Assembly: GCF_963921235.1 (NCBI RefSeq)
Contig: NC_086097.1
Location: forward strand, 70,186,001 to 70,250,000
DNA length: 64,000 bases
Source: Mobula hypostoma
Lineage: Eukaryota
Direction of reading: 5' to 3'
Position 1 is the stretch's first letter; every line of letters starts with the position of its first letter. A model generated the notes under the pieces. That model worked only from the letters and a program-made list of their open reading frames with translations, was not told the origin of the DNA and did no database searches. The translations under genes and the position numbers were made by a program. Below, one piece after another: positions 1 to 64,000 of the stretch.

Positions 1-697
1 CGCAATCGGAAATCGGCACTGATCTGGGCCGACGTTTATGTGCCGAGCGGCACCTAATGAATTAGCATGTTTGTTTTGGCTTTTTACTTAAAGATGTGCT
101 GTGTGCCTCCCAGCTACCGCTGCACCCCTGCATGCTTTGCGGTTCGGTATCGGTCGGTGGCCTGGAGGGTGGGGGCCACTGCACCACCCAATCTCCGATG
201 ACTCAGTCTAACACACCATCATCAGTGTGCTTGGCGCTGTCCCGATTCCGGTAAGTGATACTACACTGTACATACATTATTTCTACTTTATATAGGCTGT
301 GTATTTTTACGTGTTATTTGGTATGATTTGGCAGCTTCATAGCTTAAAGGTTACTGGACAGAGTGTTTTTGCCAACAGCGCTTGCGTGAGATTTTCTGCC
401 AACGGCGCTTACATGAGATTTCCGCTACGGAGAACAGTGCAGTAATGATTGTGGAAAAGTGTTTCTACTTTATATAGGCTGTGTATTTGTCATATCATTC
501 CTGCTTTTGCTATATGTTACTGTTATTTTAGGTTTTGTGTGTTATTTGGCATGATTTGGTAGGTTATTTTTGGGTCTGCGAACGCTCACAAAATTTTCCC
601 ATATAAATAAATGGTAATTGCTTCTTTGCTTTATGACATTTCGGCTTACGAACCGTTTCATAGGAACGCTCTACCTTTGGATGGCAGGGGAAACCTG
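1..697. mobile_element. Probable non-autonomous Tc1/mariner (pogo/Tigger-like) element, cut by the window edge
   Basis: Ends ...ggggaaacctg followed by TA, directly abutting the RTE coding sequence; internal imperfect direct repeats (tttctactttatataggctgtgtattt near 280 and 462). The other TIR is not visible. Confidence 0.45.
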
Positions 698-699
698 TA

Positions 700-1990
700 T
701 TCATTTCCAGTTCTCTGGCTACTGTCTCCACCATCACTTGTCTTTGCCTTCCTCTTGCTTTCTTCCCTTCAATCTTTCCCATAATTACCGTGCATTCTAA
801 CTCCTCTTTCCTAATCACATGTACAATGAAGTTATGTTGCCTTTTCATGATCTCATACATTATTTCTCTTTCTGTGCTTGCTCTGTTCATGACATCCTTG
901 TTAGATATTCATTTCGTCCATGATATTCTTTTGCATCCTCCTCAAAAACCACATCTGTGCTGCTTCAATTCGTTTCCTCATGTTACTAGATATTGTCCAA
1001 CATTCTGATCCATATAACTTAACTGAACAAACATAACATTTCAGTACTCTGAGACAGGCTGTCATGCCTAGCTTAGTGCTGGTCATTATACTCTTCATCC
1101 TCATAAAGATGTCTTTTGCCATCCCTATTCTTCTTTTGATGTCCATGTCGCACCTGCCATCTGATGTCACCCAGCTTCCTAAGTGGCAAAAGTTCTGTAC
1201 TTGTTTTATGTCTTCCCCGTTTATTTTCAGCCTACAGACAGGATTTTCCTTCTTTTTGGATATCACCACACATTTTGTCTTTTTGCGATTGATAGATAGA
1301 CCAATTTTTGCACTTTCTTTAACAACTATATCAATTAAGTTTTGTAGTTCTTCCTCCGTACTTGCAATTAGCACAGTGTCATCTGCATACCTGAAATTAT
1401 TGATGTTTTCACCACCAACTTTGATTTCCAAGATGTCTCTTATTTTTTTGTAATATTGTTTCACTGTACACATTAAATAAATCAGGGGAGAAAACACACC
1501 CTTTGTCTATCCCCTCTCTTGATTTTCATAAACTGACTCACTTCTCCATCTATTCTTACAGCAGCAGTTTGTTTCCAGTACAGATTTCTGATTAGGCAGA
1601 GGTCTTACGAATCTAGATCTAGAGTTTCCTGTAATATTTCAAATAACTTATTGTGCTTCACTTTATCAAATGCTTTTGTGTCGTCGATAAAACAAACAAC
1701 CAAATCTTTTTGCACTTGAATAGCTCGTTCTGATAGTATCCTTAACATCAATATCGCGTTTCTTGTACCTTTGTCTTTCACAAAACCACATTGTTCTTTA
1801 CCTATTTCAGCTTGTATCTTAGTTTTCGCTCTTGTCATCAACATTCTTAGAAGTATCTTAGTGATATGACTCATTAAACTTATGGTCCTATGTAATTCAT
1901 ATTCTATTGCTCCAGGTTTCTTAGGAAGAGTGATAAGTATTAAGTTTTTTCATCTTCTCTGGTATTATTAGAGTCTCACAAATGTCACTG
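700..1990 (-). mobile_element. RTE-clade LINE fragment (decayed RT)
   Basis: ORF pieces 1605..1874 (EQCGF...GTRNAI...FIDDTKAFDKV), 901..1497 (RYADDTVLIA...F.HLGS) and 564..890 (GKIEGKKARGRQR). Confidence 0.88.
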
Positions 1991-2889
1991 ATTTTGCATT
2001 ACTTGTATAGCTTAATCATAGAGTTAAAAGTAGAGCCCCACCTTGTTGAAATTCCCAGTGTAATTTGGCTGTTGGAGTTTGCACTTGGATGAACCTGATG
2101 AAGCATTCCTGAACCTACTTATTCATGTTCTTGGGAAATACTAAAGTACGGCAAGAAAGAAAGATAACTTTTTAATGCTTTTAATTAGTTAAATTATTAA
2201 TTTTAGCTAGCTTTTAAAAGCGATTTTTTATATGTTCAAGACTCTGAAAAAAATAGCTAGTAAAATGACCTTGTCATCATAGCTTTTTTTTGGTAGCTGA
2301 AAGGAGGGCTATTTTGTATATTGTTCAAAGCCCTAGTTATCCTCAGGCCTCATTTCTGGAGTCCAGAACACTGGCTTAGTAAGCAAAAGAACCAACACCA
2401 CCCTCCCCCCCCCCAACATCTGGATCAAAACTGAGTAACAAAAGCACAGACATGGATTTTTTAAATTAAAAAGGTCAAGAAAAGCAGAAATGCAAAAATA
2501 AATTTAGCATTTACAACTAATTTCCTTCCCGCAAAATTCGTACAATCTACTTGCAAATAAAGCACTTAAATGTTGGAGAGGCTAAAAGGTCTTGTTCATT
2601 CAAGACAATTGCATTGAGGTGTCTGTGCAGGAGTCTTCAAAGTTACCAACATTTATGTTTAGAACTGCTGATGTTTCCACATGGAGCTACAAGCAAATCC
2701 TAGAAAATGTGAGCCATTACTTGGTAGGATTAAGTGGTGATGGACATTAATAAACATTCTTGAAATATAAAGGAAATATTTTTGCAAATACTTTTATTCT
2801 GAAAATTGACCTAAATTTGTGATGTTATTTTTATTTCATTTGCATACCACAAATTGTCACATATGTGCATAAATTTTCAATGACATTAC

Positions 2890-3805
2890 TGGTGATACTA
2901 AGACAGGTGGCGTTGTGGATAATGAAGCAGGGTTTCAAAGCTTGCAGAGAGATTTAGGCCAGTTAGAAGAGTGGGCTGAAAGATGGCAGATGGAGTTTAA
3001 TGCTGAAAAATGTGAGGTGCAACATTTTGGTAGGACTAATCAAAATAGGACATACATAGTAAATGGTAGGGCATTGAAGAATGCAGTAGAACAGAGGGAT
3101 CTAGGAATAATGGTGCATGGTTCCCTGAAGGTGGAATCTCATGTGGACAGGGTGATGGAGAAAGCTTTTGGTATGCTAGCCTTTATTAATCAGAGCATTG
3201 AGTATAGGAGTTGGGATGTAATGTTGAAATTGTATAAGGCACTGGTGAGGCCAAATTTGGAGTAATGTGTATAGTTCTGGTCACCAAATTATAGGAAAGA
3301 TGTCAATAAAATTGAGAGAGTACAGAGGAGATTTATTAAAATGTTGCCTGGGTTTCATCTCCTAAGTTACAGAGAAAGGTTGAACAAGTTAGGTCTTTAT
3401 TCTTTGGAGCATAGAAGGTTGAGGGGGGACGATAGAGGTATTTAAAATTATGATGGGGATAGATAGATTTGACGTGGATAGGCTTTTTCCATTGAGAGTG
3501 GGGGAGATTCAAACAAGAGGACATGAATTGAGAGTTAAAGGGCAAAAGTTTAGGGGTAACATGAGAGGGAACTTCTTTACTCAGAGAGTGGTAGCTGTGT
3601 GGAACGAACTTCCAGCAGAAGTGGTTGAGGCAGGTTCGATGTTGTCGTTTAAAGTTAAATTGGATAGATATATGGACAGGAAAGGAATCGAGGGTTATGG
3701 GCTGAGTGCAGGTTGGTGGGACTAGGTGAGAGTAAGAGTACGGCACGGACTAGAAGGGCCAAGATGGCCTGTTTCCGTGCTGTAATTGCTATATGGTTAT
3801 ATGGT
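2890..3805 (+). mobile_element. CR1 LINE, 5'-truncated
   Basis: LQRDLGQLEEWAERWQMEFNAEKC, LYKALVRPNLE, TRGHELRV, FFTQRVVAVWNELP; 3' tail of tatatggt repeats. Confidence 0.92.
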
Positions 3806-3984
3806 AATTACTGATGGAATAAATAGGCGAAAGGAAAGATTTGAAGCACAGTGATCTTTACGATACATTGAAAGCCATAAAGATAGATATTTTTGATGAA
3901 GTTTAAGATCTTGAAAAGAACGTTAAATAAAATAGTATTTTGATATCAATGCAAATTTATTTAGTCCTGACAGTTGGCTAAAAG

Positions 3985-4912
3985 GTGTTGGCTGTTGGGT
4001 TAATAAATTTGCTAATGACACAAAGGTGGGGGCTGTTATGGATAGTGTGGAGGGTTGGCAGAGGTTACCGCGGGACATCGAAAGGATGTAAAACTGGGCT
4101 GAGAACTGGCAGATGGAGTTCAACCCAGATAAGTATGAGGTGAGAGGATCAGAGGGATCTAGGGATCTAGGGGTCTGAGTCCATAGAACACTCAAAGCTG
4201 CTGCACAGGTTGACTCTGTGGTTAAGAAGCCATACAGTGCATTGGCCTTCCTCTACCGTGGGAATTGAGTTTAAGAGCCGAACGGTAATGTTGCAGCTAT
4301 ATAGGACCCTGGTCTTAATAAAAAGATTGGAAAAGAAAAGAAAAAAGAAAGAAAGGACCCTGGTCAGACCCCACTTGGAGTACCGTGCTCAGTTCTAGTC
4401 ACCTCACTACAGGAAGGATGTGGAATCTATAGAAAGGGTGCAGAGGAGATTTACAAGGATGTTGCCTGGATTGGGGAGTATGCCTTATGAGAATAGGTTG
4501 AGTGAACTTGGTGTTTTCTCCTTGGAGCGGCAGAGGATGAAAGGTGACCTGATAGAGGTGTATAAGATGATGAGAGGCATTGATTGTGTGGATAGTCAGA
4601 GGCTCTTTCCCAGGGCTGAAATGGCTAGCACGAGAGAGCACAGTTTAAGGTGCTTGGAAGCAGGTACAGAGGAGATGTCAGGGTAAGTTTTTTTTTACGC
4701 AGAGAATGGTGAGTGCGTGGGATGGGCTGCCAGTGACGGTGGTGGAGGCAGATACGATAGGGTCTTTTAAGAGACTCTTGAATAGGTACATGGAGCTTAG
4801 AAAAATAGATGGCTATGGGTAACCCTAAGTAATTTCTAAAGTAAGTACATTTTCGGCACAGCATTGTGGGGCGAAGGGCCTGTATTGTGTTGTAGGTTTC
4901 CTATGTTTCTAA
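3985..4912 (+). mobile_element. CR1 LINE, 5'-truncated (second subfamily)
   Basis: aaatttgctaatgacacaaag (KFA[D]DTK), RTLVRPHLEY, ERVQRRFTRMLPG; tail tttcctatgtttcta. Confidence 0.9.
4315..4353 (+). mobile_element. 39-nt insert resembling an L1 3' terminus
   Basis: Flanked by perfect 12-bp repeat aggaccctggtc (4303-4314, 4354-4365); aataaaaagatt plus A-rich tail matches the 3' end of the L1 at 14890. Confidence 0.7.
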
Positions 4913-6434
4913 CATAACAATCAAGATTTTCAATTCAAAGTTAACTTTAGATGATTTAATTCTTCAAAAGAGATCTGAAATATTGATTTGCCCAAGGAAT
5001 GCTTATTTTTATTGAGGAAAAGGCTTAGCTACAGACCACTTTTAAAGCCACTGTAAATGTAACCTGCAACAATAAATAGTGGCATGCCAACTCAACATGA
5101 AGTTTTGTTATCTCTGAACAAACATAAGGGATTTGGAGAGATTACAAAATATTTCTCAACAAGTAAATATATTTTATACATGTCAAAATATACAGCAGCC
5201 ACAATCTTGAGTTTAATCTTCCTTAATTATTACCTATGGGTAGTTTCCAATTTTATGGTAATATGTACACCTTACTCTGTATATAACAGCAAGAAAGAAT
5301 GAGAAAATTTAATAACATCACATTAAGCCAGTTCTGAATAAAAGATGGTGTGAGCAGAGCTTCTATATATCAGTCACAAAACTTAATACATTATTAGAAT
5401 TCATTTTTACAAATGAAACCCAATAATGCTATTTTTAACTTTGTTCTACACAAATTCAGAGATAACAATAAAGCACATTAAGTGTACATTCTACTTGCTA
5501 TAAACTGAGATTTTTTGATCTATTTGGCACAAATGAAATTGATACAAGGAATTGCATTAACTTCTGGAGATCTCGCAATGATATCAAAATTATGATATTT
5601 GTTCATATTTATAAGTACCTTCTTGCTTAATATGAGGCAACCAAGGTTAAGGAATATCACTTTCTCCTTTCTCTCTGTGTCTGATGAAAGTAGGAGGTAC
5701 TTAGCCCGAGTGGATAGTATTGATGTATAAATTTAAATACTTAGGCCAGAATTTGATTAGCATTTTATTGATCATTACAGAAAAGCTACTATTGTCTACA
5801 GCCTTTGTGTATGTTTGTAGAAATATCAATGGAATCATGGCAGATACAGAAGATCACCTGCACATTTGGTGAAAATTTTTTAATTGGTTAATACAATGGC
5901 AACCTGGCTTCCAATTGGTGCAGGTGCATGGCAGGCTCTTGGTGTGCCAATTTTCAAGTAAAGTGGCCTACCTTATGTTTCCCCTTAAAATGATATGATT
6001 CTCACTCTTAATGGGAAGGCTATGGATCAAGTGCTCCAAGACTTGAGCACATACTTCTAAGTCGATACTTCAATGCAGTAGAGGGAATGCTGACTGGAGG
6101 GGTAACAGATATATGGAAGAGTATGGGGGCAAGAGGGGGCTACAGATATCGAGAGAGGTGTGGGACTACAGGGATCACAGATGTACAGCATACTATCTTT
6201 CTGATCAGGTTTTAACTTGACCTCTCATTTCCCTTTCAGATGGATATGAAAACCTCATCACAATATTTGATGGACTACAAGATGGCCAAAATTCTCCTCT
6301 CAACAACACCAAAATAAATTTTAATAGCGAGAAAACTAACTTACTGGTGTGGAATTGAGACTTCCATTGTAGGTTACACTGCATGACACAGGGAACAGTA
6401 ACTCAAAAATTACGTATTTATTGTTAAATGTGGA

Positions 6435-6807
6435 AGTTGTCAGGGTGGAGATACATCTCTACCAAAGGAAGTATAAGGTGCTCCTTCCCGCTGCTAGCCT
6501 GCAGGTCACTCTTGGACAAGGTGTAGCACCTGCCTAGCCCCCTGTCAAGGTTATGTGAAGCCATGGAAACAGGTGGTGGATGGTCGTATGAGCAGTTGGT
6601 GCATATCACAAGTCCTGGTTATGTGACCACTGACGCCAGGCAGACAATCTCTGAAGAATATTGATAATGGCAGGGGTTACACATCTTGTAAAGACATTGC
6701 CCAGAAGAAGGCAATGGCAAACTGCTTCTGTAAGTTTGCCAAGAACAATCATGGTCATAGACCATGATTTACCATTGGCACATAATGATGATGACGATGA
6801 AATATGA
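6435..6807 (+). mobile_element. Short non-autonomous retroelement, probably RTE-mobilised
   Basis: About 370 bp; (gat)n tail; 9-bp flanking repeat aaatgtgga (6426-6434, 6808-6816). Confidence 0.6.
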
Positions 6808-6932
6808 AAATGTGGACATCTTATTACCATTTAAGAACTAATCAACTCTTTAAAATTAAATGGTGTTTTGAAAGCTTTTCAAAATGAAAGCAGAAAATAA
6901 TTTTAGTTGCAGAATATTAAGCTAAAACTTGC

Positions 6933-7003
6933 CTCTGAAGGTGGCTGGGGTGAACTGATGTAGTAAATGATAAACAACCTCATTTTATCTTCAGGGGTAC
7001 CTC
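6933..7003 (-). CDS. SCFD1: SCFD1 coding exon (probable exon 16), followed by a GC donor
   Basis: (G)GTPEDKMRLFIIYYISSPQPPSE; tag acceptor; donor GAG|gcaagt; 71 nt. Confidence 0.9.
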
Positions 7004-7349
7004 CTACAAAATGAAAGCAAAATATTTTTCAGAACAATAAAAAAAAGCAAAGAAATTGCTATTTTGCAGACTGTTTCAGAACTGATATTGAAATAATAAC
7101 TAATAAGTTTCTAATGACAGACAAATTTATTTCTGAGCTTCATCAATCATTCATGAAATATGCACAAGTTTTTAGTTTTTAAATACACTGAAGCCTTTTA
7201 AGTTAGAAAATCTAATATAAGCTATTAATGGCACTTCGCAGTACGATGTAAATTCTACCTATGTAGTGTGTCAGAACATACAGCCTGTGCTTTCTCTAAG
7301 GTTGCATATGATCTGAAGATCAGTCTTCAATTATAAACATAATAGTTAC

Positions 7350-7446
7350 CATCAGGATCGGATATCATATCCAGTAGGGATTTGTCCAGTGTGGACTTGC
7401 TCATCAACTTTTCCTCATATTCAAAATAGACATCTAGTTTTCGAGC
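7350..7446 (-). CDS. SCFD1: SCFD1 coding exon (probable exon 15)
   Basis: ARKLDVYFEYEEKLMSKSTLDKSLLDMISDPD; tag acceptor, gtaac donor; 97 nt. Confidence 0.95.
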
Positions 7447-9477
7447 CTAATAGGGAAAAAAAAATTACCAAACATTACCAGCTTCAGGATTTCTACGGGA
7501 CATTTTTAGTAGGTGAAGGTATTTAAAATCAAAAACTTTCACAAAAAAAAAGCAATGATGTGTGATAATGATAACAATAGGTAGCTAAACTTTCACAAAG
7601 AAACCTAAATCAGCAGATGTAATTGATTAAACTGCTGGTTAACGGAAAAAGAAACAACTGAATAAAAATCAGATGAGGAAATTGGAGGAAAAGTACAGCT
7701 TCCATCAAAAAGTTCAAAAGAGCAGTGAATTTAGCATTGAAGTACGAATGTCCTTACACAATCCAAAAATGTTAACCTCAAAAGAAACAGAGAGCTAAAC
7801 ATCCTGTCTGAACTGAAATGTTTATCATTTTCATTGGGAGTCTGTTAAGAACACAAAACACACACAGAATCCAACATCTATAACGCAATCCTCAACCTTC
7901 ATAGGGGCATTTTATTTTATAGTCCCCAAAACTCTCAAATTTTTTTATTCCTAATTGAGGATTGTAAATTAGTTGGAACTGTAATTGTCATTTTTTAAAA
8001 TTTAGGTACTAATAGCTGACCAAAAAACCATTTTGATTCCATTACATTGATTTAGGTTCAAACACAGGAAAAAAATGTTACACGTATTCCTCTATTACAA
8101 GCAAAATTAACATCCAACTAATCTGGTTTCAGCAATTAAATATTTTGAAATGACTCTTAATAGATAGGTAGCCAACATCATATATGTATAAATTTAAATT
8201 CAAGCAGTAAAATACTGGAAGAAACTTCAGGGATAGAAGGTAACAGAAAATGATAAGAGAAAAAAAATGGAATAGTGGCTTATTGTAAGTGACGATGAAT
8301 CTAATTCATTTACAAAAGTAAGCAGGTATTCATCAGGGAGATAGGTATGTTTGTGCCCAAAGCTTTAAATTATATTTGCTTCTGTGCTATGTTATGGGGT
8401 TACAATACTATAGACATTGAAACAAACATTCTGTAGGGCTAACTCTCTGCCAAAGGCAGCCCAGCATCCAAAAGATTAAGTGAAGTTTAATCAACACAAT
8501 TTCTTCCCCAAGATTCTTCCCCTTTTTTGTACATAGAAAAATTGTGTTGGGCAGGTATGTTACTCTTCAGTATCTGAAACATTATAGTAGTTTGGAACAC
8601 AGACTGACAGGGCAGCAGTGTATTCCTAGAGAGGTCTAATCCACACAGAGTTGCCACAGGTTTACTATCCTTGAATGACCACAGGAAGAAAATCAGGAAA
8701 GGGAACCCCAGCTTATTTTTAACTTTGCTAGCTAACTATGATGAGAACTGCCTATTAGGTCTTTATTATACACAAACCTGAAATCTAACCTTGGTCATGT
8801 GATTTAACATCATACCTGGCAAGTTATGTGAAATTTAGAAGCTGTGTTTTTTTTTCCAGTGAGGGAACTCAGTTATACAGTATGTTTCCATTTTCTATTA
8901 CTGTTCTTGCACCCTTGACCCTACCAAAGCATCATCTTCCTTAATCCATTCTGTATTGTTCTTAGTTATGAAGGGAGCATCATACAACCCATATAAATTT
9001 CGCAGGCAAAATTTCTTTAATTATTAAACGCACAGGAAAGAGGCAATTTATCAAAACAGAATTAGAGGTTCATGATAGACAATTTTTTTTTCCATTTGAT
9101 AAACTACTGATAATATAGTCTCGCGGTTTTCAAAGTTGGGTGCTGAAAGCATCAGTTATGCATTAATCGTTCATAAATTCTTCCAATATGCTAAGACTTG
9201 CTCAATACATCCACATTGCGGGTTTTGGTTTCAGTACACTGGGACATATAACTTCACAATCTCTCAGGTTTCCAAAAATGCTTCCAAACCCTTTCTGTCA
9301 AATTAGATGTCAAAGGCCTAAGTTGATTTATTTCTTGTTTTCTTTCGACAGAAATGTTGGCAAGCGATACAAGACAACATGTACTGTTTTGTGCTCCAAA
9401 CTCAGCAGCTGGATCAATCACTTGACAGGAGTTACACTGTACCTAAGTCAGAAAATGACTCTGCTGGCTCACTAGAC

Positions 9478-10701
9478 CAGGGGTCCCCAACCTTTTTTGC
9501 ATTGCGACTGGTTTAATATTGACAATATTCTTGCGGACCAGCCGACTGGGGGTGGGGGGGGGGGGTAGAGTTGCCAACAAACAAGAGTAGCAGAGTAGCA
9601 GTCAAATGCGTTGTTTACCCAAAAGACTACAATGACCATGAAGCCTTGCGCGGGCACCAATGCACATGCGCGTCGTGACCTGCTGATTCCTCCCCCCCAC
9701 GCCCCCCAGCAAATCCTTTTTGGCGATTCTGTTGGTGGGGTGGGTGTTAATCACTACTGGAATATAGGTGATAAGTGGGTAATATACTCAATTTTGTTTC
9801 TAAAAGGGTTTATCTAACGAATTTAATATTAAACACACAGCACATATTTTCCTCGCATGGATATAATGATAAGTCAATTATCAGGGGAGCTTGAAGTGTT
9901 GAACGAACTTCCAGTAGAAGTGGCAGAAGCAGGTTCGATACGATCATTTACAGAAAAATTGGATAGGTATATGGACAGGAAAGGAATGGAGGGTTATGGG
10001 CTGAGTGCAGGTCGGTGGGACTAGGTGAGAGTAGCGTTCGGCACGGACTAGAAGGGGAGAGATGGCCTGTTTTCGTACTGAAATTGTTATATGGTTATAT
10101 AGGTCACTTATAAGTCAATAACATCATAACATTTTAAGTAATATTTGGATATTAAACGCACAGCAAATATTTTCCCCGTATGAACATATAAAATCATTGC
10201 AACACATCAGTATCGCTGAATAAGTGGGAGCACTGGGCTTGTTTCCCTGCAACAACACCGTTCTATCGAAGGGTGATGGGAGACAGCGATACTCGAACGG
10301 GGTTCCTGATGTCCAATCTATTCCGCAGTTTAGTTTTCGTTGCATTCATTGCAGAAAACTCCGCTTCGCAGAAAAATGTTGGAAATGGAAGCAACGTTTT
10401 CAGTGTTCGTGGCTATCTCAGGATATTTAGCCTTGACTTTGATCCAAAATGCCGACAGAGATGTTATGTCAAACATACTTTTCAGCCCGTCGTCATTTGC
10501 AAGCTCGAGGAGTTGATCACCTTCCCGCCCTGACACGGATGACGCGCGGGTCATGACCTCGCATGCATAATGGCTGATCAGTGGTCGTGACAGGGAATGA
10601 GGAAAGGTGCAGCTGATCAAATTATATCGCTTCCTTGCGGCCCGGTAGCGCAGGCTCTGCGGCCCGGTACCGCTCCGCGGCCCAGTGGTTGGGGACCGCT
10701 G
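9478..10701 (-). mobile_element. hAT (Charlie/Buster-type) internally deleted DNA transposon
   Basis: TIRs caggggtccccaacc / ggttggggaccgctg; 8-bp TSD cactagac / cattagac; transposase C-terminal remnant on the minus strand ~10200-10525 (QLLELANDDGLKSMF...FWIKVKAKYPEIA). Confidence 0.88.
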
Positions 10702-11574
10702 CATTAGACAACAACTTGCCTGTTACGGTGGCACACTCAAATGACAGATGCTATTCAGTTAGAAGACTACAAAGTTACTAAATTGCTTATTCAATGGTGG
10801 CGCTCACTCAAACTAATTTTTGGTCTTTTGCTCCTACTTTTTATGTTCTTATTAGAAAAGTAGCTATTATTTTATTTATATTGCTTATCAATGACATTAA
10901 ATCTCTCTTTTGAATAATGGAATATCAGCTGAATAACTGAGGCATTTTACTGAGGCAAGCAGCATCAGCAACTGGCCATCCAAAGTCAAGTGTATCATGA
11001 ATTAATTATAGATAATTCTCTCTGTATTCTGGTTACAATAGATGCTTTAATCTTAATTTATTGTTAAGATTTATTGCTTCTTGAATTGAAATTGCTAAGT
11101 TAGTTCTAGATTAGGACCCACTACTGCAAACTTTCAAAATTACACAGAACCAAAATGAAAGTTAGAGAAATTAGGATTGTTTCAGACATAATTGATATCA
11201 CTGAAGAAGAACCATCAAAGCTTCAAACAAGATTTGATAGGACATGTTCTAAGTCACTCTGTTAGCTAATTTTTCATACTTACTTTCAACAGTTTCTGTT
11301 TAAAACACACATTTGTCCTTGTAATAAAATATGCTATAGTAAATTTTTTCCACAAATAAGATTATTGCACATTGAAGGCTGTCAAAGATCAATTAAAGTA
11401 ATTTATTTAAATACAGTAAAATTAAAAACCTACTGTCTCATATCCAAATGCAATGATTCAGAAATGGTAACCTCACTGGTTATGTACACTAACTGATGTG
11501 TCATTTAAAGCAAAGGTGGATTTAAAAAATGACATTATATGAAAAGGAACTCTCTGATGAAATTACTTTATGGA

Positions 11575-11850
11575 TGGCATGATGACATAGCAATTAGTGC
11601 AATGCTTTACAGCATCAGCTGTACGATTGGAGTTCACATCCCACCGCTGGCTAAAAGGACCTGTACATTCTCCTTGTGACTATGTGGGTTTCCTCCCACA
11701 TTTCAAAGATGTATGGATAGGGTAGTGAGTTGCGGACATGCTATGTTGGTGCCAGAAAGTCTGGCGACGTGTCCTCATTTGATTTGATACAAACAATGTA
11801 TTTCAGTGCATGTTATGATGGACATGTGACCAATAAAGCTTATCTTTTAA
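11575..11850 (+). mobile_element. Decayed tRNA-derived SINE (V-SINE-like)
   Basis: tRNA-like head with degenerate B box (ggagttcacatccc), core tgtacattctccttgtgactatgtgggtttcctccca, tail aataaagcttatctttt. Confidence 0.55.
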
Positions 11851-11885
11851 TCTTTATAAATGGCACATTTCAATAAAGATTGTAC

Positions 11886-11967
11886 CTTAATATGTTCTAA
11901 GACAGCCGTTGCCACATTTGTATGAAGATCAATAAGTCTTTTTTTCTGCAGAAGTTCAGGGAGAGAG
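11886..11967 (-). CDS. SCFD1: SCFD1 coding exon (probable exon 14)
   Basis: (S)SLPELLQKKRLIDLHTNVATAVLEHIK; aag acceptor, gtac donor; 82 nt. Confidence 0.95.
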
Positions 11968-13068
11968 CTTTAAGGAAAATAGATACAACATTTAAAAAGA
12001 ATCTTCAATATCAGAATTACAAAATTTAGCTTCGTTGCAGTTCATTATTATTGCTTTTGTAGAATAGACCAAGAAATAACAAAATTTTGCTAGTAGTTTG
12101 AAACGTAATGAACAAAAAATCAGCTAACTTTATTTCCTCATGGATTTACTAGGCCAGCAAGGAAATTACAAGCTTACAGAGGATAAAACTTCATTACCAG
12201 CTAGCATTAGAAAATAAATAGAACAGAGCAGATAAAACAACTTCTAAAACTATATACTGCATTTAATATAAACATTGATTGTTTTATAAATGGATGTATA
12301 AAAATTTTAAACAACTTAGGAATCAGAGGGATAGAGTGGATTAAAGCACAGACTTTATTGGTAGTTGAGAGTATGGAATTAGCACTTCCACCATTGGGAA
12401 GCTTTAAGTTGACATAGAAATTTGTGACGGTGAAAAATTGACAAAAAGTCAAACTTAAAATATGGTTCTGTGAGAGAGAAAATGCAAAAGCTGAAAATGC
12501 AGGGCACATTCAGCAGTTTGGCAGTATCTGTGGAAAAAGAGTTACTGATTCAGGTCCAAGACTCTTCTTCCTATGTGGGAGAGAAAATAAGTTAGCTTTA
12601 AGTAGCAATGCAGGAGATGGGATGGATAAAACAAAGGGAATATCTCTTTAGGCTGAGACAAATACTCCCACGGATTTAAGATTGTTGATGAAGCAATGAA
12701 GTCTGGTAATAATGATTAAGTATGTCCATATAAGGTTTTGGACATATTATAAACATACACAATGATCAAGTCTCTTGATCACCGTGGCTTTCATTTGCTT
12801 TAGTTCTGCAACCTTTTATTGCTTTGTATTCCTCCTTTTATCATGGGAGCTAATACTAATATATTTAAGTTACCTGGTTCTTGTGAATGCATTTTTGATA
12901 TCTTCATCAGTTTTCACATAGCAATACAATTTTTCCATATTCTGCTCCAGCAAGAAAATATCAGATTGCTTCCGAAGATGACAGACACTTCTCAAAGTTA
13001 TCTAAAATTCCTTAAAATCCCAAACTGCTTCAATTATAAAAGCAAGAATATGGATATCAAGAGAATTA

Positions 13069-13614
13069 CACCCAGAGACCACTTTATTAGGTACAGGTAC
13101 CTCCCATACCTAATAAGATGGCCACTGATGTATGTTTGTGGTCATCTGCTGCTGTAGCCCATCCACTTCAAGGCTGGACAGGTGCATTTAGAGAGGCACA
13201 CCACTGTTGTAAAGCATGGTTATTTGAGTTACTGCCGCCTTCCTTAACAATATGAACCAATCTGTTCATTTTTCTATAATCTCTCTCATTAACAAGTCAT
13301 TTTGCCCATAGAACTGCCACTCAGTGGATGTATTTTTTGATTTTTGCATCATTCTCTGTAAGTTTTAGACTGCTATGTGTGAAAATCCCAAGAGATCAGC
13401 AGTTTCTGAGATACTCAAACCACCCAGTCTGGCATCATTCCAAGGTCAAAGTCTCTTGCATCACATTTCTTCGCCATTATGATGTTTGGTCTGAACAGCA
13501 ACTGAACCTCTTGACCATGTCTGCATGCTTTTATGTATAGAGATGCTGCCACATAATTGGATTTGCATTAATGAGCAGGTGAAAAGGTATACCTAATAAA
13601 GTGGCCAATGAGTG
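13069..13614. mobile_element. Tc1-type MITE
   Basis: TA-flanked; TIRs cacccagagaccactttattaggtac / atacctaataaagtggccaatgagtg; related copy at 27091. Confidence 0.8.
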
Positions 13615-13771
13615 TATATTTTGGTTATGGCATACATCATCTCCAACCTTCCAGAAATTTTGGCTCACTGAAATTCACCTACCACCAAAACAGGTCCAAG
13701 TGGATGTCATCTCCTTGGCCCTACACTCGCTCACTGGAGCATCTGGACAGCAAAGACATGTTATAATATTG

Positions 13772-13807
13772 AGTCCTGACGAAGGGTCTCGGCCTGAAAC
13801 GTCGACT
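13772..13807 (+). ncRNA. Minimal type I hammerhead ribozyme motif
   Basis: AGUC-CUGACGA-AGGgucucggCCU-GAAAC-GUC-GACU: stem I AGUC/GACU, conserved core, stem II, palindromic ACGU stem III, predicted cleavage after 13803. Confidence 0.75.
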
Positions 13808-13900
13808 GCACCTCTTCCTAGAGATGCTGCCTGGCCTGCTGCGTTCACCAGCAACTTTGATGTGTGTTGCTTGAATTTCCAGCATCTGCAGAATTCCTGT
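13772..13900 (+). mobile_element. Short Penelope-like terminal repeat insertion bearing a hammerhead motif
   Basis: 13-bp TSD tgttataatattg (13759-13771, 13901-13913); near-identical to the 3' end of the GIY-YIG element at 46863-46997. Confidence 0.85.
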
Positions 13901-13944
13901 TGTTATAATATTGTTTATTTACTACAAGTCTGGCCTTCCACACT

Positions 13945-14385
13945 ATAACTCCAAGCAAACTTACCTCTAAACTCCCTGACCTGGAACTCAACACCTTCCT
14001 TTATAACTGGATCCTTGACTTCCTGACTAACAGACCACAATCAGCAAGGCAGGGCAGCACACCTCTGCCACAATTAACCATAATGCTGGTGTCCCACGAG
14101 GCTGCATCCTCAATCCCTACTTTAGTCCTAAATATGCCCACAACTGCATGGCCAGATTATGCTCTAATTCCACGTACATGTTTGTAGATGATACCACTGC
14201 AGTGGGCTGTATCTCAAATAGCAATGAACTGGAGCACAGGGAGGAGGTAGAGAGCCTAGTAGCATGGTGCCATAACAACAACCTTTCCTTCAATGTCAGC
14301 AAAACAGAAGAGCTTAGTCACTGACTTCAGGAAAACGGTCAGTGCACATGTTCCTGTTACGTCAAGAGTGCTGAGGTTGAAAAGA
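13945..14385 (+). mobile_element. Rex1/Babar LINE fragment (continues ~21150-22110)
   Basis: Decayed [19 protein letters not shown] and FVDDTTAVG motifs; homology resumes after the nested inserts. Confidence 0.7.
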
Positions 14386-15245
14386 AGAACAACCTGACCA
14401 AATGTGACAACCTTCAGTTCACAAAATTACTTCTTTTACTTCCTTTACCACTACTTCTTTCAAATATGATTCAGCTACTATCGGAGCCTATGATCTAGTT
14501 TGATGGTATGTTTTCAGGCTGATTGAGCAATCTGGCGCTTTGCTGTCTCCGAGGAAGTTTAGTGAGGTTTTCAACCAAATGTGCAAAGCCTGGAGATGGG
14601 GCACAAGCCTGTGAACGACTCCGTATCTCGACGATTAAAGCGCTGAGGAATTTGAAATCGGTGAGGTTGGCAGTGGAAGGCGATTGGGTGTTCAGAGCCA
14701 TCTGCCTGCAAGAGACCGGTCTCTCTCTCACTCACTGCACACGGAGGACAGTGCCTATGTTGGATTGGTCTCTCTCTTACTGCTGCCAGAGTCATGGGTC
14801 TTGGGCAATGTTTGATCCATGTGGCTTGTGGACTGGACTCTATAGTTCATGTTGTGATGAGTTTCTGGTTTCTGGTTGCAGATGTTTTTCTTTCTTTTTA
14901 AATCTTTTTATTGAGTAAGTATACAAAAAAGGTAAGCCATATAAACATTAATACAATGTTAAAGTATAATAAAATTCCAAAAGATAACAATACCAAAAAG
15001 AAAATACTACAAACAATGTAATTTAAGCATAAGAAAGCAAGATAACATAATAGTATACTAGATTTTATATATATCAATGGAAAAAAAAAGAAAAAAAAAC
15101 CCCAAAAAAAAAACCCACCGTGCAACTAACTAAAAGCAAAGCAAAGCAATGGGCTAACTTGAAACCAAACAGAGTTAAACTTAAAATCACGTCCTCAATC
15201 CCGACCTCCATTAAAACAGTGAAAAAAAAACAAGAAGGGTAAATA

Positions 15246-18200
15246 TTACATTAAATGAAAATATCGAATAAAAGGTCCCCAAATCTGTTCAAATTTAAAT
15301 GAAGAATCATAAAGATTACTTCTAATTTTCTCCAGATTCAAACATAAAATCGTCTGAGAAAACCAAAAAAAGGTAGTTGGAGCATTAAGCTCTTTCCAAT
15401 GTTGTAAAATACATCTTTTCGCCATTAAAGTAAGAAATGCAATCATTCTACGGGCTGAAGGGGAAAGATTACTAGAAATTTTAGGTAGTCCAAAGATAGC
15501 AGTAATAGGGTGAGGAGAGATATCTATATTTAATACCTTAGAAATAATATTGAAAATATCTTTCCAAAAAGTTTCCAAAGTAGGGCAAGACCAAAACATA
15601 TGAGTTAAAGAGGCTATCTGCCCCGAACATCTATCACAGAAAGGAATAATATGCGAGTAAAAACGCGCTAACTTATCTTTGGACATATGTGCTCTATGAA
15701 CCACTTTAAATTGAATTAGGGAATGTTTAGCACAAATAGAGGAAGTATTAACTAATTGTAAAATCTGCCCCCAATCATCCACAGAAATGGTAAGCCCCAA
15801 TTCCTGTTCCCAATCTACCCTAATCTTATCAAATGGAGCTTTCCTAAGTTTCATAATAATATTATAAATCATAGCCGATGCACCTTTCTGACATGGATTA
15901 AGGTTAATTATCGAATCTAAAATATATATAGGAGGAAGCATTGGAAAGGAAGAAAGTATAGTACTTAGGAAATTTCTAACTTGTAAATATCTAAAAAAAT
16001 GTATTCTTGATAAGTTATATTTATTAGATAATTGTTCAAAAGACATAAGGGAACCATCTAAAAATAAATCCAAAAACCGTAAAATACCCTTAGTCTTCCA
16101 AGTTTGAAAAGCGCGATCCGTAAAAGAGGGAGGAAAAAATATGTTACCTAAAATAGGAATCGCTAACCCGAATTGATTAAGATCAAAAAATTTTCTGAAT
16201 TGAAACCAAATGCGCAAAGCATATTTAACTATCGGGTTAGAGACCTGCTTAAGGCGTTTCGAATCAAAAGGAAGAGAGGAACCTAAAATAGAACCAAGTG
16301 TATAACCCTGAACAGATTGTAATTCCAATGCTACCCATTTAGGAATAGATAGTATGTCCCGGTCAAGTAACCAAAATTTCATATGTCGAATATTAATAGC
16401 CCAATAATAAAATCTAAAGTTAGGTAATGCTAAACCTCCATCTCTCTTAGCTTTCTGTAAATGTATTTTACCCAGTCTCGGATTCTTATTCTGCCAAATA
16501 AATGAAGAAATTTTAGAGTCAACTTTATCAAAAAAAGATTTAGGAACGAAAATTGGTAATGCCTGAAACACATATAAAAATTTTGGCAAAAAAAACATCT
16601 TAACTGCATTAATACGACCAATCAAAGTTAAATATAAGGGAAACCATTTAGATGAAAGTTGAGTAATATGGTCTATTAATGGTAAAAAGTTAGTCTTAAA
16701 TAAATCTTTATGTTTACAAGTAATTTTAATCCCAAGATATGAAAAGTAATTATTAATCAATTTAAATGGAAATTTATAATATAAGGGAAGATGTTTATTA
16801 ATCGGAAAAAGTTCACTCTTACTAAGATTTAATTTATAACCTGAGAAAAGACCAAATTGTGCTAATAACTCTAAAACAGCAGGAATGGATCTCTCAGGAT
16901 TAGAAATATATAAAAGTAAATCATCAGCATAGAGTGATAATTTATGGGACTTTAATCCCCGAGTTATCCCAGTAATATTTGAAGATTCTCGAATAGCAAT
17001 TGCAAGAGGTTCTAATGCAATATCAAATAATAGGGGACTAAGAGGACAGCCTTGTCGAGTACCACGAAAGAGAGGAAAAAAAGGTGAGTTTAAGGAGTTA
17101 GTACGAACCGAGGCTACAGGGGAGTGATATAACAGTTTAATCCAGGATATAAATTTCAAGCTAAAATTAAACATTTCAAGCACCTTAAATAAATAAGGCC
17201 ATTCTACTCTATCAAAAGCTTTCTCGGCATCTAAAGAAATAACACACTCAGGAACATTTTGTGAGGGAGTATAAACGATATTTAACAATGTACGAATATT
17301 ATAAAAAGAGTAACGACCTTTAATAAAACCCGTTTGGTCTTCCGAAATAATAGAAGGAAGTACTTTTTCTAGTCTATTTGCTAATAACTTAGAAAAAACT
17401 TTAGAATCAACATTTAATAAAGATATTGGTCTATAAGATGCACATTGAGCAGGGTCTTTATCCTTCTTTAGTATTAAAGAAATTGATGCTCTATTAAAAG
17501 ATTCCGGAAGTTTACCAAGTTTCAAAGAAGCCTCAAAAACCTTATAGAGCCAAGGAATCAATAAAGAAGCAAAACATTTATAAAATTCAACGGTAAACCC
17601 ATCAGGGCCAGGAGCTTTCCCCAGATTCATAGAAAAAATAACATTCTTAATCTCATCCATTGTAATGGAAGTATCTAATAAAGAAGACATATCCTGTGAA
17701 ATCTGAGGGAAGTCTAACTTATCTAAAAAATCATTCATATATTTAGAATCTCGAGGAGACTCTGATTGATATAAAGAAGAATAAAAATCACAAAAGGTTT
17801 GATTAATCCCCACATGATCCAATATCAATCGATCATTTTGGTTATAAATCTGATTGATTTGAGATTTAACATAATTAGATTTCAATTGATTAGCCAGCAG
17901 CTTGCCAATTTTATCACTGTGAACATAAAAATCACTTCTTGTTTTCTTTAATTGGTTTACAATCGAGGACGAGAGTAGTAAACTGTGTTCCATTTGAAGT
18001 TCAGTTCTTTGTTTGTATAGCTCCTCAGAAGGAGCCATAACATATTTCTTATCAATTTCTTTAATCTTGTCCACAATTGCCATCTCCTCCTGCTTCTGTT
18101 TCTTCCTCAAAGCAACGGAATACGAAATAATCTGACCCCGAATATAGGCTTTAAAAGTGTCCCAAAGAGTGTTAACCGAAATATCTTCTGTATGGTTAAT

Positions 18201-19022
18201 TGTAAAAAAAAGCTCAATCTGTTCATTCATAAAATTAACAAAGTCCGAGTCCTGAAGCAACAGCGAATTAAAACGCCATTGTCTATTGTTTGGTATATTG
18301 GCCATAATTTTAATAGAAAGCTTAAGTGGAGCATGATCCGAAATGGTTATAGAATCATAATCACATTTAATCACTGAAGGAATGAGACGAGAATCAATGA
18401 AAAAATAATCAATTCTTGAATAGGAATGATGAACATGTGAAAAAAAGGAAAAATCTTTTTCCTGAGGATGCAGAAAACGCCAAATGTCCGTCGACCCAGA
18501 ATCAGAAAGGAAAAAATTAATCAAATTTGCAGATTTATTAGGTAAAGTCCGTAAAGGAGCCGAACGGTCCAAAGCTGGAGATAAACAGGTATTAAGATCT
18601 CCGCCCCAAATCAATGAAAACTCGTTCAAATTCGGAAACTGATCAAACAATGATTTATAAAATTCCGGACAATCCATATTAGGAGCATAAACATTAACCA
18701 AAACTACTTTTTTATTAAATAGTAAACCACTAACCAATAAAAATCTACCATTCGGATCAGAGATAATATCCTGTTGTATAAAAGTAACTGAGGAGTCTAT
18801 AAAAATAGAGACGCCTCGAATCTTAGCATTGGAGTTCGAATGAAATTGTTGTCCCTTCCAGAATTTGAAAAAACGTAGTCTGTCCCCCCTCCGTACATGG
18901 GTCTCTTGTAAAAATAAAATTTGTGCTTTAAGTCTCCGGAACACTTTAAAAACTTTTTTCCTTTTAATAGGATGATTAAGACCATTAGTATTCCAGGAGA
19001 CAAAATTAATAATAGACTCCAT
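15246..19022 (-). CDS. L1 ORF2p (APE endonuclease, RT, CCHC)
   Basis: First ATG at 19022 (MESIINFVSWN), 1258 aa; LQETH, GGDLN, SRIDY, SDHAP; DAEKAFDRV, GTRQGCPLSP, LYADD; CDRC...HMFWSC. Confidence 0.96.
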   Translation of the reverse strand: MESIINFVSWNTNGLNHPIKRKKVFKVFRRLKAQILFLQETHVRRGDRLRFFKFWKGQQFHSNSNAKIRGVSIFIDSSVTFIQQDIISDPNGRFLLVSGLLFNKKVVLVNVYAPNMDCPEFYKSLFDQFPNLNEFSLIWGGDLNTCLSPALDRSAPLRTLPNKSANLINFFLSDSGSTDIWRFLHPQEKDFSFFSHVHHSYSRIDYFFIDSRLIPSVIKCDYDSITISDHAPLKLSIKIMANIPNNRQWRFNSLLLQDSDFVNFMNEQIELFFTINHTEDISVNTLWDTFKAYIRGQIISYSVALRKKQKQEEMAIVDKIKEIDKKYVMAPSEELYKQRTELQMEHSLLLSSSIVNQLKKTRSDFYVHSDKIGKLLANQLKSNYVKSQINQIYNQNDRLILDHVGINQTFCDFYSSLYQSESPRDSKYMNDFLDKLDFPQISQDMSSLLDTSITMDEIKNVIFSMNLGKAPGPDGFTVEFYKCFASLLIPWLYKVFEASLKLGKLPESFNRASISLILKKDKDPAQCASYRPISLLNVDSKVFSKLLANRLEKVLPSIISEDQTGFIKGRYSFYNIRTLLNIVYTPSQNVPECVISLDAEKAFDRVEWPYLFKVLEMFNFSLKFISWIKLLYHSPVASVRTNSLNSPFFPLFRGTRQGCPLSPLLFDIALEPLAIAIRESSNITGITRGLKSHKLSLYADDLLLYISNPERSIPAVLELLAQFGLFSGYKLNLSKSELFPINKHLPLYYKFPFKLINNYFSYLGIKITCKHKDLFKTNFLPLIDHITQLSSKWFPLYLTLIGRINAVKMFFLPKFLYVFQALPIFVPKSFFDKVDSKISSFIWQNKNPRLGKIHLQKAKRDGGLALPNFRFYYWAINIRHMKFWLLDRDILSIPKWVALELQSVQGYTLGSILGSSLPFDSKRLKQVSNPIVKYALRIWFQFRKFFDLNQFGLAIPILGNIFFPPSFTDRAFQTWKTKGILRFLDLFLDGSLMSFEQLSNKYNLSRIHFFRYLQVRNFLSTILSSFPMLPPIYILDSIINLNPCQKGASAMIYNIIMKLRKAPFDKIRVDWEQELGLTISVDDWGQILQLVNTSSICAKHSLIQFKVVHRAHMSKDKLARFYSHIIPFCDRCSGQIASLTHMFWSCPTLETFWKDIFNIISKVLNIDISPHPITAIFGLPKISSNLSPSARRMIAFLTLMAKRCILQHWKELNAPTTFFWFSQTILCLNLEKIRSNLYDSSFKFEQIWGPFIRYFHLM

Positions 19023-19743
19023 AAATCCTAAAGTCAACCCATAACAAGGAGGATTGACAATAGGCGCGACCCACAAACCCGGAGAGGAAACAGAACATAC
19101 AAAAGATACCGGGGAAAAGGACGCAACCAATACTTCAATAATGTATATAGCCCAAAGAGAAACAAACTAAAACGTGAAGCCCCTCCCACCACCCCCCACC
19201 CCAAGACCCCAAGGCGAAATCTAAAGCAGACCCGCCAGAAAGAAGCAAGCGCTAAAACTACCCCCATGACTTCCGGTATACGCTCCCTAAAAAAAAGGTA
19301 TAAATATGAAAAGGATCAGCTAATTGTAAAACAGTAAAAAAATAAGTAAAAAAAAGTTAGCTCAATTAAAATACACACAGAACAGAACAAAAGCCGGAAA
19401 GTATATATTAAAAAAAAACCACAATAAACCTCAAACTCATGAATAGACACAGCAACAAAAAAAATAGGATTATTAACATAAAATGATTATAAAAAGCAAA
19501 ACAGAATAAAATTTAAAAAAAAACTACAAAATTTAAGGCCGCACAGGAAATACGTAAGATGACAAAAGGGAAGTAACCACCCAGAATCCCCTGGGAAAAG
19601 AAAGAAATGACGCAGTTAAAAAGAAAGTTTAGCAGCCATATTAAGAAATCGAAAGTAAACTTTTCTGCCCAAATAGGGCACAGAAAAGTTAAAACCAACC
19701 AATTCACAGCCTCCGATCAACGGAGAAAATTAAAAAAAGGCAA

Positions 19744-20643
19744 TTAAGATGTTGAAGATGAAAGTTGATCCAGATAACTCTGGGCATCCGATAGAGAATC
19801 AAAAAAACGAAGGGCTCCATCTAACATGCGAATCCTTAGACGTGCAGGGTACAGCAGCGCTGGTCTTAAATCCATCTTATAGAATTCCGACATCACGGAT
19901 CTGTAACGGACCCGTTGGTCCCAGATTGGTTTACTGAAATCTTCCACGAATCGGAATTTAAGATCCGAAAAATCAATGAAACCTTTAGATCGAGCGAATC
20001 GAAACAGTCTCTCCTTGTCTTGAAAGTAATGAAAACGTAAGATAACATGCCTAGGTCTATCTGACCTAGACGAGTATGATGGGATTCTGTGAACACGATC
20101 CAGTAGCGGTGGTTGGTCAGGAAATACAGTAGGGAATGCATCTTTTAAAAGTTGGGAGAAATATTTCATAGGGTTGTTAGCTTCCACGGCTTCCCTGACG
20201 CCAATCATTCGTAAATTCTGCCGTCGCATTCTAGATTCCAAGTCAGAGTTTTTAAAAGTCAAAAAGTCAAGTTTCTTCTTCATTACATTAATTGTTTCTT
20301 CGACTTTCCCCATCTTAAGCTCACTTTGTTGCGCGGATTTTTGAAGATCAGATATAGCCGACTGATGTTCCGCAATACATGTTTGCATCTTATCAATTAA
20401 ATCGGCAATTTTCTGGAACTTAGTTGAGATTTCCGTATGAATCAGGTCTTTAACAAAGCCCATAATTTCTGTACGAATCATCTCCCTAACAGAGGTTGAA
20501 ATTTCCCTCTGAATTAACTCCGATATCGCTTTCAAAGTCACCGGTGATTCAGTCGGAGGGAGATCCGTAGCTTTCGGTTTAACCGGAGGTTTACCATCCT
20601 TGCCGTCTTTCCCGTTCTTAGACATAGCCGATCTCAGTATCAT
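19744..20643 (-). CDS. L1 ORF1p (coiled-coil, RRM, CTD)
   Basis: 299 aa; DLESRMRRQNLRMIGV, LDRVHR, RPRHVILRF, EDFS, LLYPARLRI motifs. Confidence 0.93.
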   Translation of the reverse strand: MILRSAMSKNGKDGKDGKPPVKPKATDLPPTESPVTLKAISELIQREISTSVREMIRTEIMGFVKDLIHTEISTKFQKIADLIDKMQTCIAEHQSAISDLQKSAQQSELKMGKVEETINVMKKKLDFLTFKNSDLESRMRRQNLRMIGVREAVEANNPMKYFSQLLKDAFPTVFPDQPPLLDRVHRIPSYSSRSDRPRHVILRFHYFQDKERLFRFARSKGFIDFSDLKFRFVEDFSKPIWDQRVRYRSVMSEFYKMDLRPALLYPARLRIRMLDGALRFFDSLSDAQSYLDQLSSSTS

Positions 20644-23600
20644 CCAATTGTCAGAGAATTCAGTTTAATTCAAAGTATTGTAAAAATTGATGCCTTAATA
20701 GTTAATTAAAGTATAGCTGACCATAGAGAGAAAAAACTCAGAGGTAATGGAGCGAGTCAAGAACGCGACTTCACTCCATGAGCGCTACCGGAAGTTCCCC
20801 TGGTTGCAGATGTTTTTGTTGCTGTTTTGTGCAACATTAACTGGGGTGGGCTGGCTCTGCAGCCTGCAGTCAGCAAACGGCACAGCGCTTGACTGGACTG
20901 GACTGAACTGAGCTGAAGCTGCACATTCCTGAACTGTTTCGTTGACTTTGTGGTTGATGTTATATGTTCTGTGGTTTTTGCTTTTTTCCCCCCCATTTGC
21001 ATGATTTGTTCTTTTTATTGAGTGTTGGGAGTTTTGTGTTTTTCTTTGAATGGGTTTCATGGTTTTCTTTATTTTATGGTTGCTGTGGGAAGATGAATTT
21101 CAGGGTTATATACAGCATGCATACTTTTATAATAAATGTACTTTGAGTTTTAAGATCTTCAAAGTGAACATCACCAACAGCCTGTCTGGTCCAAACACAT
21201 TGATGCTACAGTCAACAGAGTACCCAGCGTTTCTACTTCCACATGAAGGTAAAAAAATTTAGCATATCCCCCTTGACTTATACCGATTTTTATCAATGCA
21301 CTTTTAGAAAGCATCCCATCCAAATGCATCACATTGTTGAATTGCAATTGCTCTGCCCGAGACTATAAGAAACTGCAGTTGCAAACACAGCTCAGCACAT
21401 TATGGAAATCACCCTCTATGCCTTCTCACTGCATTGGTAAGGCAGCCCATATAATCAACCATCAACACTCAACCACTAGGCTCTTGAACTAGAGGGGATA
21501 ACTTCACTCAAATTCACTCACCTCAACACTGAAATGGTTCCACAACATATGGACTCACTTTCAAGGGCTCTACAACTTATGTTCTTGATATTTATTGCTT
21601 AATTATTTATCTATTTTTCTCTTTTTGTATTTGTACAGTCTGTTGTCTTTTGCACATTGGTTGGTTGTTCATCTTTGTTGTGTGCAGTTTTTCATTGACT
21701 CTGATGTGTTTATTTCTCGCTACTGTGAATGGCTGCAAGAAAATGGAACTCAGGATGGTATATGGTAACATATATGTACTACGATAATTTACTTTGAACC
21801 TTGAGACCCACATCTCTGGTCACTTGTCCTTCTCCTCCCTTCCATCAGGCAGACAATTCAAAAGCCTGAAAGCACACATCATCAGGCTCAAGGACAGCAA
21901 GTATTGAATGGTGCCCTAGTACAATAAAATGAACTCTTGACCTCACACTCTACCTCATAGCAGCCTTGCACCTTATTGTCTGCCTGCACTGCACATTATG
22001 TACATAACACCTTATTCTATGTTCTGTAATTGCTTTGCCTTGGACTACCTCAATGTATTGATGTAATGAAATGATCTGTTTACACATCATGCGAAGAAAA
22101 AGTTTTTCACTGTGTCAGAAAACAAACAGAAATAAAAAAGCAGTTGAATGAAAATGACATTTCTGATATTTGGCTAGCACTCAAAAATTTCTGGTAAAGA
22201 TGAATGGATTAAAAGATATAGTTAAAATACTGGCACACAAATAGAAATTGAAGAATACATCTCAATGTAAATTTATGCTGAACAGAATTGCTTTATTTAA
22301 AAAAATCTGACTGGCAATATGATAGCAAACAAAGCAAAAAATATCAATTAGCAATTTTTTTCTAAACTATGCAATACAGAAAGCTAAATTAAAAACTACG
22401 GGGAATACATACATTAGCAAATGTACATTTTAAAACTCTTATTCATAATTATCAAGGGATTGTAAAGCAGTAATTGCGGCATGCAAAGAGTTCTTTAAAG
22501 CATTTAAAATTTCTATCCAGAGCCAATAGAGATGGCTTGGACAACCTCATTCACTGAAATATTTTTCCTGCACAACCCATTTGGTAACCTTCATCAATCT
22601 CATTGATATTATATATTTCTGAGAAGTGTAAATGATGGAAAAGATTAATTATTCCCTGTACACATGGTCTGGGAGTTTAAAAAAAAACTTATTCTGTGAG
22701 TCCCAATCATTCTTACAACAATTTGGTATCTTTAAAACAGCAACAATATTTGTCATGTGCATTCATTTCATCATATATACAGTCTTGTGTAATTTATTGA
22801 TCCACTTTTCCATATTCACTGCTTCTCCCAAGTATCACCCACAAACTTAATACACTTTCTTTGTCTCTACTCCAGGTTACATGCAAGCAAGTAAAAAGCT
22901 AGTTCATCATTGGTCTTAAGAGTTACCCCTTTGATAGTTACTGTTTCTTGTTTAATCACTCCAGTTTGCACAAGGTTGTTTCCAATTTGTTGCAACTTAA
23001 CCTTTGAGATTTTATAAAATAATTTTGAAATTCCATCCAAGCAACAGTGACCAAGGCTCTGCTTTACCTCTATTATTTTAAGTCTTTAGGTGTTAAATTT
23101 GACATTATTAATGAGCAAACAAGACTGACTTCCCATTATACAATTTCTTTCAAGTCTAACCATGTTTTGGTAATCTAATTTTACTTCTGATTGGAACCAG
23201 ATTGGTGCAAAATTGAGAATTATTCACTGACGTGATTCTGAAGAACAATTGCTGCACTCTGTTCTATAGTTTGTAGAACGTCATTGCTTGCTGTGCACAA
23301 TAGAACCTGTGTTTGATTATCTATTCCAGTATTTGATATGGGCCAGATGTTGCTGCTAAAGCTGAGCTACCACACTTGCTGCTAACAAATGCAAAACATC
23401 TGTAATTATCTTTGGTAATCTTGCTGGCAAGATCAACTGGTAAAGTGCCCGGTTAGGTATTGTATCGGGGCTTTCCACAGTTTTATGTTGTAATGTGGAT
23501 GGGCCAGAATAAATCATGCCCAGAAAGTGGATGTACCACCAACTGCTTACGAAGTTTTACCAATAACTTTGTAAGCTTTCAGAAATGTCAAAGACCTTGA

Positions 23601-23727
23601 ATATTTCAAAATGTTCCCAACATTTAGAAGCATTCAAAAACTAATAAAAAAGGAAACTAAGATATACAGATAATAAAAAATGTAAAGTTTACTAAAAATA
23701 ATTTTAAAGATTAGAAAAATTAAAGCT

Positions 23728-24305
23728 ATATGTGTGCAATTCTGGATGCCCCATTACAGGAAGGATGTGAAGGCTTTGGAAAATACATAAGTTTACCAAG
23801 ATGCTCTATTGATCAGGGGGTATGAGCATTAAGCAGAGGTGGGACAAACGTGGGTTGTTTTCTCTTGATTGGCAGGGGTTGAGGGGAAATCTGACAAGAA
23901 TTTATAAACTTATGAGAGGCAAGATAGGGTAGACAGTCAGAATCATTTTCCCAGGGTGCAAATACCAAGTAGTAGAGAACTACTCAAATAGTAGAAGACT
24001 ATAATAATGGGGGGGGGGGGGGAGAGTTTAAAGGAGATGTCTCAGGCAAGTTCTTTTAAACGAAGAGTTGTAGGTGGCTGGAATGGCCTGCTGGGGGTTA
24101 GTGGGCAAGGCAGTGGTAGAAGCCGATATGACAGTGGTGTTTTAGTGGCTATTAGATAGGCAAATGAAGATTCAGGGAATGGAGGGATATGGGTCAGGTA
24201 TAGACAGAAGAGATTTAGCTTAATTCAACATCATGCTCAACACAGGCATTGTACAAACATTGCGTGTCAAAGACCTTGTTCCTTTGCTGTATTGTTCAAT
24301 GTTCA
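23728..24305 (+). mobile_element. CR1 3' fragment, decayed
   Basis: tgtgtgcaattctgg...aggaaggatgt, downstream C-terminal motifs and tail tgctgtattgttcaatgttc. Confidence 0.75.
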
Positions 24306-25209
24306 AGCATAATTAATTAGAAGACTGTAAATTAACTATACTCAACCTTCTCTATCAGAACCATTCCCCTTCAGTCAAATGATTTGGCTCACAGACAGTG
24401 CAGGTTCATAGGAACCTGTGAAATGGCTGCTGAATTCAACAGGACTGTGCTTTGCAATTAGACCCCATCAGAAATTCAAATCTGGAGCTCAACCGAGAAA
24501 CTGCCAGTAGAACTTAGCCTGTAACATTAGGTCCTGCAGGAATTCCAACTTGCTGACATTTGTCAGTCACAAATGCCAACACTGACTGTGTTAAGTACTG
24601 GAATTTCCCATATAGTACTGGCTAAATGAACATTTTCATTAATCTTTGGATAGTGTGACTAGCTGCTTAGAAGCAGCCATGCAATGATAAAGAGGGGAAC
24701 AAATTTGAAAGAACTTAAAAAGAAACTTAAAAGAACATTAAGTTTGGAAATATTATCATTCCAAATAAAAAAAAATAGATTGTTTTGCTGAATGGTGAGT
24801 TTCTTGCCAGAAAAGAACTCTTGATTTGGATCTTCATCCCTCTTTTGGAATGTGACAAATATGTTCCATAGGAAACAGCAGGGCTGCAACTTCAGAGTGG
24901 CCATGCAAATAATTGAGAGGCATAGAATTCCAGGAAAACATGTTGCAATCTGGTATAAATCATGATCCCATTGTTTCTTTTGGAACAAATAAAATCAATA
25001 AAGATACTGTAGCAAGCTATCATGTCCAGAACATTATGAATTGTTTATTATTATACTACTTTTCCTCTATCTTAAGTACTGAACCATCAAGGCAATCCAA
25101 TTACATTTAGTAATAAATAATCTCCATAATATTTTATAGGCTTGTCTGTAAACACTAATTCTGCAAAATACAGACCTGTGAATCTAATGTTTTTTCAGTC
25201 AATACTCAC

Positions 25210-25283
25210 CTTACTGCAGATGTAAGTTTTGCAGTGTTATCAGAAAGCATGCTAATAGCACCATCGTCCTCTCCCTCTAACCC
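25210..25283 (-). CDS. SCFD1: SCFD1 coding exon (probable exon 13)
   Basis: GLEGEDDGAISMLSDNTAKLTSAV; cag acceptor, gtgag donor; 74 nt. Confidence 0.95.
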
Positions 25284-26042
25284 CTGCGGAGAAAAATTAC
25301 AAATATGATCAGCAATGAACTACAAAGTTACATATTTTGCAGCATAAATTTCAACCATTAAAAAAAGACAGAAGCTCAGGAAATAGTATGTTCAGCCTCC
25401 AATGAAGAACTCTCAAAATGAGCATACTTTTAATAATACTGTAGATTTAAGAATGTAGAGCAAATAGCTGAATTTTCAGCTGATTTTCCAAAGCTAAAGT
25501 AAAACTCAAATATGCTGTTGTTCACCCTCATCTTTTATCTTAAGCATAACATTTTATGTATATAAGACAGTTGTCTCTTGGAATTAACTGACACCTCCTG
25601 CCTCTCAAAAAACTCCAATCTAACTACAATTCTTCTGTATTTGAGGAATTTCCTCTGCTATCTGCACTCTTTGTCAATATATTTTACCTAATCATCTTCC
25701 ACAAACCCATTTGTATTACACTAAGAGGCAGAGTGCAGAATACCCCAATATGCAGAACTGATTTATCACTATTTATTTTAATTTTAGCTTTGTTTTTTTC
25801 CATCATTCCCTCAAGCTCATACATCCTTTGTTCATGATGATAAAGATGTAATATTTAACTGTTCATCCTATTTCTAATACAGTTTTCCTATTATTCTCTA
25901 ATATCAATGGCTGTGTATTTTGAATTTTGGTCTTCTGTTCCTCTATTATAGTTTTGAATGCTGCGTATATACTGAAGTTGTACAGATCATTTCAAATTTT
26001 AATTATTAATTGATCACTTCACTCTATTGTCTCATTGCTTAC

Positions 26043-26133
26043 CATGATACTCTTTAAGTGTTTGACTTCATCCTCTTGTGCTCTGTAAGAATCTAGTTCT
26101 TGTTGGACTGATTCAGCTACTTCTGGAAAGGGA
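26043..26133 (-). CDS. SCFD1: SCFD1 coding exon (probable exon 12)
   Basis: (S)PFPEVAESVQQELDSYRAQEDEVKHLKSIM; tag acceptor, gtaag donor; 91 nt. Confidence 0.95.
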
Positions 26134-26919
26134 CTAAATAAGAAAAGATCAGGGATTCACAGTACAATCATAGTTAAGAATATCTGTTAGATACCCAAGA
26201 TCTCAATTCAATGAAAAGTATCTTGATCAGCAGGCAATTGCACTGCTTCCCAAAATATGAACATACTTGTTTGCTAAAGGGTACAAATATCAAATGTTTT
26301 CCCACAAGGATAGCAAACGCCCAGTTTATTCCTAAATTTATCAAAGATGAGGAACAACGTAGCGAAGACAGTAACTAGGAGGTTGGTGGGGTTCTGAACC
26401 CCCTGCTTGAAATAGTGGTAGTGGTAAGATACACACTATAGATTAAAAGCACTTGATATGCCTTAACCTGCACCATAAACCAAGAGACGTGATGTGGGAT
26501 TAGAACAGACATTAGTCTCTTAGCAAACAAGAATTTCACAGATTGGATCAGCTGCTTGTGTTAATTGACTTTTTCAAAATAAATCAAGAACATAAAGGTG
26601 AAGTTGTGGGTTTCAAACCCCAATGTATCTGTTAATTTCTCCTTAAAGATACGATTACACAAGTAGATTCAGATTAGCTTATTGTCAAATAAGCTGGGGT
26701 GCATGAAGTTTATTGCTCACATGAAGCTTACAATGCAAAGAGTGTACGTGAAAATAATTAATACAACAATAAGTATAGTGCTGAGCACAAAAACAATAGA
26801 AGGCTTATAGTAGTGTAAAGTGAGGTTGAGCCAGAGGAAATACTAAAATTACAAAACGAAATACTAAAGTACTTCTTCATGAAAAAAAAACAAGAAAACA
26901 CAATCCTGAAATGTATTAC

Positions 26920-27059
26920 CTGCCTTTGTGCCTTTGCCAAAAATTATCAGTGGCTGTTAAGTCATAAGTTTTTTTGGTTTTTTTCTTTGGTCTTGCCCCT
27001 GCAGAAGAATTTTCTACTCCTGGAGTCTCTTCCAAGTTTACTCTATTCAGATGAAAGTC
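26920..27059 (-). CDS. SCFD1: SCFD1 coding exon (probable exon 11)
   Basis: DFHLNRVNLEETPGVENSSAGARPKKKTKKTYDLTATDNFWQRHKG; cag acceptor, gtaat donor; 140 nt. Confidence 0.95.
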
Positions 27060-27090
27060 CTGCAAAAAACAAATTTATCTTGATGACATA

Positions 27091-27392
27091 CACTCAGTGG
27101 CCACTTTATTAGCTACACTTGGTCATTAATTCAAATATCTAATCAGCCAATCATGTGAAGACAACTCTATGCATAAAAGCATGAAGGCATGGTCAACAGG
27201 TTCAGTTGTTCACACCAAACATATGAATGGGGAAGAAATGTGATCTAAGTGACTTTAACCATGGAATGAATGTTAATGCCAGATGGGGTGGTTTGAGTTT
27301 CAGAAACTACTGATCTCGTGGGATTTTCATGCCTACGAATGATGTGAAAAACAGGAGGTACAGGAAGTACCTAATAAGGTGGTCATTGAATG
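27091..27392. mobile_element. Tc1-type MITE (same family as 13069, opposite orientation)
   Basis: TA followed by cactcagtggccactttattag; ends gtacctaataaggtggtcattgaatg; interior is the reverse complement of the 13069 copy. Confidence 0.78.
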
Positions 27393-28254
27393 CATCTTCA
27401 TAGTAGTTAGTATTCATTACTGTTATTGAATGAACTAGTATCACTAGCATTCCATTAGGGAAAGTGATTACATGATGGTATTTTATATTAAGAGTAAAAA
27501 TGACATTTTAATTTGAAACCCCGATATTAAATATATACAAAGTACTTATTCGAGTTACTGTGAGGCAAGAAATCAAAAATACTGCAGATGGTAAAGAGTA
27601 AAAACAAAAATGTTTGGTGAGGCTCCAATGAACTATGGCAGATTGGAAAAATATGTTAAGTGGTATGACAGCAGACAGGCAAAGAATTAATACACAGTTT
27701 GCAACAAATACTTATCCCTTTAAAACACAAAAGAAAAAATGAGCCCAAAGTAATTAAGTGACCATAATTTTAGTTAAATGGAAAAGGCTGCTAAATGTCA
27801 CCAAAGAGTAAGGCCGAGAATTTCAAAATTTGGAAATTGTTCCCAAAGTAACACCAAGTAATTAGAAAGTAAGAGAAAAGTAAGAGAAAATAAGAGAAAA
27901 CAAACAGTAAAATCCTTAATACATGTACATACAAGGAACATTAGCAAAAATTAATACGAATGTTTACAGAGTAAGTAAATTTATAATCAAGGAATAAAGA
28001 GACTGTACAGAAATGAGAACAGATGTGAAAAAATTACAGGTCCAGAGAGAATAAGGATATGAAATCAACAGAGTAATAAAAAATTGGAAAAGAAAATCAG
28101 CAAAATTGAAACTGTAAATTTTTAGGACCTTATGATCTGTACCCCACCACATAAAATACGTTTCCAGGATTCCAAAACTGTTTCCACAGGAAGATAGTAA
28201 ATGTTATAGGAGGATGAAAATAAAAAGTGAACTGCACACCATTTTGTCTTACGG

Positions 28255-28545
28255 AGTTATAGAGTCATAGAAAAGTACAGCACAGAAACAGGCCCTTCAG
28301 CCCAACTAGTCCATGCTGAGCCATTCAAACTGCCTACTCCCATCGGCTTGCACCGGGACCATAGCCCTCCATACCCCTATCATCCACATACCTATCCAAG
28401 CTTCTCTTAAATGTTGAAATCAAGTTTGCATGAACCATTTGCGCTGGTGACTTGTTCCACACTCTCACGGCCCACTGAGTGAAAAAGTTTCCCCTCATGT
28501 TCCCCTTCAACTTTTCACATTTTACTCTCAACCCATGACCTCTAG
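28255..28545 (-). mobile_element. CR1 3' end
   Basis: SRGHGLRV...GNFFTQWAVRVWN...FKRSLDRY (ORF 28334..28570); ctatgactctat tail. Confidence 0.85.
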
Positions 28546-30332
28546 AGGTTGGGAAAATATTACAACTCATTACTAACAGTGCTTACGTCCCAAAGAGGAA
28601 GAAATATTCTAAAGGAAAGATGTCACAACCATGGCTAACAAGAGAAGTCAAAGCCAACATAAAAAAATCAAAGAGTTGGCATATAATAGAGCAAAAAATA
28701 GAGGGAAGTTAGAGGATGGGGAAGCTTTTAAAAACCAACAGAAGGCAACTAAAAGATTATTAAGGTAAAGATGGAACAGGAAAGTAAGCTAGCCAATACT
28801 ATTAAAGAGGATACCAAAAGTTTCTTCAGATACAAAAAGTGTAAAAGAGAGGCAGAGTGGATATCAGACCACTGGAAAACAATGTTGGAGTGGTAGTAAT
28901 AGAGGTCAGCAAAATGGCGGATGAATTGAATAAATATTTTGCATCAGTTTTCACTGTGGAAGACACTAGCAGTATGATGAGAGCTCCAGGTGTCAGGGGG
29001 CATGAAGTGAGTGAAGTTACCAAAACTAGATAGAAGGTTCTTTGGAAAATGAAAGGTCTAAAGGTAGACAAGTCACCTGGACCAGATGGCGTATACCCCA
29101 CAGTCTGGAAGAGGTGGCTAGAGATTGTGGATGCAGTAGAGATGATCTTTCAAGAATCACAAGATTCTGAAATGGTTCTAGAAGACTGAAAAATTACAAA
29201 TGTCAGTCCACTCTTCAAGAAGGGAGATTATTAAGGATAAATTCTCAGGGTACTTACAGGCACATGATAAAATAGGCTGTAGTCAGCATGGTTTCCTCAA
29301 GGGAAAATCTTACCTAACAAATCTGTTGGAAGTCTGAAGAAATAACAAGCAGGATAGACTAAGGAGAATCGCTTGATATTGTGTACTTGAATTTTCAGAA
29401 GGCCTTGGGTAAGGTGCCACACATGAGGCTGCTTAACAAGCTTCGAGCCCATGGTATTACCAGATTCTAGCATTGTTTAAACAGTGGATGATTGGCAGCA
29501 AAGAGTGGGAATGGAAGGAGCCTTTTCTGGCTGGCTGCCAGTGATTAGTGGTGTTGCACAGGGGTCTGTGGTGGGATCGATTGTTTTAACGTTATATGCC
29601 AATGATTTGGATGATGGAATTGATGGCTTTGAGGCAAAGTTTGCAGACAATTTGAAGGTGGAGGGGCAGGTTTAGATATTATTAGACAGATTAGGAGAAT
29701 GGGTGAAGAAGAAGTGGCAGATGGAATACAGTGTTGGGAAGTGTATGGTCATGCACTTTGGTAGAATAAATGCAAGTGTTGAAAATTTTCTAATTGTAGA
29801 GAAAACACAAAAAAACTAAGATGCAAAGGGACTTGGGAGTCGTTGTGCAGGACTCCCTAAAGGTTAGTTTGCAGGTTGAGTCTGTGGTGAGGAAGGCAAA
29901 TGCAATGTTAGCATTCATTTCAAGAGGACTAAAATATAAAAGCAAGGATATAATGTTGAAACTTTATAAAGCACTGGTGAGGCCTCAGTGTATTACGAGC
30001 AGGTTTGGGCCCTTTATCTCAGAAAGGATGTGCTGAAACTGGACAGGGTTCAAAGGAGATTCACAAAAATGATTCCAGGATTGAAAAGCTTATCATATGA
30101 CAAGTATTTGATAGCTCTGGGCCAGTATTCACTGGAATTCAGAAGAATGAGAGGTGACCTCATTGAAACCAATTGAATATTGAAAGGCTTTGATAAGAGT
30201 GGATGTGGACAGGATGTTTCCTCTGGTGGACAGTCTAAGACCAGAGGACTCAGCCTCAGAATAGAGGGGCATTCTTTTAGAATGGAGATAAAGAGGAATT
30301 TTTTTGGCTAGAGAGTGGTGAATCTGTGGAAT
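28546..30332 (+). mobile_element. CR1 ORF2 fragment, decayed
   Basis: LNKYFASVFT, KSPGPDG, SGVAQGSV, KFADN, QRDLGV, LYKALVRP motifs across frameshifts. Confidence 0.9.
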
Positions 30333-33026
30333 TGAGCATGGATTTATAAAAAGGAAATGTTTGATGAATCACTTCAGTTATTTGAAATTGTAACTAAAAC
30401 ATATAGGGGGAACTATGGATACACTGTATTTGACTTTCAAAGACCTTTGATAAGGTGCAATTAAATAAAATTAGTACGTATAAGTTTGTGGTCATATACA
30501 GGCAAAGGGAAAGGATTAGCATATGACAGGTAATAGAATAAGAATACACCAGTTATTTTCAGGTTGAATAGCTGAAAGAGATGGGGTTCAGCAGGGATCA
30601 GTGCCAGGGCCCAACTGTTAATAATCAGTTTACTGATGTGAATACGGCGGCCAAATGTAATAAATCCAAACTTGTCGATGAAACACAGCAAGATCTACAA
30701 ATGTTCATACATTTGGATATTAAGAAAATCAAAAGTTATAAGTTGTGAGAAAAGTACTGGAAATACTCAGCAGGCTAGGCAGCATTTATGAAGAATTAAC
30801 ACTTCAGGCCAATGATTCTTCACCAAAGCTGAGAATATGAGAAACAGATGTGTTTTAAGTTACAGAAAGAACAAAGAGAATGTCCATAATAGGGAAGAGA
30901 ACAAGATTAACTAGGTGATACAATAAAAGTTCAAAGTAAAATGATCAAAGTGCATATACAACTTGAGATTCATTTTCTTATGGGCATACTCAGTAAATCC
31001 ATAGTAATAACAACCGTAACAGAATTAATGACAGACTGTACCAACTTGGTCGTTCAACTGGTGTGCAAAAGAAAACAAACTGTGCAAATACAAAAAGAAA
31101 GAAATAATAATAATAAATAAATAAGCAACACTGAGAACATGAGATGAAGAGTCCCTGAAATGTTATTTAGTATACAAATGAGGGGAGATCATGAGAACAG
31201 AAGACAAATTGCTGGAACAATGAGACGCAGAATAAAGCTGTTGCCAGAAATCTGAAAAAATATCTTTCAATACCTAGCAGTCAGGCGGCTTATGGGGACA
31301 GAGAAAATGAATTAAAGTTGCAGAGACATGATCTTATACCTGAACCATCAGTGCCAGTATATCTGAAAATGCTGAATTTAGTATCAACCGCAGGGCTGTT
31401 CAATGCTGAGATGGAAGATGAAAACTCTTTGAGTTTTGTTGGAAAGCTGAAGAAAGGAATCAAAGTGGAAATGGAGTGGACAATAAAAATGAATGTCAAC
31501 TAGAAGCTCGGGGTCAATCTTGCATTGCTATTGTAGATATGGGTTCCATAGTAACCATGCTGAAGTAAAAGATCGGCCATGACCATGAACTTATTAATCA
31601 GTGGAGAAGGATGAGGGACCTCATGACCTACTCCTGCTTTCTTTTTCATGTTCTTATCCTTTAAATCCACTAATGTGATTCAGTACATTTTATTTGAAAA
31701 AGGATCTAGTGTTCTAGTTATGTGTACATTTTATTTGTAATAAAATTTGGAAAAGTCAAGTACTTAATGTGTAAATAGGCAAGCAAAATTTGAAATTACA
31801 TTTGGGAACTTTAAAGAAGAGGTTCAGATTTTGCTTCGTGACTAAATACTCTGCAGCCTTTTTTAATCCTGCACATACCAAGCAGTGATGCAAACAGTCA
31901 TGATGCTCTCCACTTACATCTATATAAATTTGCTAGTCTTTGTGCAATTCATGAGGGAAACAGGATAGCACAATTCTAGAAATGCTTTCTATTGAAATTG
32001 GTTTATTGCAGAACAGACAGCTTGGAGGAGAAATCTATTACTTGCCACAAAAAAAACATGATTCATAAGAATCCATCTTTTCAGATTTGTCTTAACAGCT
32101 CTAATGAAGTCAGTTGCAAGAATACAGAATTCTCACAGAACAGAGGAACTCCAACCACTATGGACAGATCAGGCATGTGAACTTGGATAGGATGGCAAAG
32201 CCTGCAAGACACATTTTTATTGCTGCCACTGTCACTTGACAAAGTAGCCCATGAAATGCCATGTAACTTAGTGGAGAAAAACAGCTAAAAGATTTGCATC
32301 ATCTATGAATTAGAACTGAAATCCAGTTCAAACCAATGATGCCAAAAATGAGTTATTCTGGTAAAATTTTGTAAGCTTATGTCTGCAAAATTTGTCTTCA
32401 ATTTCTAATGAAGAACTATATCATAAATTGAAAAACTTGACATACTATAAACATATGGCTAATGAAAAGGAATAATTTTGTGCATTTTGTAGCAGATAAT
32501 GCCTGGAAGAGATCACTTATTTTTTTATTTGAACTAATCAGTCGAGAGTCTAAATCAACTGCATTGGGATATAAACTGTATACAGCTGCTGAATCAAATT
32601 CCTTTCCTGTGGCAAAACTATATGCCAATAAATTGAAGACCTGGTGCAAAATTCCTTACAGCTCCATTGAAAAGCTTCCTATTCTCTTGCTATGTGTGTG
32701 CATTGCTACTTTAAACTGATTAGTAGTTAGTGCTGAACGTAGGGAAGTACTTTGCTGTGATTTTGCATGCAACAGACAGTTTGACAGCAGTTAGCACCAT
32801 TTGTTTAATCAAAAGACAGAGGTTTCATCCCATAAGTTTGAGTTGGATTTGAGTTTCAATTACTTAGAACTTAAATATTTAGTCTGAACTTAAAAAAAAG
32901 TACATAGTAATCGTTGAATACATAAAACACAGAACAGGAGAGATCAACAGATTCTTGCAGAGTATTGCTCATTAGTCCAAGTCTTAGAAGTCCCTTAGTG
33001 AAGCTGTGTGAACTTCAGTAACAGTA

Positions 33027-33190
33027 GAGATTCTGCAGATGCTGGAAATCCAGAACAAAACACTCAAAATGCAGGAGGAGCTCAGCAGATCAGGCAGCAT
33101 CTATGAAAGGAATAAACAGTTGATGCTTCAAGCCAAAACCCTGATGTTGCCTGACCTGCTCAGTTCCTGAAGCATTTCTTGTGTGTTGCT
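33027..33190. mobile_element. Older Penelope-like terminal-repeat relic with inverted arms
   Basis: ctgcagatgctggaaatcc...ctcagcagatcaggcagcatc followed by its approximate complement gatgttgcctgacctgctcag; a similar relic lies at ~33605-33760. Confidence 0.6.
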
Positions 33191-35019
33191 GTTCATTTTC
33201 ACTATCAACTAACTTCAGGTTTTTCAGACCAAAATTGCTAGCCTGAGGCAAACCTCTTTTGCTGCTGGGTAAAATCACATCAGTCCAATTCTTTGCACTC
33301 ATATGAATCAGAGGTCAAAAATCCATGTTATATCATGGGAAGATGTGATAAAATGTTTAATAAATAAGGTAATGCGATATAGTACCAGAAAATGTAATGT
33401 TTTTTATGTCAATGAACTTTCTGAAGTGGCATCAAGGAGTTGCAAAAGCAATTGCAGGAGGTCCTACATTACCTTTACAAAGCAACTTGGGCTTAAGAGG
33501 AAATGCACCTTTGCAATGCTATCTGGATGTTGCAAAGAAATGGTGCAGTAGTCAACAACCAATCTGGACAACTAGTCTATCGTAGATTAGAGCCAAGCCT
33601 AGATGAAACAATCTGCAGAAGCACCTCAGAAGGCTGAGCTGCATCTTTGGAAGGAAAGGAAATGCAAACATTTTATATTCAAAACCCTGCACTTCACTGA
33701 GTTCCTCCAGAAGATTGTTTGCTGCTTTAGGTTCCAGCATCTGCAGTATCTTGTGTCTCCTAGAGGGAGTTAGTTAGTCTAAACCAGTGCAAGTCATCTC
33801 CTTAAACAAACTACCTGCAATATGTGGCTTAGCAATGTAGCACAACCTTTAAAACAGACACATATATGAACTGAGTTTTGAAGTTACAACTCTTCATCAA
33901 TGTGGCTCACAAATGAGAAGGCAAGTAATGCTGAAGCTGAGCAATCCACATAGTTTTTAAAAGGGTGAAATTCTAATTGGATTAACAGAATGAAAAAGGT
34001 GTCTTTATTCTGTGTGCACCCAAGAACAACTTCTAAGGTAGCAAAGCCACGCACTTTGGCACAGAGCTCTTCACAGACAACAGAATAAGAATATCAGTTG
34101 GCAACATTAATAGAGCTACTCTTAACTTGCAAAATCAAATTCAAAATTATATAAATTTATTTCGAGAATGCAGTCACATTTTTTAATTCAAATACTCAAG
34201 TGACAAATGCCAATGTTCAGTTCAGTGGGAACTATCAATTAATCTACAGCATTGAATAACACACGATTTATGTTTACTAGCTGTAAAAGAAAGCGCAAGT
34301 TGATTTTGGAAAATTAAATGCTTGAAATGCAATGCCCTCAAAAGGGAAAATATTATTAATGTTGGCTAGGTAAATGCATTTAAAATCTTATGTATCCTAT
34401 AGCTAATGCCTATCGTTTTTCTTCTTAATACTTCAATACTTCCAATCACAGATTTCATCGTTATTTCATTCAAAATAAAGTTCTGGAATAGTTAAGAGTG
34501 TAAATATAACTAGGCAGAAGCAGACAAAGAATACATAGCCATGAAATTCAGAGATGCCTAATGGGAATCATTAGTTAAGTTGTAATGACAGCCTCTATAC
34601 CTTCTTACATTGGTTAGCCATTTGTACAAGTTTCTGACTACGTATGTGGCAAAATCTGTATCTATAGATTCTCTTTCATGTAGATCCCAAAACACTTCCC
34701 AGCCAATGAGTTAACTGTCAATTTCATTCAACTGGAAAATGTTACCCAATCTTTGCAAAATAATATCCCAGAATCAACTGTAACAGAAAAAAAATTGGAC
34801 AGGTGAAGCCAATGGCATTGATTGAGGGATAAATATTGAGCAGAACACCATGGGAGCTCCTGTAATCTTGCTTGAAAAGTGCAGAAGGATATTACATCCA
34901 TCAAAATGACAAACTTAGTTAATATCTTATTTAAAAGATTATCACCCATAATGCAACATTATCTAAGCAAATTTAAAGTGCCAGGTTAGATAATGTGTTG
35001 GAGGTTAAGTAGAATAGAT

Positions 35020-35150
35020 AAACAAGAGAAAATCTGCAGATGCTGGAAATCCAAGCAAGACAGACAAAATACTGGAGGAACTCAGGAGGCCAGGCAGCAT
35101 CTATGGAAGAGAGTATAGTCAACGTACCAGACCAAGATTCTTCACCAGGA
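35020..35150 (-). mobile_element. Older Penelope-like terminal-repeat copy with decayed hammerhead
   Basis: Diverged reverse complement of 13772-13900; the core reads cuggugaa and the GAAAC segment is eroded. Confidence 0.7.
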
Positions 35151-35914
35151 ATAGATAACTCACATTTCAAAATTTCTGAGCATTTATGGAATGCTAGGGA
35201 AGTAGTATCTACAGTGCAATAGGCAGAAATGTTGATTATTTACTGAAATCATAAACAGCCACAACCAAAACAACTTTTATTAATTAGAGTCACAGAATGG
35301 CTAAAAGACCCTTGCACCATACTAGGGTTTTGTTTCCTAACCATACAGATGTTACTGTTCATGAGGCAATAAATAATATGTTTGAGGAATGTATGAAAGG
35401 AATGCCATATTTCATAATTGCAAGGAAAATAGTAATATTTATGTGCCCTGATTAAGACCTGCAATTTTATTTATATGACCATTAACTTTCTGCACCAAAA
35501 GAAGCAATTCATTGTTCTTACTAAAGAATAATGTTTATTTTTCTTACTCAACACCTGTGGAAACATTAATTAATCTACATAATCTTATAATGTCAAAAAT
35601 AACCCCATAACTATATTGTATAGATGTTGCTAATAAATGCATATTGAATGATAGCCATCTTAACAAAACAGATAAACAAGATTCCTCAGGATGTCACAAA
35701 GTATTTTATAGGGAATGAATCATTTTCTGGAGCACGTGCCTTTGTTACACAGAATAACGTAAAACAAAATTCACATGCTAATGGTGGAGATACGAAAAAA
35801 TGTTTAATTTTGTAAATAGATTGGTAAAAGGAAAAGTCTGAACTCTCTAAGGTAACAAACACTCTTATGTTTCAAGCTTTTCATTGTCCAAAGACTTGTT
35901 TAATTCTGTTACTA

Positions 35915-37975
35915 AGTCTCCAGAAAAAAGCAGAAGAATAAAAGAATATACACATGGTACAAAAAGGACAAAAAAAGCTGACTACTTAAGCTCAAGAGTC
36001 CATCACTGACAGCTATGGTACAGTTAGAATGAAGTAATGATAAAATAAGGTAGCAAGTTCTTACTAAGCTGAAAAACCTACTAAAGGAACGGAAGAATAT
36101 CAACCATCGATGGTGTGACAAAAGACCAAGTTATCAGAAGATTGATGCCGATAAGGAAGATAAGAGAGAGACAATGGGGAAACATTTAAAATGCTAATAT
36201 GGGAGACGAGAGAGATTAACGAAAAGAGACACAGTTCCGAGTATTGTCAGACCGGTTGCTTTGAACCTGAACTGTTTGAAGTTTGATGGACAGGCAATAC
36301 CCCAGCAGGGGGATAAAAGGAACAGGTTCGCTAAGGCAAGACACACCACGACACCACGAGGTAATGAGGTAATGAGACCCTGGAAGTGCGGTGCCCCCCC
36401 CCCCCCAAGTTGGTGTGAGTTTTGGAGGTCTGGTCGCGGGACTGCCCGTAGACGCACAGGGTGAAAAGGTACGATCAGCGGGAACCTGGTGTGTGTGCCC
36501 GCCCTTGCCTGGGTGCCTGGTTCACCGCAGAAGAACGATCGTATCCGGAACAGAGGGGTACAGTTGGTGACCTCAGAAGACATTACAAAGGGCTCGCCCG
36601 AAAGCTAACTGCGAGGAATATCAAAGGTCTGTTTGAATCCGATTTGAATATCATCATTCGCTCTCTCTCTCTCTCCCAAACGGCACAACAGCGATTACTG
36701 CGAACTGAACTAAACTGAACTGAACTCTGCGTCACTTGAGACTAATCATTTTACCCCTAGACTGCGATAGAGCTTGATTGATCCTATTATCCTAGCTCTG
36801 TGTACATGTGTGTTTTATCATTGCTAACGTGTTGCATTTATATCCTTACTATTAGAGTACTGTGTTACTTATTTCTTTAATAAAACTTTCTTAGTTCCAG
36901 TAATCCAGACTCCAACTAAGTGGTCCATTTCTGCTGGTTTGGCAACCCAGTTACGGGGTACGTAACAATGGAAAAAGCACTTTCAAGAACTGCTTAACCC
37001 TGTTAGCACTGCTGAAAAATTACGTGAACAAAGGCAACCCTTGCACTTTTCATCAAATCTATGAAGGCTTTCACAGATTTGACAAAGGCATTTGATACAG
37101 CAGACTGCCAACCTATCTGGCATATACTATCAAGACATGGCTGTCCTGACAAGTACTTAGGAATACTGAGGCTAGTGCATGATGGCATGTCAGCCACAGT
37201 ACTCAGTAATAGTGGTGTTGAATCAGAACCCTTCATTGTTGACAGAAGTCAAATAGGGCTGTATCATTGTGTCCATCATACTTGCCATCTTTATTGCTGC
37301 CATCCTTGACCTTACTGAAACAAGGAAAGTTGGATGGAGAGAGAGAGAGAACAGAAAACAGAAAACAAAAATATGGGTACACATTGAGCAAGCACATAGC
37401 ACAACCAAAGGACCTTACAAAAGATGTCGAGGACAAGCTGGAAGGACAGACTCACTAACACCAGGGTACTGGAGAAGGATGACATGAACAGCATCTCTAC
37501 CATAATAAAGCAACACCAACTTCACTGAATAGGTCATGTCATTCAAATGCCTAAATCACATCTCCACAGACAGATCCATTACTCCCAGTTGAAGGACGAT
37601 CAATGAGCCCCTGGTGGGCAAGAGTAACACTTCAAAGATATCATCAAAATCAGCCTGAAGAAATTTAACATCAGTGTAAAAACTGGGAAGACATTGTACT
37701 CTCAGTAGATTCACCTGGAGGAAATTTGTTCAAGAGGGAGCTGCGCTACATAAATGCAACCTCCGCTGTGCCACAGAGAACACGTGGCAGCAGCAAAAGG
37801 AGAGAATGAATGACTAAAAGATCCAACCACTAAACCCAGCCACGAACTACTCAACGTCCTCATTGCATCAGAATATGTGGATCTCAGATCGGCCTCTACA
37901 GACACCTGAGAACCCACTAATAGCCAACCCCTTAGGAGAACATCTGACTTGATCCGAGTGATTGCAGTACACTAC
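35915..37975 (+). mobile_element. RTE (BovB-like) LINE remnants interrupted by a solo LTR
   Basis: RWKKHFQELLN read across the LTR junction; AFTDLTKAFDT, HGCPDKY...HDGMSATV. Confidence 0.7.
36114..36967 (+). mobile_element. Solo LTR (854 bp, Gypsy- or ERV1-type)
   Basis: TGTGAC...GTAACA termini, 4-bp TSD atgg on both sides, AATAAA near 36879, CpG-rich relative to flanks. Confidence 0.88.
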
Positions 37976-40900
37976 ACAATAAAGTAGAACTGGCTTAAAA
38001 TATATACAGGAGTCAACATTTTAAGAGTATTCCTAACCTATCATCACAGCTTATACCAATAGCAGAACCATCTTTTTCTAACAAAAACACACTATTTTCT
38101 TCATAATATTAGTTTTTCCTTCTAAGAAGCACATTAGCCTATTAGCATGTACATCTAGCTCACTAATTCTGAATTTCTTGGCTGGCCTGGACCAAAGCTA
38201 TAGTGGTTTTGTCGCACTGAAGTTTACAGCCAAAGCCCCAAACTAGAAATATGATTTGCTATTCTAAACAAATCAACATGACATCAAAAATTCCACTTGG
38301 AACTTTGATCCAAATTTGACATTTAATTATTAATAATGTAATTATTTTAATTTATTTAATTGGAGAAGTTCAGAATTTGTCAGAAATATGTTTTTGCTTA
38401 ATTAGTCACCATTAAACATCTTAATTTAAAAAAAACTGCAATTTGAATGTTCCAAAGAGTAAAAGTATAAAGAGCTTAGCTGAAATTCACAATGGATCGT
38501 TTCTTTGAAGGCAATAAAATATAAAAATGTATGTTTAGTAACTTGTTGCTATTGGAAATAAGGAACTTATTTGACTTGAACAACAAACCACTTGCAATTC
38601 AATACTGTTCAATCTTAAATGTCACCCTGAAAATATTTATTGTACTGGATTTAATATTTCTAACTTCAAATATTTCTGAATGCTAACTCCAAAACACCAA
38701 CAGTTCAGATCCAATGCCGTATGCCATTATCTACCCAAATTATCACTACCTAATCATCAATCCACATTATAGAAAAAAACAGAAAAAGACTGATATATGG
38801 CCAGTCAGACGATGCTAAGAATAGTGCTGACCAATTCAGCTAATAATGCACTTCTCATCTAAGCCCAAACCACAACTACTTTCAACTGCCTATGGGAATG
38901 GTTAACTTTCCAGTTAAGTATATGGTGACTAAAAAATGTTAAATCTTTTCCATGGATGAAAAACAGATGTTTTTAGCATTACTTATTTTTAAGTGGATAC
39001 TTATTAACATCCAAAGTTTTAAAAAGCTACTGTAATTCAAAACTGCCGCTCAGAGGCATTTATTATGAACCATCTCTCTGACAGTGAAAGATCTTTTTGA
39101 AAAGTTTTAACACCTTTCTTTCAACATTTAGAGATATATTTAGGATATATATAAAATCAATTGAATGAGTTCTTTGAAGACATAAAATATAAAGCATCAA
39201 TCTTTGTGATTGAAACAGAAATCTTACATTTCGTGTTTCAATAGTGCAGCCAGAAAAATGCCTTAAGATCAAGACAAACAAATCAACTGTCACCAGTTAT
39301 GCCCAAATTACAAAAATGTATTTTGGTGACCTTTTACATTTCACAGAGCAGTAACATAGCCATTACAGACAATCACATATTAGAGGAAAATTTATCTTAC
39401 ACTGATAAATTGTACAACATGTTAAACATCTGCACTGCATATTTAATAGGCTATAGGCCTGTCTTTGTCCCCAACTCAAAACATTTTTTCTTTTCAATAT
39501 GAACTCCATGCCATTCAAATCATCTATCATTATTTTCTGTCAATACAATCAAATGCAAGAACATTAAGCTGAAAGGCTCACCAGACCAAACACTTCATTT
39601 TGTCTTAAACAGAAGATCACCACTCTGATTTGTATCACCTCAACAGTTGCTATACATGGCCTGCACATGTCTCTTAATTCTCATTCTTCAACCAGAAAAG
39701 TTCCACTTTTGAAAACCTTCTCCCACTTCAAACTAATTGGTGCACTAAGAGAAGGAAAATTACTGCGTTTAAGCAACTTTTTGTATTGAAAAAATGTCAT
39801 TTTGTCCCATTTAAACTGGAAGTTGCAAAACTGTGCCCTTGACATACAGGCCCAAAATTTACTGGAAGTACATCACTGGTTAGTGTTGTCTTTAACACAG
39901 CATTGTGTCAATTTTTGTATCTGAAAGGCCAACTTATGGCACCAAAGCTTCAAAGTTCAATCTTGACCTATGTACAGACGGATCTTAGGCAATGAAATCC
40001 ATGCACACGAGTAAGCCAATGAAACAGCGAAGTAAAAATACCCTCTGACAGAATTCAGAATTCTAAAACTTTTAAAGCATTCAAATCTCTTGAAAAATTA
40101 AGATACTTAAAATTAAAAAGATTAAATTCCCAGAATATCATTAAGAAAAATACTGAAGCATACACAACTAAAACTGTAACTTGTGTAATCCATGTAAGGT
40201 CCAAATTTAGAACAGGACTGGAAAATTATCAGTACAGCACAACCAGTAAGTCTTGGACATCTGCATTCATGCAGGGTTCCCTAGTCTTGGCACCCAAAAT
40301 AAATCTACTTTTTCTAGAGCTAGAGAAGTTCTTGGCAATAATTGTGACAGGGTACTCCACGGGAAATTCACCTAAATCTCATTACAGTAAATACAGTTTA
40401 ATACTTGATGTTCTTATAAGTTCACTGATTTATGGCAGGATAAGGCACTGTGAGAGAAAGTAAGTTTATTTTATTCGTTCAGTCTTCCATAACTCTACAC
40501 TAACTACAATAACTTAGTGCTTTTAATTCCACTCTCCAGTGCTTCTACATCCTTGAAATGAGCACTGATAATTTTAATTTATCAATGTTTAAATGCATTT
40601 AATTGTTTATGTGTTTATGTATTATGTCAATTTGGTTGTCAACATTTTCAATTTAGTTAAAAACAATTTAGACATTCACAAACATTTGATTTCAGTAACA
40701 GTTTTGACTGATCAGCAAGTGAGGGCAGAAAAGTACATAACAATATTCAGTTTATTTCCTAAAGGAAAGAATGTTTCTGAAAGGAAGTCACATCAAATTT
40801 CATAAGTTTTCAAAGCTTAAGTGACATGTTACTGTTTACGTGGTGCTTAAAGGATGTACGGCTTCCAAGATTCACATTTTCAAAGGGATTTTTGCATATA

Positions 40901-41889
40901 ATTAAAGCTTATAAGAATGATAAGCATCTGCAATAGCACAATGCCCTTATTCAAAGAAGTTCAGCTTTCAAGAGAATGGTTCATGGAATGAGAACTTTGA
41001 AACAAAGGAGGCCACAAAAATATTTAGTTCTCTATCCAAGAAGATGAATATTTTTTTTTTTCCAAACCACTGTTTAAAGGAAGTCACTTGTTTAGATCTT
41101 CTCTTGCTCACTCTTGGAAGGCACAATTTGAAACACTGATCTCTGGTATTAATTCAAATACTCATTCTTCATATGCCATCATGTCATGAAAATGGGAGAA
41201 AACAAAGAAAATGAACCCATGTTAACTCAACTATACTGGACCACAGAGAGACCACTCAATTTTTACAGTGAGCACTGGCAGGAAGTACAGTATTCCACCA
41301 AATTCAGTTATCTGACCTTAATCCTGTTACTTTGTATGGTGAAGTTCTGTACCATAACTACCAACTGAGTTATCAGAGGAGCAAGACAATAATTTGGTAA
41401 ATATTTGCTTGGATATATGCTCCACTGAAATCTCCTCCACTTTTTCTTACCTAAAATTATCAATACAGTCCTTTATTTCTTTCTTCCTCATATACTGGTC
41501 CATTCTTCCCTTAAATACATCCACACAATTTGCTGCAAGCACACTGTGGTATCCAGATCCACCATCTGACCAGCTTAGCTGAAAAAAAAGCTACTGGATT
41601 TCTTGGTGATCATTTTATTCTGGTGGCTTTGAATTATGCTCATCCACACAAGTGGGATTATTTTCTCCACATAAACTCTGCAAAACCCTGACATAAGTCT
41701 AAAAGCTCCTATAAGAGGCCTCTATTGGTCAGGACAAAGAAAATCTCTTCCTGATAAACTCTCGTATTTCTAGTATCATTCCTACAATCATCTCTGTACC
41801 CATTCAATCCCCAAATATTCTTTTCATAGTCTGGCAACCAGAATTATTCAAGATTCCAAATGCAGACTAATCAAAGTTTGATGCAGGTT

Positions 41890-43275
41890 AAAACTGGAAT
41901 GGTTTTATTGTTGTCTCATATACCAATGTACAGTGAAATGCTTGTCTTGCATACTGGTCAGATAGATCAATTTGTTAAACAGTGCACAACAACAATGCAA
42001 AATAAAGTGCACCGGCTACAGAGAAAGTGCAGAGCAGGAAGGCAATACGGTGTAAGATAATAACAAAGTAGATTGTGAGGTTAAAGTACTAAGGACCTAT
42101 TCAATAGTCTAGTAACAGTGAGGTAGAAGTTGTCTTTGAGCCTGGTGTAATGTGTTTACCAGCTTTTATATCTACTGCTAGATGGGAGAGTGGAGAAGAG
42201 ACAATGTCCTGGAAAGGTTTGTGTCTTGGATTAAGCTGGCTGTTTTATTGAGACAGTGAGAAGTGTAGACAGAGTCCACAGAGAGGAGGCTGGAGATAGT
42301 GATGTGCTGAGTTGTATCCACAGTTCTCTGCAACCTCTTGTGGTCACTAGGGTCATGGGCAGATCAGGTGCCCATACCAAGCTGTAACGCATCCGGATGG
42401 GGTGCTTTCTACGTTACATCAATAAAAATTGGTAAGGGTTGACAGGGACATGCCAAATTTCTTTAGCCTCATGAGGAAGCAGTGGCATTGGTGAGCATTT
42501 CTGGCCATGGCTATTGGTAATGTTTACTCCTGGAAACTTGATACTCTCAACCCCCTTAACCTCAGCACTATTGATGAACATAGCAGCATGTGCACCACCC
42601 CCTTCATGAAGTAAATAACCAGCTCTTTTTGATTGCTAGCATCTTTGTTGTGTTCAGTTTTTCAATCATTCTATTGCATTTCTTTTTACATACTGTGAAT
42701 GCCTGCAAGAAAATGAATTTCAGGGTAGTATATGGTTACACATGCACTTTGATAATAAATTTACTTTGAACTTTTGAGGGAAAGGTTGTTGTCATAACAC
42801 CATGTTACTAAACTCTCTATCTACTCATGTATTCTAACACATCATTATTTGAGGTACAGCCCGCTGTAGTGGTATCATCTACAAACATGTAAATGAAGTT
42901 AAAGGAGAATCTGGCCACGCAGTCATGAGAGTACAGGTAATAAGGTAATGGACTGAGGACAAAACCTTGTGGAGCAACAGCATTTAGAATAAGTGTGTCA
43001 GAAATGCTGCTGCCTATCCTTACTGACTGTGGTCTGTTTATCATAAAATCAAGGATCCAGTTGCAGAGGGAGATGCTGACTCCAAGGTCTCAGTCTGGTG
43101 ATGAGATTGCTTGGAATTATACTATTGAAGGTGGAACTGTAGTCAATGAACAATAGTCTAACATAGGTGTATTTGGTGGTAGGCAAATTGCAGTAGGGCA
43201 AACTTGCCCGAGAAGTTGGAGTTAATATACGCCATGCCCAGCCTCTTGAAGCACTTCATGATGGTGGATGGCAGA
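41890..43275 (-). mobile_element. Rex1/Babar LINE fragment
   Basis: NRPQSVRIG...[10 protein letters not shown]...FVDDTT (ORF 42817..43044); contains an inserted plus-strand Rex-type tail ~42640-42775. Confidence 0.8.
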
Positions 43276-44164
43276 GCAGTTGTCATTAAGGTGGAGCTTA
43301 ACTTCCTTTCTTTTCAATTCTATACATCCAGAAATAAACCACACGGCTTGGTTTCCTGTGTCTTAATGAATTTACCTACCTGTGCCATAAGATTTAGTGA
43401 TGGTATTATTTGTACTCCAATATTCCTTGTTTCATCTACAACCCCTACTTACACACCTTTCAAGTGAAATGACTTCACTATACCTCCTATGAAAATGCTC
43501 TCTCTCACATTTACCTGTATGGAAGCTGATTTGTTAATTATTCATTCATTGACATCCTCCTACAATTCATAGCAGTCCTCCAAGGTAATAACTATCAACA
43601 GCACTCTTCATATTTCCCCAACATAATTAGCTATCGTTCACAAATTTATGTTTCTGATTCCAGTATCTGAATTATTAATGTAATCTGTGAACAGTAACAA
43701 CCCCAACATTGATTCTTGTGGAACACTACTATCAGATTTTGCCACAGGGAAAGCTATCTCATTTCCCCATTTTCCATCTTGCAGCTGGCAAGCAATCCAG
43801 TATCGTTCTCATTCCCAACCTCCACATTCTCCCACCTTATTCGTTAGTCTTTTATAGGATAGTTTATTAAAGGCTATTTTGAATGTCTTTTATTATCTGC
43901 TTTTGGAATCTGGAATCATCAAAATTTATCTGAGTGGCATAAAAAGTCAATGAAAAGCAACACAATAAAGGTGTATGTTTGCCACAATTACACATAGGAG
44001 AATTTTAGCAGCTGGTGGTCAGGCTCTAAATCAAAGTATCATTTTATACGTTAGGAAAATGGAACTGAGGTTAGAGCCAATGTCATGATCTTTTCTCTGA
44101 TCACATGACTGCTCAAACCATAAAATAGAATTATCCGTTTGTCAAGCCACACCATGAAAGCATG

Positions 44165-45228
44165 GAGGAGCTATCATGAACTCCCAAAGCCCCTGATGAT
44201 CTTATGATTTCAGTCTCTGAAGCTGACATGTGAGCAGCCTTTAGGACGGTGAACCTACAGAAAGCAATGGCCCAGACGGGTACTTGGCCAAGTATTAAAA
44301 ACCTGTGCCAATCAATAGGCTGGAGTGTTCACTGATATCTTTAAACACATGCTTTGGCAGTCTGAGGTACCCACCTGCTTCAAGCAGCATCAATTATACT
44401 TGTTCCCAAGAAAAACATGGCAACCTGTCTCAATGATGATTGTCCTGTTGTACTTACATCCGCAGTGATAATGTGTTTTAAGAGGTTGGTGATGAAACAT
44501 ATCAACTCCTGCCTGAGAAGCGACTTGGATCTGCTCCAATTTCCCTACCAGTGCAGCAGATACTATTTCAATGGCTCTTCACTCAAACCTGGAACATCTG
44601 GATCGCAAAGATGCATACATCAGGATGCAACACACATAAAAGTTGCTGGTGAACGCAGCAGGCCAGGCAGCACCTCTGGGAAGAGGTACAGTCGACGTTT
44701 CAGGCCAAGACCCTTCGTCAGGATGCTCTTTATTGACTACACTCAATACTACCATTCCCTTAAAACTAATCAATAAGCTTCAAGACTTTGGCCTCAATAC
44801 AACGCTGTGCAATTGGATCCTCACTTGCAGACCCCAGTCAGTTCAGACTGGCAACAACATGTCCTCTATGATCTCCATCGGCACAGATGCACCACAAGGC
44901 TGTGTACTTAGCCCCCTGCTCTACTTGTTTTATACATACGACTGTGTGGCTAAGCACAGCTCCAATGCCATATTTAAGTCTGCTGACATCATCACTGTCG
45001 TAGGCCGAATCAAAAGTGGTGATGAATCAGCATACAGGAGAGAACAACTTCTTACTCAATGTCAGCAAGTCCAAGGAGCTGATTATTGACTTCAAGAGAA
45101 GGAAACCAGAGGTCCATGAGCCAGTCCTCATTGGGGAAATTAGAGGTGGAGAGTCTCAGCAACTTTAAATTCCTCAGTGTTATCTTTCTGGAAGACCTGT
45201 CCTGGGCCCAGCACCCAAGTGCAATTCT
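44165..45228 (+). mobile_element. Rex1/Babar LINE fragment
   Basis: [45 protein letters not shown] motifs. Confidence 0.85.
44629..44717 (-). mobile_element. Short Penelope-like hammerhead-repeat insertion inside Rex1
   Basis: Flanked by tcaggatgc (44620-44628, 44718-44726); removing it restores DAYIRMLFIDY. Confidence 0.85.
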
Positions 45229-45748
45229 GATCTTGCCATCGATATCAATATCTAGCAAGTCAACGTAAAAGATATACAAATTATGCATTTTACAGTCATT
45301 CTATTTTTAACTATAGATGATCAGTTTCTCAGGACTTTGAGAAGCTATGCAGACTAGCTTAATGCATGATAAGGACTACCCATCCACCAGAAGTGCTTCT
45401 TCCAGCCATAACAAGGCCTGCCTTGTCCACCACAATCAATCTGCATTTGTCACTTTCCCAATTTATCACAACTCTCACTTGTCTCACGTCCAACACAAAC
45501 ATCTTTACCAAACTGACCACAGCTGTCAATCATAGGGATCATCGACATATGAGAGAGGAACTTCTTCAGAAGGTTCTAAGTGCTTGAAATTCTTTGTCCC
45601 ACAAGGCTGCATATCCAAGAATAGTCAAAGTGGAGATCAGTAGACGTCTAGGCCCTAGAAATGGGGCAAAGCTGTAAAATGTAAAAGCTCATACATCAAA
45701 GTTGCTGGTAAACGCAGCAGGCCAAGCAGCATCTGTAGGAAGAGGTGC

Positions 45749-45784
45749 GGTCGACATTTCAGGCCGAGACCCTTCGTCAGGACT
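45749..45784 (-). ncRNA. Minimal hammerhead ribozyme motif (sense to SCFD1 pre-mRNA)
   Basis: Minus strand reads AGUC CUGACGA AGGGUCUCGGCCU GAAAU GUC GACC. Confidence 0.6.
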
Positions 45785-46862
45785 AACTGAAGGAAGAGTG
45801 AGTAAGGGACTTGAAAGTTGGAGGGGGAGGGGGAGATCCAAAATGATAGGAGAAGACAGGAGGGGGAGGGATAGAGCCGAGAGCTGGACAGGTGATAGGC
45901 AAAAGGGGATACGAGAGGATCATGGGACAGGAGGTCCGGGAAGAAAGATGGGGGGGGGGGGTGACCCAGAGGATGGGCAAGAGGTATATTCAGAGGGACA
46001 GAGGGAGAAAAAGGAGAGTGAGAGAAAGAATGTGTGCATAAAAATGAGTAACAGATGGGGTACGAGGGGGAGGTGGGGCCTTAGCGGAAGTTAGAGAAGT
46101 CGATGTTCATGCCATCAGGTTGGAGGCTACCCAGACGGAATATAAGGTGTTGTTCCTCCAACCTGAGTGTGGCTTCATCTTTACAGTAGAGGAGGCCGTG
46201 GATAGACATGTCAGAATGGGAATGGGATGTGGAATTAAAATGTGTGGCCACTGGGAGATCCTGCTTTCTCTGGCGGACAGAGCGTAGATGTTCAGCAAAG
46301 CGGTCTCCCAGTCTGCGTCGGGTCTCACCAATATATAAAAGGCCACATCGGGAGCATCTACGCTCTGTCCGCCAGTGAAAGAAGGGTCTCCCAGTGGCCA
46401 CACATTTTAATTCCACATCCCATTCCCATTCTGACATGTCTATCCACGGCCTCCTCTACTGTAAAGATGAAGCCACACTCAGGTTGGAGGAACAACACCT
46501 TATATTCCGTCTGGGTAGCCTCCAACCTGATGGCATGAACATTGACTTCTCTAACTTCCGCTAAGACCCCACCTCCCCGTCGTACCCCATCTGTTACTCA
46601 TTTTTATGCACACATTCTTTCTCTCACTCTCCTTTTTCTCCCTCTGTCCCTCTGAATACACCTCTTGCCCATCCTCTGGGTCACCACCCCCCTCCTTGTC
46701 TTTCTTCCCGGACCTCCTGTCCCATGATCCTCTCATATCCCCTTTTGCCTATCACCTGTCCAGCTCTCGGCTCTATCCCTCCCCCTCCTGTCTTCTCCTA
46801 TCATTTTGGATCTCCCCCTCCCCCTCCAACTTTCAAATCCCTTACTCACTCTTCCTTCAGTT

Positions 46863-46898
46863 AGTCCTGACGAAGGGTCTCGGCCTGAAATGTCGACT
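46863..46898 (+). ncRNA. Minimal hammerhead ribozyme motif
   Basis: AGUC CUGACGA AGGGUCUCGGCCU GAAAU GUC GACU. Confidence 0.65.
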
Positions 46899-47479
46899 GC
46901 ACCTCTTCCTACAGATGCTGCTTGGCCTGCTGCGTTCACCAGCAACTTTGATGTATGTTGCTTGAATTTCCAGCATCTGTAGAATTCCTGTTGTTTGAAA
47001 TGTAAAAGCTCAACCATGTTCTAAGCAATGAGAGATCAGGCTCGATTCTACATATGGCCATGCTTGAAACTATTTATTATATAAACGTATAACAATAATA
47101 GCACAGAAACAGGCCATCTCGGCCCTTCTAGTCCGTGCCAAATTATTACTCTCACTATTTAATTATGCTTCGGCCAGTGCAGTAGTCCTTATTTAAGTAA
47201 GTACTGAAATCAATTCTAGACAGTTAGTTATTTCATCAATATCAGTTTTAAAACCCTAATATATCTTAAACATGTACTGTAATTCAAATTTCTAATTTGC
47301 AATACTATATAAAAGACTTACAATGGCAAAAAAAAATTGCAATTAAGGAACTGGCCTTTCAGTCTGAGGAATGCTTCAAAGTGTCATTCAACGCATACAG
47401 TCATGCTGAATAAAATAAATTTGCTGTAGCATCACATCACCATCTACTGGCAATTTTAAGAGGAACAAACTCCTACTCC

Positions 47480-48575
47480 TCAGAATGAATACATTACTGT
47501 GCAACTGGATGTTGGACTTCCTAACCAACAGATCACAGATCGTCAGGATGGACAACCAGTGCCCCCCAGGGCTGCATAATGAACCCACTGCTGTGCACTC
47601 TGCTCACATGCGACTGCATGGCCAAACACCCGAGCAATCATACTGTCAGGTTGGCCACGGACACAACAATCATCGATGAGATGGCCTACAGAGAGGAATT
47701 GGAAGGGCTGGAGGCCTAGTGCCAGGCAAGTAACCTCTTCCTAATGTTAACAAGACAAAGCAGATGGTTATCGACCTCAGGAGAACTTGCACACTCACTC
47801 CCCTCTTTACATCAATGGCACGGCAGTGAAAACTACGAGTTGTTTCAAACTCCAGGGAGTGCACATCACACACAACCTCTCATTGTCCCAGAACATATTC
47901 TACACAACAGGAAAACTTACCAATGCTGTTTTTTTTCCCTGAGGATGCAGAGGAGATATGGACTATACACATTTATTCTCACATCCTTTTATAGATACAC
48001 AGTGGAGAGCATCCAAACATGCTGCATTACTACATGGTATGGAAGTTGCACTGTGGTAGACAGGAAAGCTCTACAATGGGTAATCAAGACTGCCCAATGC
48101 ATCATCGACAGCAGACTACCTACCATCAAGGAGATATATATATACAGAAAGGTGCTGCAAAAATGTCAGTAATATCATGAAGGATTGCACCCACCCTGCT
48201 CATAGACTGTTTGTTCCACTCCCATCAGGGAGGAGGCTACTTAGCATCCCATCAGGACCACCAGACTCAAAAACAGTTACTTTCTCCAGGCAGTAAAGCT
48301 GATCAACACCTCCACCCACTAACCCACCCTTCCATACTCCCACCACTACTACTTTTCCATTTCCTGTCAGTCTCCTTATGTATACACTCCTGTGTCTTTA
48401 TGGACACACAATCAACATATGCACATAAGCTACCTTAAGTATTTATTTTTACTGTGTTTTTTTATTAATGTTGCTCTTATCTTATTGTGCTTCTTTTGGT
48501 GCTGCATCGGATCCAGAGTAACAATTATTTCATTTTCTTTTACACTTGTGTTCTGGAAATGAATGTTGAATCTTA
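47480..48575 (+). mobile_element. Rex1/Babar LINE 3' fragment
   Basis: LCNWMLDFLTNRSQIVR, FYRYTVESIQTCCITTWYGSC, ALQWVIKTAQ. Confidence 0.82.
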
Positions 48576-49519
48576 ATAATGACATAAAAATTATAATTTG
48601 AGAAATAGACACAGGAGTACACCATTCTGCTGTTTTATTTAATATCATAGCTGATCCTTTATCTTCGATGTGCTTCTCTGCACTGACTCAGTATTGTTTT
48701 ATTCTCTTAATATCTATCACTTACTGAATTAATGTTCATCTATCTAGTGTATCTTGCCACGTTTCTCATTGGATTTGGCTCTACACATTTGAAGTGTCAG
48801 AATATTCTCTGATATTGCAGGAAGAGTGAATTATAAACAGTGTGACATATACAACAGGACATTTGGGATCTAGTTTAGCAGCAGAATAAAAGCATATCTA
48901 CTTAATGATTCACAGTAAACAGTTAAGAAATAAACAAGATAGCAATTTGAGTGGGTGAATTCAATGTCAAATCAGGTGCAGACGGAGAATTGGAAAGAAA
49001 GACGTGGATGAAAAACTGGATGCAAGAAAAAAAGTAAAAGAAATCAATGAAATGAAATATTCCCTCTGTTTCTGACAATACAGGAAATAACTTCATTTCA
49101 TAGTCCAGTGAGATGGTTTGATAGGCACCGACTATTCCTATTTTAATTAAGAGCATGTTTACATTGTCAAATAGTAGACAACTTCCCATGGCACGTTTAA
49201 GAAAGTACATTCTTGAAAGATAATGGGGAGATTAGACATGTGACATTGTTTTAGGAAAGCTAATTGAGCAGTGCAAAATAACACAGTGAATCATAACTTT
49301 TGTAGCTTCTCTTTCTTGATACAAGCTGCCAATCAATGTGCACATTATAATGCAAATGTGTCCTTCAGACAAGGACTTGTCTGAAGGACTATTAAAACTT
49401 GGGATGGTTATCAGTTAATATTTTTATTGTATTATAACTCAATATCTGTGTACTTAATTGCTATTAAACAGCATCATCATCAGGATCAAAGCAAAGTGTT
49501 GACACAGTTGTTTTCTTAC

Positions 49520-49619
49520 CAGCACATCATGAACCAGGGCTTGGTATGTCCATGTATGATGCAATGGAGTTGCTAAATCTATATTCCTGTCGACAAGGAC
49601 TAATAATGGTCTTTGGAAA
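49520..49619 (-). CDS. SCFD1: SCFD1 coding exon (probable exon 10)
   Basis: (S)[33 protein letters not shown]; cag acceptor, gtaag donor; 100 nt. Confidence 0.95.
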
Positions 49620-49667
49620 CTGTGGTAGAAACAAAAGGAACAAAAATATAAGATGATACGTGAATTG

Positions 49668-49972
49668 AATCAGAATCAGGATCAGGTCTCTTATCACCGG
49701 CATGTGACGTGAAGTTTGTTAACTGAGCAGCAGCAGTTTAATGCAAAACATAATAGAGAAGAAAAAAGACAACAAAATAAAATAATAATAAATAAATCAA
49801 TTACAGTATACGTATATTGAATAGATTAAAAATCATGCAAAAACAGAAATACTATATATTAAAAAGCAAGGTAGTGTCCAAGGGTTCAATGTCCATTTTG
49901 GAATCAGGTGGCAGAGGGGAAGCTGTTCCTGAATCGCTGAGTGTGTGCTTTCAGGCTTTTGTACCTCCTATA
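49668..49972 (-). mobile_element. Rex-type LINE 3' end
   Basis: Tail (ctgatt)n seen as aatcagaatcagg on the plus strand; coding end caggaacagcttcccc. Confidence 0.6.
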
Positions 49973-49989
49973 AATTGGACTAAGAAGCT

Positions 49990-50758
49990 ACTCACTTGTC
50001 AACATGTTTCAACAAAAGCTACCACATCCGCGTGAAGGAAATCCGGCTGCAGCCTTTTGAAGACCGTGTTAGGGATCTGGAGCAGCAACTGGATGACCTT
50101 CGGCTTGTACGGGAGAGCGAGGGTATAATTGATCAAAGCTACAGGGAAGTAGTCACCCCAAAGTTGCATGAGGTGAGTAGCTGGGAGACTGTCAGGAGAA
50201 ATGGAAATAGGCAATTAAAGCAGAGCACCCCTGTGGCCATTCCCCTCAAAAGCAAGTATACTGCTTTGGATACTTTTGTGGGGGATGACCTCCCGGGAGA
50301 ACGCCACACTGACCGGGTTGCAGGCATGGACCATGGGTCCATGGTGCAGAAGGGAAAGAGAGAGAAGAAGGGAGCAGTAGCGATAGGGGACTCAACAGTG
50401 AGGGGAACAGACCGGAGATTCTCTGGATGTGAATGGGACCCTGAATGGCATGCTGCCTTCCAGGTGTCAGGGATGTCTCAGATCACCTTCCACAACATTT
50501 TGGAGAAGGAAGGGAGCAGCCACATGACTTGGTACATATTGGTACTAATGAAGGAAAAGCAATCAGGTCCTGAAAAGAGAATTTAGAGAGCTAGGTGGTA
50601 GAAAGCTGAGAAGCAGGACCTCCCAGGTAGTAATTTCTGGATTGCTGCTTGTGCCACATGCCAGTGAGGGTAGAAACAAGAAGATTTGGCAGGTAAATGC
50701 GCGGCTGAGAAGCTGGTGCAGAGGGCAGAGCTTCAGGTTCTTGGATCACTGGGATCTC
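49990..50758 (+). mobile_element. CR1 ORF1 fragment (coiled-coil plus SGNH/GDSL esterase-like domain)
   Basis: LEQQLDDLRLVRE, VAIPLKSKYTALDT, AIGDSTVRG; downstream ttcaggttcttggatcactggg (FRFLDHW). Confidence 0.82.
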
Positions 50759-51362
50759 TGTCTATTTCTGCCTATCATACAGTGATCAAATTATATAAAT
50801 GTACCCTTTATCAAAACAAAATTAAAAAATTACCGTCAAGATCAAAATCCTAGAAACACCCAACAAAACTATCTTCTCCTTATAATGACACAAGAACAGC
50901 CTTATAGCATAATACATCCATGGAGGTTTGCAGGGGTACAATCCTATTAGATTCATTACCTTTCTCCTTATTTTCCTGCACTACTGCAGTTTATTCACTC
51001 TCACACATGCCATCAGCATTTGTCATTAACTTGTATTACAGTAGCCTATTAACCTCCCAGCATGTCTTTGGCAAGTGGGATGAAATCAGAACACTCGCAG
51101 AAAACCCACATGGTCACCAGGAGAACAACTAAGCCTCACACAGACAGTACCAGGGTTAGAATCAGAATTGTGTTCCAGAAGCTATGAGGTAACAGCACTA
51201 ATGACAGTGTCACTATGCCAGCAATGCCTTATCATGCAGATGTACAAAAAGTGAAAACAGGTACTGTTATATAGCTTACTTAAGCAATGTTAAACTGCAG
51301 AAAACCTATTAGTTATAACCCAAAGCTTCCTTTTTGTACAGAGTTAATTTACTGAATTGTAC

Positions 51363-51448
51363 CTGAATTGTCCTCCACTAAGATTATCACCTGTGAAGAG
51401 ACTATTTCTGGCATCTCGTAGATTTTCTCGCAGTTTCTTATCTAATTT
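51363..51448 (-). CDS. SCFD1: SCFD1 coding exon (probable exon 9)
   Basis: KLDKKLRENLRDARNSLFTGDNLSGGQF; cag acceptor, gtac donor; 86 nt. Confidence 0.95.
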
Positions 51449-52726
51449 CTGAGAAAAGTAATTGGAATTATTTTTAATTGCAGAAACATCTATTTAATCA
51501 TGTAGCAGAAAGCAAGGAAAGCATTGAAAATCTAATACTCTTGAACAACTGATAAGAAAGGCAGTACAGGTTAGGACAGTTGTTCTAGCTAGAAATAAAG
51601 ATACAAACTTCAAATTATACATTGGATCATGCACTCAATATTGCTACACAATTAATAAGTATTTGATTTCAAAAGGCTGAAAACTTAGTTTACATAAACA
51701 TTTTCCACCTTTGGTGTCATAAGTCTGTAATTCCTTTCCAAGCAGTAGATTATGGGTTCAAGGAGTTAGGGTGCCACAACTTCTTTAGGTCAATTTGAAA
51801 GAGGCATCAAATGGCTCTAAAACACTTTAGAAATTCCTAAAATTTTGAAAGGCACTTTTCATGTTCTGCCCAAACCTTTTAGTTTTAGAAGCGTAGTCAC
51901 CGTTGTAAAGTTGAAATGCTAAATTTTTCTTACTTTCTTTTTGCAATTGATGTGATAATTAGATATGTTTTTTTCTCCACTGAGCAAAGTAAGTCAGTGT
52001 CAATGCAAGTCCTGGAACAAGTATTATTCCCTCTACTTGTTCATGAAAAGTGCCAAATTTCTGTATCATGCATGGGTTGAGATGGGTTCATCTTACCCAA
52101 TATTATTGGTACTGCACTTCCATCAGTATTTAAGAGCATAAGGTGGCAGTGTAAGGGGTGCTGCCTGATGTCAGCAGTTATGAAGTATTGCAGATCAGTT
52201 TTTTTTAATTTCGTCATTATTGCTTACTTTCCAACCTAGGTCACAGTTTGGTAAGTAAAATAACATTTTATTTCGAATCAATCAACATATTCTGAATTAC
52301 TGAGGCCCCACACAGTTAACTCCTTGTCTACTTTGCAACAAATCTTCCTCAATAAAATTTATCATTTCACTAGTTTTGCTTTTGTCACTAGCCTTAACTA
52401 ACTCCTTTTGGCTCAACGCTTTAGTCCAATTCTGTCCTCTATTATACCTCAGTAATTTTAATTTAAACTACAGCAAGTTGCTGTTATGGCAGTAAGAGCT
52501 TCCTGCAATATCTGACATCTATGTGAGGAGGCAAGTGGGACTTTATTTTGATAGTTTATGTTACAAATTCATTTGTTTTACTAATTGATTAGAAATAAGA
52601 TTTTTACCAGCAGCCAACAATTATAAACACTAATTTATCAGGTACACATTATGGATCATGCATTGTCTAGTAATTATAATGCTTATTAGTTATGTGTACT
52701 GAAATAAATGAGAATATATTTCTTAC

Positions 52727-52782
52727 CACTGCTACCATTTCAGCTGCATTTCCTCGAGGGCATCGTATGATTGGAACAGCAC
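52727..52782 (-). CDS. SCFD1: SCFD1 coding exon (probable exon 8)
   Basis: (G)AVPIIRCPRGNAAEMVAV; tag acceptor, gtaag donor; 56 nt. Confidence 0.95.
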
Positions 52783-52999
52783 CTATTTTAAGAAATGTAA
52801 TCAAACTACAAGATTTGCAAAAGCTCTGAAATTGATGAGCTGCTGTGCTTATCATCAATTTAGTTCTACCCACTTATTTTAAATTTCAAAAATATACTTT
52901 GAGCATAATCTCACACACACACACACAGCAAATACAATTGTTATGTCTTTCTCCACACTGAGTAGTACCTGTTTAATATATTAGCTTATAACACATCAA

Positions 53000-54760
53000 T
53001 GGCACTCTTGCTTCATGAGGCAGAGCATATGTGAAACGTTTGAGAGACTATGACAGAAAGCCCATTCACAATCTCAACAGTGGCTACACCAAGCTTCAGT
53101 TCATTCTTCAGCACATAATCTTGCACTTGCAACGTTCCAGTCGGAAGTGTTTGCCTGTGGACATTGTACATTGGAAAACAAACAAGTTACAGGCAAAGTG
53201 CACTTTCCATCAAGCTGAATATCTTCCAGCACCGACAGGTGTTTATCTCAAGGTATCTCCCTGAGAACAGCTCGAAGATCTCAGGGTCCTCTGAGGTGCA
53301 CATGGTGAACCATGACAAGAACCAGTGCATCCTTTTCCAGGCTTTCTTGTCAAATGCACAGTGCATGAGGAGGTGGGCTGATGTCTCATCCTTGCTTCAA
53401 CCATCTTGAGGTAGTGTGTGTGGTGGGAGTGAGAGTCCAGTTGGGAAGCTGGATCTAATAGGGATGGCCCTTCTCTCTGACAACCAAACAAGATCTTGAT
53501 GGTTATCTGGCAGTTCTTGTAAATGAAGCATTCTGCCAAATGCCTTTGACAGTCTACTCAGGAAGCTGTCCCAGAAACAAGAAGAAATCTGCAGATGCAG
53601 GATCCACCTTCATCTTCTCCCAAGCTCTCTCCAGAGCATTCCAAGCTCACCAATCATGGACGTGACAAAATTGTTTGCTGCAGAAACAGTCTTTTGAAGA
53701 ACAGGCAGCATGGCAAGATCTCACCACAATACCAGGTTCATTGCAACAGTGGGGACAGATAAAACCTCAAGATAGTGACAATTGGTGTTAGCCTACTCTG
53801 TCTTTAAATACAGCTCAATGGAACCACACCCAAAAATGGCCACTGTAATGAGAATGATGTTGAGTACATTTCCCCTCCCCCCTTCACTGGAGACCTTTAC
53901 ATAATGACCAATGGATGAAGTACATTCTGGATCTCCAGATGAAGTGAAGGATGACTTGGGTGACTGCAAGGGCATGGTATTAGGGATTGTGCCACACTTG
54001 TGCTGCGCTTAGCTATACTGAGAACACTTCACACCTGAACAGCACTTCCTTGCTTGCCATCAAGAAACAGCGCTATTCCCAAATTCCCAACTTCTGTTTC
54101 ACCTTTGCCATCTGCTCCAGTCAAGCCTTGACACTTGCACCAGCATCTCAGTATCAACATCCCAGCACCTTCTGGTAGTCAAGCTTGATGATGAAGGGAA
54201 CAGTGGAACAGTTGTTCGTATGGTCTCATTCTTACTGCAATCAATTCCAGTTCATGGAGTTCATTCATGCTTGTTATATACGCTGATTAATCTGTGAATC
54301 AATCACGAGTACAAGCAGAAGGCAGTGACTTTATCCATATTCAGAGAGGGTCTGATCTGAGTGCCACCGACTGCCTGGCATCATCACCTCATCCTTCCTC
54401 AAGGAATTAATGAAAAACTAAAAATGACACATCAACAAGACACAGAAGAGTGGGCAACCTTGCTAGACTGCAGAGTTGATTGGAAAAATTGTTGTTTCCT
54501 GGTAATAGTATGGCCTGCACTACTGCTGTCTATGTAGGGCAGTCGTATTCATTTGTTGATTCCTTCCCTAAAGATCATTTCAGAGAACACATCCACCACG
54601 TATTCACCATCAGCTCAAGTTTCACTTAAAGTCAGCCGACACATCCATGTAATGTGACAGACTTCTTACTATCACTCTACTTGGTTTCTTCCCCATAATT
54701 CCATCTGCAGGATTTAAAACCCCTTAGTAGGTGACCATGGAGGTGCATCACACCCAACCA
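53000..54760 (-). mobile_element. Heavily decayed non-LTR element, possibly L1/Tx1
   Basis: GC-elevated block; minus-strand scraps such as atttggcagaatgcttca (IWQNAS) and ttgacaagaaagcc; no long ORF. Confidence 0.4.
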
Positions 54761-54892
54761 CCCTGATACACAACATATCAATGGACAGCCCAAAATATTT
54801 AAGAAATTCATAAGAGCATACTTTCTTTAAAGCAATTAAAACACCATAAAAACTGTAATATCAGAAATAGGGATTTGCTACACTCCACTTAC

Positions 54893-54982
54893 CCATTGTG
54901 ACAAAAAAACAGAAAAGGCTATCCACCAGAGTGTCCATAATTATTTCCATTTCTGTATCAGTGATATCAGGTCGATTGATTG
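54893..54982 (-). CDS. SCFD1: SCFD1 coding exon (probable exon 7)
   Basis: (A)INRPDITDTEMEIIMDTLVDSLFCFFVTM; cag acceptor, gtaag donor; 90 nt. Confidence 0.95.
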
Positions 54983-55349
54983 CTGAAATAAGATGGGGAG
55001 AAAAGAAATTGTATGCCATACACCAACCAAGAGATCCCAAGCCATCTTGCAGAGACTTGTTTACCTTCGAAACATAATTATTATATTGTTGAAAATATAG
55101 TAGACACTATACGCTCAACAAGCTATAACAAAAGACGATAAAATGAAAAAAATAATAATGTTGGCAAAACAGATATTGGCCATGACATGAAAATAATTCT
55201 CTTCACCTTTTCTGAAATGATGCCCTTGGACTTACACTTATCCAAGAGGTGCTAACAGGTCTCACTTTAAAACTGCATCCATATTTAGCTACAGTGATAC
55301 ATTGCATGCAAGTTCCACCTAGATTCCTGTGCTCAGTTTTCTGTAGCAC

Positions 55350-58300
55350 AATTGATGAACAAGAGTTCAGCTCTCACTCAATGTCAGCAAAACCAAAGAG
55401 CCTATTATTGACTACAGGTGGAGGAAACCAGAGATCCATGAGCCATTTCTCATGACGGGATCAGAAATGGAGAGAGTCAGCAACTTTAAATTACTTGGCA
55501 TTATTATTTCAGAAGATCTGTCCTGAGTCCAGTATGTAACTGTCATTACAAAAAAGGCAAGGCAGGACCTCTACTTCCTTAGAAGTTTGCACAGTGCACC
55601 CTGATGCCTTTCCTATCATTGCGGGAGATTTCAACCAGGCTAGCTTGAAGAACTCTCTGAACAACAACCACTAACATATCACCTATGAAGCCAGAAGAGC
55701 CAACACACTTGACCACTGTTCTACCAGCATCAAGAAAGCTTACCGTGCCATCCCACGCCCACACTTCGGCAAGTCTGATCATCTGGCTGTACTTCTACTC
55801 AGGGATTCAATTTCATGATTCTGGGAATGAAAGGGTTAAAATATGAGAAGCGTTTGGCAGCTTTGGGCCTGTACTCACTGGAATTTAGAAGAATGTGTGG
55901 CTGGGGGGGGGGGGAATCTCACTGAAGCCTACTAAATGTTGAAAGGACTAGATAGGAAGGATATGGAAAGGATGTTTCCCATGGTGGGTGTATCCAGAAC
56001 TAGGGGGCACAGCCTCAAATTGAGGGGAGGATCCTTTAGAACAGAGGTAAGGAGGATTTTTTTTAGTCAAAGAGTAGTAAATCTGTGGAATGCTTTGCCA
56101 CAAACTGCGGTGGAGGCCAAGTCCATGCGTATATTTAAAGCAGAAGTTAATTGTTTCCTGATTGGTCAGAGCATCAAAGGATATGGCGAGAAGGCAAGTG
56201 TATGGTATTGAGTGGGATCCGGAATCAGCCATGATGGAATGGCGGAGCAGACTCGACGGGCTGAATGGCCTAATTCTGCTCCTGTGTGTTATGGTCTAAG
56301 TCTAAATGAGTATGCCACACTTGCCATCTGTGTGCATAAGCATACTGGACATATCCCAAACTAAAAGCTGTGGAACAACCAGGAGATTTGTAGCCTGCTG
56401 AGGGGTAGATCTGTGGCATTCAAGACCAGTGATCCAGAACGACACATTTCTTCCACGAATGACCTACGGAAGGCTATTAAAGATGAAAAAACAATTCTGA
56501 TTGAGGATAGCGACAAAATCAGACGCACATCAGCTCTGGCAAGGTTTGCAGGCCAGTACTTGGTGAGGCTCTGAAAACCTGTGCCAACCAACTGACAAGA
56601 GTGTTCAACAACATCTTCAGTCCCTCACTGCTGCAGTCAGATATTCCCACCCGCTTCAAAAGGGTGACAATCATATCAGTGCCCATGAAGAGAAGGGTGA
56701 GCTGCCTGAATGACTTTTGTCCAGTGGCTGGCACTCATATCTACTGTAATGAAGTGCTTTGAGAGCTTAGTCATGGCTAGTATCGAATCTTGCCTAAGCA
56801 AAGATCTGGACCCACTGTCATTTGCCTATCACAACAGATCTACAGCGGATGCAATCTTACTGGCTCTCCACTCACCCTTGGATAACCTGGACAACTGCAA
56901 TACGTATTGTCCATCGGGCTGCTGTTTATTGAATACAGCTCAACATTCAAGACAAATCATACCCTCAGTTCTAATCAACAGGATCTGAAACCTGACCTTT
57001 GTACCTCCCTCTGCTACTGGATCGTTGACTTACTCACCGGGAGACCACAGTCTGTGCAGATCGGAAGTAACATCTCCTCCTCACTGATAATCAACACTGG
57101 CACACCTTAAGGATGCGTGCCCACTGCCCTACTGTCTCCACGCCCATGATTGTACAGCTAGGCACAGCTCAAACACCAGCTATAAATTTGCTGATGACAC
57201 AACTATTATTGGCAGAACTTCAGATGGTGACAAGGAGGTGTACAGGAGTGAGATAGACAAGCTGGTTGAGTGGCGTTGCAACAATAACCATGCACTCAAT
57301 GTCAGTAAGACAAAGGAATTGAATGTGAACTTCAGGAAGGGGAAGTCGAAGGAACACACATCAGTACTCATCAAGGGATCAGAAGTAGAAAGGGTGAGCA
57401 GTTTCTAGTTTCTGAGTGTCAACATCTCTGAGGATCTATCCTGGGCCCAGCATTTCGATGCAATTACAAGAAAGGCATGACAGCAGCTGTATTTCATGAG
57501 GAGTTTGAGGAGAATTAGTACGTCACCAAAGATACTCGCAAATTTCTGCAGAGAATCAGAAGATGCTGCAGAAAGTTGTAAACTCTGCCAGCTTCATTGT
57601 GGACACTGGCCTCCCCCAGCTTCAAGGGCACCTTCAAAATGCAATGCCTCAAAAAAGGTGGCATCCATTATTAAGGACCCCCATCACTCTACCATTAGGG
57701 TGAGGGTACAGGAGCCTGAAGACACACACTCAACTTTTTAGGAATGCTACCCAGGTATTTTTTCCTCTCTTTTTGCACTAATTATTTAATATAATTGTCT
57801 TTTTTATATATTCTTTTTATTGTAATTTATAGTTTTAATTATAGATTGCATTGTACTGCTGCTGCAAAAGAACGAATTTCATGACATTTTCCAATGGCCA
57901 ATGATATTAAACCTGACTCTGATTCTGAATCAACATGTCATCTAAAACCTGATGAACTTCTATAGGCGTGTAGTGGAAGGTATACTGACTGATTGCATCA
58001 CAGCCTGGTATGGAAACACCAATGCCCGAGAATGGAAAAAAAACTACAAAAGGTAGTGGATACTGCCCTGTCCATCACAGGTAAAGTCCTTCCCACCATT
58101 GACAAGTAACGCTGTCGCAGGAAGGCAGCGTCCATCGTCAAGGACCCTCACATCTCTTCTTGCTGCTGCCAACAGGATGGAGGTATAGGAGCTGTAAGGT
58201 TTGGGAACAGTTATTACCCCTCACACATCAGGCTCTTAAACTAGAGGGGATAACTTCAATCACCCCAACAATGAATAGATTCCACAACCTATAGACTAAT

Positions 58301-58494
58301 TTTTAAGGATTCTGCAACTCATGTTCTCGATATTTATTCCTTATTTATTATTATTGTTATTTTTGTGTTTGCAGTTTGTCGTCTTTTGTACATTGTTTGT
58401 CTCTGTCATGTGCAGTTTTTCATTGATTCTATCACGTATCATATTTACTGTGAATGCCTGTAACAAATGAATCTCAGGGTAGGCTATGGTGACA
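55350..58494 (+). mobile_element. Nested Rex1/Babar fragments with an internal CR1 3' fragment (~55801-56300)
   Basis: Outer Rex breaks at ~55590 and resumes ~57930; inner Rex has IAGDFNQA, MKCFESLV, KFADDTT and a ctgatt tail; CR1 has SRTRGHSLK...FFSQRVVNLWNALP. Confidence 0.78.
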
Positions 58495-58496
58495 TA

Positions 58497-60116
58497 CAGT
58501 AATATGCAAAAGTTTGAGCAGCCCTGGTCAAAATTTCTGTTACTGTGAATAGCTAAGTGAGTAAAAGATGAACTGATTTCCAAAAAGCATAAAGTTAAAG
58601 ATGACACATTTCTTTAATATTTTAAGTAAGAAAACTTTTTTATTTTCATCTTTTACAGTTTCAAAATAACAGTAAAGGAAAAGGGCACGAAGCAGAAGTT
58701 TGGGCACCCTGCATGGTCAGACTTAGTAACACCCCCTTTGGCAAGTATCACAGCTTGTAAACGCTTTCTATAGCCAGCTAAGAGTCTTTCAACTCTTGTT
58801 TGGGGGATTTTCGCCCATTCTTCCTTGCAAAAGTCTTCTAGTTCTTGAGATTCTTAGGCCGTCTTGCATGCACAGCTCTTTTGAGGTCTATCCACAGATT
58901 CTCGATGATGTTTAGGTCAGGGGACTGTGAGGGCCATGGCAAAACCTTCAGCTTGCGCCTCTTGAGGTAGTCCATTGTGGAGTTTGAGGTGTGTTTGGGT
59001 TCATTATCCTGTTGTAGAAGCCATCCTCTCTTCATCTTCAGCTTTTTTACAGACAATGTGATGTGTGCTTTCAGAATTTGCTGGTATTAAATTGAATTCA
59101 TTCTTCCCTCTACCAGGAAATGTTCCCCGTGCCACTGGCTGCAACATAAGCCCAAAGCATGATCGATCCACCCCTGTGCTTAAAAGATCAGAGGGGTTCT
59201 TTTCATGAAATTCTGCACCCTTTTTTCTCCAAACATACCTTTGCTCACTGCGGTCAACAGGTTCTATTCAAAAGGTTCAAAGGAACATCTCAGCAAGCCT
59301 GATGCATTTTGGAAACAAGTCCTGTGGACTGAAGAAGTTAAAATAGAACTTTTTGGCTGCAATGAGCAAAGGTATGTTTGGAGAAAAAAAGGGTGCAGAA
59401 TTTCATGAAAAGAACACCTCTCCAACTGTTAAGCAAGGGGGTGGATTAATCATGCTTTGGGCTTGTGTTGCAGCCAGTGGCACAGGGAACATTTCCTGGT
59501 AGAAGGAAGAATGAATTCAATTAAATACCAGAAATTCTGAAAGCAAACATCACACTGTCTGTAAAAAAGCTGAAGATGAAGAGAGAATGGCTTCTACAAC
59601 AGGATAATGATCCTAAACACACCTCAAAATGACACAATGGACTACCTCAAGAGGCACAAGCTGAAGGTTTTGCCATGGCCCTCACAGTCCCCTGACCTAA
59701 ACATCATCGAGGATCTGTGGTTAGACCTCAAAAGAGCAGTGCATGCAAGACGGCCTAAGAATCTCAAGAACTAGAAGACTTTTGCAAGGAAGAATGGGCG
59801 AAAATCCCCCAAACAAGAGTTGAAAGACTCTTAGCTGGCTATAGAAAGCGTTTACAAGCTGTGATACTTGCCAAAGGGGGTGTTACTAAGTACTGACCAT
59901 GCAGGGTGCCCAAACTTCTGCTTCGTGCCCTTTTCCTTTACTGTTATTTTGAAACTGTAAAAGATGGAAATAAAAAAAAACTTCTTGCTTAAAATATTAA
60001 AGAAATGTGTCACCTTTAACTTTATGTCTTTTGGAAATCAGTTCATCTTTTACTCACTTAGCTAATCACAGTAACAGAAATCTTGACTGGGGTGCTCAAA
60101 CTTTTGCATGCCACTG
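58497..60116. mobile_element. Palindromic Tc1 derivative (two inverted 3' halves)
   Basis: TA-CAGT...ACTG-TA; ~770-bp arms each with QQDN.PKH and WPSQSPDLNIIE; central spacer encodes FWKQVLWTEE. Confidence 0.92.
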
Positions 60117-60707
60117 TATATGCACTTTGATAATAAATTTACTTTAAACTCCTTTCTAAAATCACTAAAAAATAAATTAAACTTAAATATTTCAAAAAAC
60201 GAAGAGTAATACAGAAAAGTTAACAAGCAGTGCTTGAGGTTTTTAGTTCTCATTTCTTTTATTCAGTAAGTACAAAACTCATTTCAAAATGTTGAGAATT
60301 GAATGCTTTTTTCTGGTAGGTGACATCAGAGAAGGATTTTCATAGAACCATAAAAATATTTTATCAGTATTGATATTTAATGTTTTGACATAATTTTTAA
60401 ACATTCACCCACTGTGCATTCTATTTGTAAAAATATTTCATGTTTTAGACTAATCAATATATTTTGGAATCTGATGGAGTCGTTACACCAATTAAATTTA
60501 ATGCACCATAGTTTCATCAGCAGAGAAAGCCTGGATTAATTTTCATGCTAAAAGAAATAACCTTTTTCTACCAAAAGAAGAACTGTATTTTAAATACAAC
60601 TTAATTATGTTATTATTTTAGACTATAAGTGAAAACTGGTTTGAATCTGAGAAAAAACACTCCTGATGCACATAATAATATAGAAATAAAGAAATTGGAA
60701 ACAATAC

Positions 60708-60795
60708 CATGATATGAAATCAGCTGTTTGTTCTGATTGCACAGTACGAACATGTCATCTTCCAAAGTGATAAAGTTTAAATACTGATCAAATAA
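60708..60795 (-). CDS. SCFD1: SCFD1 coding exon (probable exon 6)
   Basis: LFDQYLNFITLEDDMFVLCNQNKQLISYH (inside ORF 60613..60834); cag acceptor, gtatt donor; 88 nt. Confidence 0.95.
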
Positions 60796-61194
60796 CTGCA
60801 AAAATAGGAAAGCAGAAAAGAATGTCAATATCACATAATGCTAAATTCTTTAATATCAGCAAAACCCATAAAGTGCAATTGAAACTTCAGATTTAGGAGA
60901 GAGAACCATGATCTGTAGAAAGTTGCGAACAATTTTCTTTTGATACAAGTGTAACTAGCACATAATTATATTTCAGTCGAAGTAAAAGAAAATTGTTCAC
61001 CATTAAGACTCTATGTTGAATCAGCTTGTATATTAATCAAACTTATTAACTGCGCAATTGCCTTAAAAACATAAACTTGCTATAGGGGAAGCACATTTTA
61101 AATGTAACCAAAAAATCTGGTGTATCAAATAATACTCAAATCATGTGACCACTTAACAATTATTAAAATTAATTTGTAATCAAGATTGTTGATT

Positions 61195-61456
61195 TTTTCT
61201 TTTTTTGTGTGCCATACTCTGCCAGAGCCTCGGCGACCACTTTTTGAAGTGGTTGTCTTGGAGGAAAGATTCTGTGAGTGGTCTTCCACGTCCTTCTCAC
61301 AGCGCAGTCTCCTTTTTTTTAACGAGGCTGAGTTGTGAGTTCAACACTCAACCCAGCACGGATGGAAAGCGTGCTGGGGAGCAGCCCAACTGGGTTCGAA
61401 CTTGGGAACCTTCGCTCCGGAGTCCAGCGCTGATGTCACTGCACCACCACCCGGTT
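61195..61456 (-). mobile_element. tRNA-derived SINE with poly(A) tail
   Basis: Minus-strand head ccgggtggtggtgcagtgac...aagttcgaaccc (A and B boxes); T run ~61193-61206; imperfect TSD tcaagattgttgatt / tcaaactgttgatt. Confidence 0.72.
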
Positions 61457-61806
61457 TCAAACTGTTGATTAAAAACTGATTATATAGGACACAATGTTAA
61501 TGAGCCATATCCAAATAGGTTGCGTATCTGTTTCAATGAAACAGTTATTATTTTGATTGGGAACATGCTTTAACAGATCAGCACTACAGAAGATTTATGA
61601 TGTTGAAAGGTTACACCATAAGACTCAAAAATGTTGATCTAGGCATCCAACAAACAGATGGTAATTGGCAACTTTCAAAAAAGAAAATATCAACACTGAA
61701 ATTCATTTAAATCTATTGCAACTTTGTAATTTAACTTTTTTTGATACAGGGTAAATGAAGAGATCAGAACAAAGCATGATTTCCTCAGCTAATGCAATCA
61801 TCTGAC

Positions 61807-61929
61807 CTTGGCAACTTGGGCTACTGCGTTTGTACTCAGAGCTGCACTGGCAATGTCTTCAAGTTTACCCCTTGAAATTGCTGAGATGAAATTTAAGTAA
61901 TAGGACTCATAAAGTTGGTTCCGAAGATC
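61807..61929 (-). CDS. SCFD1: SCFD1 coding exon (probable exon 5)
   Basis: DLRNQLYESYYLNFISAISRGKLEDIASAALSTNAVAQVAK; tag acceptor, gtcag donor; 123 nt. Confidence 0.95.
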
Positions 61930-62075
61930 CTACAAAAGCAATTGTGCTTAAAATTAATATTAAAATCATAAAATTGAAATTGTAAATATTCAAACAAATA
62001 ATATTCTTAACATCAGTTAAACCTTTCCATTTCAGATATATAAAAAGCCACTTTAATCAAAAAGCCATTAATTAC

Positions 62076-62166
62076 CTGGCATACTCTGTCAACATTTTCT
62101 TCTGTTGGCATTATAAAATAAATTGCTGGAACATCTGGAATCGGATCTCTGTCAGAGTGCAATAAC
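62076..62166 (-). CDS. SCFD1: SCFD1 coding exon (probable exon 4)
   Basis: [30 protein letters not shown]; cag acceptor, gtaat donor; 91 nt; phase matches previous exon. Confidence 0.95.
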
Positions 62167-62863
62167 CTGAAAAATTGTAATTACAAATTAAAACCAAATA
62201 CTACAGATTATACCTAACATACTGATATACAGGGAAAATAACTTCCCCAGAAATAAAGCACAACAAATCTAACATTAGATTTATACAAATTATGTATTTT
62301 GAAAGTTTTGAAAACTAATGGTGTATTTTCCCATGACTTATGGATTATTAATGTAGTCCTAAATGAATAATCTAAGCACTACGCTTCATGAAACTTCCGT
62401 TGTTATTTAAGAGTGTCTAAGCAAGACAGCAACTGTACAGCATGCAGTTACTCAAAGGTGTAATTATGTTGACCAAAATGGCAAACCAAAATCTAATGTT
62501 TACTTGCATTTTATTCACTAAATGAAAAAAACAAAACAAATTTATGAACTCCGAACAGCAAAGAATATCGTCAACATATCTACTAATTTTAACATGACTG
62601 TGCTTAAGGTAGTATAGGCAGTCTATAAAGAGATTGTTCATATTCTTCATTTCTAAAAATCAACCATAGAACCATGCAAATCTGGTCCAGTTATTTTTTA
62701 AATCGTTCAGGCCAATAAAACAGTCTAATTGAGAACAATTGTTTCAATTAGGATAATGATAACTAATTTAAGATATTTGAGGGAAAAACCCTTCCTTAAA
62801 ACATGTCTTACTCCATTATGTTCTAACTTTAAATTCAGTTGTCCAAGATTAAATTAATCTTAC

Positions 62864-62952
62864 AGGTGTAAAGTGATGCCCATATCTCTCAATTCTTTCA
62901 CAGAGAGTAACGGTGAAATGATGTCTTGACCAAATCGGTCGTAGATCAGAAT
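62864..62952 (-). CDS. SCFD1: SCFD1/Sly1 coding exon (probable exon 3)
   Basis: Translates ILIYDRFGQDIISPLLSVKELRDMGITLH(L), matching recalled vertebrate SCFD1; ctgtag acceptor, gtaag donor; 89 nt. Exon numbers are inferred from the recalled human gene. Confidence 0.95.
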
Positions 62953-64000
62953 CTACAGAAGAAACAATTATATTAGAAACAAAGAATTATGGCTTAAAGA
63001 ATAACACTTTTTTTTCTTTATATTAATGTGAATGCAGATTACTGCAGAGGTTGTGACTTTGAAACAAAAGACCAGAAGATCATCCATGGAAAAATAAAGT
63101 TTATGTTTCAGATCAAAGAGTTGGGGAAAAAAAACCCAGAAGTTTTAAGATGTAAGAAAAGGGGAAGGGCACAGGGAAGGACAAAGAGAAATCTGAAACA
63201 ACTAAATTGATAATGATGCAAGGAAATGGATTGGTCAAGAGAACAAAACAATGGCAATAACAAAATTCTCTGAAATTATAATATAGAGTCCAGAAGGTTG
63301 TTTTGTACTTAGTTGAAAAATAAGGTGCTCTTCTTAAGGTTTTTGGAGCTGTGTAGTAGGTTGAAGACAAAGGCCAAAGTGGGTGTGGAAATAAGAGTTT
63401 TAAGTAACAAGTACCCAGAGTTTAGGTTCAAGTTTGTGGATTAGTTTGGCCAGAAACTATCAGCATAATGACTTCCACCCATCATACATCTTCCCTTTGA
63501 TATTTTGCTCTCATCTCCACATGCATCCTAAAAAAAAATTGCTTTTATCCTTAATGTTTTTGTTGACCCAAAACATTAATTTAGATTCTCTCACCAGATG
63601 TTGCATAGCCTGCTGAATATCTCCAGCATTTCTGGCTTTCATTCATTAATACTAGTATTCCAGTGTTAGAAGCTTGTCCACTGATACACCAGTCCTACTG
63701 TCAACAAATACACTATAAATACTCCCAAATTTTATTTTTGTCACTACCAAAAAATATGTGCATTAAACTCGAGTGATACTGCTTTAAAATTAAGTAGAAA
63801 TACAAGTGCAAACAGTTTTAATTAAATCTGGTTATTGTATCCAATCAGATTTTTCTTAGCTGACACAATTTCAATCTTTTTGTCTTTGCCAAATTAATAG
63901 TGAGCTGAATGGAGTTAGAAAATACAATACTTTAAAAACTTAGCTTAAGAATTTTAATGATCAAGTTGTTTTATATGTGTTGACATTTGCCAACAGTCTA

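Follow-up and report, generated by a model that had tools for sequence, protein, structure and literature searches.

The 129-bp insert at 13772-13900 of the window (the whole stretch of 64,000 nucleotides of the Mobula hypostoma genome that was analysed) is very probably the terminus of a Penelope-like element (PLE). It is collinear with the end of a PLE insertion elsewhere in the window, is flanked by a target-site duplication (TSD), and belongs to a set of copies with two alternative 3' ends about 35 bases apart; elements of this kind have already been described, and the insert is one of them. The explanation that fits best, and which is held with rather better than even confidence, is a solo terminal repeat made by the element's own reverse transcriptase (RT) and endonuclease through internal priming on uncut RNA, with copying that ends preferentially at the 5' edge of a hammerhead ribozyme carried as a passenger. 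What is odd is the place where such short copies tend to start, which is the first base of the hammerhead rather than the site of cleavage.

The insert and its hammerhead motif

The borders of the insert are secure, because its flanks rejoin as a decayed LINE reverse transcriptase and because an empty paralogue of the host LINE (43110-43230, minus strand) contains the TSD word once, with 11 of 13 bases alike. Direct repeats of at least 13 bp arose by chance in 2 of 3000 random pairs within the window, and the TSD-flanked insert of the first-pass annotation therefore stands. Since the first four bases of the right TSD are also the next four bases of the element, the true length is 129-133 bp, extending to 13904 if the overlap is counted. 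The insert has kept five CpG dinucleotides, compared with 0-1 in the old relics, and is thus judged to be young. The host relic is taken here to be Rex1/L2-like, and one of its relatives contains a frame (44640-45086) with a match to RVT_1 (E 0.0013). Directly upstream of the host relic lies one copy (13380-13617) of a 240-bp repeat that is 77% alike to a second copy at 27088-27329. The DNA of the window is repeat-rich: it also contains an apparently intact L1-like element (15246-20664, minus strand) with an ORF1 frame of 306 aa (Transposase_22) and an ORF2 frame of 1306 aa (endonuclease, RT, zf-RVT); a 1.6-kb fold-back element (58494-60119) that matches its reverse complement at 91% identity, has ends flanked by TA and contains transposase-like sequence, presumably a Tc1-type derivative; and a dispersed repeat family whose members (21010-21997, 30925-31160, 42024-42775, 58213-58504) are 65-76% alike.

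The first 36 bases of the insert contain every part of a complete hammerhead, as had been noted at first reading: stem I (13772-75/13804-07, AGUC/GACU), the core CUGACGA (13776-82) followed by one extra A, a stem II of 4 bp capped by a tetraloop (13784-87/13792-95), GAAA (13796-99) leading into the palindrome ACGU (13799-802), and a GUC site with a predicted cut after 13803. Stem I is short and stem III palindromic and rudimentary; the earlier description of a minimal motif of the dimer type is supported. The core pattern occurs four times in the window, versus 0.01 expected and none in 100 shuffles, and the full descriptor including stems has two matches in the window versus two over 300 shuffled windows. 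The search with hammerhead models that the first-pass annotation had recommended did not recover the motif, the Rfam models giving no match at E<=1 in the whole window or at E<=10 in 191 bases. Among nine copies in the window, 74% of cells are paired and four changes are two-sided, a level of covariation that 36 of 500 shuffles reached as well. In public contigs the C at 46891 that keeps the palindrome accounts for 79-95% of depth, and the pair that is G10.1-U11.1 here is the canonical G10.1-C11.1 in 19-74% of depth.

By the nearest-neighbour model, which leaves out the tertiary energy of the core, the hammerhead monomer is predicted to prefer an inactive hairpin (-10.0 versus -6.0 kcal/mol for the active form) and a hypothetical tandem dimer is predicted to misfold (-83.7 versus -62.3 kcal/mol for the active form), while the unit as a whole folds no better than shuffles (z -0.69). 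The preference for the inactive hairpin fits reports that minimal PLE hammerheads are weakly active and depend on protein (PMC4209133, PMC11167929). Cleavage of hammerheads as dimers is covered in a review (PMC6765202), and the predicted motif in the ray is probably of this dimer type and protein-assisted.

Outside the window, a 31-base hammerhead pattern had no loci in viral or prokaryote contigs, and alignment of the PLE protein detected no relatives in viral or prokaryote contigs. A 21-base pattern had 30 metagenome and 12 prokaryote loci, which were rejected as chance, all 42 matching over 19-25 bases only. Some copies in public contigs have small local duplications, visible as a short go-back joint over the 5' half of the hammerhead (46852-46890), from 46888 to 46852 (depth 84 in run X1) or from 46890 to 46859 (depth 30 in run X5).

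The Penelope-like element and its copies

Each arm of the head-to-head insertion at 45692-46997 consists of the end of a GIY-YIG open reading frame, a spacer of about 300 bases that is 78% pyrimidine, and the hammerhead; the right arm has a tail and the left arm does not. The GIY-YIG fragment has 96% identity to an RT-GIY-YIG protein of Mobula hypostoma and 69-90% to Hypanus proteins. The RT itself is absent from the window, and RT and GIY-YIG occur together in two homologues (P0006, P0033). A close ray homologue (P0001, 96% identical to the window fragment) has before its endonuclease the linker CKRNKCYTC (CX4CxxC), which lies outside the window. An RT, a CX2-5CxxC linker and a GIY-YIG domain make up the layout of the Neptune/Nematis clade (PMC8557442), and the close ray homologues have, to judge from their protein sequences, a layout of the Neptune/Nematis type. 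The GIY-YIG linkage behind the RT, the optional tail and the TSDs (13, 9, 15, 10, 10 and 7 bp among the PLE copies of the window) are those of EN+ Penelope-like elements. The mobilisation by a Penelope RT that had been proposed for the insert is supported. In run X5 a contig of the flank (46998-47100) has its first base at the right-hand TSD of this two-armed copy; the organism concerned, organism B, may lack the insertion.

Table 1. Coordinates of the insert, its host, the two-armed Penelope insertion and related copies in the window
Feature	Position	Strand	Details
Left TSD, 13 bp, TGTTATAATATTG	13759-13771	+	Exact match to right TSD
Right TSD, 13 bp, TGTTATAATATTG	13901-13913	+	Exact match to left TSD
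Insert: solo pseudo-LTR (terminal repeat) of a PLE, with tail	13772-13900	+	96% identity to 46863-46991
Type I minimal hammerhead	13772-13807	+	Core pattern, stem descriptor; architecture as in PMC4209133
Optional tail of ~35 bases, unit positions ~98-133	13869-13904	+	Absent from 44629-44717 copy and 45692 arm
Host: decayed LINE reverse-transcriptase relic	13564-14333	+	Homology to 42774-43240, 44380-45150, 56656-57396
Solo copy without tail	44629-44717	-	TSD TCAGGATGC at 44620-28 and 44718-26
Older solo copy with tail	35022-35148	-	81% identity; 10-bp TSD at 35012-21 and 35149-58
Decayed solo copy without tail	12484-12578	-	10-bp TSD at 12474-83 and 12579-88
Decayed solo copy without tail	30753-30837	-	7-bp TSD, weak: 358/3000 by chance
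Decayed short fold-back pair	33020-33190	.	Tailed arm (~12-135) and inverted tail-less arm (~52-100)
Decayed short fold-back pair	33600-33760	.	Minus-strand arm without tail, plus-strand arm with tail
Possible very old relic	63545-63640	+	No clean TSD; E 0.26-0.61 with single query
Head-to-head two-armed Penelope insertion	45692-46997	.	15-bp TSD at 45677-91 and 46998-47012
C-terminal GIY-YIG endonuclease fragment	46084-46359	-	Pfam GIY-YIG E 0.009; hammerhead in same sense
Second copy of GIY-YIG fragment	46352-46561	+	

Of the related copies listed at first reading, those at 44627-44723, in both arms of 45692-46997, at 35027-35150 and at 33030-33142 are firm (E 7e-40 to 1e-12), and those at 33605-33756 (nhmmer E 0.04) and 30755 (nhmmer E 0.03) are weaker. 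The sites at 12480 (E 0.36) and 63590 (E 0.61), which had been offered as possible relics, are weak alone; the former has a 10-bp TSD, and repeats of at least 10 bp arose by chance in 23 of 3000 random pairs. A profile HMM that included old relics returned circular E-values for those relics, which were left out of the support. In all, the window contains nine insertion events, comprising five TSD-flanked solo copies, one relic without a clean TSD and three two-armed insertions.

The two young solo copies (13772 and 44629) are on opposite strands with different TSDs and ends, and are therefore independent. Within one LINE family they nevertheless hit the same RT codons, at positions that overlap (13759-13771, 44620-44628); two of the four host-LINE copies that span this site are hit, with a chance of roughly 0.002 when calculated post hoc. 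The shared LINE codons may reflect a target preference of the PLE.

The high abundance claimed for the repeat is evident in public contigs, those matching 46345-47100 numbering 106,831 in run X1, 108,814 in run X5, 13,874 in run X9 and 56,516 in run X14, that is, more than 100,000 in each of two DNA runs. In terms of summed contig depth, which is not the same as copy number, the 100 bases just before the hammerhead reach 0.61-0.64 of the value for the hammerhead region in X1 and X5, or 0.88 of the lowest bin of that region, and the GIY-YIG end reaches 0.91-0.94 of the hammerhead-region value in X1 and X5 and 2.7 times that value in X14. The upstream Penelope sequence being also very abundant, the short copies are only one class, and the solo copies are probably a real class that makes up between a minority and about half. 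Run X9, guessed to be RNA, is deeper behind the cut site than in front of it, in contigs that cannot show the ends or levels of RNA, and this pattern was left out of the argument.

Ends of the copies and their possible origin

At the 3' side, copies end either at unit position 95-99, counted from the first base of the hammerhead (44629-44717, at 97-99, and the left arm of 45692-46997), or at 129-135 (13772, 35022-35148 and the right arm). The 129 bp of the first-pass annotation is accordingly no fixed length of the unit, other copies ending about 35 bases earlier. Two of three matches among Mobula predicted proteins and gene models that include the unit diverge after position ~99, and a tailed arm is paired with a tail-less arm in all three two-armed insertions of the window. 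An optional PLE tail of 30-40 bp, often on one arm, has been described (PMC8557442, PMC3846280), and in PAc, a Poseidon element of Anolis carolinensis, the tail corresponds to the stretch separating two internal sites of RT initiation (PMC11167929). At the 3' junctions of the 13772 insert, the 44629-44717 copy and the left arm, the start of the TSD matches the element over 4, 2 and 2 bases, with single-site chances of 0.006, 0.04 and 0.07, respectively.

At the 5' side, the five TSD-flanked solo copies start at +1 (13772), +3 to +9 (44629-44717), +3 to +5 (35022-35148), about -6 to +1 (12484-12578) and about -7 to -13 (30753-30837), that is, within about -13 to +9 of the first base of the hammerhead, so that the 5' ends in the window look non-random, as had been predicted. 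None of the nine insertions starts at +33, the first base past the cut. A unit defined by cleavage is ruled out, the start being 32 bases upstream of the cut, and a stall of the RT at the 3' foot of the hairpin would place starts near +37, where none was seen. The presence of an intact ribozyme inside the copies implies that the template RNA was not cut by it; for the Anolis PLE, the in vitro reaction uses mainly uncut RNA as its substrate, and reads ending at the cut are not reported in the available text of PMC11167929.

Ordinary random 5' truncation of PLE copies, in which a start at stem I is a coincidence helped by microhomology, is an unlikely explanation of this boundary. It is consistent with the upstream depth, which falls gradually as in ordinary truncation and is still high at the GIY-YIG end, with the microhomologies of six and two bases at the 5' junctions of the 44629-44717 and 35022-35148 copies, and with reports that most PLE insertions are 5'-truncated (bioRxiv 10.64898/2026.07.22.740005, PMC8557442). 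However, the same 5' boundary recurs in copies of the window that differ in 3' end and in age, the 13772 insert has no 5' microhomology, and no solo copy of the window starts in the 517 bases that precede the hammerhead, a stretch present in the two long arms only. Crude exponential-truncation models give P values of 0.003-0.0002 for four of eight starts within 16 bases, from a sample that is small and post hoc, in which the real spread of starts is about 22 bases and two of the five solo starts come from decayed copies, one of them with a 7-bp TSD only. In public contigs, 46863 is the best-supported 5' loose end among those listed in all three DNA-type runs (460, 509 and 356 contigs in X1, X5 and X14), with a pyrimidine tract as its consensus (agreement 0.40-0.42); these loose ends are no count of solo copies, because older subfamilies with a divergent upstream spacer contribute to them.

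A discrete 5' boundary and high abundance could also characterize an independent non-autonomous family, SINE-like or retrozyme-like, with its own masters and RNA and a borrowed PLE RT. At unit position 50 the 13772 and 44629-44717 copies both have G, in contrast to the C of the two arms of 45692-46997, and vertebrate PLE-derived retrozyme monomers, including one from a cartilaginous fish, have been reported (bioRxiv 10.64898/2026.07.22.740005). Such a family is nevertheless improbable: the copies have no sequence of their own, their ends do not fit a circle closed from cut to cut, their length is not fixed, and the ribozyme is predicted to misfold both as a monomer and as a tandem dimer. No head-to-tail tandem hammerhead array occurs in the window, ARAGORN predicts no tRNA genes that could supply a tRNA head, no Rfam model matches, and the sequence is wholly PLE-derived. 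The discrete, separate SINE- or retrozyme-like unit of the first-pass annotation is thus not upheld, given two 3' ends and a start that cleavage did not define. Still less probable is that the two pseudo-LTRs of a complete insertion recombined and left a single repeat, as in a solo LTR. The same product would be expected, with one repeat between TSDs and a start at the 5' end of the RNA, and recombination has been invoked for solo pseudo-LTRs of Adineta (PMC3846280), but those so explained are without TSDs; in the ray only about 100-130 bases of homology would be available, and the solo copies are frequent and not all old.

In the favoured explanation by internal priming on uncut RNA, the GIY-YIG endonuclease would nick AT-rich DNA, and the RT would prime at either of two sites that lie downstream of the hammerhead, with a primer-template match of 2-4 bases, and copy the uncut RNA through the intact ribozyme, three steps that are modelled on the Anolis PLE (PMC11167929, in part); copying would then end preferentially at the 5' edge of the ribozyme, a step proposed here from the ray copies. 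The hammerhead most likely rides along as a passenger and does not define the unit. The 5' edge is, with a little less than even probability, the 5' end of the RNA at the start site of an internal promoter, reached by run-off; a stop of the RT at the boundary between hairpin and pyrimidine tract is somewhat less probable, and a merely fortuitous edge at the start of the hammerhead is less probable than either. In favour of an RNA start, the A of an initiator-like word, YYANWYY, falls at +1, also in the older-subfamily context implied by the contigs, and Penelope of Drosophila virilis has an internal promoter (PMC2377424). Against it, the word is frequent, at 1.3% per base and with 7 occurrences in the surrounding 340 bases, and the start site in D. 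virilis precedes the end of the intron, at which the hammerhead begins, by about 120 bases (PMC2377424, PMC4209133).

The end of the spacer could also be read as a splice acceptor. A branch-point-like word, a pyrimidine tract and two AG (at -2 and +2) lie directly before the hammerhead (46840-46864), one of the Mobula gene models (P0037) runs into the unit where the hammerhead starts, a hint of exonisation, and the intron of D. virilis Penelope ends at helix I (PMC4209133). This reading is a weak lead, because copying of a spliced RNA would run on into the upstream exon.

If starts pile up at the first base of the hammerhead rather than at the cut, the genome records the copying of uncut RNA together with either an RNA start or an RT stop. 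A bolder proposal, held only tentatively, is that this base is the 5' end of the RNA and that internal priming at the upstream repeat yields discrete mini-insertions of 95-135 bp, each a promoter plus a ribozyme, in high copy and in several ray subfamilies, possibly with a target preference. If true, the mini-insertions would be the seed of PLE-derived retrozymes and genomic proof that the ribozyme is uncut during transposition. The role of PLE hammerheads has been called unclear (PMC8557442), and the abundance of the ray PLE family would make it testable from one assembly and a capped-RNA library.

Comparison with known hammerhead-bearing elements

The literature search listed no paper devoted to this PLE of rays or to copies that start at stem I, although subscription papers, Repbase/Dfam and the supplements of the 2026 preprint (bioRxiv 10.64898/2026.07.22.740005) may describe it. 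Among the closest relatives are the minimal type I hammerheads of metazoan PLE pseudo-LTRs (PMC4209133). They resemble the ray motif in their short stem I, in an additional base that separates positions 9 and 10.1, in a rudimentary stem III formed by a palindrome and in their location in the terminal repeat, but have a canonical pair in place of the G10.1-U11.1 of the ray element. Most of them, like those found here, are dispersed singly, and they are attributed to truncation of PLEs; the available text and supplement of that paper contain no shark or ray element and no discussion of starts at stem I.

PAc of Anolis (PMC11167929) has the same two 3' ends about 35 bases apart, the same uncut RNA template and priming of both target strands, and its distal 3' end lies 111-118 bases past the start of stem II, compared with about 120 here. 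It belongs to a different clade, the ray homologues having a Zn-finger linker; its initiation in vitro is homology-free whereas the ray junctions have a primer-template match of 2-4 bases; and no preferred 5' boundary is reported for it in the text available.

The non-LTR retrozymes of animals (PMC7229834, bioRxiv 10.64898/2026.07.22.740005) are likewise short and non-coding, with a type I hammerhead and TSDs of more than 4 bp, and they too derive from PLE terminal repeats and exist as monomers (bioRxiv 10.64898/2026.07.22.740005). They differ in that retrozymes are defined as tandem units of 150-450 bp that give circular RNA (PMC7229834, bioRxiv 10.64898/2026.07.22.740005), in contrast to the single or head-to-head copies of 90-135 bp in the ray, and in that their hammerhead is canonical, whereas that of the ray copies is minimal.

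Penelope elements of Adineta vaga (PMC3846280) show the same solo repeats, the same inverted arms within one TSD and the same tail on one arm. Several of the A. vaga solo pseudo-LTRs are without TSDs, whereas the ray solo copies have TSDs of 7-13 bp and occur about every 7 kb in the window.
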